Origin: an uncultured Candidatus Saccharibacteria bacterium
GTDB lineage: Bacteria > Patescibacteriota > Minisyncoccia > Phycocordibacterales > JAACPR01
NCBI GenBank assembly: GCA_964507955.1
Contig: CAZDRR010000001.1
Coordinates: 66,650 to 130,649, forward strand
DNA length: 64,000 nucleotides
Direction of reading: 5' to 3'
Under the pieces are notes generated by a model, which saw only the letters and a program-made list of their open reading frames with translations, was not told the origin of the DNA and ran no database searches. Positions within the stretch are counted from its first letter, which is position 1. Each line of letters begins with the position of its first letter. Made by a program: the position numbers and the translations under genes. Positions 1 to 64,000 of the stretch are shown here, one piece after another.

Positions 1-563
1 AGCGGCGGGATGAGAGAATGATGAATACGTATGACTTCCTTTGTTAAAGGGTTGAAATACCATTTTAATTCTTTCAAGGCTTTTCGAATTTTTGGTTGAG
101 ATTTTCCAGTTAATGTTTTAGAAATTTTTTTCTTTCGATCATCACTAAGAGGTTTCCCAATTAAACCACGGCGAATATTATTTTTCCATTGTTCAGTTCT
201 AATTTCTTTCGACATTCTTTCTCCAACTTTTTTTCTATTTTCTTCATTCCAATAAAGAGCGACTTTAGCTCGACATTCTTTATCCCAAGGCATTCTTCCA
301 CCATCTCCTGTTTCTAATTTTAAATTAGCGAATCGAGGAGAATCAACAATGTTCCAGCGTTTTGAAAAATATAATCCTAACTTTACAATTTCTTCTTTTT
401 TTTGTGTGCGAAGTAAAATTTTAGTTAAAACATTTTCCCCATGAATTTTTAGGTGTCTTTTCCAGTATGTTCCAGATCCTTTATATTTATGAGGATTTTT
501 ATTGGTATATCCTAAATATTTTAATTTAGTTTGTTTATGGGTTTTTAAATATAAAAAATACAT
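1..563 (-). CDS. GIY-YIG homing endonuclease (partial; 3' end lies beyond the window start)
   Basis: The reverse-complement translation starts at the ATG at 563-561. It reads MYFLYLKTHKQTKLKYLGYTNKNPHKYKGSGTYWKRH, which carries the GIY-YIG N-terminal motif. NUMOD3-like repeats of the form GKPLSDDRKKKISKTLTGK follow, and no stop codon occurs before position 1. Confidence 0.65.
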   Translation of the reverse strand, partial: MYFLYLKTHKQTKLKYLGYTNKNPHKYKGSGTYWKRHLKIHGENVLTKILLRTQKKEEIVKLGLYFSKRWNIVDSPRFANLKLETGDGGRMPWDKECRAKVALYWNEENRKKVGERMSKEIRTEQWKNNIRRGLIGKPLSDDRKKKISKTLTGKSQPKIRKALKELKWYFNPLTKEVIRIHHSLIPP

Positions 564-1193
564 TTTATGAAAAAGAAAATAATAGCAACATGTTTAGTTA
601 CACCCTTTTTTATCTCGTCTTGTATGATAAAATCTCAAGAAGAGAATAGGCGTCTTAATATTTATCAACCTTCGATATTGAGACTAGAGAAAGAGGTCCC
701 AATTAATACTTTAGATGGGGTATATACTCCACAAATAGATGAAGTATGGCATTCGGATGCCAGATTTAGAAGACTCGAAAGGGAACTGTATTATGACAAC
801 AAATGAAATTTACTATATTGAATATAGGACCAAAAAAAATGATCCCTTCGCTATTTGGAAACCTACGTTCACTTCTTTTGATGCTGCGCAAAAACAAAGA
901 GATATTTTAATTGCTAGGGGTGTTGATTCTGCGGTAATAAAAAAAGGGCCAATTCCGAAAAAAAGTGTATAATAGAGTATGGACATTCTAAAAATTATCA
1001 CAGACGAGGAACAATTGAAAGCGATTGCGACAACTTGGGTTCCAATTGTAGTATCAGGAGCGTCATTACTTTCTTTAGTTATAAAAACGGCATTTGCTCC
1101 AAAAGAAGGTTCTGCGTTTGCCAAGGTAGTGAAATGGATTGATTTTGTAGCACTTAACCTCAATAAACCAAAAAAATAAAGATTAAATAATCA

Positions 1194-1862
1194 ATGGATT
1201 ATCAAAAAATCTATGATAAAATTATAGAGCGTTCTTTTAATAGAACGCTCTCTTGTTATACAGAAAAACATCATATTCTCCCTAGATGTATGGGAGGAGG
1301 AGATGAAAAAGAAAATATTGCAATTTTAACTGCTAGAGAGCATTATATAGTTCATCAATTACTTGTTAAAATTTATCCAGATAATTTAAAATTAATTTTT
1401 GCATTAAGAATGATGGTAATATCTCCAAATCAAGAAAATAAACGAATTGGTAATAGAGAATACGAATGGTTAAAAAAGAAACATTCGAAAGCCTGTTCAT
1501 TGCGTTCTAAGGGCAAAAATAATCCATTTTATGGAAAAAAACATTCCGCAGAGGCTTTAAGAAAAAATTCAGAATTTCATATTGGACGAAAATATTCCGA
1601 AGAGACGAAAAGAAAATTATCTAAAATTTTTAGTAAAGAAGGTAATCCAAATTTTGGAAAACCAATTTCTTTAGAGCAATTAGCAAAGACATGTAGAAAA
1701 GTTCTTCAAATTAATAAAGATACAGGAGAAATAATTGCTGAATGGCCGAGCCAAGGAAATGCGGCAAGAAATTTAAATTTTGGGCAGGGGATGATTTCAA
1801 ATGTTTGCTTAGGTAAAAGAAAAACATATAAGGGTTTTATATGGAAATTTAAAGAAGAATAA
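1194..1862 (+). CDS. HNH homing endonuclease with NUMOD3-type DNA-binding repeats
   Basis: An HNH motif is present (HHILPRCMGGGDEKENIAILTAREHYIVH). It is followed by repeated G-K-x-x-S/F-x-E-x-K-x-K segments of the NUMOD3 type. Confidence 0.7.
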   Translation: MDYQKIYDKIIERSFNRTLSCYTEKHHILPRCMGGGDEKENIAILTAREHYIVHQLLVKIYPDNLKLIFALRMMVISPNQENKRIGNREYEWLKKKHSKACSLRSKGKNNPFYGKKHSAEALRKNSEFHIGRKYSEETKRKLSKIFSKEGNPNFGKPISLEQLAKTCRKVLQINKDTGEIIAEWPSQGNAARNLNFGQGMISNVCLGKRKTYKGFIWKFKEE

Positions 1863-1929
1863 TTTTTATTCTTTTTTTTCTAAAAGACTCTTATTTTTAG
1901 AATAGAGGTTTTTTGTGTAATTAGAAGAA

Positions 1930-2277
1930 ATGTCGGCAGCAACTTACGATTTCACCATAGAAAAGGGAGTAGATTTCTCTTTAAATATCGTTTTACAAAA
2001 TTCCAGTGGGGATTATGTCGATTTGACAGACACGGGAGTTTGCGTAAAATCCAGCATTGTTGAATTTTATGGTCTTGATCCTATTGTGAATTTCACAATT
2101 GAGGAAAATTTACCAAGTGGAGTTCGTTTGTCATTAACAGAAGCTCAGACTTTATTATTGCCATTTGGAGAATGTTATTACGATGTTGTTTTAAATAATA
2201 ATGGAGCGAGCGAAAGACTGTTACAAGGCACAATTTCTACCTCTGAACAAGCAACATTAAATATTTCATGTCTGTAA
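1930..2277 (+). CDS. hypothetical protein (tail module)
   Basis: A 115 aa ORF lying immediately upstream of, and on the same strand as, the fibre genes. Confidence 0.35.
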   Translation: MSAATYDFTIEKGVDFSLNIVLQNSSGDYVDLTDTGVCVKSSIVEFYGLDPIVNFTIEENLPSGVRLSLTEAQTLLLPFGECYYDVVLNNNGASERLLQGTISTSEQATLNISCL

Positions 2278-4814
2278 TTATTTATCCAGATACAGGTAAT
2301 ACTACAGTATTAGTGAATCCTAATACTGGTTTGAATATTATTGTAGAGAGAGACAATGCAAATTCTTTTAATATCACTGGATTTGTCGGATCATCGCATA
2401 ATGATCTTTTGGGCAAACAAGGAGGAGTAACAGGACAATTTTATCATTTGTCTCAAGAACAATATCTGAGATTAACAACTGGAGAGTTTGTTTCGATAGA
2501 TGAAACTGGACAATTTTATCCAACAACAAATCCTAGTGGATTTATTACTGGAGTAGATTTGTCTTCTTATGCGACAATTAATTTTGTTACAGGAATTAGC
2601 GGAGATTTACAAGGACAGGTTTCCATATTAAATGAGCAAACAGGGGATTATGTTCTAAAATTAGAAACAGGTAATTTTATTACTCAAACAGTTGCAGATA
2701 ATTTATATGTTAATGTAACGGGAAGCGAAACAATTTCTGGAACGAAGTCTTTTGTTAATGATGTCAATGTTCCGAATTTGTTTGCCACAGGAGGAATTTC
2801 TGGAGACTCTTATCAATTAGACACAGGATCATCCCTTACTGCAAATATTGGGCAATTTGTTTGGAACAATACTGATGGCACAGCAGACTTAAAACTTAAA
2901 GGAGGGAATGTTACCCTTCAATTAGGGCAAGAGCAATTAGCTCGCGTTGTTAATGGATCTACTGGAGATTTGTTGGAATCGAATTTTCAAGTGGTTAAAG
3001 TTATCGGAGCGCAGGGGCAGAGATTACAAGTAGATTTAGCAAGAGCGGACAGCGATTTGCATTCAGAATCTACTTTAGGAATTGTTACAGAAAATATAAC
3101 GAAGAACCAAGAAGGTTTTATTACCACATTTGGCGAAGTTCATGATATTAATACTCTTTCTGTAAATGGAGAAACTTGGCATGATGGGGATGTTCTATAT
3201 CTATCGCCAACAGTTTCGGGAAGAATAACTAATGTAGAACCCCAAGCCCCAAATCATAGAGTTGTGGTAGGATTTGTGGAATATGCACATGCCGTTCATG
3301 GAAAAATTTATGTAAAAATAGATAATGGAATTTCTTTAAATGAATTGCATGATGTTCGCGTTTCTAATGTCCAAAATGGACAAATTATTAAATTTAATTC
3401 TGGTAGTGGAATTTGGTTGAATGATACATTATCAACAGGAGATGTTTCTGGTATTTCGAGTTATGCCACAATTGCTTATGCAACAGGTATTTCTGGTTAT
3501 TTAGGTTCTCAAATAGTAGATTTGCAATCTAAAACAGGATCTTATGTTACGGGTTCTGTTATTCGTCCTAGCGATACGGGACAATTTTATGCTTCTAGTA
3601 ATCCTTCTGGATATATTACTGGTATTTCGAATATTGTTTTTACAACAGGAAATCAAACAATTACAGGTGTTAAAAATTTTACAGCCCCACCAACTATTTC
3701 TGGTAATCAAATAGCGACAGTTATTGACCCAGTTAGAACATCTGTTACAGGAGACGGGGTTATTACAAGTTTCAATATTAGCGGAGCTTCGGGATTAGTT
3801 AATCCATCGGCTTTGATCGTTGCTATAGATGGAACTTTGCAAGAACCAGTAGTAGATTATACAGTTAATACAGGCGCTATTACCTTTACTTCTCCCGTTC
3901 CAAGTGGTTCGAAAGCCGTTATCGTATCTCCAATTAACATACTACAGGTTTCGCAAATGATTCCTGCTGATGGAAGCGTTACTACAGCTAAATTGGATAA
4001 TAGTTTAACTGTTCAAAATTTAACAGTTACATCGAGCCTATCATCAACTGGCAATATAGCGGGTAGTGGCACTAATAATACATTACCAAATCAAACGGCG
4101 ACAACCAATTCCTCGATTTTGAATCTTGGATTAGCAGATGCTCGTTATTTTAATAAACTTAGAAATGTAACATATTCATTTTCTACAGGATGGACTTCTG
4201 TTCAAACAACTGGAGGTTCTTCAACAACACTACCATCGCATTTACGAGTAAATGCTGCAACCTCTACAAATGCGGGAGCTTGCACCACATGGACACCAAA
4301 CGGTCGAATGGCGATCGGTGTAAATCCACAACCACCAGTTTTTAATAACTCGGTAATAGATTTTACGAATCCAATAGGTATCAATATAGCGTTTAATACA
4401 GGTAATTTTAATATCCCCGCCAATTTAAATTTTGCATTTTTATTTGGACAAACTGAGACTTTTACGGCTGGATTATCTGCTATGGTAAAAACTGGTAGCA
4501 ATAGTAATATTGGTTGGGTTGGTATTCAGTGTGTAGCTGGTAATGTAACTATAATTGCTGTTAATGGAACAAGTGCTGTGCAACAAAGTTCTGTTATTGA
4601 TACATGTGTTAATGGTAGAAATCAAAAAGCTTATCGTTTAGTTGTAAGCGGTGGTCGAGTTGATGCATATAACAGTAGCGGAACTTTATTAGGATCATTA
4701 TTATCAGGCGCACCAACTACCAATAAAGATTATTGGGAAGCTATTCTTGTAGAAGCTAATTCGGCAGTAAATCAAATAGGAATCAACGTTCAACATCTCT
4801 CTTTAGATTGGTAA
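2268..4814 (+). CDS. tail fibre protein (long)
   Basis: An 848 aa ORF rich in S/T/G/N with recurring short motifs (e.g. FITGVDLSSYATINFVTGISGDL) that are typical of phage fibre shafts. The start overlaps the stop of the upstream gene. Confidence 0.55.
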   Translation: MSVIIYPDTGNTTVLVNPNTGLNIIVERDNANSFNITGFVGSSHNDLLGKQGGVTGQFYHLSQEQYLRLTTGEFVSIDETGQFYPTTNPSGFITGVDLSSYATINFVTGISGDLQGQVSILNEQTGDYVLKLETGNFITQTVADNLYVNVTGSETISGTKSFVNDVNVPNLFATGGISGDSYQLDTGSSLTANIGQFVWNNTDGTADLKLKGGNVTLQLGQEQLARVVNGSTGDLLESNFQVVKVIGAQGQRLQVDLARADSDLHSESTLGIVTENITKNQEGFITTFGEVHDINTLSVNGETWHDGDVLYLSPTVSGRITNVEPQAPNHRVVVGFVEYAHAVHGKIYVKIDNGISLNELHDVRVSNVQNGQIIKFNSGSGIWLNDTLSTGDVSGISSYATIAYATGISGYLGSQIVDLQSKTGSYVTGSVIRPSDTGQFYASSNPSGYITGISNIVFTTGNQTITGVKNFTAPPTISGNQIATVIDPVRTSVTGDGVITSFNISGASGLVNPSALIVAIDGTLQEPVVDYTVNTGAITFTSPVPSGSKAVIVSPINILQVSQMIPADGSVTTAKLDNSLTVQNLTVTSSLSSTGNIAGSGTNNTLPNQTATTNSSILNLGLADARYFNKLRNVTYSFSTGWTSVQTTGGSSTTLPSHLRVNAATSTNAGACTTWTPNGRMAIGVNPQPPVFNNSVIDFTNPIGINIAFNTGNFNIPANLNFAFLFGQTETFTAGLSAMVKTGSNSNIGWVGIQCVAGNVTIIAVNGTSAVQQSSVIDTCVNGRNQKAYRLVVSGGRVDAYNSSGTLLGSLLSGAPTTNKDYWEAILVEANSAVNQIGINVQHLSLDW

Positions 4815-4817
4815 AAT

Positions 4818-6227
4818 ATGGCAACAACGAAAATTTCATCAAATGTATTAGCGAGTGGAGCAGCATTAACAAATCTTAATGCTGGGTCATCCATTGCGTT
4901 TACAAAAAGCACATCTGTATCAGGCTCTTTAACGGTTGATACAACGACATTATTTGTCGATAATGTAAATCATAGAGTTGGTATTGGAACAACAGCACCA
5001 ACAGCAACTCTGCATGTTGTTGGAACTGGACTAGTTACTGGTGCATTACAAGTTGGAACCAATGCTGGTGCTAATACGTTTACTCTTAGAGATGCAATCT
5101 TTAGCAAGACAATAGGACAGCCCATGACTTTAAATACTGGGTTGCAAACAGATGGAACAACAGGTGTTGCTGCTGGTTGGACAGTTAGGGATACTACAAA
5201 CGGTATGTGGTCGCCCGCTCTTAGTTCTTTGGCATTCTCTACAGCTTCGGTTGAAAGATTGCGAATAAATTCTGTTGGTAACGTTGGTATTGGAACAATA
5301 ACACCAAATGAAAAGCTTACAGTTGTTGGAAATGTTAGTGCGACAGGGACAGTTACAGGAACGAATCTAGTCTATACCACAACCGATCAAACAGTTGCGG
5401 GCATTAAAACATTTTCAAACAACATTGTTGGGAATGGCACAAATAATACATTACCGAACCAAACAGCGACAACTGACGATGCTATTTTAACTCGTAGTTT
5501 AGAATTAAGCAACTCAATCAACTATGCATGGAGTAATATTGCAATTATTGGCGGTGGTGAATTTCCATCAACCGCATTAATGTCGCAAAATACTTATTAC
5601 ATTGCTGGATCATTAAACTTTTCAGCGGGAGCATTGTCTGGTTATGGTCAATATCTCGCTGTAGTTGATTCTCAAATATATTATCCATTAGGATCTGGCG
5701 CAGCCAATAGATTTGATCAACCATTTACTATTTGTTTTGAATATGATTCAAACTTAGGGACAGGTGTAGGGGTTCCTGTAGATAATTGGTTTATACATGG
5801 ACTAGATTATAATGTATTGAATATTCCTACATTATCAGGATCAAAATGTTTAGCTGTTAAAATTTCTCATACAAATAATACCATCGAGGCTATGATTTGT
5901 GCTGCGGGAGCATCATCAGCCACTTCTGGCGCAATTACATTACCGACAAATTTCATCACAAATCAATCTAAAAGGAAGATATGTATTTCGTGGACAGGAA
6001 CAACAATGAATGTTTATATTTGCTATGCTAATGCATCATCTTTTAACCCAACAACATTTTCTTTAATAGCGTCAGTGACGGCGGCGGGTGCATTGCCCAC
6101 AGCTATGACCCATTATAGGACATATTTTCTTTCATATTTAAATGCAGATTGGCCATATGGATATATTGGCGTAAGCCAAATTGCCGATATAAAATTTATT
6201 AGAAAAGCCGTTTCTCCAATTCTTTAA
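4818..6227 (+). CDS. tail fibre protein (distal part or second fibre)
   Basis: A 469 aa ORF of similar composition to the preceding gene. It shares a near-identical 39-nt segment (encoding GNGTNNTLPNQTATT) with the upstream fibre gene. Confidence 0.5.
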   Translation: MATTKISSNVLASGAALTNLNAGSSIAFTKSTSVSGSLTVDTTTLFVDNVNHRVGIGTTAPTATLHVVGTGLVTGALQVGTNAGANTFTLRDAIFSKTIGQPMTLNTGLQTDGTTGVAAGWTVRDTTNGMWSPALSSLAFSTASVERLRINSVGNVGIGTITPNEKLTVVGNVSATGTVTGTNLVYTTTDQTVAGIKTFSNNIVGNGTNNTLPNQTATTDDAILTRSLELSNSINYAWSNIAIIGGGEFPSTALMSQNTYYIAGSLNFSAGALSGYGQYLAVVDSQIYYPLGSGAANRFDQPFTICFEYDSNLGTGVGVPVDNWFIHGLDYNVLNIPTLSGSKCLAVKISHTNNTIEAMICAAGASSATSGAITLPTNFITNQSKRKICISWTGTTMNVYICYANASSFNPTTFSLIASVTAAGALPTAMTHYRTYFLSYLNADWPYGYIGVSQIADIKFIRKAVSPIL

Positions 6228-6230
6228 TTT

Positions 6231-6614
6231 ATGCAACTATTAACTAAAACACAAACAGAACTCGATATAGAAAATATCGAACACGCAACATCAACATTTG
6301 TAAATTCTTTAAATGCCGCAATCTTTACACTTAATTTGTGTTATGATTCATTATGGAAATTACCAGATGATCGTCTAATAAATGTATTACAAAAATTATA
6401 TGATTTAGGTAAACTACAAGAGTTATTCGAAGATCATTATATTAGTGCTACTGGACTTAATCTTATTCAAGAAAAGGCTGGATATACTGGTCAATCTGCA
6501 TATGCGGTTGCGGGTAGGGAATTTGAAATTGTTGATGGAGTAATTTCGTTGGTATATCCACCAGAACCAGAAATTATTGCGGAGCCAGAAGCATTATTAG
6601 AACAACAAGTGTAA
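6231..6614 (+). CDS. hypothetical protein, possible fibre assembly/chaperone
   Basis: A 127 aa acidic ORF lying between two fibre genes. The assignment is by position only. Confidence 0.25.
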   Translation: MQLLTKTQTELDIENIEHATSTFVNSLNAAIFTLNLCYDSLWKLPDDRLINVLQKLYDLGKLQELFEDHYISATGLNLIQEKAGYTGQSAYAVAGREFEIVDGVISLVYPPEPEIIAEPEALLEQQV

Positions 6615-6627
6615 TTTCTATAGAATT

Positions 6628-8247
6628 ATGGCATCTTCATTCCAATTAACTCAAACTGCGGCAATTATTGATCAAACTTTAGTCACTGGATATAATTTGC
6701 TTATCGCGGGAGGAAATTCTTCCATAGGAACGAGTTCCGCTGCATTAGGAGGTTATGGCAATACTACACAAGGATCGCAAAGCGTTATTGCGGGTGGGGT
6801 GGGCAATATTACTATAGGAGCCACATCTTTTATTGGAGGGGGAGCGGGAAATCAAACCAATGATTCCGCAGAAGTTATTGGAGGAGGAGAAGGTAATAAT
6901 ATTTATGGAGCTTATTCTGTAATTGCGGGCGGATTAAATAATTATATTAGTGGCAATAATGCTTTTGTTGGTGGAGGAGAAAATAATAATTTAACAGATC
7001 CATTATCTATTGGATATTCTATTTTACTTGGAGGATATCAAAATAATTTAACTGGAGGATGTTCCACATTAAATGGAGGGTCATTTAATAATATTAATGG
7101 TAGAAATTCTGTTCTTGTTGGAGGGGGAGGAAATATCGTTAGTGGGACATATAGTTCTTTAATTGGAGGTGCAGGAAATCAAGTTTACGAATCCAGTATT
7201 GTTCTAGGAGGCGGCAGTTATAATTACGCGAGTGGAGACAATAATGTTCTTGTCGGAGGATCAGACAATATTACAAAAGGCACATATAATTTTGTTGGAG
7301 GAGGTAATTTTAATCATAATAGCGGTAGTTATAGCAATATAATTGGTGGACAATATCTTGTTATTACAAATGCTTCGTCAAATTCGTCTATTATTGGAGG
7401 CAAATATAATACTGGCAGTGCTGGTTACGGATTTATTGGAGGGGGTTCTCACAATTTAAATTCTGGCGCATCTTCTGTTATTGTTGGAGGATATAAAAAT
7501 ACCGCAAAGAATTTTGCTTATCAATTTATTGGTGGTGGAGCTAATAATATCGTTAGCGGAAATAATGCTTTTATTGGAGCAGGTAATTTAAATGAAGCTT
7601 CGGGCAGTTATTCTGCGGTTGTAGGTGGAGACCAAAATTTAGCTCATGGCTCTTATGCCTTTATTGGAGGAGGGGCAAGTAACCTTATTACTGGCACAAA
7701 AGGAGCAATTGTCGGTGGAGCATTAAATACCGTTGGCACAAGTTCGATTGTCGCTGGAGGAGAAAGTAATACTGCGGGAAGTTCTTTTAATTCTGTTTTA
7801 GGAGGATATTCCAATACAGCAACGGGAAAATCTTATATTACTATAGGAGGAGGATTTTCTAATGCGGCCACAGGTTCTTATTCAACAATTGTTGGAGGTC
7901 GAGAAAATCTAGCTTTGGCAGATTATTCTTTTGTTGGAGGAGGTTATAAAAATTACGCATCGGGTTCTTATGGAACTATTGTCGGAGGATTCCAATGTCA
8001 AATTCCATCGACAGACGTTGGTGCGGGCGTTTGGGGGGATTCTCAATCAAGAACTCATGTTTCTAAAGGTAGTTATACATTATCTCTGGACTTTGCAAGC
8101 GGAGTTTATATTAGACTTCCTCAATTTACAGGCGCATCCAATCAAGCGGGCAATTTCGGAGAATTAAGGGTTAGTGGTTCTGGATTGTATATTTGCACAG
8201 GCACGGCTGGATCAGGTTGGGGTAGAATTTTCATCTCTTCCTTTTAA
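6628..8247 (+). CDS. fibre/adhesin with Gly-rich beta-roll-like repeats (YadA-head-like)
   Basis: A 539 aa ORF built from many approximately 14-aa repeats of the form SxxIxGGxxNxxxG (e.g. SVIAGGVGNITIGATSFIGGGAGNQ). Confidence 0.5.
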   Translation: MASSFQLTQTAAIIDQTLVTGYNLLIAGGNSSIGTSSAALGGYGNTTQGSQSVIAGGVGNITIGATSFIGGGAGNQTNDSAEVIGGGEGNNIYGAYSVIAGGLNNYISGNNAFVGGGENNNLTDPLSIGYSILLGGYQNNLTGGCSTLNGGSFNNINGRNSVLVGGGGNIVSGTYSSLIGGAGNQVYESSIVLGGGSYNYASGDNNVLVGGSDNITKGTYNFVGGGNFNHNSGSYSNIIGGQYLVITNASSNSSIIGGKYNTGSAGYGFIGGGSHNLNSGASSVIVGGYKNTAKNFAYQFIGGGANNIVSGNNAFIGAGNLNEASGSYSAVVGGDQNLAHGSYAFIGGGASNLITGTKGAIVGGALNTVGTSSIVAGGESNTAGSSFNSVLGGYSNTATGKSYITIGGGFSNAATGSYSTIVGGRENLALADYSFVGGGYKNYASGSYGTIVGGFQCQIPSTDVGAGVWGDSQSRTHVSKGSYTLSLDFASGVYIRLPQFTGASNQAGNFGELRVSGSGLYICTGTAGSGWGRIFISSF

Positions 8248-8255
8248 TATAAGTA

Positions 8256-9338
8256 ATGGGCAATACCGCTAGTTCTGGAAACGCCGATCTTAGTGCGTTT
8301 TACTATCCTAATTTGGGCATTCAAGTTCCAAATGCAATTCCTTTTTATCCTATTGTTACAGGATATGGAGAAGATGCTAGAGTCAAATTCAATCAAGGAT
8401 ACATTATTAATTTCCAAGATATTGATGGTGACGGATTGGCAAAAATTCCCGTGGATAATGTTGGCAAAGAATGGGAGGTTCTTGATAAGAAATTTTTTAT
8501 TAAAATTAAAACAAACGAACAAAGTTCTGCGATTCAAACCGCAGAAATTTTAGATAAAGCGGACGAACAATTTGGGCAAGATTTCCATTATTCAAGTTTA
8601 GTAGAAGAAGCAGACGGAGCTTATACAAAAGCAAAAGGAATTTTCATGGTTCCTTTATGTGAATTTGATGATAAAGGTGGATTGAAACACCTTTATTTAA
8701 GAGATAATATTTTATGGCAAAAAACCAATTATTCTTGCGGAGATGGAAGCGGCTATGGTTTGGTTTATTCTTGGGGAGATTCTCCCGATGTATTCGGTTC
8801 AAATCCGTTGGTAAGATTTCGTAAAATAGCGGCAAGGGAACCGTTACATATAGAAGTTAAAGAGGATGGGAAAACTTTAGAGATTTATTTAGATCCGCAA
8901 ACAGGAACGGGGAGTAGCACGGGATCGTCGCATTCTGGAGAGACAGGGAAAACCGCAATTGTTCCATTTAGAGATGAATTTATTGGATGGGAAAGCATGG
9001 AAGCGCCTGAGCCATGGTTTTTTGATATTGTAGAGGTTGAAATTTTAGGCGCGGAGACAATTGTTGAACTAAGTGCCGAAACAGTAGAATCTTGCGAAGA
9101 AGGGTCGTTACAAGTGATTTCCATTCAAGGAACAGATAGACCAATCAAAGCCACAGCATCTATTAACGGAACAGAATTAAAAATTCGTAGCCATAATTTC
9201 TTTTTTAATCCCAAAAAAGCAACTGTATTTTTATATGGTGTTCGCAAAGGATTTAGTGGTCGCCATAAACGCTATACGCAGGAACAATATTTGGCAAATA
9301 ACGCATTTTATGGAAAAGCCCACGAAAATTGTTTTTAA
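8256..9338 (+). CDS. hypothetical protein (virion-associated?)
   Basis: A 360 aa ORF on the same strand as, and directly after, the fibre genes. Confidence 0.35.
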   Translation: MGNTASSGNADLSAFYYPNLGIQVPNAIPFYPIVTGYGEDARVKFNQGYIINFQDIDGDGLAKIPVDNVGKEWEVLDKKFFIKIKTNEQSSAIQTAEILDKADEQFGQDFHYSSLVEEADGAYTKAKGIFMVPLCEFDDKGGLKHLYLRDNILWQKTNYSCGDGSGYGLVYSWGDSPDVFGSNPLVRFRKIAAREPLHIEVKEDGKTLEIYLDPQTGTGSSTGSSHSGETGKTAIVPFRDEFIGWESMEAPEPWFFDIVEVEILGAETIVELSAETVESCEEGSLQVISIQGTDRPIKATASINGTELKIRSHNFFFNPKKATVFLYGVRKGFSGRHKRYTQEQYLANNAFYGKAHENCF

Positions 9339-10065
9339 TATTTGGACATATAAAAACGATGAGGAAAAAGTTTTTTGGTGCGTGAAATCCATTCAAAAAT
9401 TTTTGTCTCCATATATTGCTGGCATATACATATGGGATGATGGATTGAATCCAATGTCTCTAAAAAATACAGAGAGATTAAGAAAAATTGGTTGTATCGT
9501 TAACCAAACATTCTATAAAAGAAATGGTAATTTAATAGGTCAAGAATGCATTTTGGGCATGATTGAAAATTACATTCAGGCCGTAAGGGAGACAAATGCT
9601 GATTTTTTTGCAAAAATTGATCCTGATGTTTTGGTAATTAGCAAAAATTTATCACAATTTTTGAAAGATTACCCTGCTATTTTTGCGCAAACAAAAGAAG
9701 GATATTTTTATGGTAATCTGTATATAATAAGTAAACAGTCGTTAACTTTTTTGAAAACATTAATAGAGCATCCAGAAAAATTACAAGAAATTCCTAAACA
9801 TAGAAATTTTTCCAAAGATCCAATAGATACTAGGGTTTATTTGGCATACGAAGATTATTTTTTTGGCATTGCCGCAAAAAGAGTATTTAAAGACGCAATT
9901 AAAAAATATTATTTTAGAGAATATTGGGTGCATCCATTTCCTCCATTTTGGGATATGATGAAAGATTTAGCGCAGACAAATTTGGTTTGCAATTTTGGAG
10001 TTTTACATTCGCCTCATGAAGAAACTGCTGAGAAAATGAAGGCGATGTTAAGATACCTTGCGTAA
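9235..10065 (+). CDS. hypothetical protein (start uncertain)
   Basis: An ORF of up to 276 aa. The first ATG overlaps the upstream gene in a different frame, so the true start is probably further downstream. Confidence 0.3.
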   Translation: MVFAKDLVVAINAIRRNNIWQITHFMEKPTKIVFNIWTYKNDEEKVFWCVKSIQKFLSPYIAGIYIWDDGLNPMSLKNTERLRKIGCIVNQTFYKRNGNLIGQECILGMIENYIQAVRETNADFFAKIDPDVLVISKNLSQFLKDYPAIFAQTKEGYFYGNLYIISKQSLTFLKTLIEHPEKLQEIPKHRNFSKDPIDTRVYLAYEDYFFGIAAKRVFKDAIKKYYFREYWVHPFPPFWDMMKDLAQTNLVCNFGVLHSPHEETAEKMKAMLRYLA

Positions 10066-10311
10066 AGTTACAAGGACGGTAAACAAAGAACCTTGTTTGA
10101 TGTATTTGATGGATTCAATAACGTAACCATCAGGTTTTCTATACGAAAATCGAGTCATTGCATCCTCGTAAGAATAAGGGCTTGAAGCGGATAGTCTTAG
10201 AGTTGGGCTTTTAACTGTAAATTTGGCTTTTTCTGGCATTTTTTCCTTGGGAAACGCCATTGGAGCAAATAAACTTGTTAATAAGCAGAGTAAGAGTAAT
10301 TTTGTTTTCAT
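10048..10311 (-). CDS. small secreted protein with signal peptide (lysis-associated?)
   Basis: An 87 aa ORF with a hydrophobic N-terminus (MKTKLLLLCLLTSLFAPMAF). It lies immediately downstream of the endolysin on the same strand. Confidence 0.35.
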   Translation of the reverse strand: MKTKLLLLCLLTSLFAPMAFPKEKMPEKAKFTVKSPTLRLSASSPYSYEDAMTRFSYRKPDGYVIESIKYIKQGSLFTVLVTLRKVS

Positions 10312-10341
10312 AAAAACACTCTACCCTTTTTTATCAGAATG

Positions 10342-11097
10342 TCAAGAATTTTCTGCGCAACTGCGAATTAAAGCAGCCTCTTCGTCTCGACGCAACAACA
10401 AACCATTGAGACCCTTGCCAACCCACAATCTTTTCATTTTTTGAATTTCGTCGGCTATGCCTTGATAATCTTTATCAAGAACCAATTGGCGAATAGCTAA
10501 CATTTCTTTTCTTGATTCTCCGATTAAAGATGTGCCACGATTAAAGACTAAGGAAACTAAAGCCCCAAAAGCGTCAGGATGAAGTTTATCTGCTTCGGGA
10601 TAAATGCGAATTACTTCATTTGCCCAACGATTAATAGTGCTATCATTAAAAACTTGAAAAGCAATATTCCAAGGAATATAGATATTTTTAACTTGTGGGA
10701 TTAGGGATTTAGCGGCGATTCCTTTTGCTCCCAAACAATGACTTAATCGTTCAAAATCCTCCGCAGAAAGTTTATCTCCCCAATCTTTTTTAAATTGAGA
10801 AAGGGAGTTATATCCTAAATCGTAACCGATACCAATTGTTACTCCAGAGGCACCAGCAGGCCAAGTAGGTTTTGCAAGCAATTTATTATAATAAGTTTCT
10901 CCCCCTCCGACTTCATATTTCAAAATTAAATCAAGAGCTTTAGGGCTTAAAGAAGTAGTAATAGGTTGAACTATTTCAATATTTAAAGCTTTTATAATTC
11001 CAGACCAAGTATTAAAACCATCATCTCCATCCACTTTTAAACCAAGTTTGGATTGAACAGATTTAATAAATTGAATACGTTCGGGGAAATTACTCAT
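10342..11097 (-). CDS. endolysin: N-terminal peptidoglycan-binding domain plus T4-lysozyme-like (GH24) catalytic domain
   Basis: The N-terminus carries a peptidoglycan-binding-like motif (LGLKVDGDDGFNTWSGI). The catalytic part carries lysozyme-like motifs (YEVGGGETY, GVTIGIGYDLG and ALVSLVFNRG). Confidence 0.6.
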   Translation of the reverse strand: MSNFPERIQFIKSVQSKLGLKVDGDDGFNTWSGIIKALNIEIVQPITTSLSPKALDLILKYEVGGGETYYNKLLAKPTWPAGASGVTIGIGYDLGYNSLSQFKKDWGDKLSAEDFERLSHCLGAKGIAAKSLIPQVKNIYIPWNIAFQVFNDSTINRWANEVIRIYPEADKLHPDAFGALVSLVFNRGTSLIGESRKEMLAIRQLVLDKDYQGIADEIQKMKRLWVGKGLNGLLLRRDEEAALIRSCAENS

Positions 11098-11540
11098 AAT
11101 GTATTTGCGAGAATAAATAAACTATCTATTTGTTTAGAAGTCAAGCCCAATTGCCCTCCTAAAGAAACAATAAGAGGATGATTTCTTTCAAAAACATTTG
11201 CATATTCCCATTCAATTAATGCTCCAGCTTTTGTCGCGGCATCAGGAATATTATCAATAGCGTTAGAAATATTAGTTAAAGAAACCCCACTTTTTAATAA
11301 AGCCAGCCTTAATTGTCTAGGAGTTACCATTTTAGGAACAGATTTAGGCGCGGCAGGAATATCTTTATTTTTTAAAGAGAGACCTTCCTGTGAGGCAACG
11401 GCTTCTTCTGTTTCTCCTGTAATAATAGGGTGATTTGTAGAGACATTAACGCCATTTATGATTTCAAATAAAGCAAAAGAATTGCCTTGGGCGTCGATAT
11501 ATTTTCCAGAATTTATTGGATGTTTTACGAATGTTTTCAT
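11094..11540 (-). CDS. hypothetical protein
   Basis: A 148 aa ORF with start/stop overlaps to the neighbouring genes on the same strand. Confidence 0.35.
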   Translation of the reverse strand: MKTFVKHPINSGKYIDAQGNSFALFEIINGVNVSTNHPIITGETEEAVASQEGLSLKNKDIPAAPKSVPKMVTPRQLRLALLKSGVSLTNISNAIDNIPDAATKAGALIEWEYANVFERNHPLIVSLGGQLGLTSKQIDSLFILANTL

Positions 11541-11541
11541 T

Positions 11542-12171
11542 TTAATTATGAATTACTGTCCAACCTTTAGACACTAAATTATTTACACTGGTTAGATTTG
11601 TTGGGGCGGCATTTGTTCCTCCACTGATATTACAAGTTCCATTATGCACTCCATTTGCATCAAGGACACTTAAAATATGATTAACGGTATTTACAGACAA
11701 AGAATTTGCGCTAATATTTAAAGAATGGATAAGGGAACAACCATTTAATTTTAAATCAGAAAGCAAGTTGTTGTTTAGATTTAATTCTTCTAATTTAGAG
11801 CATTTTTCCAGAGAAATATTTTTTAATAGATTATTATTTGCATAAATAGCTATTAATTTATCCATATAGGAACAATGTATTTCAGATATAGCGTTAAAAT
11901 AGCATACTAAACTGGTTAAATTTGGCAAATCTCCAAGAAATAATTTTCCATCCGCCCCGCTAAATGTAACAGATATAGACGTAATAGCATTAGGGTTTTT
12001 AGGTAGAGCGATAGTATTATAACAATAAAAATTAAAATATAAAGAGTCTAAATAATTCGCTATTCCTCCAATAGCAACTGGTCTCAAACTTTCTAATTGA
12101 TTTACAATATTTTGCTGTAAATTTAAATTAGGATAGTTGCCTAAAGCATAATTTGAACTAAGATTGATCAT
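11542..12171 (-). CDS. leucine-rich-repeat protein, paralogue family member 1
   Basis: LRR-like segments are present (LNLNNNLLSDLKLNGCSLIHSLNISANSLS). The C-terminal module (LSVLDANGVHNGTCNISGGTNAAPT...NLVSKGWTVIHN) is conserved with the two adjacent genes. Confidence 0.5.
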   Translation of the reverse strand: MINLSSNYALGNYPNLNLQQNIVNQLESLRPVAIGGIANYLDSLYFNFYCYNTIALPKNPNAITSISVTFSGADGKLFLGDLPNLTSLVCYFNAISEIHCSYMDKLIAIYANNNLLKNISLEKCSKLEELNLNNNLLSDLKLNGCSLIHSLNISANSLSVNTVNHILSVLDANGVHNGTCNISGGTNAAPTNLTSVNNLVSKGWTVIHN

Positions 12172-12174
12172 AAT

Positions 12175-13071
12175 TTAATTAATAATAACCGTCCAACCTT
12201 TAGCTTGGAGATTATCTTTTGAATTTAATCCATTAATACTAGGCGGGGCATTATCTCCCGCACTTAAATCACAAAAACCATTATGAATTCCACTAGAATC
12301 AAGGACCGCTAAAACTTCATCAATATTTTCTTCTATTAAAGAAGCTCCATTTAAAGCGACATACGACAAAGATGTGCAACCAGTTATTTCAATAAATTGT
12401 AAAGGACAACCAGCGCAATTTAATGTATGTAACACTCCAAATTCATTTAAAGAGAGATAAGCAATATTAGTGCTTTCACAGGAAATACTTTGGCAAGTTT
12501 GAGCAGCACTATTCGAAAACGATATAGAACTAAGAGAATAACTATAAGAGCAAGATAAATACGTTAAAGAATTTAATTTAGATAAATCTAAAGAATATAG
12601 AGAAGAGGAAGAAACGCCAAGGAAAGTTAAATTTGGACAATCAATATTCAATTCATACAGACTATTATTCCCATATAAAGTTAAAGTTGCGAGGTTATCT
12701 CCAGAATAATTAAAAGAAGTTATGTCTGAGCCTTCAACATTTATATCAATTAAAGAAGGACAATTAAAAATATCAATATCTTTTAAAGATAAATCCGCTA
12801 AAGAGATAGATGTTAAAGAAGGCAGATGATAACAAAAAACTTTACCACTTCCAGAAAAAACTCCTTCAATATAAATGGTAGAAAGAGTTTCGGGATTTAA
12901 TGGATAAGCGATAGATCCAGCGATAATTTCAAAATCTTCTGTATTCGAAATTGCAGAGGCGATATCTCCAAAAACCATAGGGCATCTTGGAGCGTTTAAT
13001 AAATTTTGAATTCTGCTTCTTTCAGAATTTGTTAATGTGACATAGACAGGCGTATCTCCAATATCTTTCAT
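12175..13071 (-). CDS. leucine-rich-repeat protein, paralogue family member 2
   Basis: A 298 aa ORF with LRR-like repeats. Its C-terminal module (LAVLDSSGIHNGFCDLSAGDNAPPS...LQAKGWTVIIN) is the same one carried by the 11542..12171 gene. Confidence 0.5.
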   Translation of the reverse strand: MKDIGDTPVYVTLTNSERSRIQNLLNAPRCPMVFGDIASAISNTEDFEIIAGSIAYPLNPETLSTIYIEGVFSGSGKVFCYHLPSLTSISLADLSLKDIDIFNCPSLIDINVEGSDITSFNYSGDNLATLTLYGNNSLYELNIDCPNLTFLGVSSSSLYSLDLSKLNSLTYLSCSYSYSLSSISFSNSAAQTCQSISCESTNIAYLSLNEFGVLHTLNCAGCPLQFIEITGCTSLSYVALNGASLIEENIDEVLAVLDSSGIHNGFCDLSAGDNAPPSINGLNSKDNLQAKGWTVIIN

Positions 13072-13075
13072 TAAA

Positions 13076-13699
13076 TTAATTAGTAAAAATTGTCCAAGAC
13101 TTTTGGATAAGATTATTCATAGCAGTTATCGCTTCGGCAGAAAATGGAGCAGCATTTAAACCTCCACTTAATATACAATATCCTTCTGTGAGGCCATTTG
13201 CGTCCAGTTCTATTAAAATATTATCTATGGAGGTCAAATTATTATAAGCCAGATCCAACGACCGAACACTTTGTAAAGATTACACAAGAATAATATCGGT
13301 TAATCCGCAATTATTTGCTGCGAAAGAAGATAAATGGATTAAATTATTGATCTCCAAATATTCCAAAGGATTACCGTTTAAATTTAAATTCATTACATTT
13401 GGACAATTTTTTATTTTGATTTTAGTTAGAAGATTCAATGGAAGCATGACATCTCCTAAATATGGCAAATCTTCTAAAAAAATTTCTCCAGATAATCCTA
13501 ATTCTTCATATATAAAAGAATTAAAAAATTTATTCTTTGGAAAAGCAATGTCTCCTGCCAAAAATACCTCATTTAAGACAGAGGATATTTGGCCATAAGC
13601 AATCGGTCTAGGGAACAAATTAAAATTCTTTTTAATTTGTTCTTTTTGGAAATCGGATGCGGAAGTTCCAATAGGATTATTACCAAAATCAAGTGACAT
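13076..13699 (-). pseudogene. leucine-rich-repeat paralogue 3, split into two ORFs (13280..13699 and 13076..13258)
   Basis: The upstream ORF carries the LRR part. The downstream 60-aa ORF carries the conserved C-terminal module (LIELDANGLTEGYCILSGGLNAAPF...LIQKSWTIFTN). The two are separated by about 20 nt that contains a stop or frame break. Confidence 0.4.
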
Positions 13700-14058
13700 T
13701 GCTAAAATTGTTACACAAGAAAATCAAATTTTGTGTAAATAAGAAAGTGAGTTATCGCTTATTACAACAAGATATCCATTCTAATTTTTCGACAAATTCA
13801 GGTGTATGGTCGAATTATTATGATCAAATTTTTGCTTTATATACAGGAGCTTCTTCCATGCAGGATTTAAGCGATCATTTGATGAGAGAGTTTAATCGCA
13901 AAGTTGAAATATTGGGATTTACTAATTTAATGTTTGCCCCTTATGATGCTGGATATAGATTCATTAGCGGCTTTTATTCTGGTCCAGTAGTTAATTCGAA
14001 TGGCTTGTTCTATAATGGAGAACAATTAATGTTCAACGGTGAAGAAATTGTAATTTGA
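13693..14058 (+). CDS. hypothetical protein
   Basis: A 121 aa ORF. Confidence 0.25.
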   Translation: MTLLKLLHKKIKFCVNKKVSYRLLQQDIHSNFSTNSGVWSNYYDQIFALYTGASSMQDLSDHLMREFNRKVEILGFTNLMFAPYDAGYRFISGFYSGPVVNSNGLFYNGEQLMFNGEEIVI

Positions 14059-14069
14059 TACAAAAAAAA

Positions 14070-14089
14070 GACCTCCCTTTCGGGAGGTC
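14070..14089 (-). terminator. rho-independent terminator (hairpin plus T8 on the - strand)
   Basis: The hairpin GACCTCCC-TTTC-GGGAGGTC is followed on the - strand by TTTTTTTT. It lies just downstream of the last tRNA of the array. Confidence 0.6.
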
Positions 14090-14094
14090 AAGAG

Positions 14095-14171
14095 TGGTTG
14101 GACTAGCGGGGATCGAACCCGCATATTCTGATTCACAGTCAGAGATTTTGATCCATTTAAACTATAGTCCA
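14095..14171 (-). tRNA. tRNA-His (anticodon GTG), CCA encoded
   Basis: Acceptor TGGACTA/TAGTCCA; T-arm GCGGG-TTCGATC-CCCGC; anticodon stem TCTGA/TCAGA; loop CTGTGAA. Confidence 0.55.
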
Positions 14172-14177
14172 CATTGG

Positions 14178-14600
14178 TTAATATTGAACATATACAGCGG
14201 CCTTCTTAACTTCATAAGAATCGCCCATTCCAAGAGTGTTGATGGCGGCTTGCATTTTACCAGCATCCTTGATCGCAGGAAGATGCCCTTCCATATGAGA
14301 AATAAATTGTTGGTTATAATAGCGCATATCTTCGCGCAGCCATTTTAACTGATAATTCATTTCGGAATATACAGAAGAAATCATCGCGGATACATCGCAC
14401 ATTTTGCAACAGTCTTTACAGCAACAGTCGCTTTCTTCTTTGTCTCCTTCATTTGGAGCCATCATATCGGCCTTTGATTCATAGGAGATAATGGTTTCAT
14501 TATCTTTATTTTCCAAAGTTGCAACAAGCCCAAAATTAGCGGCGTCTTTGATTGCGGCTTCGGCAATTTCTGAATTTAGAATTTTAAATGATTGTTTCAT
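14178..14600 (-). CDS. hypothetical Cys-rich protein
   Basis: This is the ORF starting MKQSFKILNSEIAE and it contains a CCCKDCCKMC cluster. The longer reading to 14654 would overlap a tRNA, so the internal start is preferred. Confidence 0.3.
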   Translation of the reverse strand: MKQSFKILNSEIAEAAIKDAANFGLVATLENKDNETIISYESKADMMAPNEGDKEESDCCCKDCCKMCDVSAMISSVYSEMNYQLKWLREDMRYYNQQFISHMEGHLPAIKDAGKMQAAINTLGMGDSYEVKKAAVYVQY

Positions 14601-14628
14601 AGTAGAGCTTACACGTAAAAAGGGAAAT

Positions 14629-14702
14629 TGGTAGCCCCACGGTGGATCGAACACCGAACTACAGATTCAAAATCTGTTGTTTTTCCATTTAAACTACAGG
14701 GC
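14629..14702 (-). tRNA. tRNA, probably Gln (anticodon TTG)
   Basis: T-arm CGGTG-TTCGATC-CACCG; anticodon stem ACAGA/TCTGT with loop TTTTGAA. The acceptor stem needs G-U pairs. Confidence 0.4.
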
Positions 14703-14708
14703 AGTTTT

Positions 14709-14792
14709 TGGTGCGGGCAGGGGGATTTGAACCCCCGTGTGGTATTCCTGCTTGGAAGACAGGCGCAATCGACCAGACTATGCGATACCCGC
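14709..14792 (-). tRNA. tRNA (possibly Gly-TCC; long variable region)
   Basis: Acceptor GCGGGTA/TGCCCGC; T-arm GGGGG-TTCAAAT-CCCCC; CCA is encoded. Confidence 0.45.
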
Positions 14793-14986
14793 GTAACTTA
14801 TTCTAAATATTTTTCACTCTTCGTCAAGAATATTTTTCACAACATCCTTCTTTTTCAATCCACAACCATATCGAATACGGTTGAGAATTTTTCCAGAGCA
14901 ATTCGTCATACAAACAGATTCGTCTTTCAAGATACGACGAATTTGGCGATTTGTCCGATTGTGTTCTGATTTTTTAGACATAAGAT

Positions 14987-15502
14987 TTAAATAGAAAAGT
15001 ATTGACGAACTTGATCTAAAGAAATAAAAATTGAATTGTATTTGGGATAAATCACATCAACGCAACAATTTAAATATCTTTGATCGACTTTCTTCCAAGG
15101 TCCCCAACCTTTGTGGATAATATGGTTATGGGTATGTCCATGAACATTGTTTTTCCCTCGTAATTCGTCTGGATGAATCGGGCAATGAGTTAACCACATA
15201 CCCTTGTATTTCAACATTCCATGAACTTCTTCGAAAACCTCCATTTGATCTTTCGTGGAAACAAAATCACAATGATTGCCTTTAATAAGGATTTTACGTC
15301 CCTTTAAGTTGCCAAGGATATCCAATCCCTCTTTGGAAAAGGCCGCGTCTCCTAAACAATAAACAAGATCATTTTTACTAATTCTTCTATTCCAATCTTC
15401 TTGAATTAAGATTGTGTTTTCTTCGCTATTACCTACAAAATGTCTAAATTTACCGATATTTCGATGATCAAGATGTAAATCGCTGCAAATATATACGCTC
15501 AT
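14987..15502 (-). CDS. calcineurin-like metallophosphoesterase (Ser/Thr phosphatase family)
   Basis: The motifs D-x-H (SDLHLDH), GDxxD (LGDAAF), GNH (KGNHC) and HGH are present. Confidence 0.65.
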   Translation of the reverse strand: MSVYICSDLHLDHRNIGKFRHFVGNSEENTILIQEDWNRRISKNDLVYCLGDAAFSKEGLDILGNLKGRKILIKGNHCDFVSTKDQMEVFEEVHGMLKYKGMWLTHCPIHPDELRGKNNVHGHTHNHIIHKGWGPWKKVDQRYLNCCVDVIYPKYNSIFISLDQVRQYFSI

Positions 15503-16125
15503 AATTTTTTATAAAATTTTCCTTTTTTGTCAAGACACTGGTAAAATAGGTCCATCAGATCCATATCTATACCCCGAAAGGATTCCAGAGTCAAGAGTTT
15601 TGTAGGCATTTCTTTCAGTAAATAAGGATGGTAGATTGTTGTGCTGTCATACCATTTATTTTGGAGGAAGGTGAACTGATAATAGAACAAATATAGATTT
15701 GCGTTTTTCGCGTAAATTTCATTATCAAACAAGCCCCATCTTTTGGAATATTTTAAAGCCCGAGATTCACAATCTCTTTCCAAAGCAATAACATCCATTA
15801 CAGAATCAAAGTTTGAGCAATTTAATTTTTTTTGCTCCAAAAGATCCCAATAGATAAAATCGTCTTTCCATAACAAAGAATTTTCAACTGCTTGATTCAT
15901 ATGGGAGAATTCATGAACGAAAACTTGTTGAAATAAAGGATTTTTAGTTGCCACAACAATTTCTTCTCCGTCGCACCATCCAGAGCATTTTCCGCTCGGA
16001 TGACTGATATTACGGGTATTAACTAAAATAATTTTTTTATTATTTTTAGCAATATAGTTTTCGCTCCATTGAAAAAAATTTTGAAAATTTAAAGATTGTT
16101 GGGATAGGAAGCTATTTTTGTTCAC
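15499..16125 (-). CDS. hypothetical protein with HExxH motif (possible metallopeptidase)
   Basis: A 208 aa ORF containing VHEFSHM. Confidence 0.3.
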   Translation of the reverse strand: MNKNSFLSQQSLNFQNFFQWSENYIAKNNKKIILVNTRNISHPSGKCSGWCDGEEIVVATKNPLFQQVFVHEFSHMNQAVENSLLWKDDFIYWDLLEQKKLNCSNFDSVMDVIALERDCESRALKYSKRWGLFDNEIYAKNANLYLFYYQFTFLQNKWYDSTTIYHPYLLKEMPTKLLTLESFRGIDMDLMDLFYQCLDKKGKFYKKL

Positions 16126-16158
16126 ATTATATAATAATTGAAATTAGCAATTTTTCAA

Positions 16159-16234
16159 TGGTGGGAATTAAGGGAATCGAACCCTTATCTTGTCTTTAGG
16201 AAAGACTTATTCTAATCCATTATACTAAATTCCC
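16159..16234 (-). tRNA. tRNA (isotype not resolved)
   Basis: T-arm AAGGG-TTCGATT-CCCTT; acceptor GGGAATT/AATTCCC; CCA is followed by ATTTT. Confidence 0.45.
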
Positions 16235-16441
16235 ATACAAGTCAAGAAAAATGGAGGAAAACTAGGGTCCTGATCCCTATGAGTATTGTTCATACCCACC
16301 ACTTACTTTCCAAGTAAGGGCCAACACTTGCTGGCTTAGTTTTCCATTGGAGGATGATTGAACAGTCCAAGTCCATGCCTTTCAGCACACATCGTTTTCG
16401 AAACGAGTTTCCCAGCTTGGGAATTAATCATCCATTTAAAA

Positions 16442-16532
16442 TTGGAGGATCGTAATAGAATCGAACTATTATCCTAGTATTACTAGCATAGCCGAGGGTT
16501 CAAATCTCGTTTGCGGCCATTGCGCTACGATC
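16442..16532 (-). tRNA. type II tRNA (possibly Ser-TGA)
   Basis: Acceptor GGATCGT/ACGATCC; T-arm AATAG-TTCGATT-CTATT; long variable-arm hairpin CTAGTAATACTAG. Confidence 0.35.
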
Positions 16533-16538
16533 CATTTA

Positions 16539-16730
16539 TTATTCAAAAATTACTTCGTCATCATCGCCATCATTAGCAATAACGGAGGCTTTGCTTTTCT
16601 TTTCATCCCATTTGCTATAACAAACTGCTGCGCGTTGTTTATTATCGGGGAACTCTTTTGACAAATCCGCCATACAAGAACTCATAAATTCCTTTTTGGA
16701 CTGCTTTTTGGAAGGTGATTTAATAGGCAT
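16539..16730 (-). CDS. small hypothetical protein
   Basis: A 63 aa ORF lying between tRNAs. Confidence 0.2.
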   Translation of the reverse strand: MPIKSPSKKQSKKEFMSSCMADLSKEFPDNKQRAAVCYSKWDEKKSKASVIANDGDDDEVIFE

Positions 16731-16747
16731 ATTACTGTTTACACTTT

Positions 16748-16824
16748 AATAAAGAAATGGTCCTCGCAGTAGGATTCAAACCCACACAATCGCCCTTATA
16801 AAGAACGCGCTTTGTTCATCTCAG
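16748..16824 (-). tRNA. tRNA (anticodon loop TTTATAA; possibly Ile-TAT)
   Basis: Acceptor CCTCGTA/TGCGAGG; T-arm GTGGG-TTTGAAT-CCTAC; CCA encoded. Confidence 0.45.
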
Positions 16825-16829
16825 CCATA

Positions 16830-16914
16830 CGAGGAAAATTGGTAACTAAGGTGGGATTTGAACCCACAGAGGATAAATGATTTTAAGTCATTCGGTTGTC
16901 GCCATTTCCCTTAT
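16830..16914 (-). tRNA. type II tRNA, probably Leu (anticodon TAA)
   Basis: Acceptor GACTAAG/CTTAGTT; anticodon stem AATGA/TCATT with loop CTTAAAA; T-arm GTGGG-TTCAAAT-CCCAC; total length 85 nt. Confidence 0.45.
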
Positions 16915-16929
16915 CCACTTAGTCATTTT

Positions 16930-17148
16930 TTAAAATTCTATTTTCTTTGGTTTTCTAGTAATAGAGAGTTCAATTTCGAATTCATCTTGAAATTCATTTT
17001 CTCTTAAAAGAGGCCCATTGCGATGAACTTCTCCGTCGATAATAATCGTAATGTGATGACCAGACTTTGATTTACACGAAAAAGAATATTGCTCTGTTGG
17101 AGACAGTTGCATTCTATTATGAGTGCCAGAAATTAAGATCGCTTGCAT
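16930..17148 (-). CDS. small hypothetical protein
   Basis: A 72 aa ORF preceded on the - strand by TTGACT-N16-TAGATT. Confidence 0.3.
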   Translation of the reverse strand: MQAILISGTHNRMQLSPTEQYSFSCKSKSGHHITIIIDGEVHRNGPLLRENEFQDEFEIELSITRKPKKIEF

Positions 17149-17190
17149 TAGGCAAATCTAAGAGTTTTTCTGTAAAAGTCAAGAGAAAAA

Positions 17191-17269
17191 TGGTAGCCCG
17201 TGAGGAGGTCGAATCCCCAACCACAACTTTTTGAGAGTTGCCGCACTGCCACATTTAGCGTAACGGGCC
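17191..17269 (-). tRNA. tRNA (isotype not resolved)
   Basis: Acceptor GGCCCGT/ACGGGCT; anticodon stem CAACT/AGTTG; CCA encoded. Confidence 0.45.
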
Positions 17270-17278
17270 ATTGAAAAT

Positions 17279-17363
17279 TGGTGGGAAAGGTGGGATTCGA
17301 ACCCACAGAGGGTAAAAGATTCTAAATCTTTCGCTTGTCGCCAATTTCACTTATCCACTTTCC
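17279..17363 (-). tRNA. type II tRNA (possibly Leu-TAG)
   Basis: Acceptor GGGAAAG/CTTTCCC; T-arm GTGGG-TTCGAAT-CCCAC; anticodon stem AAAGA/TCTTT; length 85 nt. Confidence 0.45.
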
Positions 17364-17369
17364 CAAAAA

Positions 17370-17449
17370 TGGTGACTCTGATAGGAATCGAACCTACACT
17401 ATTAACTCTCTCAAAGTTATGCCTCTGCCTTGTGTTGGGCTACAGAGTC
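17370..17449 (-). tRNA. tRNA (isotype not resolved)
   Basis: Perfect acceptor GACTCTG/CAGAGTC; T-arm GTAGG-TTCGATT-CCTAT; anticodon stem TAACT/AGTTA. Confidence 0.45.
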
Positions 17450-18025
17450 TTTTTTTAAATTACAATCTGCGCAAAATATTTTCTTGCCATTCCAGTAAGG
17501 GCATACGGTTGGGTCCGTGCAATCAATAGCATATCCCATAATACCCTTTGACATTCCATCATTACTTTGGATTCGTATTTTGCGGAATCTCATTTTCTTG
17601 CCTTGAATAGTTTCATCGAAAGTTTCCGCTTCTCCAGACGCCCAAACAGATAAATCATGTTTGCGAAATAAATCTGCCGTTGCCTTGTCCCAACCGACTT
17701 CAAGATCAGTTTTACCTATATAGTCTTTTCTGTCAAGTCCATATGTTGAACAATAAGCTTCATTAACTTCCATCATTCGGAATTCAACTTCTCCGTCTGA
17801 TCTTACTTGGGCAACTTTGATCCACGCAGGTCTGTCAAAGGAATTTATAACACTAAAAAGCATTCCATTCAATCTTTGCACAGATATATTTGTATGTTGT
17901 TTTATTTCATTGATTTTATTGTCAAATCGCCCTTTAAGCTTAAAATAGGTAAAAAGTAATGCGGACAACTGCCCCCCGATTGAAACGACCAACTCCGTGA
18001 TTTGTCCACTATCCATAATGGACAT
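17417..18025 (-). CDS. membrane-anchored protein with PAS-like domain
   Basis: An N-terminal hydrophobic helix (ITELVVSIGGQLSALLFTYF) is followed by a PAS-like segment (MMEVNEAYCSTYGLDRKDYIGKTDLEV). The 3' end overlaps the predicted tRNA at 17370..17449. Confidence 0.3.
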   Translation of the reverse strand: MSIMDSGQITELVVSIGGQLSALLFTYFKLKGRFDNKINEIKQHTNISVQRLNGMLFSVINSFDRPAWIKVAQVRSDGEVEFRMMEVNEAYCSTYGLDRKDYIGKTDLEVGWDKATADLFRKHDLSVWASGEAETFDETIQGKKMRFRKIRIQSNDGMSKGIMGYAIDCTDPTVCPYWNGKKIFCADCNLKKDSVAQHKAEA

Positions 18026-18147
18026 TATTACACAAAAAAACTAACGGAAATCATTAGGTTTTTTAAAAAAATGGAGGCTATATAGAGAATCCAACTCTAA
18101 TTTCATCATTACGAAAGATGTATAATCGCATTATATCATATAGCCAT

Positions 18148-18222
18148 TGGTAGGGGATCAGGGAGTCGAACCCTGTGGTGGCAGTTTGTAGGACTGCTGC
18201 CCAACCGTAGAGCATATCCCCC
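18148..18222 (-). tRNA. tRNA (possibly Val-TAC)
   Basis: T-arm CAGGG-TTCGACT-CCCTG; acceptor GGGGGAT/ATCCCCT; anticodon stem GCAGT/ACTGC. Confidence 0.4.
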
Positions 18223-18230
18223 ATTAAAAT

Positions 18231-18305
18231 TGGACGCGCCGACACGAATCGAACGTGCGTAATGCTCTTTTGCAGAGAGTTGAGTAGCCATTCCCCCACA
18301 GCGCG
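18231..18305 (-). tRNA. tRNA (possibly Cys-GCA)
   Basis: Acceptor CGCGCTG/CGGCGCG; T-arm CACG-TTCGATT-CGTG. Confidence 0.4.
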
Positions 18306-18313
18306 ATAAAAAT

Positions 18314-18392
18314 TGGCCCGCGTAGGTCGGAATCGAACCGACTATTTAACTCGTTTTGGAGGCGAGTTGCAACCGCCACTTGCTGCTACGGG
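18314..18392 (-). tRNA. tRNA, probably Trp (CCA) with an unusual anticodon loop
   Basis: D-arm GCAA-GTGGCGG-TTGC; T-arm GTCGG-TTCGATT-CCGAC. The anticodon stem ACTCG/CGAGT encloses a 9-nt loop, CCTCCAAAA. Confidence 0.35.
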
Positions 18393-18640
18393 ATGAAAAA
18401 TTTAAAAGAGTGGAGTCCGTAACTTTTTCTTGGCAGAATGAGGTTTAGACAGTGACTCCGCATGGGCTACTTTGGTCGTTTCGGTTCCACCCGAATTAAG
18501 ATTTCTCAACTTGTTACTGGACACCAACGCGCCTTTCCATGACTGGCTTACAAACTTCGCCGCTTTCGCTCTCTTTTAAAATTGGTGGAGAATATGCAAA
18601 ACACTTTATTAAAATTTTGTTTTGCAGTGTAAAGATTATT

Positions 18641-19138
18641 ATGAACCTTAAAGAACAAATTCGACAATATAAATTAGAAAATCCCGATAAAGGTTATGCC
18701 TCTATTGCAAAACATTTTAATTTAAAATCTCATAATTCTGTTAGATATCATTTAGACGATGCTGTTAAAATTAATATATTAAAATCGTCTAAACAATCTA
18801 GGCAGCGTAATGTATTAAAATTAAAAATCAAACAAAGTATTAAAGAGTCTAAAAAACAGGGAGTTATATCCGATTCATTTAATGATTTATTTAAATATTT
18901 TTCTACCCAAGAACCTATTTGTAATTTATCTGGTGTAAAATTTAATATCAATGATTCTTCTGCTTATGAATTAGATCATAAAATTCCTTATTCTCGCGGA
19001 GGAACCAATCAAAAAGAAAATTTGCAATTTACTATTAAATCTGTTAATCGCGCAAAACATTCTTTATTAGAAGAAGAATTTGTGTCTTTATGTAACGCAG
19101 TATCTAAATTTATGGGAAATGGACACAACGAGAATTGA
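18641..19138 (+). CDS. HNH homing endonuclease (start taken at the internal Met; the ORF extends to 18539)
   Basis: HNH motif YELDHKIPYSRGGTNQKENLQFTIKSVNRAKH. This is a + strand gene embedded in the - strand tRNA array. Confidence 0.55.
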   Translation: MNLKEQIRQYKLENPDKGYASIAKHFNLKSHNSVRYHLDDAVKINILKSSKQSRQRNVLKLKIKQSIKESKKQGVISDSFNDLFKYFSTQEPICNLSGVKFNINDSSAYELDHKIPYSRGGTNQKENLQFTIKSVNRAKHSLLEEEFVSLCNAVSKFMGNGHNEN

Positions 19139-19535
19139 ACTCGCCACACCGACATTGCAAGTGTCAGTCGCCCCCAAGGAACATGTGCGCCCATATATTG
19201 CCGTGAGAACCCTAAGCCTGATCTCTCGCATCATAATCAGCAATCAGGCGTGTTACTGATCTCTTGTGCTTTACGGCGAAATTGGCGGTCCATAGGGGGA
19301 ACGATCCCCTTCCTCAAGATTGACAATCTAGTGATGCTTCCTTTACACTAATGGACCTTAAAATTTATTAAAATTGGTAATTGGTTATGCCCTTTGACCG
19401 AGGGGGTGTGTTCTTATCTTACAGAACGACGTTGGATATGCTACCTATTCGTTCGGGCGGCTCCTTAAATTTACTTTGTCGATCCGATGCATATTAGATC
19501 GACTTTTCAACGATAAGACCAACTCTAACCAAAAC

Positions 19536-19610
19536 TGGTAGGCAGTGGGGGAATTGAACCCGCCGTCTCTTGATTCGTATTCAAGTATTCTTCCGTTATA
19601 CTAACCGCCC
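19536..19610 (-). tRNA. tRNA-Arg (anticodon ACG)
   Basis: D-stem GTAT/ATAC; anticodon stem CTTGA/TCAAG with loop ATACGAA; CCA encoded. Confidence 0.5.
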
Positions 19611-19623
19611 ATTGAAAATTGTT

Positions 19624-19698
19624 TGGAGGCACGATGGAGAGTCGAACTCCAGTATCACCCATACCAAGGGTGTATAATAACCGTTATATGATCGAGCC
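19624..19698 (-). tRNA. tRNA-Thr (anticodon GGT)
   Basis: Anticodon stem CACCC/GGGTG with loop TTGGTAT; T-arm TGGAG-TTCGACT-CTCCA. Confidence 0.45.
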
Positions 19699-19701
19699 AT
19701 T

Positions 19702-19773
19702 TGGTCGGATACTTGAGAATCGAACTCAACTGATCTTGCTCCCAAAGCAAGCGCATCGCCAGTCTGCCTGTAT
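19702..19773 (-). tRNA. tRNA-Pro (anticodon TGG)
   Basis: Acceptor CGGATAC/GTATCCG; anticodon stem CTTGC/GCAAG with loop TTTGGGA. Confidence 0.45.
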
Positions 19774-19779
19774 CCGTTA

Positions 19780-19858
19780 AATTGGTGCGAGTAGTGAGAT
19801 TCGAACTCACGATCATTCTTCGTTGGCAACGAAGTGCAATGGACCACTATGCGACACT
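19780..19858 (-). tRNA. tRNA-Gly (anticodon GCC)
   Basis: Acceptor GCGAGTG/TACTCGC; anticodon stem CTTCG/CGAAG with loop TTGCCAA; T-arm GTGAG-TTCGAAT-CTCAC; CCA encoded. Confidence 0.55.
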
Positions 19859-20243
19859 CGCAAAAAACTCTCCGAATTACGCATTGTAAAGAGGCGCGGA
19901 GAGTATGAAAATTGTTTCTATGCCTTGAGATTACAGGCTAGGGCGATCAACCATTCACAAGATTATTAGAAGACATTCCAAGCCCCCACTTCCTTGCTTA
20001 TCCACTACCTCTCGATAGTTGTCAATCAATGACGCTGTTTTATATACCGTTAGCTATTACGGTTTACCGCTTGCCATACTCAACCTTCGTTAATTCTTCG
20101 GGGTATGCCTACCGCGAATAAATTCCCTTAGATTAAACGCCTTGTGCCTTGCGGGCCAAGGTTCGCACAGAATTATCTTTCGATTTCTGTATTAGTCACC
20201 TTTCTGGCTTTCGGGGTCGCAACTTTTGCTTTTTATATATTAT

Positions 20244-20343
20244 GACATTCCCTTGAATGGAACCGCTTTATCCAGTTAAGCTACCCGCTCCGACAAAGCA
20301 TAAGCTGTCTGCTCTGTTGGCGAGCGGGACAGGAATCGAACCT
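20244..20343 (-). ncRNA. rearranged tRNA-like locus: 3' half (T-arm, acceptor, CCA) lies upstream of a matching 5' half (acceptor, D-arm, anticodon arm with loop ATTCAAG, anticodon TCA)
   Basis: On the - strand the order is GCAGG-TTCGATT-CCTGT, then CCCGCTC-G-CCA, then a 24-nt spacer, then GAGCGGG-TA-GCTT-AACTGGATA-AAGC-G-GTTCC-ATTCAAG-GGAAT. The two acceptor strands are perfectly complementary, but the halves are in permuted order. Confidence 0.35.
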
Positions 20344-22993
20344 GCATCTGATATATGGAAACCTACATTCATGTGTGCGACCTCGCTGCTTCCAAAATCT
20401 CTCGAAATTAGAAATACAACACACGAATTAACCTCTCTCTCGCGAGTTCAGTATCATCCCCAAGACTTCCCTTGATATAATCACAGGTTGCCTCGAAAAT
20501 ATGCCGTTCGCCTTTGCATCTCTGCTCTGACTTATGGCTACCCTTTGGGATTCATGCTTTCGAACCAAATTAAGTTTCCCTTTCAGGACCGATTACACCG
20601 TTGGCCTCACCGTTTTACTCTCAATGACCCGTAGGCTTCAACAACATAAGTTTTGATTTGCTCATATTGCCGATTCCCTTGGCTTGCTTGGTGGACTGCT
20701 TTTATACAGTGGGCGGCGTAGGACACCTTATCCCTTTCCCCGAATCACTTCGGGATTATCCAGTAATGCCCCCAAGCGGGCAGAATTTTTAAAATGTTAA
20801 AGAACTTTTTGTATCGCACCTTCGAAGCTTTGCATCGTCGGCTGATGTTTAGGACTATATCTGGTTTTCAGATTTTGTCAACAGGTTTTTTGAAAATTTT
20901 ACGGTTGTCTTGGCTAAGACAACCAAATAAGGTTGTTTAAAGATGGAGAAGATTGGATTCAAACCAATTCGGCATTTACTTTCCAGCCTGCCGTATTGCT
21001 GGAGTCAGTTACAGACGTATGCACGATTATAGCCCACGGGAGCAATCAACAGATCTAACCCATAAAACTAGACCAGTCTTCCGAGCCGCGCTGGTTTCGG
21101 GTATGTCTCACCACACTGCTTCTCCTAAAATTTGGTCCTCCCGACTCGCATCGAACGAGTAATTTGCAATTATCAGTCGCAGGTTATGGCCGTTTTAACT
21201 ACAGGAGGTAAGCGCCAAACTGGTTCGCATATTAAGAGGCGTTTTGGCGACTGTCAAGAAAAAGTTGGTTGGACCAGAGAATTGCGACATCTCAGCCTTC
21301 CGCTTATCGGGCGGATGCTCTTCCTTTGAGCTATGGTCCAATGAAAATTGTGCTACCAGAGTGGGAATCGAACCCACACAACTCCCGAGTTTTATCCTGA
21401 GTCGAACAGGATTCCCTTGGTATTGGCCAAGGGGTAGCACCAGCTACTTCTCGCAGCATTAAAATGGAGGCCCATTGGTGACATGCACACCACTATCTAG
21501 GTTACAAATCTAGCGCATCGCTATCTATGCTTATAGGCCATGAAATTTGGCTGTGAGACAGGGACTTTCACCACTCCGATCATTCTTGCAAGAGAAACTG
21601 TTGATCGCGCTATAATTCGCTTCCCACAATTGAAAATGGAGGAAGGCTGAGAACTTGAATCCCATGAGAGTATTAGTCCCACAATCTCGTTAGCACCGAG
21701 TTCTAGTCGCCTGACCAGTTAACCTTCCATAAAATGGTCGCTTGTCTCCGAATCGAACGGAATTATTTCGGGCTTCAACCGAACGCACTGTCACCAGACC
21801 TGCCCACAAGCGTAAAAATTGGCTCCTCACCTTCGAATCGAACGAAGCTCGTTGGCTATTACTAGCTTACAGCTTAACAGGCTGCCCGCACTCCTTGTGC
21901 GTTGTGAGGATTTATATATGAAAATTTTTGGTGCTGTCTCTCTCGCCGTCTCTCTCGCGGGTCAAAGGCTTACGACCTTTCCCACGTATCGTTTTAAGTT
22001 AACGCTAGTTATTTAAAAATGATAAGTCGTCCTCCCCCTTATCTTGCATTAAGTTTTTCCCCACAATTTTACGTTTTCTTATGTTTTACCGTTATGGTTC
22101 TTACGGGCAATGCTTCATTCAACTCTAATATGCTTCCATATTTTCAACCCGTAGAGGATTTAAGTTCTATGTTTCAAATTGGTGCAAGACACGGGAGTTG
22201 AACCCGCACGATATTCGGGTAAGAGCCGAATGCCCGTAGCCGAATGCCCGTCCACTGTGGCTTATCTTGCATAAAAATGGTCAGGGTGGAGGGTAATGCT
22301 CCCACTTCTACTGGTTAAAAGCCAGTGGCTTCACTATTAAAGCTTCACCCCGTTACAAAACAACAAGTGGATTGTAAAAGCCCACATTACTCCCTCCTAC
22401 GGAAGCGTCCTAACACTTAAACGATTGTTGTTAAAAGATTAATTAGCAGTAGAAAGCATTACTACGCCATTTCAGTTTATTGGATTTTATTTGTCAGGGA
22501 ATTTGTGACCTGATTTTATAATCAATATTCTTGATGGATGGATCACAATCTCCATTCTCCAACGTATCTTTCCTGTAGCAATTCGCGGACTGCTAAAATG
22601 GTGCGTGCCGTGGGATTCGCACCCACTCAGACTTATTTGTATGCCGCAAGGTTACAGCTTGCTTTGCTCTCTCAGGCTAGGACACGCATAAAACAAACAG
22701 GGGTGTCCTGCCACTAGACGACGATCAACATCATTGAATCGACAGGAATCGAACCTGTGTCTCCCCTTAGACTTATAAATTGGTCGCTCCCCTTAGATCG
22801 GACTCATGAAATCCAACGCCTGCGCAGCGAGGAGCGTTTGAAAAGATTAGTCAAACTGTGGAACGACCACAAACCTTCGTTAGAGGCGAGAACTAACGGA
22901 TTCGAACCGACAGCAGCCTGCCTTTTTCTCTGTTTGACTAAAAGTGGAGGCGGCACGGTGATGTAACCGTGAATCATCCGCCATTGAAAAATT

Positions 22994-23075
22994 GGTAGGA
23001 CGAGAGGGATTCGAACCCTCACTAATTCCTCGTTATGAGCGAGGTCCAGCACCATTACTGGTTGTCGGCCAATTG
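22994..23075 (-). tRNA. tRNA-like (Met/Ile2-type anticodon arm CCTCG-CTCATAA-CGAGG); acceptor pairing imperfect
   Basis: A T-arm (GAGGG-TTCGAAT-CCCTC), a D-arm (CCAG/CTGG) and a CAT anticodon arm are all present. The acceptor strands do not pair cleanly. Confidence 0.3.
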
Positions 23076-23222
23076 AAAATTTTCTGTTGAGAGTGTGAGT
23101 TCCACTCTGTTATGGCTATTTAGTCACCGTCACGATTCATCATCGTCGCTTGCATCGTTCTCAGCTACAACAGAAAATAAAAATTGGTTGCAGAAGTTAG
23201 ATTCGAACTAACGATTTTCACC

Positions 23223-23660
23223 TTATGAGGATGACGAGATGGCCGCTTCTCTATTCTGCTTTTTTAAATATTTAATTGCGGACTCAAGGCTAAAAATATT
23301 ATCAAAAAAATGCCCTAATCCTAAATTGCAATGGTTACAAATCCATCCTCTAAATTTATTAGAAGAATGACAGTGGTCTAATTGGAGATTAGAATGTTTT
23401 CCGCAGATTTCGCAATTTAAGGGTTTTTCAGTTATTTGGTTTTTATTTTGTAAAAAAGAATAACCGTGTAAAAAAGTCTTCTCAGGATTTTTCTTTTTCC
23501 ATTTTTCAGAATATTGAATTTGTTTTTTGCTATTTTTGGGATACCAAACTTCTTTGACATATTTATTATGGCATTCCTTGCAATAAGATCGGGGTTTTCC
23601 TCTATTAAGCGAAAAATTATCTATAGATTTTAATTGGCCACATTTTGAACATTCTTTCAT
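23223..23660 (-). CDS. HNH endonuclease of the endonuclease-VII-like type with N-terminal zinc ribbon
   Basis: N-terminal zinc-ribbon pattern CSKCGQLKSIDNF...CKEC. EndoVII-like motif LDHCHSSNKFRGWICNHCNLGLG. Confidence 0.6.
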   Translation of the reverse strand: MKECSKCGQLKSIDNFSLNRGKPRSYCKECHNKYVKEVWYPKNSKKQIQYSEKWKKKNPEKTFLHGYSFLQNKNQITEKPLNCEICGKHSNLQLDHCHSSNKFRGWICNHCNLGLGHFFDNIFSLESAIKYLKKQNREAAISSSS

Positions 23661-23878
23661 AAGAAGAATTACACAATACTCTCATAAATACTCTCATAAT
23701 TTTAGAATAATCTAAAACAAACGACCAACGTGCTACCCTTACACTATATTCCCGATTAAGAGAGTCCAGATTCGAACTGGTCTTTTGGTTAAGTCATGCG
23801 CCAATATGCTTCCATTACACCTAATGCCCGTAGTGGACAATGCCGAATCGAACGGCCCCTTTGACTGAATTTGTAAAA

Positions 23879-23955
23879 TTGGCACTCCCAGCGGGAATCA
23901 AACCCTGCGTTTCATGATTGAAAGTCATGTGTCCTGCTCGACTAGACGATGGGAG
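23879..23955 (-). tRNA. tRNA-Glu (anticodon TTC)
   Basis: Acceptor GCTCCCA/TGGGAGT; anticodon stem CATGA/TCATG with loop CTTTCAA; T-arm CAGGG-TTTGATT-CCCGC (4 of 5 positions pair). Confidence 0.5.
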
Positions 23956-24332
23956 CATTGAAATTTAGGCATCTCGCCAGCGGTCATTACGAGTGATTAG
24001 CTCGTCTGGAGCCGCCAGTGACACCACGGTTTTTGTTTTTAGCGAAATCACTCGCGAATACAAGAACCTTGAAAATTTATCGGATGAACCCTAAAACCGA
24101 ACATTACTGCTCAAGGCTTATTGGTCCTACTAGGGTCCGAAAACTCCTAGAAGTTTCTACAAACGCTCTTGTTTCCCCCAACTTGTTCTCTCAAGATTGG
24201 CTTCACAGTCATCACTGTCCCCTTTCGGTCTTAGCGGGTTCTGGCCCTCGCTGCCGTCGATGTTTCAAACTCTACAGATTTTTCCGAATTCGTCAACAGA
24301 TTTTTTCGGAAATTTCTCTTTTCTACAGAAAA

Positions 24333-24355
24333 CCCTCACTTTTTTAGGGTGAGGG
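24333..24355 (-). terminator. hairpin terminator downstream of the HD-domain gene
   Basis: CCCTCAC-N9-GTGAGGG, followed on the - strand by TTTTCTG. Confidence 0.4.
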
Positions 24356-24512
24356 CGTAAAAAACCAAGGATTTCTCGCCCTACAATTATCCTTGCGCCC
24401 ACTCGCAATTGAGGGGACTCACAGATTTGGTTGTTGGGATAAAATATCGCATTGCTTTATTGCTTACTCTTAATCATAAAATAGGGAAATTATTTTTCAA
24501 CTTTTTTCTTGA

Positions 24513-25088
24513 TTATTTGCTAATTCCCCCATGCGCACTCAAAACATCGGCTTGATGGATAATCAAAGCTTCTAAAGAATTTGGTGCAATTGGAGAACCC
24601 CATTCTCTAACAGGACCATGGTGGGAAAGAATAATATGTTTGATTCTGTTTATGAAATTTTCGCTAACATTATGTTTTTTTGCTATTGCGACAAACTCTA
24701 TCGCTCCATCAATAATATGAGTATGCTCGGCATCTTGACCTATTCCTTTAACAAAAAATTTGTCCTGATAAGGTAGAAATCTTTGTTTGGGAATTGGAAA
24801 ATTCGCTATAGAATACTCTTTTATTTTTAAGAAGTCGTGAAAAAGACACCCGACTCCAAGAATATCTTTATTAACGGGATGGATGTGTTTAATATTGGCA
24901 ATTTCTTCGGCTATATTCCAAACTTCCAATGTATGAGCGGCTAATCCCCCGACATAAGCATGGTGAAAACTTAATGATGCAGGAAAAATAAAAAAGTCAG
25001 GATTCGACAAGACTTCCGCACATGTCTCTTGTAGAGTAGGAGACGTAATCAGATCAACTTTTCTTATGAATTCGTCTTTGATGTTCAT
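24513..25088 (-). CDS. HD-domain phosphohydrolase
   Basis: H...HD...H...D pattern (FHHAYVGGLAAHTLEV, LFHDFLK, HIILSHHG). Confidence 0.55.
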   Translation of the reverse strand: MNIKDEFIRKVDLITSPTLQETCAEVLSNPDFFIFPASLSFHHAYVGGLAAHTLEVWNIAEEIANIKHIHPVNKDILGVGCLFHDFLKIKEYSIANFPIPKQRFLPYQDKFFVKGIGQDAEHTHIIDGAIEFVAIAKKHNVSENFINRIKHIILSHHGPVREWGSPIAPNSLEALIIHQADVLSAHGGISK

Positions 25089-25789
25089 TTTTCTTCAATT
25101 GTCCATTTATATTTTTCGTAAGCTTCCATAGTCATAGGAAATAACTCTTTTAAAATGCTTTTAATAGCCTTTCCATATTCTTGAATCTCAGCTTGAGCAT
25201 GAGAATCGTCCCGAAGAGAAATGAAATGTAAAAGATTCTTTAAATCCCAACAAGTATAAATTTCAGTATAAATATTGACAGGAAGGAACATTCGTGCCAT
25301 TTCGCGGGCCACTCCATCTTTAATAAGAGATTGATAAATATTGTAAGATTCTTCACAATGCTGCTTTAAACAATCAGAGTAAGCGAAATTAGTGTCTGCA
25401 TCAAATTCTCCAGAACTACCTTGTTTATTTTTCGTGTCTTGTTTTCTCCAAGTTGTGGGAATATAAAATTCATTTGGCAATTCTGTATAACGCGCTGAAA
25501 CCTCATTAAGATTTTGCATTCGGTGACGCACATATTGACGCATCACAAAAATTGGCATTTTAATATTCATCGTTACTTTAACCATTTCAAATGGAGAAGT
25601 ATGTTTGTTTTTGTAAAGATATTCCAAAAGTTTTTTGTCTTGTTCTGGTCCCTTGCTAGGAGATTTATAACTGATTCTCGCGGCTTCAACGATGCGGGAA
25701 TCATCCCCCATCCAATCAACGAGTCTGACAAATCCATGGTCCAATACAGGAATGGTTTTTCCTATTAATTCTTGTTTTGTAGTATTCAT
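25085..25789 (-). CDS. thyX: flavin-dependent thymidylate synthase ThyX
   Basis: ThyX signature RHR-x7-S (RHRMQNLNEVSARY); 234 aa. Confidence 0.7.
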   Translation of the reverse strand: MNTTKQELIGKTIPVLDHGFVRLVDWMGDDSRIVEAARISYKSPSKGPEQDKKLLEYLYKNKHTSPFEMVKVTMNIKMPIFVMRQYVRHRMQNLNEVSARYTELPNEFYIPTTWRKQDTKNKQGSSGEFDADTNFAYSDCLKQHCEESYNIYQSLIKDGVAREMARMFLPVNIYTEIYTCWDLKNLLHFISLRDDSHAQAEIQEYGKAIKSILKELFPMTMEAYEKYKWTIEEK

Positions 25790-25790
25790 A

Positions 25791-25988
25791 TTATTTTTTG
25801 ATAGAAGCGGCCCAAATTAATCCCATATTGGCGGCAGAGTAACTTAACCATACCAGACCCCAAGGGATATTACATTTCGCCAAATAGCCAATACCGACAG
25901 ACGCATAAAGCACTGCCGATATGGCTACAGCGATATTCTCAAATGTAAGGGTCATTACTGAGATTATAGATTCAAAAAACCCTTCCAT
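25791..25988 (-). CDS. small membrane protein
   Basis: A 65 aa hydrophobic ORF. Confidence 0.3.
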   Translation of the reverse strand: MEGFFESIISVMTLTFENIAVAISAVLYASVGIGYLAKCNIPWGLVWLSYSAANMGLIWAASIKK

Positions 25989-26533
25989 TCTTCGCGAATT
26001 TTTGGGGCATTGATCATTAATGCTGGGATTTCTGGCGCAGTAGGAATGTTGCCATTTACATCATACCATGGCGTATGATTTGACTTTTTGGTATTACAAG
26101 ACCTACAAGCTAAAACCCTGTTATGATGACTGTCACATCCGCCTTTGCTTTTTGGCTTTACGTGATCAATAGTTAGATCAGAAAGAGGATGTTTGGTCAA
26201 ACAATATTGACAAGTATAATCATAAATTTTAGCCAAATCAAAAAGAGAAAGTTTCTTCTTCTTTGGTCTGCGAAAGAATTTTGAAGTGACTACAATGATT
26301 GTAGGCACGGGCCATTCTTGTTTCGTGCTGTTTAAAGCGGGTTGATCATCGTAAAATTCCGCCAAAGAATTCCACGAATCCAAAGAATGGAAGATGTTTC
26401 CATTTTTATCTAAAGCAGTGACATTTTTCTTCAATAGATGAACAAACGCTGCCTTTGCAGTAATAGTGGTAATAGGTTGCCACGCATTGTTCAAAAGCAG
26501 AGTTGTTTTAGTGTTAGCCGAGACGCTTTTCAT
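25964..26533 (-). CDS. HNH endonuclease
   Basis: TIDHVKPKSKGGCDSHHNRVLACRSCNTKKSNH. Confidence 0.6.
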   Translation of the reverse strand: MKSVSANTKTTLLLNNAWQPITTITAKAAFVHLLKKNVTALDKNGNIFHSLDSWNSLAEFYDDQPALNSTKQEWPVPTIIVVTSKFFRRPKKKKLSLFDLAKIYDYTCQYCLTKHPLSDLTIDHVKPKSKGGCDSHHNRVLACRSCNTKKSNHTPWYDVNGNIPTAPEIPALMINAPKIREEWKGFLNL

Positions 26534-26689
26534 TTGTTAATTCAGGGAATTCCTCAAGATACCAATCAAGCAAAACATTAATGGCGCGAAGCCAATGTTT
26601 TTTTTGTTTTAAAGGAGCGTTGAACAAATTGGCATAGCACCATTGTAGTTCCGTTTCAATAAAACTTTTTGTTACTTGTTGAGAAAGAG

Positions 26690-27130
26690 TCATGGTTCTG
26701 TAAGAGATTTGGTTTTATGAATAAGAATAGATTGTTCCCAATTATCCACGATTGTTTCATTAATCGACTTTTTAAATGATTCTGCCGCTTCTTTCCTTTT
26801 TTCTTCGGGAATTTTTTCCAGAATGGCGCTCAATAGACAAACCGCGAATTCAGAGGCAATTTCGCCAATAATACCCGCTTCCATATTGAAAAAATCATCA
26901 TTTTTTGTAGGCAAGAGAGAAGCTGCTGGACATAGCTTGATTTGACCATCAATTTCCAGTTCTTGAATGGCGATTGCTGCGACGGGAGTAATTTTATTAA
27001 CTTTCATTTGTTTATTATTTGTTGTTGTATTCGTTCCGAATCTTGGACAGTAGTTTACCAAGATTATTCTGCCCTTGTCCAGAAAAAACGTCAATTCCCC
27101 AAAATTTATCCCCCCAAGAAGTCCATTCAA
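26690..27130 (-). CDS. hypothetical protein (start probably internal)
   Basis: A 146 aa ORF that overlaps the neighbouring ORF by about 115 nt. Confidence 0.25.
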   Translation of the reverse strand: MNGLLGGINFGELTFFLDKGRIILVNYCPRFGTNTTTNNKQMKVNKITPVAAIAIQELEIDGQIKLCPAASLLPTKNDDFFNMEAGIIGEIASEFAVCLLSAILEKIPEEKRKEAAESFKKSINETIVDNWEQSILIHKTKSLTEP

Positions 27131-27773
27131 TCAATTCTTTTTGATAATTAATTAATTTTTTGTTCCAAGAGGTTCCTTCCGCGAATTTTTTCCTTAAAGC
27201 ATATTCCATTACTTCAAGCTTTCTTTCCTGAAAAGAATTATCAATTTGGAATTTGCGTATTTCTGTTTTAGCTTTGTATGGATTTAAAGAAGCAATATAT
27301 TTACGATTTTCTAAATCAGCTTTAGGTAACTTCATGCTTTGGTAAAAGTTCTCAACATAATCAAAACGAATACCCTGATAAAAAAACGGTTGGTCCATTT
27401 TCTTCATATTAGAAAACCAATTAATACAATAAGGTTGCTCTAAAACAAAATCGCGAATAATTTCCGCATGGCAACTCTTCGGGCTACAGTAACATACAAG
27501 GGCAAAATCCTGTTTTTTGAGATTACGAATAATTAATTCATTAATAGCGTCACAAATGACTGGATTGCCAGTATTTATTTCTGCTTTAAGGTAATTTTTA
27601 AAACTGATTATGGAATCCTCTTTTGTAGGACTATAGAATTCCGCCTTGCTTTTTGGAAGATGCGAAAAAGGATTCCCTAAAGGGAACCCCCTGTGAACAG
27701 GATAATCGCACGGGAAGATTTCGTCAGTTTTTCTGTTCTTTATCGTTATCATAGAAAACCCATCGTGCGCCAA
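27015..27773 (-). CDS. hypothetical protein
   Basis: A 252 aa ORF. Confidence 0.35.
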   Translation of the reverse strand: MAHDGFSMITIKNRKTDEIFPCDYPVHRGFPLGNPFSHLPKSKAEFYSPTKEDSIISFKNYLKAEINTGNPVICDAINELIIRNLKKQDFALVCYCSPKSCHAEIIRDFVLEQPYCINWFSNMKKMDQPFFYQGIRFDYVENFYQSMKLPKADLENRKYIASLNPYKAKTEIRKFQIDNSFQERKLEVMEYALRKKFAEGTSWNKKLINYQKELIEWTSWGDKFWGIDVFSGQGQNNLGKLLSKIRNEYNNK

Positions 27774-27993
27774 AAAAGAATTTTGTCCAAAATTGGAACC
27801 ATTTTGAAGGAATTTTTGTCAGCATGATTTTTACACTTGGCATATTTTCGCTATAAACTTCTCCAATATATTTTGGAGGCCGAATTATCGTTATTCCTGT
27901 TGGAGCAGTTAAATAGACTGCATCTTCGTCTTTTTTTGGGGCGAGCGGATCACAAAATCTAGGATCATTATGAGAATAAAACGAATCTTCCAT
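27724..27993 (-). CDS. hypothetical protein
   Basis: An 89 aa ORF. Confidence 0.25.
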   Translation of the reverse strand: MEDSFYSHNDPRFCDPLAPKKDEDAVYLTAPTGITIIRPPKYIGEVYSENMPSVKIMLTKIPSKWFQFWTKFFFGARWVFYDNDKEQKN

Positions 27994-28371
27994 TTATTTT
28001 TTTTCTACGTTAATCTCCATATACATCGGATATTTTTTAATATACTCTTGAGCCTCAGCTTTGCTTGAACAATAAATATCCACGACAATAGCCTTGCCTT
28101 TAGACGCTTTCTTTTTTACAATATCAGGACCCGTATCCATGGCGATGAACGTTTTATTCATTTTAGGGATGAAAATTTTTGATCCATAAGGGATAATTTT
28201 CGGGTCAACAGCGATTGTTTTACCTGCGACGGGTTTGGAACCTGTTGAAGTAATTTTGCCTTTCCAGTAGTAAGTTACTCTGGCTTTATGCATTTCTCCA
28301 AAAAGAGAAGTTGCAATAAAAGGAAGTATGAATAAAAATTTCATCTTAATTCTGGACGGAATAATCTCCAA
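27994..28371 (-). CDS. secreted 3D-domain protein (MltA/YuiC-like cell-wall-binding fold)
   Basis: Signal peptide MKFLFILPFIATSLFG. Motifs VTYYW, GSKIFIP, DTGPDI and AIVVDIY carry the three conserved Asp residues. Confidence 0.5.
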   Translation of the reverse strand: MEIIPSRIKMKFLFILPFIATSLFGEMHKARVTYYWKGKITSTGSKPVAGKTIAVDPKIIPYGSKIFIPKMNKTFIAMDTGPDIVKKKASKGKAIVVDIYCSSKAEAQEYIKKYPMYMEINVEKK

Positions 28372-28877
28372 CGATCACTATCCAAGGATTTTACGCCAGA
28401 ATCAATATTTGTCAAAACTTTTTTTACATCGTCAAAAGAATCATAAATATATTTGTGTGGAAGCATTCCCATTACCCACAACGGAGTATTTTTCTTACCA
28501 CCTTCTACGACCACAAACACAGGTCTTTTGATATGAATAGCGATAGATAATTCTTCCACTGTTCCGTAGGTGGGAACCTTTGGATTGAGGTAACAAATGA
28601 CAAAATCGGAGCGATCAACCATTGAAAGATCGAATGCCCTCACAGACTTGAAATGCTCTGCTACTTCGTCATATTCTCCAGAATTCATCAATTTGAACAT
28701 TCTTTGATGAATGGTCTCATCTTCATTTGGAGCATTTATAAATGGTTTCTTATAAGGATCGAAAACAGTTACCCCCATTTTTGTTAAAAAGTCGGTAATA
28801 TCATTCCTCCATTCTCGCCCGTCAGAGAATTGCATTGGGCCAATCAAGTAAGTTTTTGTTTTGTTTAGAATATTCAT
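28341..28877 (-). CDS. nucleoside 2-deoxyribosyltransferase-like protein
   Basis: N-terminal YLIGPM motif; later segment VDRSDFVICYLNPKVPTYGTVEELSIA. Confidence 0.4.
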   Translation of the reverse strand: MNILNKTKTYLIGPMQFSDGREWRNDITDFLTKMGVTVFDPYKKPFINAPNEDETIHQRMFKLMNSGEYDEVAEHFKSVRAFDLSMVDRSDFVICYLNPKVPTYGTVEELSIAIHIKRPVFVVVEGGKKNTPLWVMGMLPHKYIYDSFDDVKKVLTNIDSGVKSLDSDRWRLFRPELR

Positions 28878-29071
28878 TAGTATCTTATAGGTTTAGCTTC
28901 TAATTGTTCAATTCTTTTTCTTAAATCTATGAATTTATCTTCATCAGACATTGCGTTCCATCGCAATAGATATTCCTGCCTTTCTTTTTGATGGCATAAA
29001 TTGCACTTATTGTTTGTATGAACAACATATTTTTCGCACTTATTACAAAATTTTGATTCGACTAAGGCCAT
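28877..29071 (-). CDS. small zinc-ribbon protein
   Basis: CNKCEKY...CNLCHQ. Confidence 0.35.
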   Translation of the reverse strand: MALVESKFCNKCEKYVVHTNNKCNLCHQKERQEYLLRWNAMSDEDKFIDLRKRIEQLEAKPIRY

Positions 29072-29601
29072 TAGATTAGTTCCATTGTTACGTGAAAGGA
29101 TTCATAAGGAAGAAACCAATGTTCGCATTCCTTGATTACGTCTGTCAAACTAACGACAGTCATCAAATCATCCCGATCTTTGCGTGAATATGCTACATAC
29201 AAAGCGTCTGTAGCTTTGTTCGCGAAGGTGTTTAAATTACATTTCTTCTTTATCAACTTTTGTAAATCCGAATTCCTAACATGTAGAAAAAATGAACCAA
29301 AATCAAATGCAATAATAGACGGACCACTTGGGCTACACCAACCATCCTTGCCTTGGACGTTTTTGATTTCCAAAAGTATTTGGCCTTTACCATGGGTTTT
29401 CTTTTGACCTTTTACATCAACAGTTTCTCCATCGACAATAAAATCAACGTGTCCCATGTCTTGCGATCCCGAGGTTTTTTTGATATCCTTTCCAGCGGCT
29501 TTGCAAGAATCATAATAACGACGCTGTCCGTTTTCTCCAACGAATCTTGACATTTTGATATGCTGATGAGAAGATAAGTCTTTTGCTCGACGACTAATCA
29601 C
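29071..29601 (-). CDS. hypothetical protein
   Basis: A 176 aa ORF, tightly packed with its neighbours. Confidence 0.35.
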   Translation of the reverse strand: MISRRAKDLSSHQHIKMSRFVGENGQRRYYDSCKAAGKDIKKTSGSQDMGHVDFIVDGETVDVKGQKKTHGKGQILLEIKNVQGKDGWCSPSGPSIIAFDFGSFFLHVRNSDLQKLIKKKCNLNTFANKATDALYVAYSRKDRDDLMTVVSLTDVIKECEHWFLPYESFHVTMELI

Positions 29602-29606
29602 AAGAA

Positions 29607-29909
29607 TTAAAGGTAAGTTAAATCATTGGTCAAATTAACCTCTTTAGGGGCAATTAAGAGCAAGTCTTTACAAATAGCAATAAGTTCCAAAGAATCAACA
29701 TCAGGAGGATTCATCCTCAAAGAAGAAACTTGCTTGCAGAATGCCAAGAAATCCTCGCTTTGCGGATAGAATAATTTTTTGGTATGATCGTAGATAGATA
29801 CATCGAACACTTCGTATCTAGTTGGGTCGATTTGTTTTTCAATAGGATCATAATTACTGCGCTTAGTAATATAATCAAAAATATCTTGGTATTTGATATT
29901 AATAGTCAT
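29607..29909 (-). CDS. hypothetical protein
   Basis: A 100 aa ORF. Confidence 0.3.
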   Translation of the reverse strand: MTINIKYQDIFDYITKRSNYDPIEKQIDPTRYEVFDVSIYDHTKKLFYPQSEDFLAFCKQVSSLRMNPPDVDSLELIAICKDLLLIAPKEVNLTNDLTYL

Positions 29910-29913
29910 TTGT

Positions 29914-30351
29914 TTATTTTTTCAGTAGTTCCTTGATAATTAATTCTGCGTTTTCTTGAATAGAAGGATAGTAGAGAGTATTGAATTCTTTTCCATGTTT
30001 GTCAATAAACCATTGCCAATCTTTGTATGCCTGTTCTGACATTGGCACACCATTTTTTGGGCGAGCCTCCGAACATTTGCGGATGATATCCATCAATTTT
30101 TCTTCCTTTTCTCTAATCGCAGCATCCAATTCCGCGCTTTCTGGCCAAACTTGTTGACGAATGGAAGTGCAAGATGGAGCAACTTTTACAAGCCACCATC
30201 CTTCCCTTAGCCCATCATAGGCCCAAGGATCACTGACAGGGATATATTTTTTACCGACTTTCTTATAAAGAATTTGAGATTCTTTGTCGAGAATACGTTG
30301 TTTTGCGCTCATGTCATTGTTTGATTTTAGATTCTTTGTCAAATTTTTCAA
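29914..30351 (-). CDS. hypothetical protein
   Basis: A 145 aa ORF. Confidence 0.35.
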   Translation of the reverse strand: MKNLTKNLKSNNDMSAKQRILDKESQILYKKVGKKYIPVSDPWAYDGLREGWWLVKVAPSCTSIRQQVWPESAELDAAIREKEEKLMDIIRKCSEARPKNGVPMSEQAYKDWQWFIDKHGKEFNTLYYPSIQENAELIIKELLKK

Positions 30352-30468
30352 GTCCCTTTATAAAACGCCATTCGTGAATGGACTGTTTATATTCAGTCAT
30401 TTTATCGCGCCAAATGCACGAACAAATAATTGCCGCACTAAGCATAGACAATATAATAAAAAGAACTC

Positions 30469-30942
30469 TCATTTTCTCTTTTTTAAGATGTATTTTATCA
30501 CTTGATAAGTTTCTTCATTAATAGGGAATTTTTTGCTATATTCAATAATAGCTTTCAGATGCTCTGTAGTCAAGTCCTTAATCAAAGAATATGTCAAAGG
30601 TTGATCGCCATTCGGCCCACGATGCCCCCAAATGAAGTTTTCCGCTTTATAAGCCATATCAATCTTTTTGGGCCAAAGCTTTTTATCAAGCAATTTAACT
30701 TTATCAATAGGCCAAATACCATATTTGCGGTTGTCTCGATTATTATTATAATCTGTATAAAGTTCCGCAAAATTTTGAGGAACTTCAAAACAGCATCGCT
30801 CTCCAGAACCCCGCGTATATCCAGCGTAATCATTGGTCCCAATTTGCCCGCCATCAGCCATTAATTCATCAATGCCAATGCAATCATAATGAGCGATTGA
30901 TGCGACTACATATTTATCGTTTTTAACTCCGAATAGTTTCAT
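30469..30942 (-). CDS. hypothetical protein
   Basis: A 157 aa ORF. Confidence 0.35.
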   Translation of the reverse strand: MKLFGVKNDKYVVASIAHYDCIGIDELMADGGQIGTNDYAGYTRGSGERCCFEVPQNFAELYTDYNNNRDNRKYGIWPIDKVKLLDKKLWPKKIDMAYKAENFIWGHRGPNGDQPLTYSLIKDLTTEHLKAIIEYSKKFPINEETYQVIKYILKKRK

Positions 30943-31496
30943 TTGCGTGGGATTTTTGAGGCTAAAGTTTCTGCTAGACGGACCATGCCTTTGATTTGAT
31001 CATCTCCTCCATCATAATATACGCACAATTCTGAAAATTTACTTTTCACTTGAGCGATTGTTACGGCAGGATGATTGAATTTTTCATAAAAGGATTTTGG
31101 GCGCAATTTGTTGGAGAATCTTTGGATACGATTTCTCCATTTAATGCGTTTAGGATGTTGAGCCTCAAAATCTTTTAGTTCTTGCGAAGTCATGAATTTT
31201 TTACCAGATGGCCATCTTGGGTCGATAGCTCTCCAAAGTTTATTGCAAATTTTCACAGAGATTTTCTGATAAAACCACATTTGCAAACGCTTATACCATT
31301 TTTTCGAAGCCTTTAATGTATAGGTGCTGCAATGGGCGTCCATACAAGCAAATAGATTATATACTATGTCCATCCAAGGTTCAGGACAACACAAGCCGCA
31401 ACAAGGACTTGTTGGGTTGCCATTTTCGTCTTTTGGGAATAGATTCGGGAAATCTTTCTTGAGACGATCTTCAAATTCTCTTTGTTTCTCAAACAT
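30939..31496 (-). CDS. hypothetical protein (Cys-rich N-terminus)
   Basis: A 185 aa ORF containing CCGLCCPEPW. Confidence 0.35.
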   Translation of the reverse strand: MFEKQREFEDRLKKDFPNLFPKDENGNPTSPCCGLCCPEPWMDIVYNLFACMDAHCSTYTLKASKKWYKRLQMWFYQKISVKICNKLWRAIDPRWPSGKKFMTSQELKDFEAQHPKRIKWRNRIQRFSNKLRPKSFYEKFNHPAVTIAQVKSKFSELCVYYDGGDDQIKGMVRLAETLASKIPRK

Positions 31497-31637
31497 ATCG
31501 GCAGTTTATCCTAGACGCAGAAACAAGTCAATGAAAAAACCAATGAAAATCAACGCCAAAAGAATAATCAAAATAACATCTTTGCGCGAATAATATGGTC
31601 GTTTATTATTAAAATAATCATCGCTCACCCATATAAA

Positions 31638-32000
31638 TTACACCATTTTAAGGTCTTTTTTAAGTTGGGTGATTTGTTGTTCCAATTTTTCCCGTTTAAT
31701 GCTTTCTTCACGATCAGGCCCTCCAAATCTGTAAGCACGGTGACTACGGGCTAACTGTTCTTGCAAACTCTCCAATTGTTCTTTTTTAAGGGTTTTAGAA
31801 GATTTTTTAACTTTCTTTTGTTTTGCGGCAAGTTTGGTTTTATCAACAGATTGATAAATGGAAATATATGAACAATCGAACATTCCTTTATTCTTTTCTT
31901 TAAAAAGTTCATCTTCTTGCATATAACTCAAGCTAGGACTGCCGCCCATGCGATCACTTGCGGTTACGATTAAATACCAAGGGTTTTTCATTTTCTCCAA
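31638..32000 (-). CDS. hypothetical protein
   Basis: A 120 aa ORF. Confidence 0.3.
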   Translation of the reverse strand: MEKMKNPWYLIVTASDRMGGSPSLSYMQEDELFKEKNKGMFDCSYISIYQSVDKTKLAAKQKKVKKSSKTLKKEQLESLQEQLARSHRAYRFGGPDREESIKREKLEQQITQLKKDLKMV

Positions 32001-32191
32001 TAAGCTTTTGTGATTTTTAAACTATGAGATTCATCCGCCAACATTTCATATTCGATACATAGCATTGGGTCGCCTTCATACCAAATAGTTCCGTTTTTAG
32101 TGATGCCTATTTTATGGGCGCGATGCAGATAAGCCACATTTCTTGGATCATCTCCAATCAAAAGATTTAAATCAATTCCCAATATACTCAT
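31988..32191 (-). CDS. hypothetical protein
   Basis: A 67 aa ORF. Confidence 0.25.
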   Translation of the reverse strand: MSILGIDLNLLIGDDPRNVAYLHRAHKIGITKNGTIWYEGDPMLCIEYEMLADESHSLKITKAYWRK

Positions 32192-32430
32192 TGTCCAAAT
32201 TTAACCCCCTTTTGCACAACTTGGTCTTTAAAATTTACGGGATTGTAATTTTTAATAGCTTCCTTTAAATCTTCAAGAGAATAGAATTCTGTTGATGAAT
32301 TTATTGTGGACCACCAATAAATTTTATGTTTATTCTTTAGATCTTCTGCGTCTGCATATGCGTATCCCAAATGCTCAAATGAGAGTTTTCTCAAAACGTA
32401 TTTACCTCTTTTATTTTTAATTATAGTCAT
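32188..32430 (-). CDS. hypothetical protein
   Basis: An 80 aa ORF. Confidence 0.25.
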   Translation of the reverse strand: MTIIKNKRGKYVLRKLSFEHLGYAYADAEDLKNKHKIYWWSTINSSTEFYSLEDLKEAIKNYNPVNFKDQVVQKGVKFGQ

Positions 32431-32578
32431 TTCTTTCGTGGATGATATTTTTCATAATCTGATTCTCCTGCCGCGTGTCTTGCCAGTGTATCAATTCTGG
32501 TTCTAAGAAGATCATAAGCAAAATATCCCAAAGCAGAAAGAACAACGGCTGATGCGATGATGTTTGATTTTATGTTTT

Positions 32579-32797
32579 TCATTGTTTTTGTATAATATCT
32601 GATAATGTTTGTTGACCTTCATCAAAGCCCATATGATATGCAAAGTTTAATGCTTTGCATATTTCGCAAAAAGTTTTGGCACTATGATAGGGTTCGATAA
32701 ATAAAACAATATTCTTTTCTTCTCTGAAAGCAATTCCATTTGCAACTACAATAAATGGATTTTCAAAGGTGACAACGCCTTGTTTTATATCGCTCAT
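32579..32797 (-). CDS. hypothetical protein
   Basis: A 72 aa ORF. Confidence 0.25.
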   Translation of the reverse strand: MSDIKQGVVTFENPFIVVANGIAFREEKNIVLFIEPYHSAKTFCEICKALNFAYHMGFDEGQQTLSDIIQKQ

Positions 32798-33252
32798 TGT
32801 TTTAAAAGTTCAGGATTTTCAAAGATATTACCGATAACTTCTTTAAATGTTGTTAAATAACATGTCCATGGATAATCTAGTTCATGTGGTATTGGATGTT
32901 TTAACTCTTTAACGTATTCTGTAATAGGTTTTAAAGCGAATCGGCTAGACTTAACATTCCAAACCACGACATTAATAAGATCTAAATATTTACCATTTTC
33001 ATCCAACTCTTCGGTAATATAATTACCTCTGGATGCCATAATGTCGCCTTCGTAAATCTCTTTTCCTTTTGAGTCTTTCAGACCAGTATATTGTTGAATA
33101 ACATAATCATTATCCGATAAGACATTATCAAATTTACCACTATATACCTTACCGTGCAAAGAAACAGCCAATCTGTTGCTACAAGCTTCTCTTTCAAAAA
33201 TATACTTGTTTTGTCTTTTGTCCCAAATGCGAAATTTAATTTCTCTGCTCAT
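32794..33252 (-). CDS. YopX-family protein (paralogue 1)
   Basis: KFRIWDK...VIQQYTGLKDSKGKEIYEGDI...GNIFENPELL, shared with the 42028..42417 gene. Confidence 0.55.
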   Translation of the reverse strand: MSREIKFRIWDKRQNKYIFEREACSNRLAVSLHGKVYSGKFDNVLSDNDYVIQQYTGLKDSKGKEIYEGDIMASRGNYITEELDENGKYLDLINVVVWNVKSSRFALKPITEYVKELKHPIPHELDYPWTCYLTTFKEVIGNIFENPELLKQ

Positions 33253-33427
33253 TACTTTACTTCCTTATTAGCCGCATAATCCAAACTCCACAATGATGCA
33301 GACATGTAATCACCAAACCATTCCCAAGCAATCAAATTGCCTTTGTGGAAAGCAAGGGCTACATATTGCATTCTATCATCAACTCCCGTGGAGTCAACTT
33401 CTGTTCTCGATTTAACGCAGGTTTCGA

Positions 33428-33727
33428 TCATTTCAATAGTTCTTTCATTTCTCGTTTACCGTATTGATTATCTGTATAATAATCCATACGTTTCAACCAA
33501 TCCTCAATACCCTTGCGGAGTCTTTCGTTTTCCTTTTTTAAGTCTCGTTTTTCGGAATATTCAGGTAGGTCGAGTCGAGCCTTCAATTCCTTATACATTT
33601 CTATTGTTTGCTTCAACTCTGCAATTTCAGCATCCTTTTTATCCAAATCAGAAGCGATTTGACTCATTACCCACTCAGGCACTTCATCACAACATAATCC
33701 CGCAATGTATATGTAATTGTCGGTCAT
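33428..33727 (-). CDS. hypothetical coiled-coil protein
   Basis: A 99 aa ORF. Confidence 0.3.
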   Translation of the reverse strand: MTDNYIYIAGLCCDEVPEWVMSQIASDLDKKDAEIAELKQTIEMYKELKARLDLPEYSEKRDLKKENERLRKGIEDWLKRMDYYTDNQYGKREMKELLK

Positions 33728-33728
33728 A

Positions 33729-34142
33729 TTACTCTCCCAATTCAGCTTTTAATTGCTCTAATAATTTACGCTTTTGTTCTTTGGTTTTGGCTAACTTTTT
33801 AAGTTTAGCTTCTTCCTTTTTCTTTTCGGCCAATTCTTTACGCTTCTTTTCCTCTTCTTGGTATTTTTTATGTTCCGCTTTTCTTTTCTCTACAATTTGC
33901 TTTATTGCAGTCTGAGCGGACATTTGCTGTTCTTTGATTACCAAAAATGCAAAGCTTCCGTTTTTCTTATTGTTGAGATTATAATCACTTACAAAGTTTT
34001 GTAATTCATAAACATCATCAACCTCTTCCCATGGGGAATGATCTTCGACAAAGATTCTGGTAATATCCGTATAATCATCACCATAGTTGAAATATACCGT
34101 GTCAGTATTGGTTGTTGCTATGATTAATTTTACTTGTGCCAT
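33729..34142 (-). CDS. hypothetical protein with Lys/Glu-rich C-terminal tail
   Basis: A 137 aa ORF. Confidence 0.3.
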   Translation of the reverse strand: MAQVKLIIATTNTDTVYFNYGDDYTDITRIFVEDHSPWEEVDDVYELQNFVSDYNLNNKKNGSFAFLVIKEQQMSAQTAIKQIVEKRKAEHKKYQEEEKKRKELAEKKKEEAKLKKLAKTKEQKRKLLEQLKAELGE

Positions 34143-34576
34143 TACTTTGTTACAATTTTTGTTTTATATTTTTGACCCGTTACAACTGGTGGAGGAATTA
34201 GAACCTCACCAATACTAACCCATGTTTTTCCACCATCCTTTGAAGTCAATACTTCAATATATTTTGATTTACTTTTCTTAATAAGAAATGATACTTCGTC
34301 TGATGGATCGCTAGTGCCAAAGTCATTTTGCGCTTTGACTACTGCATAATATGTTACATCAAAAACCAATCCTGTCAAGGGAATAGTTGTGGATGTTGTT
34401 TCGAATGTTTTTGTGTATTCTCCCGATTTTGTTCCAAGCGATACAATATATTTTGTCACTTTGTCTTCATTAGCGGTCCATTTTGCCGTAACCTCGGGGG
34501 TTGGTTTTATAAATGTAATTGCTTGGACAGAACTAAATGATAAAAGAGTTCCGATTAAAAATGCTAGTGTTTTCAT
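34142..34576 (-). CDS. secreted protein with fibronectin-III/Ig-like domain
   Basis: Signal peptide MKTLAFLIGTLLSFSSVQA, followed by an approximately 90-aa beta-sandwich-like segment. Confidence 0.35.
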   Translation of the reverse strand: MKTLAFLIGTLLSFSSVQAITFIKPTPEVTAKWTANEDKVTKYIVSLGTKSGEYTKTFETTSTTIPLTGLVFDVTYYAVVKAQNDFGTSDPSDEVSFLIKKSKSKYIEVLTSKDGGKTWVSIGEVLIPPPVVTGQKYKTKIVTK

Positions 34577-34941
34577 ATTCCATCCCTACCTTTAAATTGT
34601 TCACATTTTTTATTACCTTCTGCCAAAATTCTAGCTGCCGCTTTGAACTTTTCTTCTTGTTCAGGTGTTAGAGTCCAAGTATGTTCAACAACATCACTTA
34701 ATTGATCATAATATTCATCCTTTTCTTTTTCTCTTGCGTCAAGATCAGCTTGGATACCATTTATAGTTTCTGTCTTATTGGAAAACAGACTTCTTACAAA
34801 AGCTAGAAGTTTTCCATGATATACAGCACTTTGAGGATGAACTTCACCGTCATCAGTAATTACTGCGTTTTGTTTAGACCAATCATTTACTTTAGCCTCT
34901 AATTCTGAGAGTGTAAATGATAGTTTTAATTCTGTTTTCAT
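34573..34941 (-). CDS. hypothetical protein
   Basis: A 122 aa ORF. Confidence 0.3.
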   Translation of the reverse strand: MKTELKLSFTLSELEAKVNDWSKQNAVITDDGEVHPQSAVYHGKLLAFVRSLFSNKTETINGIQADLDAREKEKDEYYDQLSDVVEHTWTLTPEQEEKFKAAARILAEGNKKCEQFKGRDGI

Positions 34942-34942
34942 T

Positions 34943-35395
34943 TTAGTATAACTGAAATTCTTTTGGGAACACTTGAGCTAAAAAGGATTGTTCGTGTAAT
35001 GCTAAACGCAATTCTTTAGAAGGGTTGTGTGAAAAATAGTATTGGTCATCTTCCCAAAATTTAAGGCGTTCATCAATATCGTCTGAAATACCATTTTTTA
35101 CATATTCTTCAATAATAGCCTCTTTGTGTTGTGGTTCTAAAGTATTTTCTGACAGGAATTCAATACCTGTTTTCATATTAGCACGTTTATTACACGCTTC
35201 TCGAATGTTTTCAATGAACTTATTAGTCGCATAGATCGCGTTGGTTCTCTCTTTATAAGTCATTGGGTGTCCTGATATTCTTGAGGATGCCGAATCAAAC
35301 TCAACTGTTCCAGTTTCTTTACAAGCAGTAATATACTTCTGCTTCCAAAATTCACTGTTATCATCTTCTTCTGTTTTTGTGATTTCTTCTTTCAT
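34943..35395 (-). CDS. hypothetical protein
   Basis: A 150 aa ORF. Confidence 0.3.
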   Translation of the reverse strand: MKEEITKTEEDDNSEFWKQKYITACKETGTVEFDSASSRISGHPMTYKERTNAIYATNKFIENIREACNKRANMKTGIEFLSENTLEPQHKEAIIEEYVKNGISDDIDERLKFWEDDQYYFSHNPSKELRLALHEQSFLAQVFPKEFQLY

Positions 35396-35396
35396 A

Positions 35397-35756
35397 TTAT
35401 TCTTTCCAACGATCTACTGTTTTAAGGAATGCTTCTAATCTTTCAGTTGGTTTGGCGTTTATCGCTAATATTTTTAATGAATCTCTATTGATATTCACAC
35501 AACATCTACTCTTAACGACATTTAAAAGATTGATATACCACAAAGTTTGCAGTGCTGTTTCGGATATATTGTAAACATTATAAATAATATTCAAATCTAC
35601 CAATGGATTTGGTGCAATTTGATCCTTCTTACCTTCTGGCGAAGTTCCACGCAGCGCACGATAATTACCAAGCTTACTATCGCGGTTTAAATTGGTCCAT
35701 CCCAAGTATTCAAGGAATGCTATTCTCTGGTCTTCTGGTTTCATTTGATTGCCCAT
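35397..35756 (-). CDS. hypothetical protein
   Basis: A 119 aa ORF. Confidence 0.3.
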   Translation of the reverse strand: MGNQMKPEDQRIAFLEYLGWTNLNRDSKLGNYRALRGTSPEGKKDQIAPNPLVDLNIIYNVYNISETALQTLWYINLLNVVKSRCCVNINRDSLKILAINAKPTERLEAFLKTVDRWKE

Positions 35757-36022
35757 TCGGGAAGTTGTATATTTTTAATATCATCAATATCTCTTTGTAT
35801 ATACTCGATTTCCTTTTGACGAACTTTGATCATTTCTTCTTTTAAAATTTCAAAAGCCTTTTCAGTTTTCCATTTTCTAGGAAAGTAAAAAAACCCCAAT
35901 CCTGCGTTTGGAATGTATTTTTTACAACTCACCCTGTCGTATGGATCTGTATCATCAAATCCAACTCTCCATCGACTTTCTTCTGTAATAGTTGGTCTTA
36001 TTTCAATTAATGAATATTTCAT
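35741..36022 (-). CDS. hypothetical protein
   Basis: A 93 aa ORF. Confidence 0.3.
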   Translation of the reverse strand: MKYSLIEIRPTITEESRWRVGFDDTDPYDRVSCKKYIPNAGLGFFYFPRKWKTEKAFEILKEEMIKVRQKEIEYIQRDIDDIKNIQLPEWAIK

Positions 36023-36231
36023 ACTCCGTTTTTGCTTGGTTTATAAATTTTTTTTCCATGTAAATAAAAATAACGCGGACCTTGCGCTTCACAGATTTCG
36101 CAATATAAATAATGTTCGCTGCAAAACGGATTGGAGTCATACCCTTCTACCTTTTTCTCTATCATTTCGCGCTTGCACCACGGGCATTTTGTAGAAGTTC
36201 TCATAATCCTTTTGTTAAATCCAATACCCAA
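36019..36231 (-). CDS. small zinc-ribbon protein
   Basis: CPWCKRE...CSEHYLYCEIC. Confidence 0.35.
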   Translation of the reverse strand: MGIGFNKRIMRTSTKCPWCKREMIEKKVEGYDSNPFCSEHYLYCEICEAQGPRYFYLHGKKIYKPSKNGV

Positions 36232-36368
36232 TTATTCCAGCCAGTATAAATTCTAAATAACCACTGATAATTTTCAGCGGGATGATCTTTTTTAGACGAC
36301 CAAACTATACGTCGTTTTAAATGGTATTGTTTAAATTTATTGAATTTGATTTTCATAGCAATAGCAAA

Positions 36369-36656
36369 TTAATAATACCAATAAAAAGATTTTGGCTGCT
36401 TTTTGAAAGGAATAAAAGGACTATTTTTGAGAATTTCTGTCATCCAATAATGATCGCTCAACGTTTCATTTTGAAATGGCACAGAAAGACATTTATAAAT
36501 GATTTTTGGAGGTTTAGTAGATACAAAGCTCGTCATGTGTCCAGTATCCAACCATAAACCATGTTGTGAATTATGAAAATCATAACAAACAGTTCGATTT
36601 CTTTTGGTCTTATGATAAGCGCATCTTTGATGACCACAATAAATTCTTTCGTTCAT
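36369..36656 (-). CDS. hypothetical Cys/His-rich protein
   Basis: A 95 aa ORF. Confidence 0.3.
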   Translation of the reverse strand: MNERIYCGHQRCAYHKTKRNRTVCYDFHNSQHGLWLDTGHMTSFVSTKPPKIIYKCLSVPFQNETLSDHYWMTEILKNSPFIPFKKQPKSFYWYY

Positions 36657-37075
36657 AATAATGGTAAGTTATCGGTTATTCCTTCAAATTTAGAATCCCA
36701 ATGTGGGCCTATGGCGCAGCATGTAAGAGTTTTAATTCCATTAAATTCGGTAGCGCCGTTGTCTTCTACTATATGAGAAATTAGTCCTTTATCAAGAGCT
36801 TTTTGATGGATTTCAATTAATTCTTCTTCGTTATTTACATAGACGCAAATTTTACGGAAGGAATTTTGTAGCCAATGATTGATTTCTTGCCAATGATCAT
36901 ATTGGAAATCTTTGCCGACTTCGACCCATCCAAATTCAGTATCGCCTCTTTTATACAATCCTCCTTTAGTAAGGAATGCCATAGATGCATGAGAACCTTG
37001 CGCACACATCTTCCCCTTACGCATATTAAGGTCTTTGCGAATGATTATGATTTGTTTTGTATTCTTATCCATCAT
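36653..37075 (-). CDS. peptidyl-tRNA hydrolase, PTH2-like
   Basis: IIIRKDLNMRKGKMCAQGSHAS, matching the PTH2 pattern. Confidence 0.5.
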   Translation of the reverse strand: MMDKNTKQIIIIRKDLNMRKGKMCAQGSHASMAFLTKGGLYKRGDTEFGWVEVGKDFQYDHWQEINHWLQNSFRKICVYVNNEEELIEIHQKALDKGLISHIVEDNGATEFNGIKTLTCCAIGPHWDSKFEGITDNLPLL

Positions 37076-37718
37076 ATGCTCCTAGTTGTCTCCAGCCCCT
37101 ACGCCCATAAACCCAATCACAATTTTCATGAGATCCTTCTTCGCTTACAATGCGCCCGCAACCATCACACATTGAAGTTTTTGGTTTTCGCGGACGATAG
37201 TTGTGGAGCTTTGTCAAGAATTCTTTTACAGTTTCTTCGAAATTATCATTGGTAAAATTAACCCCGTAATAATCATCGACTTTCAAATAGCGTTCTTGAT
37301 ATGAACCATTGATGCCAATTAAAGAAGTTTTTGAGTAATTTTCCCGAGGCGGAAGATTATCAATCAGAACATTTTCTTGGCTTGCAATATCCAATGGATT
37401 GACGGCCCTGCCACCATAAGCCGTGCCAACATAAGCATTTTCAATATCTTCGCGGGCAATGATATGATCTGGCTCAAATTCCAAATCAGCCAAGCGATTG
37501 ACATTTGACGCATATTCCCGCGTTGAAGTTGTAAGAACATAAACATTGTCCTTGCCAACGAGTTGACGGCAGAATTCTACCAAAGTTTTCGCACAGGGGC
37601 GAATGATGGTATAATAATTATAACCCCCGATCCTAAACACAACATGTTCTTGATTCGGATTGTATAATTCTGTATGAATTAATGTGGAATCAAGATCCCA
37701 AAAGATTTTGTTTATCAT
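37065..37718 (-). CDS. HAD-superfamily phosphatase (nucleotidase / polynucleotide-phosphatase-like)
   Basis: DxDxT motif (DLDSTL) at the N-terminus and a C-terminal Cys cluster. Confidence 0.45.
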   Translation of the reverse strand: MINKIFWDLDSTLIHTELYNPNQEHVVFRIGGYNYYTIIRPCAKTLVEFCRQLVGKDNVYVLTTSTREYASNVNRLADLEFEPDHIIAREDIENAYVGTAYGGRAVNPLDIASQENVLIDNLPPRENYSKTSLIGINGSYQERYLKVDDYYGVNFTNDNFEETVKEFLTKLHNYRPRKPKTSMCDGCGRIVSEEGSHENCDWVYGRRGWRQLGAYDG

Positions 37719-37747
37719 TTTCTTAGATTTAGTGTAATATATTTTAT

Positions 37748-38725
37748 ATGCAGAACAAATTCACATTAACTCGAAAACGAGATGTTGTCAATCTTTATTT
37801 AGAAGTCAAAAGATTGGATATTGTCCGCTCCGAATTTAAAACATCAATATATATAATTAAAAATATTTTAAAAGAGGCTGGGGTAGAAATCGCTCGGAGA
37901 AAACAACCTTTAAATATTAAATATTTTAAAAATATAGATACTCCTGAAAAAGCATATTGGTTGGGATTTATTGCTGCGGATGGTTGTCTGCACAAAACAA
38001 AATACAAGTTAAGTCTTTGCGTGAAAGATGCAGACATTTTATTTAAATTTCAAAAAGCTATCGGAGCGGGTAGTCCCGTTAGACATCGTATTATTTTAGA
38101 TAAAAGAACGGGGAAAACAAATCAACAGTATAATTTACAGATTAATTCAAAAGAATTTTGTCAATATATTTGTTCCCATGGTGTTGACGAAAATAAATCA
38201 AAACAATTTTCTTTTCCAAAAATTGAAGAGAAATATTATTCACATTTTATTAGAGGTCTCTATGACGGAGATGGAAGCATACATGTTAACAAATCTAAAA
38301 TTAAAAAGAAAATTAATTATAGAATTAATATGATTAGTTCTATAGAATGTATTACTTTTATAAAAATGTATTTTGAAGATAAATTAAAATTCAAAGTTCC
38401 GAAAATTTATTCTAAATATGATCAAGGAATTCATTATTTAAATATGGAGCAAGATGCATTAAAATTTTTAGAATGGATTTATAAAGATTCCCGAGAAGAA
38501 ATTCGACTTGACCGTAAATATGAAAAATATATTTCCAATTTGCAAGCCTTCGAAGATCAGAAAAGATTAATTGTTAATGAAAAAACAGGAGAATCTTTCT
38601 CAATTAGAAACGTTCGGCAATTCTGTTCAGAAAAAGGATTAAATGAAAATGTAATTCATAGAACACTTAAAACAGGAAAATCGTCAAAAAATGGAAAACA
38701 TGCGGGCTGGAAGCTTGTTTATTGA
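37748..38725 (+). CDS. LAGLIDADG homing endonuclease (two-motif, free-standing)
   Basis: Two LAGLIDADG motifs: LGFIAADGCL and IRGLYDGDGSI. Confidence 0.65.
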   Translation: MQNKFTLTRKRDVVNLYLEVKRLDIVRSEFKTSIYIIKNILKEAGVEIARRKQPLNIKYFKNIDTPEKAYWLGFIAADGCLHKTKYKLSLCVKDADILFKFQKAIGAGSPVRHRIILDKRTGKTNQQYNLQINSKEFCQYICSHGVDENKSKQFSFPKIEEKYYSHFIRGLYDGDGSIHVNKSKIKKKINYRINMISSIECITFIKMYFEDKLKFKVPKIYSKYDQGIHYLNMEQDALKFLEWIYKDSREEIRLDRKYEKYISNLQAFEDQKRLIVNEKTGESFSIRNVRQFCSEKGLNENVIHRTLKTGKSSKNGKHAGWKLVY

Positions 38726-39069
38726 TCATTTTTGATATACATTGGAAGGAAAACTCTTACAGCCTTTTTTTGAGCCTCTTCAATTGGAATTGATTCGTTT
38801 TCAAAACGCCCGTCCATTTCATGAAGAACATAAAGGGTAGCTTTTGATTCGTTAGCGATTTTTTGGAGTTCTGCCGCTGAAAAAGTCAAGTCCAAATCCC
38901 CAAACCAACACTTCCCGAAATCTCCATTCAAATCCGCGAAAACATTCGCGTTAAAAACAACAACATTTTCAGGAAATTGTCTGCGATATTCCGACTTCGA
39001 CCACCATACTAGGCGTCCTTCGGGAAGATCGTGGGCGGGGAATAATGATGTTAATTGTAATGAGTTCAT
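38719..39069 (-). CDS. hypothetical protein
   Basis: A 116 aa ORF. Confidence 0.3.
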   Translation of the reverse strand: MNSLQLTSLFPAHDLPEGRLVWWSKSEYRRQFPENVVVFNANVFADLNGDFGKCWFGDLDLTFSAAELQKIANESKATLYVLHEMDGRFENESIPIEEAQKKAVRVFLPMYIKNDQ

Positions 39070-39070
39070 A

Positions 39071-39352
39071 TTATTTTGTGATTGAACACCAAATTTTTAA
39101 TGGTTCAGGACCCTCATAGGGATAAATAGTAGGAGGATTCCAAGGTGTAAGAGGAATAAAGTCGTCTTTTTTTGGAGGTCGCGAAGAACCGTTTCTCCAA
39201 ATAGTCTCAGGCTTAGGCTTAAATTTTTTGATTGTTGCTGCCAATTGATTCGCTAGAATCTCGGCTTCGGCAAGAGAGAGAACGATGGTTTGTTCCCCAA
39301 TTGTAATTGTAATTTGGGGATCGGGAGATTCGACTGTAATTGTATTGCTCAT
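39071..39352 (-). CDS. hypothetical protein
   Basis: A 93 aa ORF. Confidence 0.3.
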   Translation of the reverse strand: MSNTITVESPDPQITITIGEQTIVLSLAEAEILANQLAATIKKFKPKPETIWRNGSSRPPKKDDFIPLTPWNPPTIYPYEGPEPLKIWCSITK

Positions 39353-39397
39353 GGAGGAATAATAATAGGATTTAAGAATTTGTCAAGGGTAAATTTC

Positions 39398-39781
39398 TCA
39401 AGGATCGAGCATGTGTCTGATTTTTTTTATTCCATGCAAACTTGGAAATACGGCGGAATTAAAGGTTCTGCTGCTTACTCCGTCAATTTCAAATCCCGCT
39501 CTTTTATAATTCCAACAGATTATCCCCTTTACAAGAAAATGTTTTGATCCTTTTTTATAACCCTCAATTTCGTCTCCCTCATATAGTTCTTCGTTATTGG
39601 AATCTTTAATTCCTGTAGATCGAAAAACAATAAAAGATTCGGGATGCAATAAAAAATAACCAATACCTCTCCACCCACCATCAAAAAAGAAATCTATGCC
39701 TGTCGCCACAGGTGAACGGGTTTCTAAAAAACCTTGATTGCCATCATCGTCGGGAACTTTCGCATAAACTTTGAATTTCAT
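39398..39781 (-). CDS. hypothetical protein (possible divergent YopX-like)
   Basis: A 127 aa ORF containing EELYEGDEIEGY. Confidence 0.25.
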   Translation of the reverse strand: MKFKVYAKVPDDDGNQGFLETRSPVATGIDFFFDGGWRGIGYFLLHPESFIVFRSTGIKDSNNEELYEGDEIEGYKKGSKHFLVKGIICWNYKRAGFEIDGVSSRTFNSAVFPSLHGIKKIRHMLDP

Positions 39782-39785
39782 AATT

Positions 39786-40304
39786 TTAGTTTTTATTAAT
39801 TATTGTTTTATTGACAGAAAACCAATCAGGGACTTCTCTTTTTGTCCATTTACAGAATGGGGCTTTATCGAACAAATAATACAAACGATATTTTTCAACA
39901 GTTGAAACTTTGTCAAATTCTGGATGTTGGCGGCAAGTTTGTGTGGGCGAAATGGCTATAGCAAAATCAGTCAATTGATCGGAATCAAAATTTAGTCGAT
40001 GCTTGTTCTGTTTAATCCACGAAATAATTTCAGAGGTTTTGTGGATTTTGCCATAGCGAAAAGTATATTCTTTTGCCAAGGCATCAGAGTGATCGACAAG
40101 CCATTCAAAATTGCCGCGAGTTTTGCGGGTCCAGATTGAGGAAGGGTGGTTTTCATGTGTTTTACGATATGGAGCATCAATTCCTTGTAAATGAAAAGCC
40201 GTGCAGAGTAATTGAGCAGACTCCAAGATAAGCTTGCAACAATGCTTGTCGCAATGATATTGCGCAGCAATAACTGGATTTTCATCTAAACAAAATATAT
40301 TCAT
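39786..40304 (-). CDS. putative pyrimidine-dimer DNA glycosylase (T4 DenV-like)
   Basis: The N-terminus MNIFCLDENPVIAAQYHCDKHCCKLILESAQLL parallels the DenV N-terminal catalytic region. Confidence 0.3.
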   Translation of the reverse strand: MNIFCLDENPVIAAQYHCDKHCCKLILESAQLLCTAFHLQGIDAPYRKTHENHPSSIWTRKTRGNFEWLVDHSDALAKEYTFRYGKIHKTSEIISWIKQNKHRLNFDSDQLTDFAIAISPTQTCRQHPEFDKVSTVEKYRLYYLFDKAPFCKWTKREVPDWFSVNKTIINKN

Positions 40305-40334
40305 AATGTAACAATCACGTTTTTTAGTGTAATA

Positions 40335-40865
40335 ATGTTTATGGAAACTAAATTCTATTGTAATACCTGTCGAGACGAATTAACTATAGAAAATTGTTAT
40401 TGCTCCAGCGATAAAAAATATCGGAATAGACAAGGATTTTTGCATAAATGTAAATCATGTCAAGACAAATATCGAAAACAGTATATGCAATCTGATGAAG
40501 CAAAAGCAAATCATCGTTTATCTGAGGCCAAAAGAAGACTGTCTAACCGTGCAGCATATTTATGGTTAAATGCGAAAAGAAGAGCAGAAGCAAAAGGATT
40601 AGATTTTGACATAGAGATTTCTGATATTATCATCCCCGAAATATGTCCAGTTTTAGGAATACCGATGATTGGGTCTTCTGGAGAATATGCAAGAGAAGAT
40701 TATAATCCAAAACAACTTTCTTCGCCATCTATTGATCGTATAGATTCTTCCAAGGGTTATATTAAAGGAAATATTGCAATCATTTCTAATCGAGCTAATG
40801 CGCTCAAAAGCAATGCTTCGTTAGAAGAAATTAAAAAGCTTTATGAATGGATGTTAAAGCTATAA
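40335..40865 (+). CDS. HNH-family homing-endonuclease-like protein with N-terminal zinc ribbon
   Basis: CNTCRDE...CKSCQDK, and SIDRIDSSKGYIKGNIAIISNRANALKSN. Confidence 0.4.
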   Translation: MFMETKFYCNTCRDELTIENCYCSSDKKYRNRQGFLHKCKSCQDKYRKQYMQSDEAKANHRLSEAKRRLSNRAAYLWLNAKRRAEAKGLDFDIEISDIIIPEICPVLGIPMIGSSGEYAREDYNPKQLSSPSIDRIDSSKGYIKGNIAIISNRANALKSNASLEEIKKLYEWMLKL

Positions 40866-40872
40866 TATTTTT

Positions 40873-41163
40873 TCATTCAATAGGCTCAACTTTGAAGGTT
40901 TTAATGGATTCGTTAATGATATCCGCCCAATTATTATGTTCTGCTACGATAGATTGAGCAGATGGAGAATTTTCTTTCATCCAGCGCATTGCTACCACTA
41001 AATGCTGCACTTGCGAAAATTGCAAGAGATTTCGAAAAATTTCATCTCTAACAAAAGAAATATGTAATTTTGGAAGATCCGTAGGAGAAATATTTTTATC
41101 CTCTTCGTCATCCCGATAATATTTTTCGGGGATATCCAACTCCATAGACAACTTCACTTTCAT
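40873..41163 (-). CDS. hypothetical protein
   Basis: A 96 aa ORF. Confidence 0.3.
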   Translation of the reverse strand: MKVKLSMELDIPEKYYRDDEEDKNISPTDLPKLHISFVRDEIFRNLLQFSQVQHLVVAMRWMKENSPSAQSIVAEHNNWADIINESIKTFKVEPIE

Positions 41164-41200
41164 ACCTCAAAGATAGCAAAAATTTACCCCAAGTCAAGAA

Positions 41201-41416
41201 TTAATATGGGAAAGGATGAGTTTTATTAGCCAAAATATCCATCGCCAAATCTTTTATTTCCTGAGAATAGCTATCTTCCATATCGCTTCCTCCCTTATAT
41301 TCTTCGGGACAATTATCTCTACCCCACATATCATATTCATAGTCTGTAACAACAGAAGTATGTTTGCAATAATACAAATATTGATGTGCGCGAATGTATT
41401 TTAATTCAACAGTCAT
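41201..41416 (-). CDS. hypothetical protein
   Basis: A 71 aa ORF. Confidence 0.25.
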   Translation of the reverse strand: MTVELKYIRAHQYLYYCKHTSVVTDYEYDMWGRDNCPEEYKGGSDMEDSYSQEIKDLAMDILANKTHPFPY

Positions 41417-41805
41417 CAGATTCTCCAGACAAAGACTTTTAATCCTTTTTTTGTAGCGTAATCAATCATGTCCTTAGTCCCATGACTCGATCCATTCCAT
41501 ATAGCAATTAAAGCCTCTGCATAATCTCCCATTTCGTGATTTCTGCGCAATCCAGCAAGGGCATCATATTTTTTACCGTAAGAGTTTTTTCTGATTATAG
41601 AGTCAGGATGCGACAAATCATTCCATTTGGCAGGAAATTCCTTAATAGGAATGTCGTTTTCTTGGGCATAGCGTTCTCCATATGTATCAGCGCCTCTAGC
41701 CTTTCCAGAGACGATTTCAGTAGGAGTCCACCCACAAGCCGCAATAGCGTTTAATACGTCAATATATGTAACACCATTGCGACTTCCAGCGATTATCGTG
41801 ATCAT
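41416..41805 (-). CDS. SLOG-family protein (DUF2493-like)
   Basis: IIAGSRNG...SGKARGADTYGERYA...GSSHGTKDMIDYATKKG. Confidence 0.45.
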   Translation of the reverse strand: MITIIAGSRNGVTYIDVLNAIAACGWTPTEIVSGKARGADTYGERYAQENDIPIKEFPAKWNDLSHPDSIIRKNSYGKKYDALAGLRRNHEMGDYAEALIAIWNGSSHGTKDMIDYATKKGLKVFVWRI

Positions 41806-42026
41806 TGCAAGAAAAAAGCAAAAGCAGATTTAATGATAGAAAGATTGACTTCCTGACAAATCATCCACTTCAACCACGCAAGCGGAGCAAAGAAAAAGTC
41901 TATAATCGACCAAAAAACTGAATCATGAATTTTATGGCCAATCAATGCTGTTGCCAATGCGCAAAGGAAATAAATAAATTGTCCAATGCTGTAATTATAC
42001 GTTACGTTTACTGTTTGTTTTTCCAT
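41802..42026 (-). CDS. small membrane protein
   Basis: A 74 aa hydrophobic ORF. Confidence 0.3.
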   Translation of the reverse strand: MEKQTVNVTYNYSIGQFIYFLCALATALIGHKIHDSVFWSIIDFFFAPLAWLKWMICQEVNLSIIKSAFAFFLQ

Positions 42027-42027
42027 A

Positions 42028-42417
42028 TTATTGTTTTTCTAAAAGTTCAGGATTTTCAAAGATATTGCCGATAATTTGCGCCCTGTCGTAAACGCATTCA
42101 TTTAATGGTTGATAACAATCGTCATACCCTAATACATAATGGTCGTTGATACACCATTGGTAATCTTGCCATTCGATAGAATAAAGATACGGGGAACCCT
42201 TTAATTTTATAATATCTCCTTCGTAAATTTCTTTGCCCCAAAAATCATCTATGCCCGTATATTGCTGAATTACAAATCTGTCTTCTCCAGCAATTTTCTT
42301 TACATCCGAATTTAAAACAATAGACAGAATGCCATTATTTTTCTCTAAATGATGAACATTCGGGGAATTAAATTGTTTCAACTCCTTGTCCCAAACTCTG
42401 AATTTAAATTCTCTCAT
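42028..42417 (-). CDS. YopX-family protein (paralogue 2)
   Basis: KFRVWDK...VIQQYTGIDDFWGKEIYEGDI...GNIFENPELLEKQ. Confidence 0.55.
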   Translation of the reverse strand: MREFKFRVWDKELKQFNSPNVHHLEKNNGILSIVLNSDVKKIAGEDRFVIQQYTGIDDFWGKEIYEGDIIKLKGSPYLYSIEWQDYQWCINDHYVLGYDDCYQPLNECVYDRAQIIGNIFENPELLEKQ

Positions 42418-42722
42418 TAGTATAGATTTTCTGAATACAAATAACCTTTTTGTCCTTCATAGCAAAGACGGAAAATTTGTCCTTGGGCCACAGCTATATC
42501 CCATGCCTGTTCTCTTGTCAAGAAATCTCCGAATTGATCAATAAAACCTTGCTCCCATCTAAAGGTGGGTTCCTTCATTATGTCGGGTCTTTGTGAGTGC
42601 ATTACTTTATCCCAATGCCTTGCTCCGCAAATAATTCTTCCGTTATCTTTATTGCGATTGGCCGCGCAAACAACTCTTTGAGCGGGTTTGTCAATATTAT
42701 TTTCTGTCCAATAATCTGACAT
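42417..42722 (-). CDS. hypothetical protein
   Basis: A 101 aa ORF. Confidence 0.3.
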   Translation of the reverse strand: MSDYWTENNIDKPAQRVVCAANRNKDNGRIICGARHWDKVMHSQRPDIMKEPTFRWEQGFIDQFGDFLTREQAWDIAVAQGQIFRLCYEGQKGYLYSENLY

Positions 42723-42726
42723 TATT

Positions 42727-42951
42727 TTATTTGATTAGCCCCATTACTGTGCATCGAACCAATCGTTGTTGAAACTCTTTATAAGAAATAGGGGTATCCA
42801 TTGTTACCCCATCGTTATCCCTCCATCCATCAGGATCAAGGACAGTGACCGCTTCATCCTTCAACCACTCATGAGCGGATTTCTTGGCAAAAATACGATC
42901 ATGGTTTTTTCGACCCTGTTCGGAATAAGATTTTGATTTAATTTCGTCCAT
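42727..42951 (-). CDS. hypothetical protein
   Basis: A 74 aa ORF. Confidence 0.25.
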   Translation of the reverse strand: MDEIKSKSYSEQGRKNHDRIFAKKSAHEWLKDEAVTVLDPDGWRDNDGVTMDTPISYKEFQQRLVRCTVMGLIK

Positions 42952-42952
42952 A

Positions 42953-43171
42953 TCAAGCTTGGGTATCAGAAATAAGAAAGATCAAATAATCCTTTACTCT
43001 TGAAATAAAATCGGGGCGAGCTTTGCTGGTTAAAAATTCTCTAGCCACAACAGCACTGGTATTTTTCAATCCCAATTCTTTCTCAAGTTCAGAAATAATA
43101 TCTTCCTGTTCCGCAATTAAATTTTGAATTCGGGTTCTCGCCAAATCTAATTTCTCAGATAATTGTTTCAT
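42953..43171 (-). CDS. hypothetical protein
   Basis: A 72 aa ORF. Confidence 0.25.
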   Translation of the reverse strand: MKQLSEKLDLARTRIQNLIAEQEDIISELEKELGLKNTSAVVAREFLTSKARPDFISRVKDYLIFLISDTQA

Positions 43172-43216
43172 GTAAGTATGCCTACGGGGGATTTCTCCCC
43201 CGCAGGTTATGGGTTA

Positions 43217-44242
43217 TTATAGATGAATGATTTTGTTCTTGGTTTTTGGATCAACCGCCCACTTGTATTTCAAAGCAGCAACCGAAGTCAAAACATTAAT
43301 CTCACTTGGATACTTGGGCGAGAAAATATTTCTCACTTGTTTAACTGTGACGGTTTTGCATCCAGCCTTACGCTTTTTCTTCAAATAAGCGTCAATTCGC
43401 GATTCAAAAGCGGACAACTGTTTCACAGCTTTTTCGTTGCGTTTGAAGTTCTTTGTAGAACCCTTGAGGGGCTTGCCAGTAGCATTGGTAGCAACGCAAT
43501 TGACCTCTTGAGAGATTTCTTCAAGGACTTTATATGCGCAGCAACGAAGCTTACGACAATCGGAAGAAGGAACGCTGACCACATCTTTTGGATTGATTTT
43601 TACAGAGACAATCTTGCCTGCCGACCATCCTTTAGCGTAATCAAAGCTGCCAGCATGGACTCCAAACGAGCAATCGTTATTGCGATTGTCATCAACACAG
43701 TTGCGCTCGACTTCAATTTCTTCTCCAACGCCATTATAAATTTGGCCTTGAGCATTAACCTTGCCTTTTAAAACTTTTGTATTGAGATTTCCATGTTTAC
43801 TCCAGCCATTGGCTTGCAATCCACGGAAAGCAATGAAACATCCATCTTCCGTAATCGGAAGTTGCTTGTAAGACAAGAAATCATAAAGTTCCGCTACAGA
43901 AGAAGCAGAGGGATTCTGCTTGAGGTTTCTCCAGAAATTTAGGAACATGGAAATAGGCAGACCATTTTTCTTCAATTCCAAAATTGTCTTCGCCAAAGAT
44001 GCATGGACTTCCTCGCCGTCAATTTGAACCGAATTGTTCAAAAAGGTAAAGCCAAGCTTCTTTTCTTTTTCGATTTCCTTGGTATCTGCCGCCAGCAAAT
44101 CAAGAATTGCTTGTTCTTGCTTGTTTTCGGGCAAATTGAAAATCTGTTTGATTCGGGCAAATTCGACGGAATCATTGTCGAAATTATAATTCGCGCCATT
44201 AATGTAAAATGTTGCGCCTTTGTTTGTGAAGATGTATTTCAT
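43217..44242 (-). CDS. rIIB: rIIB-like protein
   Basis: A 341 aa ORF immediately downstream of the rIIA-like gene on the same strand. This is the size and position expected for rIIB. The call rests on synteny; no direct motif evidence. Confidence 0.4.
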   Translation of the reverse strand: MKYIFTNKGATFYINGANYNFDNDSVEFARIKQIFNLPENKQEQAILDLLAADTKEIEKEKKLGFTFLNNSVQIDGEEVHASLAKTILELKKNGLPISMFLNFWRNLKQNPSASSVAELYDFLSYKQLPITEDGCFIAFRGLQANGWSKHGNLNTKVLKGKVNAQGQIYNGVGEEIEVERNCVDDNRNNDCSFGVHAGSFDYAKGWSAGKIVSVKINPKDVVSVPSSDCRKLRCCAYKVLEEISQEVNCVATNATGKPLKGSTKNFKRNEKAVKQLSAFESRIDAYLKKKRKAGCKTVTVKQVRNIFSPKYPSEINVLTSVAALKYKWAVDPKTKNKIIHL

Positions 44243-44272
44243 ACCGATACTTTAATTGGTTTTGTGATTATG

Positions 44273-44482
44273 TCAACTATTAATTAGATTGATGGCATGT
44301 TTTTGTCCATCCAGAAAACCTTTTTGCCAAGAGACGAAACATTCGTAACCGTCTTTTCGCAATCCATCCGCAGCAATCCAATTCGTCCATGCTCTTTGGA
44401 TATATTCGTCGGGATGTATGGTAAAATTCACTTGTCCCAACAAATATCCATTTCTGTAATACTCTGATTTTGTTGTTTTCAT
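44273..44482 (-). CDS. small hypothetical protein
   Basis: A 69 aa ORF. Confidence 0.25.
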   Translation of the reverse strand: MKTTKSEYYRNGYLLGQVNFTIHPDEYIQRAWTNWIAADGLRKDGYECFVSWQKGFLDGQKHAINLINS

Positions 44483-46443
44483 TGTTTTAGTTTGAGTAGT
44501 TGTCTGATATCTTCTCTTTTCATTTCTGTATTTACATAATAACTTCTTTCGCAGGTATATTTTAATGCATTCAAAGTTTTCCCTCTCAAAGAATGTTCCC
44601 GAGTCAAATCTTCAATTTTCTTCAAAAGACGGAAAGCGTTTTCTTTGTTTTTGGCAATTCGCTTTGTCTTATCAGAAAAACCGAAACAATTGAATTTAAT
44701 GATTCTCAAAACATTCTCTTTTTTGTTTTGGATTTCTTCTTGTGCGAGGAAAGACGAGCGCAATTTCTGATATTCATCAGAATTAGCTTCAATTAACCCA
44801 TATTCCTTTACGCAAATCGTCATAAATGCCGTTGATTGAACAACATAAGAACCAGATCGTGTCGAACAATTGTAAATAGTGAATTTTTTAAAAGTCCGTT
44901 CATCCAAATTTTTCTTAGTTTCTTCGATCCATTTTTTAAGTTTGTCTGGATCGTTTTCCACAGGCAAGGACATAGATCCCCTAATTTTGTTAATTAGTTC
45001 TTCTGGAGTCATCATGCCGACTTTAACTCCATTTTTGTAAACGGCAGCGGCAGTTTTAATTTTTGTTTTTTGAGGAAACTTGTATTGTTTCGCAAGAACC
45101 ACATTAAAAAGTTGATGAAGCATCGGATCATCCTTAATTGTATAAGGATAGAAATCATGCATCCACAATAAAGATTTGCCTGTTTCTTCCGCATATAAAC
45201 GAACTTTGGTTTTCCAATAATTCGATGCCGAATTGTCAGGGATAATGATCAAAGTATATTTGCCGTTAGCATCTTTTTCCAACGTGGAAATATCAGAAGA
45301 CTCTTTTGCTTTCACAGCAAAGGAATTCCTCATTACCTGCACCATATCTCCAAGGAATGCAGAACATGGCACCAAATACCACTCACCAACAAAATCATTG
45401 AATCTACGAAACATTCCCGTAAGAGCCGCAGCATTCTTGAACATTTCGTTGATTTGTTCCGAGAAATAGTCGGACAAAGGTTTTTCTTTTGCCTTAGTCA
45501 AGTCTTTCACATACAAATCATAAAGAATAGACTTTACTTTAACCAGCATTTCTTGATTGGACGCTGTTTGCTGGAATGTTTCCCGAGAAAGAGCGACAGA
45601 CATGCTTCCAATAGGCAAATCAACAACAATAATGCCTCTAGCACAATCTTTAGAATCTTTTTCGGCAGAATAAATAACTCCACCCATTTGAATATAAACA
45701 CGGTTATTCCAATGAGTATTGTTTTCGTGCGTTTCAATTTTGCGAATGGTGATGCCGTCCACTACAGTTTTCAATAAGGTTTTTGCAGGACGGAAAGTTC
45801 TGTTCGGAACATGCGCAACGATATTTTTTGGCGAAAAATACACAAATTTGTGAATAGTCGATTGAAAGATTTCAAGATCGCGATCCTTGACGGGAATTCT
45901 GATTTCCAATCCCGTTTCTGTAGTTGGTTCGGAATCAATACGATAAATATAACCAACGGAATGACCTTCTTCGTTTCCTCCCAAAGCACAGGAATAAACC
46001 GTTTTTTCTCCTTCAAAATAAGAGACAACAGTAAAAGATTCCGCATAACAATGTCCTGCCTTGCTACCAATACCAAAACATCCAGCCATTTTATTAGACT
46101 TGAGTTTCGTAGATTCGCCATACATGCCGAAAATATTGCGAACATTATCTTCGCTCAAGCCTTTGGCGAAATCGCGAACAACAAATTCGCAGTTATTTGT
46201 TCCAACTTGCAAATGTAATTCCACAGGTTTATTGACATTAAACCGAGCGTGTTCGTCCAAAGCATTAGTGGCGTATTCTCGCACAACAGCAAGAACTTTA
46301 TCTTTATATACTGTATCGCGCAAGTGTTCTGCGAGTTGCAAGGCTGCGCTTGCAGTCATGGACATAACGGACGCATTAGGGTCCAATCCATTAGAGGTAA
46401 TCAAAGGGGAAGCGTGTGTCGCAAGTTTCATATTAGGAAGCAT
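44479..46443 (-). CDS. rIIA: rIIA-like protein (N-terminal GHKL/Bergerat ATPase fold)
   Basis: LAVVREYATNALDEH, VVRDFAKGLS and GCFGIGSKAGHCYAESFTVVSY match the T4 rIIA N-terminal region (RAVVRELITNMIDAH, VCRDFGPGMS, GGFGLGSKSPF...FSITSY). Confidence 0.65.
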   Translation of the reverse strand: MLPNMKLATHASPLITSNGLDPNASVMSMTASAALQLAEHLRDTVYKDKVLAVVREYATNALDEHARFNVNKPVELHLQVGTNNCEFVVRDFAKGLSEDNVRNIFGMYGESTKLKSNKMAGCFGIGSKAGHCYAESFTVVSYFEGEKTVYSCALGGNEEGHSVGYIYRIDSEPTTETGLEIRIPVKDRDLEIFQSTIHKFVYFSPKNIVAHVPNRTFRPAKTLLKTVVDGITIRKIETHENNTHWNNRVYIQMGGVIYSAEKDSKDCARGIIVVDLPIGSMSVALSRETFQQTASNQEMLVKVKSILYDLYVKDLTKAKEKPLSDYFSEQINEMFKNAAALTGMFRRFNDFVGEWYLVPCSAFLGDMVQVMRNSFAVKAKESSDISTLEKDANGKYTLIIIPDNSASNYWKTKVRLYAEETGKSLLWMHDFYPYTIKDDPMLHQLFNVVLAKQYKFPQKTKIKTAAAVYKNGVKVGMMTPEELINKIRGSMSLPVENDPDKLKKWIEETKKNLDERTFKKFTIYNCSTRSGSYVVQSTAFMTICVKEYGLIEANSDEYQKLRSSFLAQEEIQNKKENVLRIIKFNCFGFSDKTKRIAKNKENAFRLLKKIEDLTREHSLRGKTLNALKYTCERSYYVNTEMKREDIRQLLKLKQ

Positions 46444-46497
46444 ACACGGTTTGCCCGTGTTGTCAATTTTTTATGCAAAAAACTTTATTACAAAAAA

Positions 46498-46827
46498 TTA
46501 ATCTAAATTATAATCAACATCCGCACTTGGAGTTCCATCAATGCGGAAGATATTACCTTCATCGTCAAAGTAATACAATTTATCAAACCACTTGAAATTC
46601 AAATTAATCTGCTTCACTTCCTTGCAAATTTCTTCTCCAGAAAAAGGAGAATAGAAATATTTTTTCCCGTCTTTCTTGATTGTTCCATCGGGGAAAAGCA
46701 AGTCTTTTTCAGCAAAATAACAGTCTTTCAAGTGGTTGTTCTGCCATACTTCAATATAAGCGAATTCATTGTCGAAATCGTGTCTTTTCGTTTCGTGGAT
46801 TATGGTTTTTTGGACTATTGTTCTCAC
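46498..46827 (-). CDS. hypothetical protein
   Basis: A 109 aa ORF. Confidence 0.3.
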   Translation of the reverse strand: MRTIVQKTIIHETKRHDFDNEFAYIEVWQNNHLKDCYFAEKDLLFPDGTIKKDGKKYFYSPFSGEEICKEVKQINLNFKWFDKLYYFDDEGNIFRIDGTPSADVDYNLD

Positions 46828-46867
46828 TACTTTATTTTACACGATTCTGAAAAAAATTCAACTAAAA

Positions 46868-47056
46868 TCATTGTTTGGGCCAAACCAACTCCCTGCTGTC
46901 GTCTTCATACACAGCAAAAACTTTGCCGTTATGAGACTTGGCATTGATAATCGCTTGACTCAAAGCATCTGGTTGATTGGGCAAATTAAGCGAAGTGCTA
47001 TAAGAACCCCTCCACTTTTCCTTGTCAGACATTACTTCGTATAGGGTGACTTTCAT
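46868..47056 (-). CDS. hypothetical protein
   Basis: A 62 aa ORF. Confidence 0.25.
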   Translation of the reverse strand: MKVTLYEVMSDKEKWRGSYSTSLNLPNQPDALSQAIINAKSHNGKVFAVYEDDSRELVWPKQ

Positions 47057-47301
47057 TGTTTTGATTTTTGAGATACCGCAAGCAAAACTTCATGAATTTG
47101 TTTGCGTGTTTCGTGATCAAGAATCCGTCCATTGCTATCCGCAGGAGCGGATTGAATGACTTCATCTTCTTCCAGACCAAGGACCAGAGACATACACTTG
47201 AGCTTTCTTAAAATTCCAATTTCTTGATATTTCAAGATTGCCCAAAGTGTATCAATCTCTACCTCGTCAGCATCGGCAATTGTTTCAAGTAACGTTTTCA
47301 T
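47053..47301 (-). CDS. hypothetical protein
   Basis: An 82 aa ORF. Confidence 0.25.
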   Translation of the reverse strand: MKTLLETIADADEVEIDTLWAILKYQEIGILRKLKCMSLVLGLEEDEVIQSAPADSNGRILDHETRKQIHEVLLAVSQKSKQ

Positions 47302-47525
47302 TCGCTCAACGTCATTTCAACAACAGGCTTATCAACGGCAGGAGTTTCAGCGGGAGCATCAGCAACCACTGTTGGAACAGCGCCATTTTGTTTTGCCAGC
47401 CAAACTCGCCCTACAGGAACAACTGTATTAGGAGAAAATTTGGAGGCCAATTCTTCAACTGTCATGTTTATGAAACTAACGGCACCAGTTGGGCGTCCGC
47501 GAGTTTTTGTATTTGTAGTATTCAT
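47298..47525 (-). CDS. hypothetical protein
   Basis: A 75 aa ORF. Confidence 0.25.
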   Translation of the reverse strand: MNTTNTKTRGRPTGAVSFINMTVEELASKFSPNTVVPVGRVWLAKQNGAVPTVVADAPAETPAVDKPVVEMTLSE

Positions 47526-47561
47526 GTTTTTATGATACGGGTTTTAATAGAAATGTCAAGA

Positions 47562-47897
47562 TTAATTTTTCAGAATATTTAAGGCACTTTCGGGCCATTT
47601 TGTATCACTGTTCCAATTGTCCGAATCCTTTTGATAAATCCAACACGCGATAACCTCTCCATCAATTTCAATCTCTGGAGTAGCCCAAGTAGAGGATAAG
47701 AAGGTATAATCATCCAAACATGGTTGTCCATCTTTGTAAATATCCCCTCCAGTCCATTCCCAATCGCTACGCAATCCCGCAGAAGCTTTTTGAGGATTAC
47801 GTTCTTTGATTAGTTTCGCCGCAGTATTCCAATCAAATACCATCAGGGGCTTATTTCTGTTCGCTTCCCCCATTGCGAATGCTTGCATACTGTCCAT
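47562..47897 (-). CDS. hypothetical protein
   Basis: A 111 aa ORF. Confidence 0.3.
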   Translation of the reverse strand: MDSMQAFAMGEANRNKPLMVFDWNTAAKLIKERNPQKASAGLRSDWEWTGGDIYKDGQPCLDDYTFLSSTWATPEIEIDGEVIACWIYQKDSDNWNSDTKWPESALNILKN

Positions 47898-47910
47898 TTT
47901 TTTTTTTTTT

Positions 47911-48537
47911 TTAGTCTATATACACTCTCAAATCTCCCAAATTGAAAGATTTGTTTTGGATGTTTTCCAAAAATTGTTTGCAGGCGCGATTGATATTGTA
48001 TCCTTTGTTCGAATATTTCACCAAACGTTTCATTGTCGCTACAGGAAAAGAAACATCATGAATGGACAAATATTTTGTCTTTACGTCTCGCGCAAATTGT
48101 AAGGGAATATAAATAAATTCCCCATCAAAAGCACATCGTCCTGCATTAATGTCAAATTGATTAATTACTTCGTCTGGAGTCCCAGCCGTTTCAAGAATTA
48201 ATTGAACCTTCATTTCCCCCTTTTTATAAGTGAATAGTTTGCCTTCGGGGCATTCAAAAATAAGATCAAAATTTTCTTTTTCAAGAATCTCCCTGACTTC
48301 AATTACTCTAGCGGGAAGAACAGGCTGAAAAACATCCTGATCGACAGGTTGATACATTAATTGCCCATTAAAAAACAAATCAAAATCACAGACTTCTTCA
48401 TCATTAATCAGGGTCCTTAAAGAACCTCCCGCGAGAAAACAACCATTACCCAATACCCCCAAAACCCACAACGGAGCGATTTTTGAGAATCTTGACTTGC
48501 GGATATGTGTCGCAGGAATTTTAAAAATTTTAGACAT
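47911..48537 (-). CDS. nucleotidyltransferase of the Pol-beta superfamily (CCA-adding / tRNA-NTase head-domain-like)
   Basis: FLAGGSLRTLINDEEVCDFDLFF matches the GGxVRD...DxD signature. Confidence 0.4.
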   Translation of the reverse strand: MSKIFKIPATHIRKSRFSKIAPLWVLGVLGNGCFLAGGSLRTLINDEEVCDFDLFFNGQLMYQPVDQDVFQPVLPARVIEVREILEKENFDLIFECPEGKLFTYKKGEMKVQLILETAGTPDEVINQFDINAGRCAFDGEFIYIPLQFARDVKTKYLSIHDVSFPVATMKRLVKYSNKGYNINRACKQFLENIQNKSFNLGDLRVYID

Positions 48538-48591
48538 TTTGACAGTATTTGTTTCTGTTTCCCATCAATTTTTTGTTGTGTAACCTTTTAT

Positions 48592-49320
48592 ATGAAAAAG
48601 TGTTCGTGTTGTCAAGAAGAAAAAAATATTGAAGAATTTTATAAACAAAAAACTTCAAAAGATGGTTTGATGAGTATTTGTAAAAAATGTAGCCGAATTA
48701 AATCGAAAAAATATCATCAAGAAAACAAAGAATTAATTCGTAAAAACAAAAAAGAATATCGACAAAAGAAAATTGACGAAATTAAAACAAAAGATAAAAT
48801 CCGCCATCAATTAAAACGAGAAGTAAAAATTGAAAAATATTTTCAAAATAGGGAGGAAATTTTAATTAAAAAACGGGCGAATTATCATTCTGCGAAAGAA
48901 CATCATAGAGAACTCGCTAGAAAAAGATACCACAGAAGAAAATTAAACAATCCACAAGGAATAATTAAAACAAGGAAGGATTTTTATTTGAGACATAAAG
49001 ACGAACCAGAATATAAACTTATGAAATCAATTCGTTGGGGATTAGCAAGAATATCTAAAAATTTAAAAAAGAATAAAAAACTTCGGTCTATAGAATATTT
49101 AGGATGTTCTCTTGAAGAATTCAAGGAATATATAGAAAAACTTTGGGAAGAAGGAATGTCTTGGGAAAATTATGGATTATACGGTTGGCATATTGACCAT
49201 ATAATTCCTTTAGATTGGTTTTTAAAAAATGATCAAAACCCTTGGAAAGCAAATCATTATACAAATTTGCAACCTATGTGGGCGAAAGAAAATTTATCCA
49301 AAGGTAATAAATTTGATTAA
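48592..49320 (+). CDS. HNH homing endonuclease, zinc-ribbon plus GWHIDHI family (paralogue A)
   Basis: Start taken at MKKCSCCQ. The C-terminus (LGCSLEEFKEYIEKLWEEGMSWENYGLYGWHIDHIIPL...NLQPMWAKENLSKGNKF) is paralogous to the 50280..50930 gene. Confidence 0.55.
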   Translation: MKKCSCCQEEKNIEEFYKQKTSKDGLMSICKKCSRIKSKKYHQENKELIRKNKKEYRQKKIDEIKTKDKIRHQLKREVKIEKYFQNREEILIKKRANYHSAKEHHRELARKRYHRRKLNNPQGIIKTRKDFYLRHKDEPEYKLMKSIRWGLARISKNLKKNKKLRSIEYLGCSLEEFKEYIEKLWEEGMSWENYGLYGWHIDHIIPLDWFLKNDQNPWKANHYTNLQPMWAKENLSKGNKFD

Positions 49321-50258
49321 GTTTGGCAATATTTGTGATAGAAACGAACACCATCGGCACTTAATTTTCTTTTTCCATCGACTTGAAGCAAGCCTTTTTT
49401 GAACAAAATTTTCTCATAATCCTTTTGAATTACCGAGCGTTCAAATCCAGAAATACTGGAAAGAGCATTTAGGCTTGATTCTCCACGTTTTCCAAGAATT
49501 TTAACCAAAATAAGTTCTGCCGCAGAAAGACCAAAAGGATTAATTCCCATTGTTTTACAAAAATCGTTCCATGTGGACAAATTAATTTTCTGTTTTTTAA
49601 TCGCGGAAACGTAGGTTTTTAAATCTTCGGCTTTCACAACAGCATCTCGGGGGTTGCCTCTGAATGTGGAAATGATTGCTTCGCGGGCGTTTGGTTCAAT
49701 TTCAACCTTGAATTCCAAATTCTTTTCGAAAATCTCAAATAATTCTTCTGGTTTATAGTCTTCAAGAACGATATTTCTCAAACGATCACGAAGAGGTTCG
49801 CAAAGTTTTTGTTGATCGGTTGTGGAACCCCCAAAACTAATTTTTGTAAAATCAAATTGGTAATCCAAACCTCCATGAGAAATTGTTCGGATGGGCGATT
49901 TCTCTACATTAAAAATGGACAGAAATAATTGTTGAAGATCTTTTGGCGTATTATGAAATTCGTCTGCGAACAAAAAACATTCATTGCTTACCCACACAGG
50001 ATAAACTTGTTCAAAAAAAGCATCTGCATTTTTTATGCTCGCCATATTTACTTCCAATATCGCTGGTTTTTTCCCGTCAGGCTTTACTAAAGCCGCTCGA
50101 AAAGTTTTCGCCAGATGCGTCTTTCCTTGACCCTTGCCTCCTAAAAAATTTAAAAAGGGCAAGCGTGAAGTTTGTCGAAACGAATCAATATAAAGCGAAA
50201 GAGTCTGTTTAGGGGCATTCTGTCCAATAATATCGTCAAAGGCAGGATTCGTTGTCAT
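49317..50258 (-). CDS. AAA+ ATPase (clamp-loader / RuvB-like)
   Basis: Walker A GGKGQGKTHLAK; Walker B FADEFH; sensor-2-like GNPRDAV. Confidence 0.45.
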   Translation of the reverse strand: MTTNPAFDDIIGQNAPKQTLSLYIDSFRQTSRLPFLNFLGGKGQGKTHLAKTFRAALVKPDGKKPAILEVNMASIKNADAFFEQVYPVWVSNECFLFADEFHNTPKDLQQLFLSIFNVEKSPIRTISHGGLDYQFDFTKISFGGSTTDQQKLCEPLRDRLRNIVLEDYKPEELFEIFEKNLEFKVEIEPNAREAIISTFRGNPRDAVVKAEDLKTYVSAIKKQKINLSTWNDFCKTMGINPFGLSAAELILVKILGKRGESSLNALSSISGFERSVIQKDYEKILFKKGLLQVDGKRKLSADGVRFYHKYCQT

Positions 50259-50279
50259 TGAATCGAGATTACCCCCTTT

Positions 50280-50930
50280 TTAATCTAAGTCAAGATCTTT
50301 TTCATCAAATTTCGCTCCTTTTCGAATATTTTCTGCCCACCATAAAGGTTGAAGGTTTGTGTAATGGAAACATTTTTTTTGTTCTTCTAAATCTAAAAGA
50401 TTAAAAGCTGCGCACGGCTTGATATGGTCAATATGCCAACCGAATTTGCCATAATTTTCCCATGTCATACCTTCCTGAAAAAGAGATTCTAAATAAATTT
50501 TTAATTCTTCAAGAGAACATCCTAATAGTTCAAGTGTTGACTGAGATTTGTATTCCTTAATAATGGTGTTATATAATCGGCATCTTAAACTATTTATTAT
50601 ACGATATAGAGAATCTTCTTTTCTTTTTCTAGCGCGGTAAGCGTGCTTTGTCAACAAAAATTTTTCAGGATTTTTTTCTTTCCATTTTTTATTATAAATA
50701 CGCCTTTCTTCTCTTCGTTTAATTCTTTGTAGTCGATGATAGTCGGGATTCTTTGCCAACCAATTTTCAGTCATTTCTTTACAACAAGATTTGCAAGAAT
50801 TTTTGTTTTTAGAAAAATCTGCTAAATTTAAAATTTTTTCACATCGAGAACATTTTTTTAATCCTTGTTCTTTTAATTCTTGAATTATTTTGCGCGACAG
50901 AGGGCTTTTTCGTGATTTTTTCTCGCTCAT
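50280..50930 (-). CDS. HNH homing endonuclease, zinc-ribbon plus GWHIDHI family (paralogue B)
   Basis: CSRCEKILNLADFSKNKNSCKSCC...LGCSLEELKIYLESLFQEGMTWENYGKFGWHIDHIKP...NLQPLWWAENIRKGAKF. Confidence 0.55.
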   Translation of the reverse strand: MSEKKSRKSPLSRKIIQELKEQGLKKCSRCEKILNLADFSKNKNSCKSCCKEMTENWLAKNPDYHRLQRIKRREERRIYNKKWKEKNPEKFLLTKHAYRARKRKEDSLYRIINSLRCRLYNTIIKEYKSQSTLELLGCSLEELKIYLESLFQEGMTWENYGKFGWHIDHIKPCAAFNLLDLEEQKKCFHYTNLQPLWWAENIRKGAKFDEKDLDLD

Positions 50931-51198
50931 GTTTATTTTTACACCGAAAAGAAGGATTTACCTTCTCGGAGAGGGAAAATCTTTAATTTTGCTGTTGACA
51001 TTGGGGGGAAATCGGGTATTTTGAGGGCATGAACGATTGGTCCTACTTTCCGAACGATGACGGTTTATACAAAGATATTTTTAGAAATTATAAGCCTCTC
51101 AAACTTAAAATTTTTGAAGGAGATTTTGGCAAAAATCAGCGCCAACGTCGAAAAAATGCCCGTCGTCGTTTCGCGGCAGGCTGCAAGAAGGTTTTTGC

Positions 51199-51435
51199 AT
51201 GAAACTTTGTATTCCATACTCTAAATCTGTCGTTCACTTTCCTTTAGATAAGGATTTGCCACTTGATGAACAAGTTTGCCATTACGATTTCCAAGCAGAA
51301 GTCGAGGCTATTTACCCCAAAAAAAACAAAGTAGTTTTATCGTTCAAAAACGAAATGAACAAGAAAGAAAAAATAGAAATCTCTTTTGATCAATTTTCTA
51401 AATACTTCAATATAGAAAAAAAAGAATATGTGTGA
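51199..51435 (+). CDS. hypothetical protein
   Basis: A 78 aa ORF, first gene of the + strand small-gene cluster. Confidence 0.3.
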   Translation: MKLCIPYSKSVVHFPLDKDLPLDEQVCHYDFQAEVEAIYPKKNKVVLSFKNEMNKKEKIEISFDQFSKYFNIEKKEYV

Positions 51436-51904
51436 CTTCATTTTAAAAAGAAACATTCCCCAATCCAAAATTCCCAAGCTTGTTTACAAACGTGTTCAAA
51501 AAGTGGGGCCAAACAATTATATTTCTCCAGTTATGGGGGAACCTATCCCGTTTGATAGATGGGTAAAAGCCCCTGATCTTAAAAAGAAATTTAATAGAAA
51601 ATCTTTTGGATGGCAAAGTCTGGTAAAATTTATAAAGCGGAAATACCCCAAAAAAGGATGGGCTAATTCTTCGGCCTACACTTCAAAACATGTAGGAAAA
51701 TGGGGAGTTTTTAAATATAAAAAGGATGCTATTGCTGCGGACTTGACTAGTAATTTTGAAAATCCAAAAACATTCAAGATATTTCCTACTGTAATTGTAA
51801 AATGCGAAATTAAAGGTTCTGTTGATGAAGGGAGTTATAATGGATTCCCAACATACTTAGCTTCACATCTGAAAATCGTAGCCGAAGTCGGCAAAGCATC
51901 ATGA
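51428..51904 (+). CDS. hypothetical protein
   Basis: A 158 aa ORF whose start overlaps the upstream stop. Confidence 0.35.
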   Translation: MCDFILKRNIPQSKIPKLVYKRVQKVGPNNYISPVMGEPIPFDRWVKAPDLKKKFNRKSFGWQSLVKFIKRKYPKKGWANSSAYTSKHVGKWGVFKYKKDAIAADLTSNFENPKTFKIFPTVIVKCEIKGSVDEGSYNGFPTYLASHLKIVAEVGKAS

Positions 51905-52110
51905 AACAGACTTTCGCAGAGTGGGCTTTTGAGCGAATTAACAAAGGATATTCACTTTATTCCATCAAAGGCCCTCCTCCATATCCAATGTTTGACTCAG
52001 ATGGATTTCCCGTCAAGAAAATCAATTTAAAATGGGTTTGCAAAGAAACTCAGGAAGAATTTTTAATGGAATATCCAAAAAGTCTTGACGAACCCGAGAT
52101 AAAAGCTTAG
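51901..52110 (+). CDS. hypothetical protein
   Basis: A 69 aa ORF with an ATGA start/stop overlap. Confidence 0.3.
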   Translation: MKQTFAEWAFERINKGYSLYSIKGPPPYPMFDSDGFPVKKINLKWVCKETQEEFLMEYPKSLDEPEIKA

Positions 52111-52118
52111 AAGTATGC

Positions 52119-52469
52119 ATGTCAATTAATGAAGCTATCGACTTGCTGAGACGAAAGGGAATCAGAGTTTTCCGCATTAATAGAACTCAATTTAAAGTCC
52201 GTGATATGAGCGGAGAATATTGGGAAAATTATTATGGAAGTTATTTTTTTCGCAAAACGCGAGAGTTTTGGGCAGGTAGAGATATTATCAAACTCGCTCA
52301 ATCTTATACCGATAGCACTCAACAAACATGCTTGCATAGAAACGTCAAACAATCTTCAAGATCAAAAAATCGTCCTGCGACTCGCGATGCGATTCGAACA
52401 GGAGAATTCGACAAAATTCCAGACAAAAATCGTCCTGTAAAGCGGGGGAACCCGTGGGATTGGGACTAA
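52119..52469 (+). CDS. hypothetical basic protein
   Basis: A 116 aa ORF. Confidence 0.3.
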   Translation: MSINEAIDLLRRKGIRVFRINRTQFKVRDMSGEYWENYYGSYFFRKTREFWAGRDIIKLAQSYTDSTQQTCLHRNVKQSSRSKNRPATRDAIRTGEFDKIPDKNRPVKRGNPWDWD

Positions 52470-52481
52470 AAAATAAACAAT

Positions 52482-52922
52482 ATGCCATATCATCCAGACT
52501 TTAAAAACTCTCACGGGGAGGGAATTGACCTTCATGTTCTTGTTTTTACCCGCCCGAATCTTCGTAGCGACGAATATCAAGTTTACATGGGTAAATCTAT
52601 TATCGAAAACCTTTTCGATAAAGTGCAAGTAGATGAGAAGACAAAGGAAATTTTCTTGCAATATCCTGAGCGTTGGTGCAATATTCTGGAACAAAGAAAA
52701 ATTCTCCATAGAATCACCCTTCTTTATCCGAATATTCAAAAAGTAACAATTGTAACTCACTCCGTTTACATTATTCAATGCACTCATCATGAACAAATTG
52801 GAATTTGCGATCAGGATTTGCAAAAAGAATATTTTGAAATGATGGATAAGGATGATACATTGGAGACAAGATACTGTCCTCCATTTAAAGAAAACGCAGG
52901 GCTACAAATTTTTACAGCATGA
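52482..52922 (+). CDS. hypothetical protein
   Basis: A 146 aa ORF. Confidence 0.3.
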   Translation: MPYHPDFKNSHGEGIDLHVLVFTRPNLRSDEYQVYMGKSIIENLFDKVQVDEKTKEIFLQYPERWCNILEQRKILHRITLLYPNIQKVTIVTHSVYIIQCTHHEQIGICDQDLQKEYFEMMDKDDTLETRYCPPFKENAGLQIFTA

Positions 52923-53419
52923 AACACGTTATTAATCTACCCCGAGTAGCCGTAAGGAATTGGGCTATTGATGCCCCAAAAAATACAATTTGGATTTCTA
53001 TTTCAGAACCAGATTCATTAAATTCCGTAGTATCTAATGAAGAATTGGATAAATTACCAAAATTATCTTTGAGTTTTTGGGATTTGACAAGTCCAGCAGA
53101 ACATAACGGGGAAATGCTTTATCCTCCAAGCGATTCCGTTGCTAAAACAATAGTGGACTTCATTCTTTCTCATCCTGATCAAAATATTTTAGTTAATTGC
53201 GCTGCGGGAGTTTCGCGTAGTGGGGCTGTAGCTCAATTCTGCGAAGACTTTTTGGGGTATCATTGGCTCGCACAAGGAAAACAGTGTGCTATGCCAAATC
53301 ATGTCCTTTACGGGCTAATGCGCGATTACTACAAGTCAACCGAAAGAATTGAAAAGCACAGTAAAACCGTGAAGTCGGCTTATGAGATTGCTTTGGATAA
53401 AATTCAAGAGAAGTCTTGA
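52919..53419 (+). CDS. protein tyrosine / dual-specificity phosphatase
   Basis: CX5R P-loop VNCAAGVSRSG. Confidence 0.5.
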   Translation: MKHVINLPRVAVRNWAIDAPKNTIWISISEPDSLNSVVSNEELDKLPKLSLSFWDLTSPAEHNGEMLYPPSDSVAKTIVDFILSHPDQNILVNCAAGVSRSGAVAQFCEDFLGYHWLAQGKQCAMPNHVLYGLMRDYYKSTERIEKHSKTVKSAYEIALDKIQEKS

Positions 53420-53449
53420 CATAGGGGATTTTTAAATCATAATGCGCTC

Positions 53450-54124
53450 ATGCAAATTGACCCCACAAAGATCACGAACTTTAACCGCACAGATTCGGAG
53501 CTTCAAGCTTTTTGGATTTTTGGATGCATTGTTGCTGGCAAAAATTCCGATTATGCCGCCAAGGTTCTTGCTCGATTATTGAATCGTTGCGACACCACAC
53601 CGTTTGAATATTTTCGTGATCTTGGAGAAGCAGGTATTCGTAATGCTTTGGTGGCCGCACGTTCTGGCAATTATACCAGAATCACTCGTTTTATTGTAGA
53701 ATCGCTGGATTTGGATTTGCGAACAGCGTCCAAGGATCAATTGATGAAGGTTTTTGGTGTTGGCCCCAAGACTGTGAGAATGTTTCTTCTCCATACTCGT
53801 CCGAATGTTGAGTGTGCGGTTCTGGATACTCATATTCTTAAATATCTGGCAGAAAAGAAACAATGCGTTCCTTCTCAAACTCCCTCTAGTTTAAAGCAAT
53901 ACGATGAACTGGAAAAGGACTTTCTATATTATGCGAAAGTAGATTTCCCTTTTATGTCCATCGCTGATATTGATTTGATGCTTTGGATGAAATATAGTGG
54001 GCGTTTGGATAATGATATTGTCGAGCCTGAGCTTCCTGCCTCTTCTGCTTTAACATTGGAGGATGTATCGAACAGCATATCAAGATATTGTAGAAAAATT
54101 ATTGAATTTGGAAAGACAACTTGA
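53450..54124 (+). CDS. HhH-GPD base-excision DNA glycosylase (endonuclease III-like)
   Basis: Helix-hairpin-helix VFGVGPKTVRMFL, followed by the catalytic-Asp region AVLDTHILKYL. Preceded by TTGACA-N17-CATAAT. Confidence 0.5.
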   Translation: MQIDPTKITNFNRTDSELQAFWIFGCIVAGKNSDYAAKVLARLLNRCDTTPFEYFRDLGEAGIRNALVAARSGNYTRITRFIVESLDLDLRTASKDQLMKVFGVGPKTVRMFLLHTRPNVECAVLDTHILKYLAEKKQCVPSQTPSSLKQYDELEKDFLYYAKVDFPFMSIADIDLMLWMKYSGRLDNDIVEPELPASSALTLEDVSNSISRYCRKIIEFGKTT

Positions 54125-54504
54125 CGAATAAAATGAACGATCCACTTTTAGAGCTTGAAGAAAAAACCGTTTTTAAATTTTTCGGAGAAACAAAATTAAC
54201 TTGCCGACATGAAGATTACTCTCATTATGTCTCGGATGATTATTCAATTTCTGCCAACCAATTCGCAGATCAAATTCTTTTTTCTGTAGATTTGAATTCC
54301 TGCTTTAATAAGGACAGTCAATGTCCGATTCACTTTGTCGTTTCCCTATATGAACCTATGAGCAGAAGAAAGGAAAAGCGCATTTTCGAAGCTTTGAATT
54401 TTTTGAAGAGGAATGAAAAAAAGGCTGGACATTTCTTGGGGGAAATGCAAGGATTTGACGATCTGAGCGGCAGTGTAAGAACCGCTTTCTACAAACAACA
54501 ATAA
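54121..54504 (+). CDS. hypothetical protein
   Basis: A 127 aa ORF. Confidence 0.3.
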   Translation: MTNKMNDPLLELEEKTVFKFFGETKLTCRHEDYSHYVSDDYSISANQFADQILFSVDLNSCFNKDSQCPIHFVVSLYEPMSRRKEKRIFEALNFLKRNEKKAGHFLGEMQGFDDLSGSVRTAFYKQQ

Positions 54505-54509
54505 AACAA

Positions 54510-54818
54510 ATGAGAACACGAAAGACATACTTGAGAAATCCGTTTACCAACAAACCGTTTGGTGTTGCGGTCTTGATTAACAACAATGGAGATTATCGTT
54601 TTGGTTACTCTCTCTGTAACCCGAATGACCAATTCGACAAAAAGAGGGGAACAAAAATTGCTTTGGGCAGGGCAAACTGCACGAAGTTTGGCGAGGATCA
54701 GGTGATTCTTCCAGTCGTTCCTCTGCGCCGTATGGTGATTGTCGATACATTCAGGCAATTGGTTCATGACGAAGATGCTTATTGCCAACGTCAAGCTCAA
54801 GCGGGAGTTCCCGCGTAA
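54510..54818 (+). CDS. hypothetical protein
   Basis: A 102 aa ORF. Confidence 0.3.
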   Translation: MRTRKTYLRNPFTNKPFGVAVLINNNGDYRFGYSLCNPNDQFDKKRGTKIALGRANCTKFGEDQVILPVVPLRRMVIVDTFRQLVHDEDAYCQRQAQAGVPA

Positions 54819-54866
54819 AGCCCCAAACATTCTGGTGCGGGGAAACCCGCGCCAGAATACGCTGTT

Positions 54867-55091
54867 ATGAACTGGATTAAATCACACAAATATCTTATCA
54901 GTTTTTGGATAGGTTATCTATTCATTCTTTTTGGATTTTTTCTTGCTGTGCCTAGTTGGGAATTTTTGAAATATCCACCGACATATATTCTAATAGGCAT
55001 AGCAATTATTTTTACGACTTTTGCGATTTGGTTTGATAAGCCTATGGATAGAGGCATAGATAGAATGGATAATCACGATGATTACTATTAA
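54867..55091 (+). CDS. small membrane protein
   Basis: A 74 aa ORF with two hydrophobic helices. Confidence 0.3.
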   Translation: MNWIKSHKYLISFWIGYLFILFGFFLAVPSWEFLKYPPTYILIGIAIIFTTFAIWFDKPMDRGIDRMDNHDDYY

Positions 55092-55551
55092 AGGAAATAT
55101 TTTTGACGGCACTTGGGATGTATTCATGCATTGCTGCAATACGGAATGCACTTGGGGAGCGGGTATTGTAGTCCCACTCAAAAAGCTTTATCCACAAGCC
55201 TACAAAGCGGACAAAACAACAGAATCAATGGGCGAAGACAAATTAGCCCTTTATTCTTATGCCGACGTAAATAACCAAAGAATTTATAATCTTTATGCCC
55301 AAGTTGGCATTGGGAACGACGGTCAACCTTTGAATAGAAATCTACAGTATGATTATCTTTATGATTCTATGTTTAGGGCATTGTTTCATCTCTCGCAGAC
55401 CAAAAATTTGCCAAAAGATCGAAAACTTGTGGTTGCGACTCCGCTCATTGGTGGAGGACTGGCGGGCGGATCACGGGAAATCATCATTGCCATTATGAAT
55501 GACGTTTTCAAGCATTATCCACAATTCGAACATCATCTATACGAACTATGA
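55078..55551 (+). CDS. macro-domain-like protein (putative ADP-ribose-binding / hydrolase)
   Basis: ITIKGNIFDG...VFMHCCNTECTWGAGIV resembles the macro-domain N-terminal Gly-rich pocket. Confidence 0.3.
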   Translation: MITIKGNIFDGTWDVFMHCCNTECTWGAGIVVPLKKLYPQAYKADKTTESMGEDKLALYSYADVNNQRIYNLYAQVGIGNDGQPLNRNLQYDYLYDSMFRALFHLSQTKNLPKDRKLVVATPLIGGGLAGGSREIIIAIMNDVFKHYPQFEHHLYEL

Positions 55552-55748
55552 AATTCAAACTTTTAGAAGATTATCTTAGTCTCGCAGAAGGGACTATCGT
55601 TTACGAATACAATGGTCCGACTTACGGAATGATTGAAGACGATAGTTGCATTTTGCAAGAGGAATGCGTTGCAGTAACGGAAAAAAAAGGAAAGACTCCC
55701 TTTGTTATTATCCCTCTTTCCAAGCTTGAATTTTTAGAAAATTCTTGA
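55548..55748 (+). CDS. hypothetical protein
   Basis: A 66 aa ORF. Confidence 0.25.
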   Translation: MKFKLLEDYLSLAEGTIVYEYNGPTYGMIEDDSCILQEECVAVTEKKGKTPFVIIPLSKLEFLENS

Positions 55749-55754
55749 CTCTTA

Positions 55755-55979
55755 GTGGGAAATTGCTATGGTTCCTACATGAATGAACGCTTTGAAGAAA
55801 CTCCAACATCCGTAATTTTCAAACGAACGAACAAAATTTTCCATAGAAGTTTCATCCGCACTTATCAAATGAGGACAATTCCTGAAATCCGTCGCAAAGC
55901 GTCGAAATTTTGGGGTAATGCCCAACAAGACGAAATTATCCACTATTTGAAAGAAAAAGGTCTGACAATTCAAAATTAA
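55755..55979 (+). CDS. hypothetical protein
   Basis: A 74 aa ORF. Confidence 0.25.
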   Translation: MGNCYGSYMNERFEETPTSVIFKRTNKIFHRSFIRTYQMRTIPEIRRKASKFWGNAQQDEIIHYLKEKGLTIQN

Positions 55980-55984
55980 TAAAT

Positions 55985-56410
55985 ATGAACAAAGAAGAAC
56001 TAATGACTAAAGTTGTTGAATGGACTGGCGAAACCGCCGAAAAGATTGGTGATTTTGCCGCAAAGGAAATCCCCCCATTCATTCATGAATATCTCCAGTG
56101 GAAGTTTTGGGAAAATGCTATTGGGGTTGGGTTTTACTTGATTCTTATTCCCATTTTTATTGCTGCGGTCATTGGACTTTACAAAGCAATTCAAACAATG
56201 TGGAAGAAAAAAAAGGAAAATCCATATAGCGATTGGGAAGTTCCTGCAACGTTATTGACTATTTTTGGGGGTATAGGTGCTATAGGACTGTTTATTATTG
56301 GGATTAGCAACTTCCCAACTGATAAAATTCTTGACTGTGTTCAAATCAAACTTGCACCGAAAGTCTATTTGATTCAACAAGCTTCTGAAATCATTAAAGA
56401 AAACAAGTAA
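55985..56410 (+). CDS. membrane protein
   Basis: A 141 aa ORF with two long hydrophobic segments. Confidence 0.3.
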   Translation: MNKEELMTKVVEWTGETAEKIGDFAAKEIPPFIHEYLQWKFWENAIGVGFYLILIPIFIAAVIGLYKAIQTMWKKKKENPYSDWEVPATLLTIFGGIGAIGLFIIGISNFPTDKILDCVQIKLAPKVYLIQQASEIIKENK

Positions 56411-56541
56411 TTATGACATGGTATGAAAAGAACCAAACATCCAGAAGATTTAGGGAAGTCGTGGGACCACTTATCGGTAAACATTCAAGATATTTTTTCC
56501 AATAACGAAGGATCAGAAAAAGAACTATTCACAAAAATATC

Positions 56542-56886
56542 ATGATTGACTTAAATAAAAAATACAAAACAAGAGATGGGCTCAAGGTTGAATTGCTTGG
56601 GTTCTCAAAGGATGAGGTTTATCCCTTGATGGGTTCTATTGAAATAGATGGAAAGTGGTATAATAAAACATGGACTAAGGAAGGTAAAATATTTATTGGG
56701 GAGAATTTTGCTACTGATCTTGTCGAAATCCCAAAGGATAAAAGAGTTGAATTAGACGGAACCAACAAAGCTTTTATTTATCAAGATGGAAGTATGAATA
56801 TTAGCGAAGGAGAGCTTATTGTTGCTTCTATTTCTCGCGATTCTATGAAGAGGTTGATGCAAGCTTACAAGGAAATGATGGAATGA
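56542..56886 (+). CDS. hypothetical protein
   Basis: A 114 aa ORF. Confidence 0.3.
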   Translation: MIDLNKKYKTRDGLKVELLGFSKDEVYPLMGSIEIDGKWYNKTWTKEGKIFIGENFATDLVEIPKDKRVELDGTNKAFIYQDGSMNISEGELIVASISRDSMKRLMQAYKEMME

Positions 56887-57323
56887 AAGTTAAATGTATT
56901 TCAAAAAATTATTCGCTTATTAAGCATGGTGAAGTTTTTGAAGTAAAATTTGAAGGGGAAGATTATTACGATATTATCTCCCCATATGGCACATTAGTGT
57001 ATAAAAAAGTTAATTTTGAAATTGTTATGACTCCAAAAGAAAAACTGCAAGAAGCGCAAAATACTTTAGAGAACCTTCGACAAGAATGCGAAAAGCTATC
57101 CAAGGAAATCTCTGTTTTAAAACAAGAAATTAAAGATTCCGCCAGTCCTGAAATGGGGGATCGTTATGTCAAAACTGGTGGTTGCGAATATATCGTTGCT
57201 CGATTAGATTCAGATTTGTATGCGCTCATCAATCTTCAAGATGGAAATCGTTGGTCAAATCCAACAAGTAATATTTTGGATATTTTTGCAGGATCAGAGA
57301 AGCAATTTAAAAAGAAAATTTGA
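56883..57323 (+). CDS. hypothetical protein
   Basis: A 146 aa ORF. Confidence 0.3.
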   Translation: MKVKCISKNYSLIKHGEVFEVKFEGEDYYDIISPYGTLVYKKVNFEIVMTPKEKLQEAQNTLENLRQECEKLSKEISVLKQEIKDSASPEMGDRYVKTGGCEYIVARLDSDLYALINLQDGNRWSNPTSNILDIFAGSEKQFKKKI

Positions 57324-57326
57324 TTT

Positions 57327-57563
57327 ATGGACAAACTATCAAAGTTAGGCAAACTCCAGCATAAATTCTACAATAGTGGAATGCTGGGGAATCCTATAAT
57401 TTCAGATAAAGAATTAAATTCTCTGTCCCAACAGTTGGGCGAACTTTCTTTGTATTTTAAAGACAGGCACGATTCAACCATCGCGTCTGTCTTACGCATC
57501 GAACAAGAATCCGTAGAGCGAATGATTACCGCTAGAGAAACAGCAAAGGTAATGCAATTTTGA
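57327..57563 (+). CDS. hypothetical protein
   Basis: A 78 aa ORF. Confidence 0.25.
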   Translation: MDKLSKLGKLQHKFYNSGMLGNPIISDKELNSLSQQLGELSLYFKDRHDSTIASVLRIEQESVERMITARETAKVMQF

Positions 57564-57599
57564 GAGAATAGGATAATTTGATAATAAATTATCATTCTT

Positions 57600-58540
57600 T
57601 TCATTTCTTTGTTTGGGACTAATTAATAATAGGTTGTTTTAAAATATAACCCACCCCGCGCAACCCTCTCGACAAACTTTAGAAAACTGTTTCAAATAAG
57701 GTCTTTACAGGCGAAAACATAGAGGTAAAATAACTATACGATTAGTATGGTTAAATTGCCTCAAACGCTTACGGCAGTAGGCGAAAACCTCCACCTACAC
57801 AACCCATGGACCAGACAAATAACGAAGTAATAACAGGAATACTGATAATGATAAGCATATTGGATTGGTTGGTAAGGAGTAGGGGATAGGGGAGGAATGA
57901 TGGTTCTGCCCGCCCCTCTAAATAATAAATAATTATCACCAAAAAGATGATTTTTCGAGGCCAAAAAGATGATTTTACCAAAACCCCCTACTCCCACAAT
58001 GATTCCAGCGCACCCAATCTAACAGCAAAATCCAACTCTAACAGAAAAATTTTGTTAGAAGGGTGAAATTGGGACTGTTGAAATTGCTTAAAATCGCTTC
58101 AATTTGATTAAAAAAGGGCGCAAATAATGATAATTAGCCCCAAAAGTTCTTTCAATTTTTGCGTAATAAACAAAACGACGAAAAGCGAGGAATAAATCGC
58201 TCGCTAAAAAAGGAATTTGTAGTTGTTTTTTGCTACTTTGGGAGGTAAAAAGAGGATTTCAGCCTTTCAGTTAGTGTTATCCAACCAGAATCAGCGATGT
58301 TTTGCGGTTTTCCTTAATCCCCGTTTTTAAGACTTAATCGTAATAAAAACATTCTAAAGCTCCGAAAATTTTTGTTTGTTTTAGAATGGATTTCTGGTAA
58401 TCCGTATGCCGTAAGTTGCCCCACACATTCAACGTTTATCTAAAACAGCAAAGAATAATCTTCACTCAGGGTATATTACACACAGCCCCAAAAACAGTCC
58501 AAAAAAATCTTGACTTCCGCGCCAAATAATATAGATTACC
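57600..58540. promoter_or_regulatory. about 0.95 kb non-coding region with short direct repeats and AT tracts (candidate origin / regulatory hub)
   Basis: Three direct repeats are present: CCAAAAAGATGATTTT x2 (57939 and 57962), TCTAACAG x2 (58018 and 58036) and GGCGAAAAC x2 (57701 and 57780). There are no credible ORFs. It ends with TTGACT at 58511. Confidence 0.35.
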
Positions 58541-58543
58541 CGT

Positions 58544-58864
58544 ATGGAAACAAATAATGAAACCCCTTCCAAACCCAAGGAAGAAACAATCGCCTCTCGT
58601 TCTCTTAGCCCCGAAGAAGCACTCAAGGTTTTGGAGGTATTGAAAAAGAAAGTCTCCGCTCCTGCTCCTCCCACACGTTCGGAAATCATTACTTCTATTT
58701 TGAATGATTTTATTGGATATGGTATTACCGTGTTGTTGTTGACAATGTGTTGGGATTATGGTCTTGCAAGGGTGTTCCCAGCAGTGCCAAATATTACAGT
58801 CATTCAAATGGCTATGGTTTGGTATTTGTGGAGTGGATTTGCATCCAAGTTAAAAAAATCTTGA
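58544..58864 (+). CDS. hypothetical protein with C-terminal transmembrane helices
   Basis: A 106 aa ORF. Confidence 0.3.
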   Translation: METNNETPSKPKEETIASRSLSPEEALKVLEVLKKKVSAPAPPTRSEIITSILNDFIGYGITVLLLTMCWDYGLARVFPAVPNITVIQMAMVWYLWSGFASKLKKS

Positions 58865-58896
58865 CACGGCCCCGAAAACCCATTAATATTTCCCCG
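58862..58896 (+). promoter_or_regulatory. sigma70-like promoter
   Basis: TTGACA-N17-TAATAT, immediately upstream of the 58899 ORF. Confidence 0.45.
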
Positions 58897-58898
58897 AC

Positions 58899-59168
58899 AT
58901 GAAACCTCTACTTTTTGCCAAATCACTAATTAATAACCAATTGGAAACCCTGTCCAACGCAGAAGGAAATATTGTTTTTATTCTTTCTCGGGGCAATCAA
59001 AGCGGGTCCAACCGAAGGAATGATAATGCTCCATGGCGTTTGTTTGCCAAGGATCAAAAGTATCTTCATACAGAAACTTTCAGAGCAGTATTGTATTCTT
59101 TTGTTGAAACTGAATTCGGATATAAGGTGAAGGATGATTTGAAATATCCTTCTTTGGAAGATCTGTAA
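58899..59168 (+). CDS. hypothetical protein
   Basis: An 89 aa ORF. Confidence 0.3.
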   Translation: MKPLLFAKSLINNQLETLSNAEGNIVFILSRGNQSGSNRRNDNAPWRLFAKDQKYLHTETFRAVLYSFVETEFGYKVKDDLKYPSLEDL

Positions 59169-59197
59169 AACGAATCTAAATAAACACAAATAAACAA

Positions 59198-59446
59198 ATG
59201 ATCACTAAAGCCACACTTAAAGCCCACAAGACTCCAGATAATAACAGTATTATTTATGTGCAGGTCCCTTGGAATAAGACAAGCCTTGCTTCTGTTTACA
59301 ATGCCGTTGATGATGCGTTGGAGGAAAGTCTTCGGGGCCAATTGCCTATTGTGGATTACTCACCTTCTTCTTATGACTCCAATAGCCACGAAATTGAATT
59401 GATGGTTATCTTGGATGTGGAAGATGTTGATTTCGAGGAAGAATAA
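59198..59446 (+). CDS. hypothetical acidic protein
   Basis: An 82 aa ORF. Confidence 0.3.
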   Translation: MITKATLKAHKTPDNNSIIYVQVPWNKTSLASVYNAVDDALEESLRGQLPIVDYSPSSYDSNSHEIELMVILDVEDVDFEEE

Positions 59447-59465
59447 GTGTAATATTTTCAAATAA

Positions 59466-59545
59466 GGGGGTGTATCTCAACGGTCTTCTAAGCCGTGATA
59501 GAGTAATGGAATCAAATGCAGGTTCGAATCCTGTCTCCCCCACCA
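59466..59545 (+). tRNA. atypical tRNA-like gene (anticodon arm ACGGT-CTTCTAA-GCCGT, anticodon TCT; reduced D region and long extra arm)
   Basis: Acceptor GGGGGTG/CTCCCCC, then A, then CCA. T-arm GCAGG-TTCGAAT-CCTGT. Only 7 nt separate the acceptor from the anticodon stem, and 21 nt separate the anticodon stem from the T-stem. Confidence 0.35.
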
Positions 59546-59550
59546 AAAAT

Positions 59551-59635
59551 GGCTTCTTGGCGGAATTGGCAGACGCTACTGGTTTAAGCCCAGTTGCCCT
59601 CGGGTGTGAGAGTTCGAATCTCTCAGGAGCCACCA
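59551..59635 (+). tRNA. tRNA-Leu (anticodon TAA), type II
   Basis: Acceptor GGCTTCT/AGGAGCC; anticodon stem ACTGG/CCAGT with loop TTTAAGC; variable-arm hairpin; T-arm GAGAG-TTCGAAT-CTCTC; CCA encoded. Confidence 0.6.
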
Positions 59636-60069
59636 TTTTTTAAACTACTTTTACGCCTTCTCCATGTAGGAGTAAGACCATGGCAATTACAACAAAGAAG
59701 TTTTAAATTGTCTAAATTATTATTTGTCCTATCACCATCAATGTGTTCTATTTCTAATGGAATAGGTTCATTTTGCCAGTCTCCTAATCCACAATTTTCA
59801 CAATAATGCCCTCTTAATTTAATAAGATGTGGTTTCAAGTTATTTCCTCTTGTATATTGACTCCAATCTTTTAATTGTTGATTTTTACTCCAGCCACATC
59901 CTGCCCAATGGTCACAAGATAAATTTAGCCTTTGCAAATTTTTTTTCATATTAGCGAAATTTCCACCAGCTTGTTTTAAACCGAGTTCGCGTAATAAAGC
60001 CCCCATAGAAGAAACTTCTTTTGATTTGTCGATAATATCTTGATCTGTATAGTTTCTATATTGTCCCAT
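59623..60069 (-). CDS. HNH endonuclease
   Basis: CENCGLGDWQNEPIPLEIEHIDGDRTNNNLDNLKLLCCNCH. The 3' end overlaps the tRNA-Leu by about 13 nt. Confidence 0.55.
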   Translation of the reverse strand: MGQYRNYTDQDIIDKSKEVSSMGALLRELGLKQAGGNFANMKKNLQRLNLSCDHWAGCGWSKNQQLKDWSQYTRGNNLKPHLIKLRGHYCENCGLGDWQNEPIPLEIEHIDGDRTNNNLDNLKLLCCNCHGLTPTWRRRKSSLKNGGS

Positions 60070-60163
60070 ATCAATGTTTACATTAGAATAGGCAGAGTGG
60101 GAATTAATGTTCCTATGCCATTACCATTTTTTTCTTGACCCCGATAATAAAAAACCATAGTCT

Positions 60164-60391
60164 TTGCGCATGAACTCTTACCGTTTTGAAGGAAAATATC
60201 TTCGGGACTTTACATCAGATGATGAGGCTTTTGAATATGCCCTTGGTTTTTATGATGACCGTCCCGCAACCATCGAAAAGAGAATCTGTGGTTTGTGGTG
60301 CAGACATTCTGATCCAGCTTACCAGCCCCAACATTACGAAGGAAATAAGAATGGTGGATGGATGAATGATTGGGAGCAAATAATAGAATAA
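60164..60391 (+). CDS. hypothetical protein
   Basis: A 75 aa ORF. Confidence 0.3.
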   Translation: MRMNSYRFEGKYLRDFTSDDEAFEYALGFYDDRPATIEKRICGLWCRHSDPAYQPQHYEGNKNGGWMNDWEQIIE

Positions 60392-60392
60392 T

Positions 60393-60779
60393 ATGAGTAT
60401 TTTTGTTTTTGTGGCAATTGTTTTTGTTGTGGTGTCGTTTGCTATAATGTTATGGGATGTTGATTTAGGCCATATAGCCGCAGGCATTTTAGCGTGTCTT
60501 ATTGGTTTCGTTCTTATTTGTAGCATTGCTCCTGTTGGCAAAAGTAGTTTTGAAGATGCCGAAGGAAATGTAATTGTTAATAATGATGATATTCTTGTGT
60601 TATCCCGATTCCCCGTCCAAACCACAAAGAACTTTAAAGCCCTGACAAATAAAGTATGGGTGAAAAAGCAAATGGGGCATAATGTCTTTGGGGCCGAAGT
60701 CTATACAGGCTACTCAATCTTTTTCAAGGAATTAACCGATGAGGAAAAGCTGCGGGAAAATATTGATTCTAAAAAATGA
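60393..60779 (+). CDS. membrane protein
   Basis: A 128 aa ORF with two N-terminal hydrophobic helices. Confidence 0.3.
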   Translation: MSIFVFVAIVFVVVSFAIMLWDVDLGHIAAGILACLIGFVLICSIAPVGKSSFEDAEGNVIVNNDDILVLSRFPVQTTKNFKALTNKVWVKKQMGHNVFGAEVYTGYSIFFKELTDEEKLRENIDSKK

Positions 60780-60954
60780 CGAACTTCGTCAAAGTTCTTC
60801 CAAATAAAGCGAAATAAACTGTTAGCGACTATTTTACCCTCGTAACTCGTTGATTATCAATGGGTTATGGGGGTGGTTTTTTGTATTTGTGGGGTTATAT
60901 CCTCTATGCTTAATCGCATAGGGGATTTTTTGTGGGTATGTAAGTTGTTGATTA

Positions 60955-61015
60955 TGAGGGGGTTACGAGCGAGCGACCCCTTCGGGGTCGCGTTTCCGCA
61001 ACCCCTTGGTTTTCA
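60955..61015. repeat. intergenic repeat copy 1 (UUCG-tetraloop hairpin GACCCC-TTCG-GGGGTC plus conserved tail)
   Basis: GCGACCCCTTCGGGGTCGCGTTTCCGCAACCCCTTGG...AATGACTTAC. It lies just 3' of the - strand gene 61029..61262. Confidence 0.5.
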
Positions 61016-61028
61016 ATGACTTACAGCG

Positions 61029-61262
61029 TTACTTGAATGAATCGACGGGAACCATCGCTTCCTCAAATGGTCCGTTTTCCAGATAGTGATTTGATTCACA
61101 AATGTTTATAGCATCATCTAGTTCATATTCACCAGCCTCGGAACGGTTAGAAGTGTAACCCGCCCATGCCGCTTTCCACCATGCATTATGTTCAGTTGAC
61201 CAGATATAGAATTTCATTTTTTTAGATTGTAAAGATATATCAAAACTCCGATTAGAATACAA
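61029..61262 (-). CDS. hypothetical protein
   Basis: A 77 aa ORF containing KFYIWSTEHNAWWKAAWAGYT. Confidence 0.3.
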   Translation of the reverse strand: MYSNRSFDISLQSKKMKFYIWSTEHNAWWKAAWAGYTSNRSEAGEYELDDAINICESNHYLENGPFEEAMVPVDSFK

Positions 61263-61281
61263 GCGGCAACAATTATTTCCA

Positions 61282-61983
61282 TTATTGCACCCCCTCGACT
61301 ACAAAGCCCGAATGGTCCTTGCGGGCTTTACCCTTTTGAACCAATCCCACAACAACACCCTTGTCATCCAGAAACCGCAAGTCACTTTCATCGCCATTCA
61401 CAACGGGAAAGCCTTGCCATGTTTCAGGCAACTTGCCACGGAAAACAACCGCAACATTTCCTTGACTTTTAAGAAAGGGGATACAAAGGTCTCCATTTTC
61501 TTCACTACGGGAAAAGGTCAAATGATAATTGGAAGGGAATTTGCCATCCAAAAAATCACTCATCCGATCAGGGTTTTTGGTATAATCGTAAAACTGGACG
61601 TTAGGGAAACGATTGACAATTGAAATCCCATCATGCCCGATATTTTCCCAAGGCAAGTCGCTGGTAAGATTCAAACGAAAACAAGGGGTGAGATTGGCTT
61701 TTTCAGCTTTTCGGATAGCGGCCAAAATTTCCTTTTCCAACTCTTGCGCAAATGCGTTTTTGTTTTCAAAAAACTTACGTGTTTTGGCGATACGGGCATT
61801 CTGGACTCGCGAGTAAGCACCGCGCCCAGCCGTATTCAAACAAGCTGCCGCGCATCCCTGACTGGCAAATTGGCAAACGTTATAGCCCGACAAATCAAAC
61901 GGAGCAAGGTGTAAACCTGCGGTGAGGAAACCCATTTTTTCCCCTTTTTGAATTTTGGTATTGGAGTAGGTGAGCAAAGACAT
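61282..61983 (-). CDS. conserved phage hypothetical protein (GC-rich; N-terminal KGxKxGFLTAGLHLAP...SG.NVC...GC...CLNTAGRG motif)
   Basis: A 233 aa ORF at about 48% GC. The opposite-strand ORFs across this span were rejected as antisense artefacts of the high GC content. Confidence 0.4.
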   Translation of the reverse strand: MSLLTYSNTKIQKGEKMGFLTAGLHLAPFDLSGYNVCQFASQGCAAACLNTAGRGAYSRVQNARIAKTRKFFENKNAFAQELEKEILAAIRKAEKANLTPCFRLNLTSDLPWENIGHDGISIVNRFPNVQFYDYTKNPDRMSDFLDGKFPSNYHLTFSRSEENGDLCIPFLKSQGNVAVVFRGKLPETWQGFPVVNGDESDLRFLDDKGVVVGLVQKGKARKDHSGFVVEGVQ

Positions 61984-62013
61984 GCGGGTAGAATAGCTTG
62001 GATTTAAAATTTG

Positions 62014-62352
62014 TCAAACACTTTGTCTATTTATTTGCGGAGTTGCATCCTCCACTTTAATCCAGAAAGAATCGTTAATTTTTAAATGTTGTTTTAAAAA
62101 TTCATTTTCCTGACTGCAAATTTCAAATTTTTCTTTTAAATGTGGGAAAAAGACTGAATGCTTCGCGTTAAAGATTCCTTTAATCCATCCTTTCTTTTTA
62201 GGATTTCTGGTAGAAAAGGAAACATTGATTTGCAGAGGAAAATAATCTATGGGTTTTATTCCAAGAGCGAGGCCGACAAACTTAAAGCAAAGTCCGAAAG
62301 GTCCGTTTAAATAAAAACTATACGCTTTTTTCAATGTCTTAGTGGTTTTCAT
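62014..62352 (-). CDS. hypothetical protein
   Basis: A 112 aa ORF. Confidence 0.3.
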   Translation of the reverse strand: MKTTKTLKKAYSFYLNGPFGLCFKFVGLALGIKPIDYFPLQINVSFSTRNPKKKGWIKGIFNAKHSVFFPHLKEKFEICSQENEFLKQHLKINDSFWIKVEDATPQINRQSV

Positions 62353-62424
62353 GCGGAGAATGTATCACTTATTTTAATTTGTGGCAAGAGAAAAATTTGA
62401 GCTGTAAGTCTCTTATTATCAATG

Positions 62425-62475
62425 ACTTACGAAAACCAGACCCCGAAGGGGTCGCGTAAACGCAACCCATTCATT
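62425..62475. repeat. intergenic repeat copy 2 (hairpin GACCCC-GAAG-GGGGTC; loop inverted relative to copies 1 and 3)
   Basis: AATGACTTACGAAAACCAGACCCCGAAGGGGTCGCGTAAACGCAACCC. Confidence 0.5.
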
Positions 62476-62497
62476 ATCAACGACTTACAACAGAAAA

Positions 62498-62521
62498 CCC
62501 GCTCCCCTTGCGGGAAGCGGG
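62498..62521 (-). terminator. hairpin terminator for the 62541..63389 gene
   Basis: CCCGCT-N-AGCGGG, followed on the - strand by TTTTCTG. Confidence 0.4.
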
Positions 62522-62540
62522 CTGTCCTCAGTTAGAACGG

Positions 62541-63389
62541 TTATTCTCCCGTTCCATCCACAACGATTGGCTCAAACTCCTCATCATCAGTTTCAGCCGT
62601 TAGATTTGCGCCTTCGGGTGCGGCGTTATCCTCGCAACCTGCCGTGGCAATCTCTTGCACTTCCAACACGGGGCGATGACCAGACATGCGATCAAAGATA
62701 CTTTGGATAGTCATCGTGCGGAAGGGAAGCTTGTTGAGGTCTCCACCTTTGAGGTTTTCCGTCAAAGCGTTGTAAAGAGTCCACAAGGTTCCACCCTTGA
62801 ATTCTTCATGACGCGGATTGCGGAATTCCGTCACGGCGTTGTAAATCTCGCGAGCGGGGAATGCCTTGACATCCACAAGCTTGACAATCAGGTTTTCCGC
62901 CTGTTCGTTTGTCAGGTTGACATTTTTGTAAGCTTCGATACGCTTACCCATGTCATTCCAATGGGAAACCACGCGCCCGATAGCTTCGGCAATGATGCGC
63001 GGCAGATCGTCCATGATGTTGACGGTATGGCGGCGGGCAAGCTTCACATCAGAAGCAAAGCACAGATTTTCGCACACAGTCATTTGATTGCCAATACACA
63101 GCGCGGCAGCAAAGGACTTGTCATGAGCATTGCGCAAGCCAAGCACAACACGGCGATCCGTTCCGTCGATATCAGGACCGCTCAGGGCAAATCCACCAAA
63201 GTAACGTTGACCATCGCGAGCGAGGGCGTGTTCTTCGGCAGTAATGGTCAAACCTGCGGCAGCGATAGCGGCAGTGACGAGTTCAACAAGTTTCAGGTGA
63301 GGAATCGGCATGAAGCTTTCCGTAGCGTCGGGAGTGGGGACGTTGGCAAGTTGTTCACGGGATACCTTGTTTTTGGCGATAATTAGCAT
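62541..63389 (-). CDS. hypothetical protein, GC-rich (possibly a DUF932-like phage/plasmid protein)
   Basis: A 282 aa ORF at about 50% GC containing VVLGLRNAHDKSFAAALCIGNQMTVCENL. The fully overlapping + strand ORF 62655..63386 was rejected as antisense. Confidence 0.4.
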   Translation of the reverse strand: MLIIAKNKVSREQLANVPTPDATESFMPIPHLKLVELVTAAIAAAGLTITAEEHALARDGQRYFGGFALSGPDIDGTDRRVVLGLRNAHDKSFAAALCIGNQMTVCENLCFASDVKLARRHTVNIMDDLPRIIAEAIGRVVSHWNDMGKRIEAYKNVNLTNEQAENLIVKLVDVKAFPAREIYNAVTEFRNPRHEEFKGGTLWTLYNALTENLKGGDLNKLPFRTMTIQSIFDRMSGHRPVLEVQEIATAGCEDNAAPEGANLTAETDDEEFEPIVVDGTGE

Positions 63390-63499
63390 TTTGTTTAGGG
63401 GTTATGTTGCCATCAGCGGCAACGAAAAGAACTTATCATATTACGCGGATTTGTCCACACTTTTTTTATTGTTTTTCGTCGGTTGTAAGTTGTTGATTT

Positions 63500-63550
63500 T
63501 AAATGACTTATGAAAACCAGACCCCTTCGGGGTCGCGATTACGTAACCCC
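63500..63550. repeat. intergenic repeat copy 3 (UUCG hairpin element)
   Basis: AAATGACTTATGAAAACCAGACCCCTTCGGGGTCGCGATTACGTAACCCCTTG. The upstream GTAAGTTGTTGATT is also shared with copy 1. Confidence 0.5.
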
Positions 63551-63565
63551 TTGAGAATGAATAAG

Positions 63566-64000
63566 TTATAACTTCCAAAAGCTAAAATTCCTAGTCGCAA
63601 CAATATCATTCAAAAGAACCGCAGTGCAAAGATCTTTCCTTCCCTCGCGGGCGTAGAGTTTATACAACATTTTGTCTTTTGAGTCAACTCTTTTTCGATT
63701 AAGTTTCGAATCGACTAATTGAATTAAAGTAGTGCGAGGGACAAGATAAAACCCATTGGACCATTCAAAAGCAATGATGTTCGCCTTGCCATAAAGCCAC
63801 CCGTCTTTGCCAGTAATCCCCAACAATTCCAAAAGCACAAAATCAAAGGTCTTTTCTCCTTTTTCATCAAGAATAGGGAAAGCTTTTTTACTCTTGACCT
63901 CAACAGTTAGATTACAGCCAGAGTCTTTTGTGATGCGGAAATCCCAATGTTCAAAACGTTCTTGTTGCGGAGTGGCGGGGGTAATGTTATATCCATTAAG
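63566..64000 (-). CDS. hypothetical protein (partial; 5' end lies beyond the window end)
   Basis: The - strand reading frame of ORF 63566..63838 stays open to position 64000 (...LNGYNITPATPQQERFEHWDF...). Confidence 0.35.
   Translation of the reverse strand, partial: LNGYNITPATPQQERFEHWDFRITKDSGCNLTVEVKSKKAFPILDEKGEKTFDFVLLELLGITGKDGWLYGKANIIAFEWSNGFYLVPRTTLIQLVDSKLNRKRVDSKDKMLYKLYAREGRKDLCTAVLLNDIVATRNFSFWKL

What the first reader, a model, noticed from the sequence alone, without database searches (positions are those of the whole stretch)
20244..20343. Permuted / split tRNA-like gene with a UGA-reading anticodon (TCA)
On the - strand, a complete tRNA 3' half comes first. It comprises variable region, T-arm GCAGG-TTCGATT-CCTGT, acceptor strand CCCGCTC, discriminator G and CCA. 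A 24-nt spacer separates it from a complete 5' half. The 5' half has a perfectly complementary acceptor strand (GAGCGGG), a canonical D-arm (GCTT-AACTGGATA-AAGC) and an anticodon stem-loop (GTTCC-ATTCAAG-GGAAT). The loop has U33 and A37 and reads anticodon TCA. This is the reverse of the normal half order, and I could find no ordinary partner half for either piece nearby. I see three possible explanations:
- a circularly permuted tRNA gene that matures via a circular intermediate;
- two pseudogene remnants of a tandem duplication;
- exons of an intron-split tRNA.
A functional tRNA with anticodon TCA would decode UGA, acting as an opal suppressor or a Trp-UGA reader. That would be notable for a phage, because the long ORFs here all end with standard stops.
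Basis: partly seen in the sequence, partly recalled or inferred. Interest (0 to 1): 0.8.

Follow-up and report, generated by a model that had tools for sequence, protein, structure and literature searches.

The report
Permuted tRNA-shaped domain inside GOLLD RNA
The "back-to-front tRNA" is real, but it is not a free-standing suppressor tRNA gene; it is a tRNA-shaped module built into the variable linker of a giant phage non-coding RNA (GOLLD), and the same module recurs in other GOLLD RNAs.

Summary
The sequence is as described, apart from a 27-nt rather than 24-nt spacer. ARAGORN calls the re-joined halves a canonical 77-nt tRNA with anticodon UCA.

The element is not a stand-alone gene. It lies in a 1.27-kb ORF-free gap in a minus-strand tRNA array. 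Immediately 5' of it lies a full-length match to the conserved GOLLD 3' domain (RF02032, 120 bits, E=1e-32, below the gathering score of 150).

Five GOLLDs that score above the gathering threshold carry the same permuted module in the same linker. The order is T-arm, closed acceptor stem, D-arm, anticodon-like hairpin.

Evidence that selection maintains a tRNA L-shape, so this is not pseudogene debris:
- six different acceptor sequences all stay paired;
- 68 of 68 cells pair and 10 of 17 pairs change on both sides;
- the tertiary pairs 15:48 and 19:56 covary.

N-CCA follows the acceptor in all lineages but one. The spacer (16-40 nt) and the "anticodon" loop are not conserved. TGA is an ordinary stop codon here.

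Best reading: this is a tethered tRNA mimic, akin to YrlA and two-piece tmRNA. RNase P and 3' trimming probably open it to a CCA end. It is not an opal suppressor. I found no published description of this permuted form.

The parts
20854..20881 (-). Near-consensus sigma-70-type promoter (TTGACA, 16 nt, TATAGT; 11 of 12 matches). Putative start of the GOLLD transcript.
   Evidence: A consensus match only; function is inferred.
20346..20848 (-). ORF-free stretch of about 500 nt between the promoter and the module. Presumed GOLLD 5' domain, which the literature says is poorly conserved.
   Evidence: Position only. No similarity to L064-type 5' domains (nhmmer). Fold z-score of -1.4 is not significant. 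Kretsch 2025 (PMC12286853) describes the 5' region as less conserved.
20351..20356 (-). ATATAT. Candidate 3' strand of a variable-arm-like closing helix, which would pair with 20235-20240.
   Evidence: Read from the sequence by analogy with ACTTA/TRAGT and the outer stems ATAAGAG/CTCTTAT (L064) and AACAATAG/CTATTGTT (L090). Not tested. An alternative pairing of GGTTTCC (20362-20356) with GGGAAT appears in the minimum-free-energy fold.
20329..20350 (-). Variable-region nucleotides CAGAT (U48 at 20346) followed by the T-arm GCAGG-TTCGATT-CCTGT.
20318..20328 (-). Acceptor 3' strand CCCGCTC, discriminator G and CCA.
   Evidence: NCCA is present in 5 of 6 acceptor versions of the module.
20291..20317 (-). 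27-nt spacer that caps the acceptor stem, with its own hairpin CAGAGCA/TGCTTTG. Predicted to be removed by RNase P (cut between 20291 and 20290) and by 3' trimming.
   Evidence: Hairpin. Non-conservation (16-40 nt, with or without a hairpin). Removal is inferred from the M. smegmatis YrlA precedent (PMC4201824).
20265..20290 (-). Acceptor 5' strand GAGCGGG, U8-A9, and the D-arm GCTT-AACTGGATA-AAGC.
20247..20264 (-). G26 and the anticodon-like hairpin GTTCC-ATTCAAG-GGAAT (UCA at 20256-20254).
   Evidence: The stem covaries in other lineages, but neither the loop sequence nor its length is conserved.
19918..20246 (-). Exit strand (GTCATAATATATAAAAA) followed by the conserved GOLLD 3' domain. Signature motifs: AAAGCAAAAGU, GAAAGGUGACUAAU, CCCGCAAGG, GUAGUGGAUAAG, GUAAUCUCA.
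   Evidence: Rfam RF02032 at 19922-20316, 120.3 bits, E=1e-32, model positions 1-416. An nhmmer profile of GOLLD 3' domains gives 154 bits, but that profile includes this sequence.
19867..19903 (-). Hairpin CTCTCCG...CGGAGAG followed by a T-run. Likely terminator of the GOLLD transcript. It also scores as the Rfam abiF motif.
   Evidence: 39.5 bits against a gathering score of 37. The terminator reading is inferred from the sequence.

Best explanation
The element is a circularly permuted, tRNA-shaped domain of a GOLLD RNA. GOLLD is the roughly 0.8-1 kb phage non-coding RNA that assembles into a multimeric nanocage.

Topology. The normal tRNA ends are joined by a disposable spacer. The chain enters and leaves through the variable-arm position. 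The whole L-shape, with acceptor end, elbow and anticodon-like hairpin, therefore hangs from the GOLLD linker J13/15. In the solved cage this linker faces the lumen.

Proposed mechanism:
1. The roughly 980-nt RNA is transcribed from the promoter at 20881-20854 and ends at the terminator at 19903-19867 (inferred).
2. The module folds like a tRNA (shown by covariation).
3. RNase P cuts 5' of G1, between 20291 and 20290. 3' exonucleases then trim the spacer back to the encoded CCA. The result is a nicked, two-piece GOLLD held together by the acceptor helix and exposing a mature-type tRNA end (inferred by analogy with M. smegmatis YrlA and two-piece tmRNA).
4. The displayed mimic engages a factor that recognises the tRNA elbow or acceptor end. 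The partner is unknown. It does not decode UGA.
For: GOLLD context:
- RF02032 covers the full model directly downstream (E=1e-32).
- The setting is a tRNA array in a 1.27-kb ORF-free gap. The literature places GOLLD near tRNA islands and reports tRNAs in its linker (PMC12286853, PMC12990946, PMC6582537).

Recurrence:
- The permuted module sits in the same linker in GOLLDs that score above the Rfam threshold: L064 152.8, L090 156.3, L234 156.2, L293 155.3, L292 173 bits.
- It is also present in L039, L087, L177, L181-183, L253 and L307.

Selection for the fold:
- On the four spacer-trimmed sequences of alignment A2, 68 of 68 cells pair and 10 of 17 pairs change on both sides. None of 500 shuffles reaches this, and slid controls pair in 34-54% of cells.
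- Across all lineages there are six acceptor versions.
- The 15:48 pair switches between A:U and G:C. The 19:56 pair switches from G:C to C:G in L090 and L253.

End features:
- The acceptor stem is exactly 7 bp and is followed by N-CCA in 5 of 6 acceptor versions. That count includes loci found by scans that did not require CCA.
- The base at position -1 is U in all versions except the window's.
- The spacer is hypervariable: 17 nt versus 40 nt in GOLLDs that share the same acceptor.

Precedent: M. smegmatis YrlA, which has a 7-bp acceptor stem, is cut by RNase P in vitro and in vivo and acquires CCA (PMC4201824).
Against: - The window's GOLLD match is below Rfam's gathering score (120 against 150).
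- The window's 5' domain could not be recognised.
- No close relative of this particular GOLLD was found. Phages related through the phosphoesterase gene lack GOLLD.
- Processing is untested. L292 has the same module closed by a hexaloop with no CCA, so an open CCA end is not universal.
- All tRNAs in these arrays encode CCA, so the CCA could be partly inherited from the donor tRNA.
- The linker faces the cage interior, which may hinder access by RNase P (PMC12286853).
- The window's module has a fully canonical 7-nt anticodon loop, unlike most other lineages.
Confidence: 0.8

Rival explanations
1. Uncleaved tRNA mimic. The module stays covalently closed, with the spacer as a permanent cap. 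It acts only as a structural or protein-binding tRNA-like knob, as in most YrlA RNAs. The CCA would be a relic, or would be read in its looped form.
For: L292 carries the module with a hexaloop cap and no CCA. S. Typhimurium YrlA and D. radiodurans Yrn1 are not cleaved (PMC4201824). The window's spacer extends the helix with a stable hairpin. The linker lies inside the cage (PMC12286853).
Against: N-CCA directly after an exact 7-bp stem survives five complete turnovers of the acceptor sequence, while the adjoining spacer is free to vary. U at -1 is seen in all versions but one. Stand-alone YrlA-like modules in related phages lack CCA and have longer, continuous acceptor helices, so CCA is not simply carried along with the module.
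Confidence: 0.3
2. A genuine permuted tRNA gene. The two halves are excised from the precursor and joined, by way of a circular or ligated intermediate. The product is a free 77-nt tRNA with anticodon UCA that reads UGA as an opal suppressor or as Trp or Sec.
For: The re-joined halves form a canonical cloverleaf with a 7-nt loop, U33, A37 and an encoded CCA.
Against: The break points lie in the variable region and join RNA of several hundred nt on each side. No bulge-helix-bulge motif is present, and bacteria and phages are not known to have a splicing endonuclease. Sister modules have 9-nt loops or other triplets. TGA terminates 16 of 44 long ORFs. The 7/5 acceptor/T-arm geometry is not that of tRNA-Sec.
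Confidence: 0.04
3. Decay product. The element is two leftover halves of a tandem tRNA duplication, or an insertion scar in the GOLLD linker, with no function of its own.
For: GOLLD linkers are clearly a dumping ground for tRNA-derived inserts of several topologies. Some are degraded: L139 has a mismatched acceptor, and L237 and L011 lack acceptor strands. Tandem duplication followed by loss of the outer halves is the likely origin of the permutation.
Against: All stems and two tertiary pairs are maintained through compensatory change across lineages. No mismatch occurs in any of the 21 stem pairs of the window's copy.
Confidence: 0.05

Closest known systems
GOLLD RNA with a tRNA in its J13/15 linker (Weinberg 2009, cited from memory only because the paper was not held; Morgado 2020, known only through citations in the papers read; Kretsch 2025, PMC12286853; review PMC12990946)
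   Same: The host RNA is the same, the insertion site is the same (the variable, lumen-facing linker just 5' of the conserved 3' domain), and the genomic setting in phage tRNA arrays is the same.
   Different: The examples in the papers I could read are predicted as ordinary tRNA or pseudo-tRNA genes and are joined to GOLLD through their acceptor ends. I confirmed that arrangement in L139, L229 and L007. Here the order is circularly permuted: the acceptor end is closed by a spacer and the tether is at the variable arm. I found no mention of this in the searchable literature.
YrlA, bacterial and phage Y RNA-like RNAs (Rfam RF02553; Chen 2014, PMC4201824)
   Same: The order is identical: T-arm, capped acceptor stem, D-arm, all closed by a helix at the anticodon or variable side. 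The M. smegmatis member has a 7-bp acceptor stem, is cut by RNase P and carries CCA.
   Different: The score is far below the gathering threshold (37.6 against 69). No Ro60-binding stem is present, and none of the 10 window ORFs scanned against Pfam has a TROVE domain. The module has its own anticodon-like hairpin, has the CCA encoded, and is a domain of a roughly 1-kb cage-forming RNA rather than a roughly 110-nt sRNA.
Two-piece (circularly permuted) tmRNA (Rfam RF04321; an example in a viral contig is L137)
   Same: The gene order is T-arm, acceptor 3' strand with CCA, an intervening segment to be removed, then the acceptor 5' strand followed by the large functional body. The mature RNA is held together by the acceptor helix.
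   Different: There is no G3:U70 alanine identity pair, no tag reading frame and no tmRNA pseudoknots. ARAGORN finds no tmRNA, and the only Rfam signal is an 18-bit local match to beta_tmRNA.
Circularly permuted tRNA genes of Cyanidioschyzon merolae, some green algae and Thermofilum
   Same: The 3' half lies upstream of the 5' half, and the acceptor strands are joined by a short intervening sequence.
   Different: Those are stand-alone genes with junctions in loops that form bulge-helix-bulge motifs. They are processed by the splicing endonuclease and a ligase into free, decoding tRNAs. None of those features is present here.

Membership tests
GOLLD RNA (RF02032) | Conserved 3' domain (P14-P27) that matches the covariance model. 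| tested here: inconclusive
   The alignment covers the full model (positions 1-416) at 120.3 bits and E=1e-32, but this is below the curated gathering score of 150. All signature motifs are present (alignment).
GOLLD RNA (RF02032) | Large ORF-free RNA of about 0.7-1 kb in a phage or prophage, usually within or beside a tRNA array. | tested here: met
   The 1.27-kb gap at 19862-21132 has no ORF above 72 aa and lies between tRNA-Ile and tRNA-Gly in an array of about 28 tRNAs. The window has phage tail-fibre and HNH endonuclease genes.
GOLLD RNA (RF02032) | Structured 5' domain (P1-P12) and assembly into a 10- to 14-mer cage. | not testable with these tools
   Rfam has no model for the 5' domain. 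There is no sequence similarity to L064-type 5' domains, and the fold z-score is -1.4.
YrlA / Y RNA-like (RF02553) | tRNA-like module in the order T-arm, closed acceptor, D-arm. | tested here: met
YrlA / Y RNA-like (RF02553) | Ro60 (Rsr)-binding stem, a neighbouring TROVE-domain gene, and a score above the gathering threshold. | tested here: not met
   The score is 37.6 bits against a gathering score of 69, and the outer helix does not align. None of the 10 ORFs scanned against Pfam has a TROVE domain. Not all ORFs of the window were scanned.
Permuted (two-piece) tmRNA (RF04321) | Permuted acceptor/T-arm piece followed by an intervening segment. | tested here: met
   and the local beta_tmRNA alignment.
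Permuted (two-piece) tmRNA (RF04321) | G3:U70 pair, tag-peptide reading frame, pseudoknots, and a model score above threshold. | tested here: not met
   The third acceptor pair is G3:C70. There is no tmRNA hit from Rfam at the gathering threshold or from ARAGORN.
Circularly permuted tRNA gene (algal or archaeal type) | The 3' half precedes the 5' half, and the joined halves give a canonical cloverleaf. | tested here: met
Circularly permuted tRNA gene (algal or archaeal type) | Stand-alone transcription unit whose termini form a bulge-helix-bulge motif for the splicing endonuclease, releasing a free tRNA. | tested here: not met
   The termini run directly into the flanking RNA: the presumed GOLLD 5' region upstream and the GOLLD 3' domain downstream. 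No bulge-helix-bulge motif is visible in the sequence. Whether a circular RNA intermediate exists is not testable here.
Opal suppressor tRNA or tRNA-Sec | UCA anticodon in a 7-nt loop with U33. | tested here: met
Opal suppressor tRNA or tRNA-Sec | Released as a free tRNA, conserved anticodon, genome signs of UGA read-through, and 8/5 geometry with a long variable arm for Sec. | tested here: not met
   The loop is not conserved among sister modules. TGA is the stop codon of 16 of 44 ORFs of at least 150 aa. The geometry is 7/5. Release as a free tRNA is not testable here.

The most novel reading that the evidence does not exclude
GOLLD nanocages of this type carry, on every protomer and facing the lumen, a tRNA-shaped arm that RNase P and exonucleases mature to a genuine 5'-phosphate and CCA-3'OH acceptor end. 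The cage RNA would then be a two-piece molecule like permuted tmRNA. The exposed ends could be substrates for tRNA-end enzymes such as the CCA-adding enzyme or aminoacyl-tRNA synthetases. They could instead be decoys for host defence toxins that attack tRNA acceptor ends. Either role would link the unknown function of GOLLD directly to the tRNA economy of the infected cell.
Probability: 0.3. Interest if true: 0.85.

Novelty: new variant of a known kind. Interest (0 to 1): 0.62.

Why it matters
GOLLD has been known since 2009 and is now known to form a 10- to 14-mer RNA cage, yet it has no assigned function.

This work gives a concrete handle on that question:
- Several GOLLD lineages keep a complete, correctly folded tRNA mimic under purifying selection.
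- The mimic is tethered through its variable arm, so its acceptor end, elbow and anticodon end stay free.
- It usually has an RNase-P-ready 7-bp stem and an encoded CCA.

The resulting predictions can be tested directly: which ends exist in vivo, whether RNase P cuts, whether the end is charged, and what binds it.

There is also a practical point for annotation. tRNA finders miss these modules entirely because of the permutation, so counts of "tRNAs inside GOLLD" are underestimates.

Tried and rejected
- Group I intron or permuted intron-exon idea (my first guess, with structured flanks on both sides). No intron family appeared in the Rfam E-value scan of 19700-21300.
- Intron-split tRNA or tmRNA. 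ARAGORN with introns up to 1500 nt, and in tmRNA mode, found nothing, and the acceptor 7-mers have no second copy nearby.
- Close relatives of the window's own locus:
  - blastn of the locus against 50,697 phage records gave no match.
  - The pattern scans found no sister of the window's own lineage.
  - Seven contigs related through the phosphoesterase gene (40-64% amino-acid identity) have tRNA arrays, tmRNA genes and stand-alone YrlA-like modules, but no GOLLD.
- The scan returned only chance matches. The metagenome and genome scans were dominated by a Streptococcus tRNA followed by a terminator.
- The 5' domain was not recognised by an nhmmer profile built from L064-type and L090 5' domains. 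Its folding energy is not significant.
- Whether the module copies the acceptor stem of a co-resident phage tRNA: it does not, with a best match of 5 of 7 bases. No window tRNA is a close paralogue, the best being 55 of 77 identical.
- Cultured phages carrying an L064-type GOLLD: none found.
- I first thought CCA was absent from all normal-order GOLLD-embedded tRNAs. L229 shows T-CCA, so I dropped that claim.
- The Weinberg 2009 and Morgado 2020 papers are not held in the library, so I cannot exclude that their supplements mention the permuted form.

Full report
**1. The observation**

On the minus strand, 20350-20247 reads as follows:
- CAGAT, then the T-arm GCAGG-TTCGATT-CCTGT
- CCCGCTC, G, CCA
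- a 27-nt spacer
- GAGCGGG, TA
- the D-arm GCTT-AACTGGATA-AAGC, then G
- the hairpin GTTCC-ATTCAAG-GGAAT

Two corrections apply. The spacer is 27 nt (20317-20291), not 24. It also forms its own hairpin that extends the acceptor helix.

ARAGORN and the Rfam tRNA model do not call the element as it stands. When the 5' half is placed in front of the 3' half, ARAGORN returns a canonical 77-nt cloverleaf with anticodon tca.

No ordinary partner half exists. Each acceptor 7-mer is unique on this strand between 17 and 24 kb. ARAGORN finds nothing when introns of up to 1500 nt are allowed or in tmRNA mode.

**2. Context**

The element sits in a 1.27-kb gap (19862-21132) without credible ORFs. The gap lies inside a minus-strand array of 21 ARAGORN tRNAs, plus further tRNA hits seen only by Rfam.

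An E-value scan of the gap against Rfam gave three relevant matches:
- GOLLD (RF02032) at 19922-20316, covering model positions 1-416, 120.3 bits, E=1e-32. This is below the gathering score of 150.
- A weak Y-RNA-like (YrlA) match over the element itself (37.6 bits).
- A local match to two-piece beta-proteobacterial tmRNA (18 bits).

YrlA and two-piece tmRNA are both RNAs in which a T-arm and a 3' acceptor strand precede the 5' acceptor strand.

A near-consensus promoter lies at 20881-20854. A hairpin with a T-run lies at 19903-19867; it also scores as the abiF motif. Together they would bracket a transcript of about 980 nt.

The literature places GOLLD in phages near tRNA islands. It describes a conserved 3' domain, a variable 5' domain, and an unresolved linker that faces the interior of a 14-mer cage and sometimes contains tRNAs (PMC12286853; PMC12990946; PMC6582537).

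**3. Comparative evidence**

Pattern scans of viral, metagenome and genome collections were followed by scripted checks of acceptor complementarity. They showed the same permuted module at the same place: after the P13 hairpin and before the AAGYAAAA...AAAGNNNNYTWA core.

GOLLDs above the Rfam threshold that carry it are L064 (152.8 bits), L090 (156.3), L234 (156.2), L293 (155.3) and L292 (173). Their close relatives L039, L087, L177, L181-183, L253 and L307 carry it too.

The acceptor stem occurs in six unrelated versions:
- CCCGCTC (window)
- CACCGCC
- CGGACGC
- CCGGTGT
- CCGGCGT
- CTTGGCG

Each is matched by its complementary 5' strand.

On an alignment of four spacer-trimmed sequences, the stems plus the 15:48 pair gave these results:
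- 68 of 68 cells form standard pairs.
- 10 of 17 pairs change on both sides.
- None of 500 shuffles reaches this.
- Slid controls pair in 34-54% of cells.

Two tertiary contacts that define the L-shape also covary:
- The 15:48 pair is A:U in the window and in the L064 type, and G:C in L090, L234 and L292.
- The elbow pair 19:56 is G:C everywhere except L090 and L253. There the D-loop reads AGTGCTA and the T-loop TTGGAAT, which gives C:G.

This rules out decayed remnants. It shows that a tRNA-like three-dimensional fold is under selection.

**4. What is and is not conserved**

Conserved features:
- the T-arm, the D-arm and the elbow;
- an exactly 7-bp acceptor stem;
- entry and exit through the variable-arm position. 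The exit strand GTYAT...AAAAA is similar in the window, L064 and L090, which hints at common descent.

Mostly conserved features:
- A discriminator base followed by CCA, in five of six acceptor versions. This count includes loci recovered by scans that did not require CCA.
- U at position -1 in every version except the window's.

Not conserved:
- The spacer, which is 16-40 nt, with or without a hairpin. It is 17 nt versus 40 nt in GOLLDs that share the same acceptor.
- The anticodon-like loop. It is ATTCAAG in the window, ATGATAA in L292, and a 9-nt loop in the others (YGTTGAAAA, GATAGGAAA, CATAGGAAA).

L292 closes the acceptor with a hexaloop and has no CCA.

GOLLD linkers also hold normal-order tRNA-like inserts (L139, L229, L007, L255, L237, L011). 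Several of these have mismatched or missing acceptor strands. Other GOLLDs have no insert at all (the L001-type family).

**5. Mechanism**

Shown:
- The element is tRNA-shaped.
- It abuts a GOLLD 3' domain. Covalent embedding in one continuous GOLLD transcript is inferred, not shown.
- It is selectively maintained.

Inferred:
- A 7-bp acceptor stacked on the T-arm, followed by NCCA, is the substrate that bacterial RNase P recognises.
- M. smegmatis YrlA has this same permuted layout and a 7-bp stem. It is cleaved by RNase P in vitro and in vivo and carries CCA. YrlA RNAs without the 7-bp stem are not cleaved (PMC4201824).
- I therefore expect a cut between 20291 and 20290, followed by exonucleolytic trimming of the 27-nt spacer to CCA (20318). 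The product would be a nicked, two-piece GOLLD like two-piece tmRNA.
- The permutation would let the RNA expose a mature tRNA end without falling apart. A normal-order insert processed in the same way would sever GOLLD.

The partner of the mimic is unknown. Because the acceptor and elbow are conserved and the anticodon loop is not, recognition is most likely at the acceptor or elbow end.

The closed-mimic alternative remains open. L292 and the lumen-facing position of the linker both favour it.

**6. The suppressor idea**

- TGA ends 16 of 44 ORFs of at least 150 aa; TAA ends 27 and TAG ends 1.
- The UCA triplet is not shared by any sister module.
- The module could become a free tRNA only through two cuts in the variable region and a ligation. 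No bacterial or phage pathway for this is known.

I give this reading about 4%.

**7. Limits**

- The window's GOLLD is divergent: it scores below the Rfam gathering threshold and its 5' domain could not be recognised.
- No close relative of it was found. Phages related through a neighbouring phosphoesterase gene lack GOLLD. They carry tmRNA genes and stand-alone YrlA-like modules without CCA instead.
- The original GOLLD papers were not readable here. Searches of the held literature for GOLLD together with "permuted", "tRNA-like" or "RNase P" found no description of this architecture.

**8. Verdict**

- The element is a new variant of two known things: tRNA inserts in the GOLLD linker, and permuted tRNA mimics of the YrlA and two-piece-tmRNA kind.
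- Its value is as a testable clue to what GOLLD cages do.

Noticed in passing
window 19867-19903 (-): An Rfam abiF-motif hit just above threshold (39.5 bits against 37). It is a hairpin CTCTCCG...CGGAGAG followed by TTTTTT, immediately after the GOLLD 3' end. It reads more naturally as the GOLLD terminator than as an abiF leader.
   Followed up: partly
window 59466-59542 (+): An odd tRNA-like sequence (Rfam tRNA 36 bits, not called by ARAGORN) with an oversized D-region. By eye, its T-arm ATGCAGGTTCGAATCCTGTC matches the module's T-arm at 19 of 20 positions. It is also the most similar tRNA in the window to the re-joined module (55 of 77 identical).
   Followed up: no
window 16848-16920, 17282-17350, 18075-18145, 21269-21340, 22281-22352, 23883-23956 (-): Six further tRNA hits seen only by Rfam, some with aberrant T-loops or no encoded CCA. 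The true size and integrity of the array are unclear.
   Followed up: no
window 18539-19138 (+), 23223-23660 (-), 25964-26533 (-): HNH / endonuclease VII-type homing endonuclease ORFs are interspersed in the tRNA/GOLLD array. The same association has been reported for mycobacterial GOLLD-containing tRNA clusters (PMC6582537).
   Followed up: partly
whole window; L208 4555-4629, L209 and L210 5243-5317: TAG is almost unused as a stop codon in the window (1 of 44 ORFs of at least 150 aa). Phages related through the phosphoesterase gene carry tRNAs with the amber-suppressor anticodon CTA, and also tmRNA genes. I did not test for TAG recoding.
   Followed up: no
L039, L087, L177 versus L064, L181-183 (module region): GOLLDs that are otherwise nearly identical carry two unrelated acceptor stems (CACCGCC versus CGGACGC) and spacers of 16-40 nt. 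The acceptor/spacer cassette turns over far faster than the rest of the RNA. This suggests cassette exchange or diversifying selection on acceptor identity.
   Followed up: partly
L064 7558-8229 and 12269-12780; L292 972-1561 and 1950-2417: The same viral contigs carry both a ROOL and a GOLLD RNA a few kb or less apart in one tRNA array. L064 also carries a drum RNA.
   Followed up: no
L058 ~1518-1603, L022 ~487-617, L090 2764-2830, L208 ~3984-4100, L209 ~4957-5074: Small stand-alone permuted tRNA-like modules (T-arm, capped acceptor, D-arm) lie in phage tRNA arrays. L058, L022 and L090 give weak YrlA hits; L208 and L209 were not scored against YrlA. L208, L209 and L090 lack CCA, whereas L058 and L022 have N-CCA after the acceptor. 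No Ro60 gene was looked for.
   Followed up: partly
L137 12168-12417: A circularly permuted (two-piece) tmRNA encoded on a viral contig (RF04321, 83.5 bits).
   Followed up: no
window 20890-21130 (-): A 240-nt ORF-free stretch between tRNA-Ile and the GOLLD promoter. By eye it contains possible hairpins (not tested) and has no Rfam match. Unexplained.
   Followed up: no

Follow-up and report, generated by a model that had tools for sequence, protein, structure and literature searches.

Phage enzymes acting against DarT-type toxins are known from two classes. One comprises macrodomain proteins: T4 Tk.4 (AdfM) was recently shown by genetic means (2025) to protect T4 against DarTG2, a system with a DNA-ADP-ribosylating immune toxin (10.1101/2025.11.20.689424), and in vitro PhiKZ AdfM takes off the ADP-ribose that DarT2 attaches to DNA. 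The other class is NADAR, phage members of which counter DarTG1, and T4 combines a macrodomain with a NADAR protein. A role on soluble ADP-ribose derivatives has been proposed for the Macro and NADAR domains of jumbo phages (PMC7824862).

The window, i.e. the complete stretch of 64,000 nucleotides that was analysed, belongs to an uncultured phage of the lytic type, of which the longest recorded contig measures 138,977 bp. This phage encodes rIIA, rIIB and at least 22 tRNAs, together with tail fibre, ThyX, lysozyme and homing endonucleases. On the plus strand, positions 51029 to 57563 hold an uninterrupted array of 19 ORFs (ORF listing and junction table), which is probably an accessory gene block of this large, tRNA-rich rIIA/rIIB phage, expressed early and carrying predicted macrodomain, glycosylase and phosphatase activities. 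The initial annotation had described an uninterrupted island of 17 genes; the continuity holds but the count does not, since 18 ORFs follow from 51199 onward and the true start lies at 51029, behind a promoter at 50995, where a 57-aa ORF (51029-51202) overlaps the gene at 51199. Overlaps of the ATGA type, indeed as frequent as had been noted, occur at six junctions (51199, 51901, 52919, 55548, 56542 and 56883; four bases each), and two further junctions overlap by 8 and 14 bases. Two metagenome contigs of identical sequence, whose genes were called independently, show the same genes, with starts at ATG 54133 instead of TTG 54121 and at ATG 55779 instead of GTG 55755. For 15 of the 19 ORFs there is no functional evidence of any kind. 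The features are:

50995-51022, plus: promoter P1, TTGACA-N16-TATTTT; 6 bases from the -10 hexamer to ATG 51029; predicted leaderless
51029-51202, plus: ORF of 57 aa with Arg-rich C-terminus, first island gene (ORF listing, junction table); no match in Pfam, PHROG and PADLOC searches
51199-51435, plus: ORF of 78 aa (ORF listing)
51428-51904, plus: ORF of 158 aa (ORF listing)
51901-52110, plus: ORF of 69 aa (ORF listing)
52119-52469, plus: ORF of 116 aa (ORF listing)
52482-52922, plus: ORF of 146 aa, widespread small-protein family (family motifs, profile searches)
52919-53419, plus: predicted dual-specificity-type Cys phosphatase, 166 aa (P-loop, family profile, model)
53416-53443, plus: promoter P2, TTGACA-N16-CATAAT; 6 bases before ATG 53450; predicted leaderless
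53450-54124, plus: predicted Ogg2-like HhH-GPD DNA glycosylase/AP lyase, 224 aa (K107, D126, homologues)
54133-54504, plus: ORF of 123 aa, or 127 aa with the TTG 54121 start (ORF listing, independent gene call)
54510-54818, plus: ORF of 102 aa (47% identity, collinear in related contig L008)
54867-55091, plus: ORF of 74 aa, two membrane-spanning segments suggested by sequence reading (called as a gene on contig L004)
55078-55551, plus: macrodomain protein, 157 aa, T4 Tk.4 (AdfM)/BT1257/SCO6735 subgroup (profiles, model)
55548-55748, plus: ORF of 66 aa (ORF listing)
55745-55772, plus: promoter P3, TTGACT-N16-TATGGT; 6 bases before ATG 55779; predicted leaderless
55779-55979, plus: ORF of 66 aa (independent gene call, promoter P3 position)
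55985-56410, plus: ORF of 141 aa, membrane protein, phrog_3054 (PHROG match)
56423-56545, plus: ORF of 40 aa, coding status uncertain (ORF listing)
56542-56886, plus: ORF of 114 aa (37% identity, collinear in L008)
56883-57323, plus: ORF of 146 aa with central coiled coil (ORF listing, sequence)
57327-57563, plus: ORF of 78 aa, last island gene (ORF listing)
58510-59446, plus: continuation of the block, with predicted leaderless promoters at 58510 and 58861 (pattern scan) and small ORFs at 58544-58864, 58899-59168 and 59198-59446, the last two collinear with L008
27015-27773, minus: DUF4326-NADAR fusion protein, 252 aa, outside the island (Pfam matches)

Consensus promoters had been noted at 53417 and 58862. 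Both exist, but the spacer of the first (53416-53443, 11 of 12 consensus matches) is 16 bases and not 17, and the second, TTGACA-N17-TAATAT at 58861-58889, lies 3' of the island. A plain sigma-70 consensus scan of the sequence gives only weak enrichment (42 sites vs 30.8 ± 5.1; 8 vs 6.9). The extended pattern TTGAC-N17-19-ANNNT-N5-9-ATG is found 20 times vs 3.3 ± 1.8 in shuffles, a number reached by none of 100 shuffles, and the class TTGAC-N16/17-TAnnnT-N6-ATG, with a spacing of exactly 6, to which both of the promoters noted before belong, is strongly over-represented, with 13 sites vs 0.76 expected and never more than 4 in any of 200 shuffles. Twelve of these 13 sites precede starts of ORFs of 57-341 aa, rIIB among them, while in front of rIIA and the RuvB-like gene the spacing of the same promoter is 7. 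L008, a related locus of 20 kb, has this architecture 12 times vs 0.2 expected, and its macro gene and its DenV-like gene are each directly preceded by it. Since the -10 hexamer ends 6 bases before the ATG, transcription is predicted to begin (+1) with the A of the start codon and the mRNAs would be leaderless; the position of P3 6 bases before ATG 55779 also favours this start over GTG 55755. P1, P2 and P3 split the island into three predicted operons, in which Shine-Dalgarno sequences are essentially absent before the downstream genes and ATGA coupling is often present. Transcription of the block most likely depends on host RNA polymerase with a sigma-70-type factor and starts at P1 (50995), P2 (53416) and P3 (55745), giving three leaderless polycistronic mRNAs that would cover 51029-53419, 53450-55748 and 55779-57563. 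Early expression is plausible, since the promoters of the island are of the host sigma-70 type and fall in one class with those of rIIA, rIIB and the RuvB-like gene.

The protein at 55078-55551 had been called macro-domain-like, and PHROG, family profile, model and Foldseek all agree on this. It falls in phrog_335 (E 6e-34), its family profile matches BT1257 (4.5e-14), SCO6735 (9e-9), TARG1 (1.7e-7) and DarG (8e-6), and its AlphaFold2 model (pLDDT 91.7) resembles TARG1 (8e-11, TM-score 0.77-0.88) and DarG (3e-8) in Foldseek. The sequence is 30% identical to T4 Tk.4 (E 6e-11), matches tk.4-annotated genes of T4-like phages in tblastn and aligns with PhiKZ AdfM in hhalign at 96% probability. The ADP-ribose-binding loops are N21...G27-A-G29 and P122..G125-G-G-L-A-G-G131, of which N21 aligns with N23 of PhiKZ AdfM, an activity-reducing position. 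The PADLOC DarG model gives E 0.013 for this protein vs 1.3e-9 for T4 Tk.4. Such a T4 Tk.4/AdfM-type macrodomain most likely strips ADP-ribose off phage DNA that a DarT2-like toxin of the host has modified, which would restore replication. Reversal of ADP-ribosylation-based immunity, as was suggested for it earlier, could thus follow the direct precedent of T4 Tk.4.

The catalytic Lys of DarG and TARG1 is absent from the protein, which has Q75/V76 there, and Asp125 of TARG1 is replaced by A129. The same Gln occurs in BT1257 and SCO6735, its closest solved relatives by profile, and SCO6735 is a hydrolase of Glu-linked protein ADP-ribose. The macrodomain could on these grounds reverse protein ADP-ribosylation, either to undo the effect of host ADP-ribosyltransferase toxins with protein or RNA targets or to tune such enzymes of the phage itself. 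We regard this as quite improbable, because T4 Tk.4 also has the Gln in place of the catalytic Lys, yet protects against the DNA-modifying DarT2, and because no ADP-ribosyltransferase was seen within the window. A further option is that soluble ADP-ribose derivatives are the substrate and not DNA: ADP-ribose-1''-phosphate from Tpt1/KptA-type tRNA repair, O-acetyl-ADP-ribose, or ADP-ribose-derived immune signals. By tradition, members of the macro family carry the annotation 'phosphatase / Appr-1-p processing', the ADP-ribose-1''-phosphate phosphatase Poa1p is among the matches in Foldseek and in sequence searches, and the role would suit both the proposal for jumbo phages and a genome so rich in tRNAs; in the relative L010 an RNA ligase lies 4 kb from the macro gene. 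However, a scan of the window ORFs, which cover part of the genome, found no RNA ligase, Tpt1 or polynucleotide kinase, and protection against DarTG2 is the sole phenotype that experiments have shown for the Tk.4 type, which makes this option unlikely.

Removal of ADP-ribose from phage DNA, the preferred role of the macrodomain, is also suggested by the DUF4326-NADAR gene in the same phage, by which the pairing of T4 recurs. The protein matches Pfam NADAR with 57.6 bits and DUF4326 with 39.7 bits, both over the curated cut-offs, and is about 38% identical over about 110 residues to NADAR genes of Escherichia and Salmonella phages of about 110-118 kb, one of which is annotated 'antitoxin-like enzyme'. 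Encoded 24 kb away, it would remove guanine-linked ADP-ribose made by DarT1-type toxins, and we infer that it forms one counter-defence set with the island.

The initial annotation had read the region as one of host takeover and anti-defence, with three recognisable domains. All three domain identities stood, but the glycosylase seems to fit DNA repair better than host takeover. Its HhH-GPD assignment is secure: it falls in phrog_11575 (1e-46), matches a PDB 8-oxoG glycosylase/AP lyase (2e-6) in an alignment that pairs the catalytic K and D, and K107 and D126 are invariant in comparison with phiCbK gp186 and the Erythrobacter phage homologue, both of which lack the C-terminal extension of about 40 aa that it carries. 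An Ogg2-like bifunctional glycosylase/AP lyase is predicted, with Lys107 as nucleophile and Asp126, acting on a damaged base of phage DNA, most likely an oxidised purine. A repair function is favoured because related phages have DenV-like or UvdE repair genes in or beside the same block.

This raises the option that the whole block is mainly a module for DNA repair and housekeeping, in which the glycosylase fixes oxidative lesions and the macrodomain serves lesion reversal or acts on ADP-ribose metabolites. It would be consistent with the DenV-like pyrimidine-dimer glycosylase of L008 in the same block (28.1 bits, curated cut-off 23), with the position of the macro gene beside UvdE and ThyX in L010, and with glycosylase homologues found after DNA polymerase I in the Erythrobacter phage and within the rIIA/rIIB-helicase neighbourhood of phiCbK. 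We consider such a module rather unlikely, as the phenotype of the T4 macrodomain homologue is defence-specific and a NADAR protein, of a type that counters DarT1 in phages, is present as well. On this reading, both enzymes would be retained because free particles and replicating genomes suffer environmental damage. The two readings are compatible, since removal of ADP-ribose from DNA is itself DNA repair.

The protein at 52919-53419, previously proposed as a CX5R tyrosine/dual-specificity phosphatase, is a divergent Cys phosphatase of the DUSP fold according to profile, model and fold matches. In its P-loop CAAGVSRS (N93-C94-AAGVS-R100-S), the catalytic Cys is preceded by Asn where His is usual; C94, R100 and D55 are invariant in the family alignment, with D55 in the motif FWD as putative general acid. 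The family profile matches DUSP14 (5e-5), and all 50 listed PDB fold matches of the model (pLDDT 95.3) are PTP/DUSP-superfamily structures, at modest scores (best E 5.6e-4, TM-score about 0.45-0.59). Among viral proteins, DSPs of jumbo phages match best (1e-8). This minimal enzyme most likely dephosphorylates a phosphoprotein of host or phage. Host signalling could conceivably be its target, a reading that draws on its P-loop of protein-phosphatase type and on the virion annotation given to jumbo-phage relatives.

The phosphatase gene is coupled by ATGA to ORF 52482-52922. The family of this small protein is widespread in large viral-type contigs, and the motifs TRPNLR, YPERW and THSVYIIQC are invariant in it. 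Since the protein locally, though weakly, resembles PtuA/AriA ABC ATPases around their H-loop, it could have arisen from the C-terminal half of such an ATPase and act as a decoy that poisons Septu-, PARIS- or Gabija-like defence ATPases. Eleven PADLOC ATPase models match locally (nine PtuA, AriA and one further; best PtuA E 6.7e-5) and the H-loop-like THS is invariant across more than 130 clusters, but the match spans just about 40 residues, the profile finds an AAA ATPase in the PDB only at E 0.17 and PtuA at 0.83, and the Walker-B-like position reads YPE, not DE. Moreover, none of 33 family members scanned has a Pfam match, 1.84 billion proteins searched exhaustively with the profile yielded relatives of 50-234 aa and no full-length ATPase, and the family shows no conserved linkage with defence-related or phosphatase genes. 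A decoy function is thus very improbable.

The other 15 ORFs are lineage-specific small proteins. L008 is collinear with the island for the phosphatase, 102-aa, macro and 114-aa genes, but carries a DenV-like gene instead of the Ogg2-like one. Such turnover of small-ORF content between related phages is typical of accessory or counter-defence regions. Behind the last island gene, a weak AT-rich hairpin is followed by a T-rich stretch (about 57572-57600; not significant, z = -0.76). After an ORF-poor gap of 980 bp the plus-strand block resumes and adds another three small genes (58544-59446) as well as two tRNAs.

The window comes from the genome of a large phage. ARAGORN counts 22 tRNA genes in it and Rfam a few more. 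Also present are homologues of rIIA and rIIB and genes for a tail-fibre protein, a lysozyme, ThyX and an HD protein; homing-endonuclease-like genes number at least seven. Proteins identical to those of the island of small genes were found in three metagenome runs and also on a contig of 138,977 bp. When the island was searched by megablast, none of 50,697 phage records matched, and no sequenced phage is alike at the DNA level. At the protein level the relatives of this phage among sequenced isolates are remote: rIIA is less than 30% identical to that of any isolate, and the relatives of the RuvB-like protein are likewise distant, too distant for a taxonomic placement of the phage. IMG/VR single-protein scans with the glycosylase and the macrodomain protein of the island as queries found no relatives.

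The initial annotation had described an uninterrupted + strand array of 17 small genes at 51199-57563. The existence of this island is confirmed by the ORF list and by independently made gene calls on the metagenome contigs, which match the gene set; its extent was drawn slightly short, since the first gene (51029-51202) had been missed and the count was slightly low. From 51029 to 57563 all bases lie inside or adjoin a + strand ORF, and the 19 ORFs encode proteins of 40-224 aa. Six junctions are ATGA overlaps, two are longer overlaps, and the remaining gaps measure 3-48 bases. On the 5' side the island is preceded by - strand genes, an HNH endonuclease and a RuvB-like AAA+ protein, and on the 3' side a 980-bp ORF-poor gap is followed by three small + strand genes and two tRNAs. 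As a variable accessory region of a large phage the block is typical, and its recognisable enzymes fall in known families:

52919-53419, + strand, CX5R phosphatase
53450-54124, + strand, HhH-GPD glycosylase
55078-55551, + strand, macrodomain protein

None of the results obtained with these genes overturns current understanding. The earlier interpretation of the island as a host-takeover and anti-defence region stands as far as its domain calls and its hypothesis on the macrodomain are concerned.

For the macrodomain protein a Pfam scan of the ORF gave no match; the assignment is supported by its PHROG family, by profile comparisons and by a confident structural model. The ORF matches phrog_335 (E 6.4e-34) and, as a single sequence, the solved macrodomain BT1257 (1e-5). 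A profile of 21 homologues matched BT1257 (4.5e-14), SCO6735 of Streptomyces (9e-9), TARG1 (1.7e-7) and DarG (8e-6). The AlphaFold2 model (pLDDT 91.7, pTM 0.88) has the three-layer alpha/beta/alpha macro fold, and Foldseek matched it to TARG1 (8e-11, TM-score 0.77-0.88) and also to BT1257, Poa1p and DarG macrodomains. Within the ADP-ribose-binding loops N21, G27, G29, P122, G127 and G131 are invariant across the 21 family members. Relatives were detected by tblastn in 1,811 phage records; among the matches listed, many lie on genes annotated as tk.4 or beside vs, the gene of the valyl-tRNA synthetase modifier, which adjoins tk.4 in T4. A BLASTP comparison with T4 Tk.4 gave 30% identity over 129 residues (E 6e-11).

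In one defining respect the protein is not of the DarG/TARG1 type: the catalytic lysine is missing. Q75 occupies the position of the lysine after the central strand (TARG1 K84), and A129 that of TARG1 Asp125. Q75 and V76 align with the T-K of PhiKZ AdfM, which is the lysine site of the DarG 'PTK' motif. Since the lysine is replaced by Gln/Val, and T4 Tk.4, BT1257 and SCO6735 likewise carry a glutamine at this position, we placed the protein in a Tk.4/AdfM-type subgroup.

For T4, a 2025 preprint showed with transposon sequencing and a clean deletion that tk.4 protects against DarTG2, and the gene was renamed adfM, for anti-DarT factor Macrodomain (10.1101/2025.11.20.689424). Tk.4 and the window protein are both stand-alone proteins of about 155 aa encoded among small genes of unknown function, both have Gln instead of Lys after an NLY(A/T)Q strand, and both have a Gly-rich GxG..G loop. 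DarG, however, is much more distant from the window protein than from Tk.4: the PADLOC DarG profile matches the former with E 0.013 and Tk.4 with 1.3e-9. A second comparison is offered by the chimallivirus DarG2-like protein gp104 (AdfM) of PhiKZ; in a 2026 paper it freed DNA of DarT2-made ADP-ribose in vitro, and the mutation N23A impaired it (PMC13309987). The two proteins share the macro fold, and an hhalign comparison of the window family with PhiKZ AdfM (96% probability, 144 columns) places the invariant N21 on N23, the residue whose replacement lowers activity. PhiKZ AdfM differs in retaining the DarG-type FPTK lysine where the window protein has Q75/V76, and the identity is 17%. It also enters the phage nucleus, whereas nothing points to a phage nucleus for the window phage. 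By homology, the window protein would act against DarT2 by removing ADP-ribose from thymidine in DNA. The earlier suggestion that a macro domain could reverse ADP-ribosylation-based immunity was thus right insofar as homology to the protective Tk.4 goes.

A further gene bears on this reading. The ORF at 27015-27773 (- strand) encodes a DUF4326-NADAR fusion in which both domains score above the Pfam cut-offs (57.6 bits against 35.1 for PF08719), and it matches YbiA in the PDB (7e-4). Over about 110 residues the NADAR part is about 38% identical to NADAR genes of Escherichia and Salmonella phages of about 110-118 kb, one of which is annotated as 'antitoxin-like enzyme'. DarT1 modification is reversed by phage NADARs (AdfN), those of T5 relatives among them (PMC11825919), and AdfN and AdfM occur together in T4 (10.1101/2025.11.20.689424). 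The window ORF resembles AdfN in its NADAR domain; it differs in the fusion to an N-terminal DUF4326 and in lying 24 kb outside the island. Like T4, where the NADAR gene also lies elsewhere in the genome, the window phage thus has both a NADAR and a macrodomain, the enzyme classes that reverse DarT1- and DarT2-type DNA ADP-ribosylation. This co-occurrence is the best contextual support for a counter-defence reading. The pairing, experimentally studied in T4, is now found in a very distant uncultured phage, which suggests that pressure from DarT-like toxins that ADP-ribosylate DNA is widespread among large phages.

The most interesting by-product of the analysis is a conserved promoter architecture predicted to yield leaderless mRNAs. 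The two promoters named in the initial annotation are present, as TTGACA-N16-CATAAT at 53416 and TTGACA-N17-TAATAT at 58861. A search of the window with the bare sigma-70 consensus gave no enrichment, and both sites were within chance expectation. When a start codon was included, the pattern TTGAC-N17-19-ANNNT-N5-9-ATG occurred at 20 sites, against 3.3 +/- 1.8 in shuffled sequences. When the -10 hexamer and the ATG are separated by exactly six bases, there are 13 sites; the expectation is 0.76, and none of 200 shuffles had more than 4. Enrichment thus amounts to 6-fold for all spacings together and to 17-fold at six bases, and the architecture can be written as TTGAC-N16/17-TAnnnT-N6-ATG. All but one of the 13 ATGs open ORFs of 57-341 aa, among them ORF 58544. 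Examples of the sites are:

50995-51031, + strand, promoter P1, first island gene (51029)
53416-53452, + strand, promoter P2, glycosylase gene (53450)
55745-55781, + strand, promoter P3, ORF 55779
58510-58546, + strand, ORF 58544
44240-44276, - strand, rIIB (44242)
41161-41197, - strand, further site
47523-47559, - strand, further site
61981-62017, - strand, further site

In front of rIIA and of the RuvB-like gene the same promoter stands at a distance of seven. In the related 20-kb phage locus L008 the pattern occurs 12 times against 0.2 expected, among them sites directly at the macrodomain gene and at a DenV-like gene, and in a second related locus, L010, the macrodomain gene has the motif at distance seven. 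High-GC phiCbK-type control loci contained zero sites at distance six and one at seven.

Bacterial RNA polymerase normally starts six bases past the -10 hexamer, so that the mRNAs would begin at the A of the ATG and the genes of this promoter class are predicted to give leaderless transcripts. On inspection of the sequence, the island's internal genes show essentially no Shine-Dalgarno motif. We predict three operons, in which P1 would serve 51029-53419, P2 53450-55748 and P3 55779-57563. The macrodomain gene would be the fifth gene of its operon, whereas its counterparts in L008 and L010 have their own promoter. Terminator-like sites are not enriched in the window (8 against 8.5 expected), and a hairpin 3' of the last island gene was not significant. 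With respect to timing, rIIA and rIIB are early genes in T4. P1, P2 and P3 are -35/-10 promoters of the host type, and the class is conserved in L008; because the promoters are host-type and the same class fronts rIIA and rIIB, the island would be expressed early.

The island could be one part of a lineage-wide leaderless early regulon in which early and counter-defence proteins are made by Shine-Dalgarno-independent initiation, a reading we hold tentatively and consider somewhat doubtful. It is equally tentative that such a regulon, in this phage and in L008, would comprise dozens of genes, including those of the macrodomain, DNA glycosylases, rIIA, rIIB and the RuvB-like ATPase. Leaderless initiation could be an adaptation to a host with unusual translation initiation or an escape from a shut-off of canonical initiation by the host. 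The conserved succession of -10 hexamer, six bases and ATG gives a testable prediction, namely that early genes in a low-GC phage lineage are systematically expressed from leaderless mRNAs.

The product of the first gene behind P2 was correctly recognised as an HhH-GPD glycosylase. Its Pfam matches to HHH (6.9e-5) and Ogg-HhH (3.7e-4) are both under the cut-off; support comes from phrog_11575 (1e-46) and from the 8-oxoguanine glycosylase/AP lyase of PDB entry 9o00 (2e-6), with the catalytic residues aligned. In the 9o00 alignment GVGPK107 falls on the catalytic-lysine motif GLGMK, and LD126TH on the catalytic aspartate. Similarity at equivalog level was not reached with NCBIfam NF002305 (29.6 bits against a cut-off of 183). 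Homologues with 42-44% identity were found in 30 records of phiCbK-like Caulobacter phages and in one Erythrobacter phage, and K107 and D126 are invariant across them. The phiCbK homologue is encoded near rIIA/rIIB and a helicase, and that of the Erythrobacter phage directly after DNA polymerase I. The protein thus resembles the archaeal-type Ogg2 enzymes (PDB 9o00, 3fhf, 3knt) and phiCbK gp186 in its HhH G(V/L)G-x-K motif, its Gly/Pro-rich loop, the catalytic Lys that marks a bifunctional glycosylase/lyase and the downstream Asp; its identity to the proteins of the phiCbK-like phages and the Erythrobacter phage is 43%. It is extended at the C-terminus by about 40 aa, a stretch absent in these phage homologues. 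The most economical reading of this putative glycosylase is base-excision repair of the phage genome.

Related loci carry other repair enzymes. L008 has no Ogg2-like glycosylase, and a DenV-like pyrimidine-dimer glycosylase lies in the same block (L008 4455-5039), while in L010 a UvdE gene adjoins the macrodomain gene (L010 9006-9968). This suggests a cassette-like exchange of repair enzymes between relatives. In L008 the phosphatase gene is followed by a 174-aa gene, which was considered as a diverged glycosylase and ruled out.

The CX5R phosphatase call for 52919-53419 is supported by an invariant P-loop, by profile matches to dual-specificity phosphatases (DUSPs) and by fold matches. As a single sequence the protein matches DSPc with E 3.8e-4 over 22 residues (20.7 bits, gathering threshold 33.5), and a precomputed PF00782 match exists for 12 of the 37 listed homologues. 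In the family alignment (34 sequences) the P-loop N-C94-AAGVS-R100-S is invariant and is followed downstream by a PN motif. D55, in an invariant FWD, follows strand 48-52 of the model upstream of the P-loop and would be the general acid. The family profile matched DUSP14, 18, 21, 16 and 22 (best 5e-5), and in the profile alignments DUSP14 and DUSP18 show an identical P-loop, CAAGVSRS. From our reading of these motifs, the P-loop is of the protein-phosphatase type rather than the RNA-triphosphatase or lipid-phosphatase type. Each of the 50 PDB matches listed for the structural model (pLDDT 95.3) is a member of the PTP/DUSP superfamily, although the scores are modest (best 5.6e-4, TM-score 0.45-0.59). 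The best matches overall were DSP-like proteins of jumbo phages in BFVD (E 1e-8, TM-score 0.65-0.68).

The likeness to DUSP14, 18, 21 and 22 thus consists of a P-loop identical to that of DUSP14 and DUSP18, the conserved Pro-Asn motif, a DUSP-like fold and the upstream Asp. On the other hand, the residue before the catalytic Cys is Asn instead of His, the DSPc score falls short of the curated threshold and TM-scores to solved DUSPs are about 0.45-0.59. The nearest structural neighbours are phage DSPs, with the jumbo-phage proteins of 201phi2-1, Phabio, Psa21, PA5oct/MIJ3 and RP12 as the comparison set. The 201phi2-1 structural match and the MIJ3 homologue are annotated as virion proteins. Relatives in the genome collection are about 30% identical and come from metagenome-assembled genomes of Lentisphaeria, Victivallis and Melainabacteria, which gives no indication of the host. 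A literature search found no experimental work on phage DSPs, and a similar search found no characterised phage member of the Ogg2-like phrog_11575 family. The DUSP-like phosphatases of phrog_5614 and the Ogg2-like family shared with phiCbK-like phages are well-populated phage enzyme families that offer targets for biochemical work. A more speculative proposal is that phosphatase, glycosylase and macrodomain jointly clear ADP-ribosylated bases from phage DNA.

Four further island ORFs match PHROG families of unknown function and the rest are without any match; for the ORFs of 102 and 114 aa, L008 has conserved, collinear counterparts. The family of the ORF at 52482-52922 comprises at least 134 clusters at 50% identity; its members are stand-alone proteins of 50-234 aa (typically about 145 aa) on large viral-type contigs, with invariant TRPNLR, YPERW and THSVYIIQC motifs. 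The ORF has a weak local match to PtuA/AriA ABC ATPases, confined to the H-loop-like THS segment; there is no Walker A motif, and YPE replaces the DE of Walker B. The idea that it could be a PtuA-like decoy was rejected as unsupported, since the match was only local, profile tests failed, no full-length ATPase was found among the 134 profile hits and linkage was not conserved.

The 980-bp stretch 57564-58543 lacks a convincing ORF and lies between two gene-dense + strand blocks. No Rfam family was found in it, its repeats are short (a 16-nt direct repeat at 57939/57961), and it is not similar to the related loci or to the remaining window. In the related loci many small ORFs occupy the equivalent place. 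Behind the island lies a tRNA pair on the + strand, consisting of an Rfam-only match (59466-59542) and tRNA-Leu(UAA) (59551-59635).

The density of homing-endonuclease-like genes (NUMOD3, several HNH and LAGLIDADG) is unusually high:

1194-1862, homing-endonuclease-like gene
18539-19138, homing-endonuclease-like gene
25964-26533, homing-endonuclease-like gene
37748-38725, homing-endonuclease-like gene
48505-49320, homing-endonuclease-like gene, flanks the island
50280-50930, homing-endonuclease-like gene, flanks the island
59623-60069, homing-endonuclease-like gene, flanks the island

As read from their translations, ORFs 48505-49320 and 50280-50930 have Cys-rich N-terminal parts and WHIDHI motifs in common. 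A nucleotide-metabolism cluster (24513-25789, 28341-28877 and 37065-37718, all on the - strand) comprises an HD-domain protein followed directly by ThyX, a nucleoside 2-deoxyribosyltransferase-like protein and a NIF/HAD-type phosphatase. The main tRNA array (14095-23956, - strand) contains 21 genes according to ARAGORN, with additional Rfam-only matches at 16848, 17282, 18075, 21269, 22281 and 23883. Inside this array, adjoining tRNA-Gly, an abiF RNA was matched by Rfam at 19867-19903 (- strand) with 39.5 bits against a gathering threshold of 37.

Follow-up and report, generated by a model that had tools for sequence, protein, structure and literature searches.

Introduction

In enterobacterial chromosomes, REP and BIME elements, among them the IHF-binding RIB/RIP type, are extragenic imperfect palindromes that are found in pairs after genes. 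The stoperators of cluster A mycobacteriophages such as L5 are single sites of 13 bp, asymmetric in sequence, to which the phage repressor gp71 binds. T4-type phages carry regulatory cassettes termed promoter-early stem-loops (PeSLs; Arbiol et al. 2010, PMC2839356; Comeau et al. 2014, PMC4122927). The formation of mini-circles by recombination between units counts among the marks of PeSLs.

Here we describe a repeated intergenic element from a 64,000-nt stretch of DNA, in the following called the window. The copies in the window are members of a widespread and so far undescribed family of modules, which lie between genes and set small gene cassettes apart in an uncultured group of large phages. 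We propose that they form the core of punctuation modules in a co-directional array of small cassettes, where transcription would be terminated and restarted, a protein bound and DNA recombined. We give this proposal about an even chance of being correct.

Results and Discussion

Genes and Base Composition of the Array

The array occupies the end of the window and comprises five ORFs on the minus strand. In the direction of transcription these are the 3' part of a 172-aa gene (63566-64000), which continues past the window end, a DUF932 protein of 282 aa (62541-63389; PF06067, 5e-13), a 112-aa ORF without any family match (62014-62352), a Gp88-family protein of 233 aa (61282-61983; PF17338, 2e-49; phrog_1617) and, as the last array gene, a 77-aa ORF with a weak PHROG match only (61029-61262). 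This profile search confirmed the original prediction of a conserved phage hypothetical, a DUF932-like protein and small ORFs. The DUF932 protein has more than 80 relatives of 50-73% identity on viral contigs, and the array proteins include homologues of L5 gp82 and gp88. No evidence was obtained for the suggested role in phage defence or anti-defence: PADLOC gave no match among 10 array proteins, NCBIfam gave only a weak match to SprT, and no solved relatives were found.

The phage encodes homologues of rIIA, rIIB, clamp-loader and endonuclease VII at approximately 28% identity. Its best cultured match is approximately 28% identical, and its relatives are contigs of 100-147 kb with no cultured relative among them. 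In the favoured explanation of the locus, the array belongs to a large, uncultured, rIIA/rIIB-encoding phage.

The GC content was 43.7% for positions 60800-64000 compared to 36.3% for the rest of the window. The predicted GC shift is thus real, but its background is 36% rather than the 33% assumed. The two genes thought to have 48-50% GC exhibited 45.2% (61282-61983) and 51.7% (62541-63389), and the 112-aa and 77-aa ORFs 32% and 38%, respectively. A tRNA block at 19-23 kb matches the cassette block in GC richness.

Anatomy of the Repeated Element

A repeat of approximately 89 nt occurs in the window in three copies (60939-61027, 62403-62491 and 63484-63572, minus strand) with 70-74% identity over 89 nt. 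These are the three places where a conserved element of 40-50 nt had been noticed; the longer unit includes two 27-bp palindromes that had been missed. Each copy consists of a 27-bp imperfect palindrome, a GC hairpin and a second palindrome, the two palindromes lying 58 nt apart and flanking the hairpin. The palindrome has the form nTAAsTCGTTGA-N3-TCAACGAsTTAn; the window palindromes are degenerate and deviate from the family consensus by 3-6 mismatches. Seven sites of this 26/27-nt sub-motif were found in the window, where 0.17 are expected. All of them lie inside 60842-63569, and none in the remaining 60 kb. The hairpin has the form GACCCC-NNN-GGGGTC with a 6-bp stem and a 3-nt loop. The UUCG/GAAG tetraloop of the original prediction does not exist, since the corresponding 6+4+6 pattern occurs nowhere in the window.

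Copy 1 (palindromes 60940-60966 and 60998-61024; hairpin GACCCC-TTC-GGGGTC at 60975-60989) is more symmetric than any other copy and closes the array; it possesses no U-tract on the gene strand. Copy 2 (palindromes 62404-62430 and 62462-62488; hairpin 62439-62453) holds the exact reverse complement of the 15-mer, GACCCCGAAGGGGTC versus GACCCCTTCGGGGTC. Consequently, its loop is inverted in comparison with copies 1 and 3 and its stem remains intact, as had been observed before. Its minus-strand sequence, GACCCCUUCGGGGUC and then UGGUUUUC, was scored as terminator-like. Copy 3 (palindromes 63485-63511 and 63543-63569; hairpin 63520-63534) is likewise terminator-like on the minus strand and carries the tail UGGUUUUC. 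The elements had been thought to end every minus-strand gene, but there are only three of them for five ORFs; the 112-aa ORF, Gp88 and the 77-aa ORF together make up a single unit between copies 2 and 1.

A sequence of the same phage (L081) has a 3021-nt overlap with the window, in which there are 0 mismatches. There the array runs at least 3.9 kb past the window end with four additional elements, which gives at least seven copies in the same phage. In six of seven copies of this phage a 9-bp alternative pairing of GGGGTTRCG with CGCGACCCC competes with the terminator hairpin. RNA folding of the whole element gave z-scores of -3 to -6.7 in seven of eight copies tested, the exception being window copy 3 with -0.8.

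Terminator-Like and Promoter-Like Signals

The central hairpin with its U-tract is terminator-like on the gene strand in five of the seven copies of this phage, including window copies 2 and 3. Copy 1 deviates from the intrinsic-terminator pattern of a GC-rich stem-loop and subsequent U-tract, because the U-tract is missing. Judged from this pattern, termination probably does take place at the hairpins. The DUF932 gene is followed by a second, conventional intrinsic terminator (62496-62523, minus strand) with a predicted 12-bp stem of which 8 pairs are GC, in agreement with the original prediction. At the array end a lone 27-bp palindrome (60834-60876, core 60842-60868) forms on the plus strand a 20-bp stem followed by TTTTTTG. 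It would serve the convergent plus-strand genes as terminator-like hairpin, and it marks the array end. A second terminator-like hairpin for these genes lies at 60899-60926 (plus strand; 11-bp stem and TTTTTG).

Sigma70-like promoters were predicted in the same intergenic spaces as the terminator-like hairpins. For several genes TTGACA-N16/17-TAnnnT promoters end 6 nt before the ATG and are thus often placed for a leaderless mRNA. On the minus strand of the window, TTGACA-N16-TATTCT (61990-62017) precedes the Gp88 ATG by 6 nt in leaderless geometry, and TTGCCA-N17-TACATT (62359-62387), located 16 nt downstream of element copy 2, stops 6 nt short of the ATG at the start of the 112-aa ORF. A putative weak promoter, TGGACA-N16-TAAGTT (63430-63457, minus strand), was read from the sequence together with an A-rich tract upstream of it and a hairpin in the 5' UTR, the scan having made no call there. 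It is homologous in position to the consensus promoter TTGACA-N16-TACACT upstream of the DUF932 gene of the relative L006. These predicted signals support the view of an accessory module with its own terminators and promoters. Across the family the distance between the second palindrome and the promoter varies, which does not support a simple operator-promoter geometry.

The Element Family in Related Viral Loci

The repeat was sought in related genomes and metagenomes. The window and 71 of 80 loci encoding DUF932 relatives contained 933 palindrome sites (554 unique), and IMG/VR contributed more than 120 further stretches with exact matches. The relatives carry co-directional arrays of small genes of approximately 10 kb with 10-13 modules each. 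The palindromes occur in pairs and triplets, mostly paired with a start-to-start distance of 50 nt (277 pairs), 58 nt (59), 48 nt (57) or 51 nt (26), and the spacers between them have 65-89% GC. The stem of the hairpin has one and the same sequence in lineages with DUF932 proteins of only 63-71% identity to that of the window, while the loop flips freely (TTC/GAA and TAC/GTA). In the lineages with 48, 50 and 51-nt spacing the GC spacer is no more structured than shuffled sequence, and the majority of the other family lineages have a spacer without any hairpin. Hence, only in the 58-nt lineage does the core have a terminator role. In the arrays a strong terminator is usually found upstream of P1, the first palindrome of a pair. 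Three loci without the 27-bp palindrome carry another palindrome at the same place: AATCTAACAG...CTGTTAGATT in L001, TTTACGC...GCGTAAA in L011 and TTACGC-N5-GCGTAA in L073.

The surroundings are conserved as well. A Gp88-family ORF lies within approximately 10 kb of the DUF932 gene in 65 of 72 motif-bearing loci and in five of nine others. The order DUF932, in some cases a small ORF, Gp88, array end and convergent genes is common to L006, L015, L043 and L051, and tRNAs follow beyond the convergent genes in L006 as in the window. Array GC exceeded flank GC in 60 of 60 loci. The original prediction had taken the block for a horizontally acquired moron, to be abandoned if relatives shared the cassette in synteny. 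Since array, elements and raised GC are all conserved in relatives, it is a conserved accessory array and not a recently acquired moron.

Cassette turnover was compared between relatives. The L006 cassette between the elements at 4966-5050 and 5795-5879 is missing in L010, where one element is left at 6285. L043 possesses an extra cassette (10971-11418) between two elements at a place where L051 has a single element. The repeated unit extends over 130-270 nt at 70-89% identity, which is enough for homologous recombination. The recombination between modules is probably homologous.

Sequence Conservation and Bacterial Chromosome Sites

Compensatory changes were sought between the arms of each palindrome and between P1 and P2, the second palindrome of the pair. 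In both cases the Watson-Crick counts were at or below the expectation for independence: positions 5 and 23 formed pairs in 265 sites versus 283 expected, positions 9 and 19 were C-G just 7 times, and P1[5] paired with P2[23] in 92 cases versus 140 expected. G.G and C.C mismatches were as frequent as by chance. Thus, hairpin pairing is not the conserved property. Palindrome positions 3, 4, 10, 18 and 25 show no or almost no variation (conserved at 99% or more), positions 2, 24 and 26 are conserved at 96-97%, and positions 5, 8 and 9 are free to vary. This position-specific conservation indicates selection on the sequence and not recent copying.

The same palindrome is found as single conserved sites, mostly near promoters, in the chromosomes of Fibrobacter, Akkermansia and Bacteroidota. 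Bacterial genomes contained 82 exact matches, mostly single sites, versus approximately 0.5 expected by an estimate under uniform base composition; many of the Fibrobacter matches represent the same few orthologous loci, so these counts are not independent. Among 57 classified host sites 26 lie between divergent, 27 between tandem and 4 between convergent genes. They occur mainly in Fibrobacter, Verrucomicrobiota and Bacteroidota, and the adjoining genes are heterogeneous. In 10 MAGs the palindrome stands as a conserved block in front of the same Fibrobacter gene, whereas the flanks diverge and the distance from palindrome to TATAAT shifts by approximately 34 nt. These conserved chromosomal sites suggest that the palindrome is probably a protein-binding site and not an RNA element. 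In Bacteroidota several copies are part of a longer hairpin with a T-run that stands immediately behind a tRNA gene; such copies look like terminators used at the RNA level.

Canonical IHF is a proteobacterial protein, unlike the phyla that hold the host sites. Each half of the palindrome was compared to the IHF-type consensus WATCAR-N4-TTR (WATCAANNNNTTR; PMC9452768, PMC10380432). In register, 351 of 554 unique palindromes fit this consensus, 57 of them on both halves, and the four positions given as N in the consensus are conserved in the palindromes. The window contains 21 matches to the consensus, six of them in its last 3.2 kb. Neither the window nor 2.2 Mb of related viral DNA yielded an HU/IHF gene by tblastn.

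Proposed Function and Alternative Explanations

Along the genes, a module consists of an optional conventional terminator, P1, the GC-rich core, P2, an A-rich tract and a sigma70-like promoter. In the window lineage the core has a perfect 6-7-bp stem with a 3-nt loop and a U-tract. Hairpin and U-tract would end the upstream transcript, and the promoter would start the next one, often at the ATG. The paired palindromes would serve as double-stranded sites for a dimeric, sequence-specific DNA-binding protein, which would bend or insulate the DNA between cassettes. With modules every 0.4-1.5 kb, recombination between them would add or remove whole cassettes. A host DNA-binding protein is the likeliest partner of the palindrome, each half-site fitting WATCAR-N4-TTR. 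Weighing against the proposal are the degenerate window palindromes, the 9-bp pairing that competes with the hairpin, the unstructured spacers of the 48, 50 and 51-nt lineages, the variable distance between P2 and promoter, the proteobacterial nature of canonical IHF, the conservation of the N positions of its consensus, the heterogeneous neighbours and non-independent counts of the host sites, and the terminator-like copies of Bacteroidota. A more specific version, which we put forward only tentatively and consider rather improbable, is that the 27-bp palindrome represents the operator of a DNA-binding protein of Fibrobacterota, Verrucomicrobiota and Bacteroidota, which may be a homodimeric IHF/HU-like protein, and that the 14-35 paired copies of the phages recruit or titrate it. 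If true, all of a clade of large environmental phages would carry 14-35 paired copies per genome between their early gene cassettes, and these arrays would recruit this host protein as insulator or architectural factor or, as a decoy, titrate it off the chromosome.

The protein could instead be encoded by the phage, the palindromes being operators comparable to the L5 stoperators, through which a repressor or shut-off factor blocks or times transcription of the array. The confinement of the sites to the array, with none in the other 60 kb of the window, the arms without covariation and the presence of L5 gp82 and gp88 homologues agree with this, as do the lineage-specific palindromes of L001, L011 and L073, which are expected from co-evolution with a phage protein. 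We nevertheless consider such operators unlikely, because none of the proteins encoded within approximately 10 kb is a DNA-binding candidate that accompanies the motif: the best motif-specific families are present in 33 of 72 loci, and the sole DNA-related domain is that of a sigma70-region-2 protein. Moreover, a regulator found only in phages leaves the conserved, promoter-proximal orthologous host sites in several phyla unexplained. Distinctly unlikely is an action of the elements as RNA, that is, as 3' hairpins terminating and stabilising the cassette mRNAs or as sites of RNase III-type processing, the whole being a moron of recent acquisition. It would account for their location 3' of genes, the strong folding of the whole element, the orientation of hairpin and U-tract with the genes and the Bacteroidota palindromes, which are extended by lineage-specific pairs and followed by T-runs after tRNA genes. 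The lack of covariation within palindromes or between P1 and P2 argues against it, as do the strong terminators, which usually lie upstream so that the palindromes would seldom be transcribed, and the host sites in promoter regions, enriched between divergent and rare between convergent genes. The RNA-stability elements of the original prediction are thus unsupported for the palindromes. No Rfam family matches the element, and both the conserved synteny and the GC shift, present in 60 of 60 relatives, contradict a recent acquisition.

Two further explanations concern DNA mobility, and we regard both as very unlikely. Serine-recombinase sites have a 12-1/2/4-12 geometry, which the 12-3-12 arrangement of the palindrome resembles, and the pairs and triplets recall accessory-site arrangements. 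As the elements also delimit cassettes and bound their insertions and deletions, the palindromes might resemble integron attC or resolvase res/hix sites in being places at which a recombinase excises and inserts cassettes. However, a tblastn search of low sensitivity with six reference proteins against 2.2 Mb of viral DNA detected no serine or tyrosine recombinase, IntI, IS200/IS605 TnpA or RAYT. The cassettes have their own promoters, unlike integron cassettes, the 130-270-nt repeated unit suffices for homologous recombination, and single conserved host sites in promoter regions fit poorly. Alternatively, the elements might be selfish palindromic repeats of the REP/BIME or MITE type, spreading and being homogenised within and between genomes without function for the phage. 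They are interspersed, extragenic and paired like BIMEs, their TTC/GAA and TAC/GTA loop flips show that the DNA hairpin forms and inverts, and copies occur in bacteria of several phyla, some adjoining tRNA genes, which are common targets of mobile elements; the phage assembly also breaks inside elements at both contig ends. Against this stand the missing transposase in the tblastn search, the orthologous and stable element positions across diverged phages and across Fibrobacter species, and the position-specific conservation of the palindrome.

Comparison with Known Systems

Like intrinsic terminators, the elements combine a GACCCC-NNN-GGGGTC hairpin with a U-rich gene-strand tail in five of seven phage copies. 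They differ in a stem sequence that is invariant across lineages, in the flipping loop and in the absence of a U-tract from copy 1, and most other family lineages have no spacer hairpin. Classification as a structured RNA element was rejected, as neither compensatory changes nor an Rfam match were found. The same holds for integron cassettes with attC sites, since the cassettes have their own promoters and no IntI or tyrosine recombinase was detected by tblastn at low sensitivity.

With REP/BIMEs the elements share paired extragenic imperfect palindromes after genes and the link to an IHF consensus. The IHF-like consensus lies inside the palindromes here and in the linker between palindromes in REP/BIMEs, and the present elements are located in phage arrays and exhibit no hairpin-maintaining covariation. 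Membership in the RAYT-associated REP/BIMEs was rejected on this ground and because tblastn, at low sensitivity, revealed neither RAYT nor IS200/IS605 TnpA. With the L5 stoperators they share the many copies of one sequence, here a putative binding site, in short intergenic spaces of a co-directional early-gene arm, and the arrays hold L5 gp82 and gp88 homologues. The stoperators differ from the paired 27-bp palindromes with GC-rich spacer, the same site of which is present in host chromosomes.

The PeSLs come with the same architecture of a repeated intergenic unit composed of stem-loop terminator, AT-rich tract and sigma70-like promoter. As in PeSLs, the units occur in a plastic genome region, where they alternate with small ORFs of unknown function, with at least seven copies in this phage, and bound the cassette insertions and deletions between relatives (L006/L010 and L043/L051). 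PeSLs belong to T4-type phages. The window phage may be of this type, having rIIA, rIIB, clamp-loader and endonuclease VII homologues, but its best cultured match is approximately 28% identical, and no structural core genes were among the genes identified. PeSLs include a Shine-Dalgarno sequence, whereas many promoters here are placed for leaderless mRNA. The paired 27-bp palindromes with their GC-rich spacer are absent from PeSLs as described. Across the lineages of the present family no component is better conserved than this palindrome and spacer part, the terminators and promoters being variable, and its palindrome is also found in bacterial chromosomes.

Repeat Elements and Genes at the End of the Window

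The repeat element of the original prediction is real: the last 3.2 kb of the window contained three copies of about 89 nt, which share 70–74% identity with each other. Copy 1 (60939-61027) follows the 77-aa ORF, copy 2 (62403-62491) the DUF932 gene and copy 3 (63484-63572) the 172-aa gene. Each copy consists of a 27-bp imperfect palindrome (P1), the central 15-mer GACCCC-TTC-GGGGTC and a second palindrome (P2) starting 58 nt after the start of P1. A lone palindrome, the seventh, was located at 60842-60868. The seven sites matching the palindrome pattern in the 64-kb window, compared to 0.17 expected, all lie within 60842-63569. The proposed hairpin was one G too long, the stem having 6 bp and the loop 3 nt; the literal UUCG pattern GACCCC-N4-GGGGTC is absent from the window. 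The 15-mer of copy 2 is the exact reverse complement, so that only the loop is inverted, as had been proposed, and the additional conventional terminator behind the DUF932 gene was confirmed at 62496-62523. The hairpins in copies 2 and 3 have UGGUUUUC behind them on the minus strand, where both score as terminators.

Within the window the array contains five ORFs, all on the minus strand: the 172-aa gene, which runs off the window end, the genes for the DUF932 protein (282 aa) and the Gp88-family protein (233 aa), a 112-aa ORF and the 77-aa ORF. An element had been predicted after every gene, but there are three elements for five ORFs. Since these follow the 172-aa gene, the DUF932 gene and the 77-aa ORF, they delimit transcription units rather than single genes. 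The claimed GC shift holds for the block as a whole (43.7% compared to 36.3% elsewhere in the window), but only the genes for DUF932 (51.7%) and Gp88 (45.2%) are GC-rich. For the array proteins PADLOC gave zero matches, NCBIfam named nothing except a weak SprT match, and no relatives of solved structure were found. The literature on DUF932 yielded nothing informative.

A tRNA block at 14095-23956 (minus strand; 21 genes by ARAGORN and about six Rfam-only tRNA matches) has a local GC content of 43–48%, equal to that of the flagged cassette. Within this block a match to the abiF RNA motif (RF03085; 19867-19903, minus strand; 39.5 bits, gathering score 37) directly adjoins tRNA-Gly. Two further tRNAs (59466-59635, plus strand) are located just before the array end, and an HNH endonuclease ORF (59623-60069) overlaps the 3' end of tRNA-Leu. 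The phage carries more than 22 tRNA genes as well as homologues of rIIA, rIIB, clamp-loader and endonuclease VII.

Intergenic Order and Promoters

A public 6.9-kb contig (L081) encodes a DUF932 protein identical to that of the window, matches the window over 3021 nt with 0 mismatches and runs 3.9 kb beyond the window end. It supplies four further elements, which results in at least seven in this phage. Both ends of the contig fall inside elements, which would be expected of assemblies that break at the repeat. In the direction of the genes the intergenic order is P1, sometimes preceded by a strong terminator, then the hairpin with a U-rich tail, P2, an A-rich tract and a promoter. The hairpin with its tail reached a terminator score in five of the seven copies. 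The promoters after the A-rich tract have a TTGACA-like −35 and a TAnnnT −10 region. For at least five genes the −10 region of such a sigma70-like promoter ends exactly 6 nt before the ATG and no Shine-Dalgarno sequence is present (window 61990-62017 and 62359-62387; L081 2214-2242, 2532-2560, 3477-3504 and 5531-5559). This spacing predicts leaderless mRNAs, and the array genes appear to be expressed in this form. In L006, a related viral locus, about 12 TTGACA...TAnnnT matches end 9-10 nt before ORF starts.

In six of the seven copies of this phage the inner half of P1 (GGGGTTRCG) is able to pair with CGCGACCCC (L081 1174-1203, 3321-3348, 4371-4398 and 5453-5479; window 60975-61005). The resulting 9-bp alternative stem, antiterminator-like, would compete with the terminator hairpin. 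It is not present in the L006 group.

Related Modules in Large Uncultured Phages

A megablast search of cultured phages with the region found nothing, and tblastn with DUF932 detected only Salinibacter phages at 28% identity. An exact 30-nt stretch of the element had no match in IMG/VR; the variant of the window is private to its own lineage. The element family was reached via the relatives of the DUF932 protein instead of by an exact-element search. More than 80 relatives at 50–73% identity were encoded on IMG/VR contigs of up to 147 kb. The palindrome was present in 71 of 80 fetched loci with 933 sites (554 unique), and exact matches were found in more than 120 other viral stretches. The consensus is nTAAsTCGTTGA-N3-TCAACGAsTTAn, with GTAACTCGTTGATTATCAACGAGTTAC as the 27-mer consensus duplex. 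Paired palindromes are spaced, start to start, by 50 nt (277 pairs), 58 nt (59), 48 nt (57) or 51 nt (26). The spacer between them has a GC content of 65–89%. A real spacer hairpin exists only in the 58-nt type of the window, with a mean folding energy of −13.9 kcal/mol compared to −7.7 kcal/mol for shuffles; in the other types folding of the spacer was not stronger than that of shuffles. The stem GACCCC/GGGGTC does not vary within the 58-nt type and the loops form reverse-complement pairs (TTC/GAA, TAC/GTA), which shows that the loop can invert freely.

The arrays are about 10 kb long, and 10-13 modules separate co-directional small genes. A typical module of the relatives consists of the stop codon, a strong terminator, about 20 nt, P1, the GC spacer and P2, followed after 60-130 nt by an A-rich tract and a promoter. 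In loci without GTAAsTCGTTGA the corresponding intergenic positions are occupied by other inverted repeats, specific to the lineage and arranged around a GC-rich core, namely AATCTAACAG...CTGTTAGATT in L001, TTTACGC...GCGTAAA in L011 and GGCCAGGGCTACCCCTGGC plus TTACGC-N5-GCGTAA in L073 (positions 6000-14000 in each locus). The motif types in the clade include GTAAsTCGTTGA, ATCTAACAG and TTTACGC.

A second conserved motif downstream of P2 is TGTCAAG, the complement of CTTGACA, usually followed by the A-rich tract. It occurs after P2 in 35–72% of modules compared to 8% background, 29-32 nt past P2 in the 50-nt type and 39 nt past P2 in the 48-nt type (for example L051 5800-5830 and L016 9830-9850). 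In the 48-nt lineage TGTCAAG is part of an antisense TTGACA-N17-TGTTATA unit. Antisense promoters were rejected as a general explanation because outside this lineage TTGACA has no properly spaced −10 region. Similarity of TGTCAAG to the L5 stoperator GGTGGMTGTCAAG was also rejected, since the two have nothing in common beyond the complement of the −35 hexamer. A phage-encoded sigma-70-family protein (Sigma70_r2, 4.5e-8) was detected at 2744-3427 (minus strand) of locus L024, with homologues in 31 loci. In many relatives it lies in the block flanking the upstream array end; the window does not contain it.

Conservation of the Palindromes

Positions 3, 4, 10, 18 and 25 of the palindrome are invariant or nearly so (at least 99%), and positions 2, 24 and 26 are conserved to 96–97%; positions 5, 8 and 9 vary freely. 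In a hairpin of RNA or single-stranded DNA the variable positions should covary, and no covariation was seen. Positions 5/23 formed 265 Watson-Crick pairs compared to 283 expected, G.G (137) and C.C (130) being common. At positions 9/19 the combinations T-A, T-G, C-A and C-G occurred 329, 124, 94 and 7 times, so that C-G is nearly absent. Pairing of P1 position 5 with P2 position 23 in a long hairpin was observed 92 times compared to 140 expected. The conserved part had been taken for an RNA element, which this lack of covariation between the arms contradicts; moreover, no Rfam family matches the element.

Several known types of site were compared. An N4-type hairpin promoter (5-7-bp stem, 3-nt loop) was rejected because loop orientation switches between strands in a single genome, the U-tract runs in the direction of the genes and a hairpin is missing altogether from most lineages. 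Class II activator geometry fails for the main 50-nt type; TATAACA is found exactly 15 nt past P2 in one lineage, and in the short variants of Fibrobacter TATAAT is 26 nt away from the centre of the palindrome. An ECF-sigma promoter in the half-site would require 16-17 nt between AAC and CG, where 14 nt are found, and the spacing of CIRCE, FNR and LexA boxes does not match. Searches of the literature for the motif sequence returned primers only, or nothing.

Age of the Array and Cassette Turnover

The GC content of the array exceeded that of the flanks in all 60 loci with enough flank (mean 44.5% compared to 38.3%). A Gp88-family ORF and DUF932 occurred together in 65 of 72 motif-bearing loci and in five of nine others. 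The order DUF932, (small ORF), Gp88, array end, convergent genes is the same in L006, L015, L043, L051 and the window; tRNAs beyond the convergent genes are common to L006 and the window. This conserved synteny and the raised GC content in relatives contradict a recent acquisition; the original prediction, which assumed horizontal acquisition, had itself named a cassette syntenic in all relatives as contrary evidence.

Single cassettes do turn over. L006 and L010 are 99% identical over 7.5 kb, and a two-gene cassette located in L006 between the elements 4966-5050 and 5795-5879 is absent from L010, which has a single element there. In L043 an extra 113-aa cassette is flanked by two elements; L051 has one element there, to which both align. 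The repeated unit of 130-270 nt at 70–89% identity is long enough for homologous recombination. L006 also carries two Gp88-family paralogues (4157-4852 and 11455-12153; 68% nucleotide identity) in different cassettes of one array.

Palindromes in Bacterial Chromosomes

The 25-nt core gave 82 exact matches in one-genome-per-species bacterial assemblies, compared to a chance expectation of about 0.5 by our estimate for uniform base composition. Most of these are single sites, and the chromosomal contigs that carry them reach 390 kb. In Fibrobacter dozens of MAGs carry several sites per genome; further sites were found in Akkermansia, other Verrucomicrobiales, Saprospiraceae, other Bacteroidota, Lentisphaerae, Victivallales and Gemmatimonadota. 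The 57 classifiable sites lie between divergent (26), tandem (27) or convergent (4) genes. Such a distribution is expected of promoter-associated sites and not of terminators or REP-like elements. Upstream of a Fibrobacter gene for 1302 aa the palindrome is a conserved block in ten MAGs with diverged flanks, and its distance to a conserved TATAAT shifts by about 34 nt among the MAGs. A second orthologous site precedes a conserved 136-aa gene. A regulon could not be deduced, because the genes adjoining the host sites are heterogeneous.

In Bacteroidota, Victivallales and Lentisphaerae several sites are located 3-13 nt past tRNA genes for Lys, Gln, Phe, Ser or Arg (bacterial contigs L104 2768-2878, L137 1203-1311, L149 6661-6769, L151 1083-1195 and L159 2095-2204). 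A T-run follows most of those in Bacteroidota. The L104 and L137 sites have such a T-run. Likewise, P1 directly follows tRNA-Met in the phage locus L036 (9781-9880). In Akkermansia the site upstream of argS has another perfect palindrome of unrelated sequence, ATGTTCCACATGGAACAT, directly behind it, and this arrangement is kept in three Akkermansia and related MAGs (L127 3067-3120, L134, L150).

Read from the centre outwards, the half-site W-A-T-C-A-A/G, four bases, T-T-A corresponds to the IHF consensus WATCAANNNNTTR (PMC9452768, PMC10380432). This consensus was in register in 351 of the 554 unique palindromes. An IHF-type binding site is a lead rather than proof, since the palindromes are conserved at its four "N" positions as well and canonical IHF is a proteobacterial protein.

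Proposed Function of the Module

The best-supported reading is a punctuation module of the PeSL kind in which three parts are at work. Transcription would be terminated by the hairpin and U-tract and restarted by the module promoter, and recombination between the repeated modules would lead to the gain or loss of cassettes. No other part is as conserved as the palindromes, which had not been described before. The simplest explanation is that they are candidate double-stranded sites for a dimeric protein, probably host-encoded, which when bound might bend or insulate the DNA between cassettes.

A phage-encoded, stoperator-like regulator would fit the different palindromes that take this place in L001, L011 and L073 but leaves the host sites unexplained; a search by co-occurrence for a motif-specific phage protein gave a best family in 33 of 72 loci. 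RNA-level stabilisers are contradicted by the absent covariation and by the upstream terminators. Against site-specific recombination sites stands that no recombinase was found; a low-sensitivity tblastn search of 2.2 Mb of viral DNA with few queries detected no gene for a recombinase, HUH transposase or HU/IHF. Selfish repeats are difficult to reconcile with element positions that are orthologous and stable.

Overall, the original observation is real but was mis-described in detail. Its interpretation is right in that the accessory cassette region does have its own signals, with terminator-like hairpins and sigma70-like promoters in the intergenic spaces, and wrong in regard to the acquisition of the region and to an RNA nature of the conserved part. 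The 27-mer offers a DNA probe for fishing out a DNA-binding protein. The palindrome provides a host clue for phages without cultured relatives and a metagenome signature for their accessory-gene arrays, where host-takeover genes are expected. The repeated elements also account for the breaks in this region in assemblies of these phages.

In T4-type phages the PeSL consists of a stem-loop terminator, an AT-rich tract and a sigma70-like promoter, and the insertions and deletions of hyperplastic regions have their boundaries at PeSL units (PMC4122927). The present system is a variant of this idea whose palindrome also occurs at conserved sites of bacterial chromosomes. With it the concept of mobile regulatory cassettes, known from cultured T4-type phages, reaches a large clade of uncultured phages and gains a new component, a strongly conserved palindrome pair which resembles a protein-binding site and is shared with bacterial chromosomes. 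The turnover behaviour is the same as that of the PeSL cassettes of T4-type phages, with cassette gains and losses bounded by the units.
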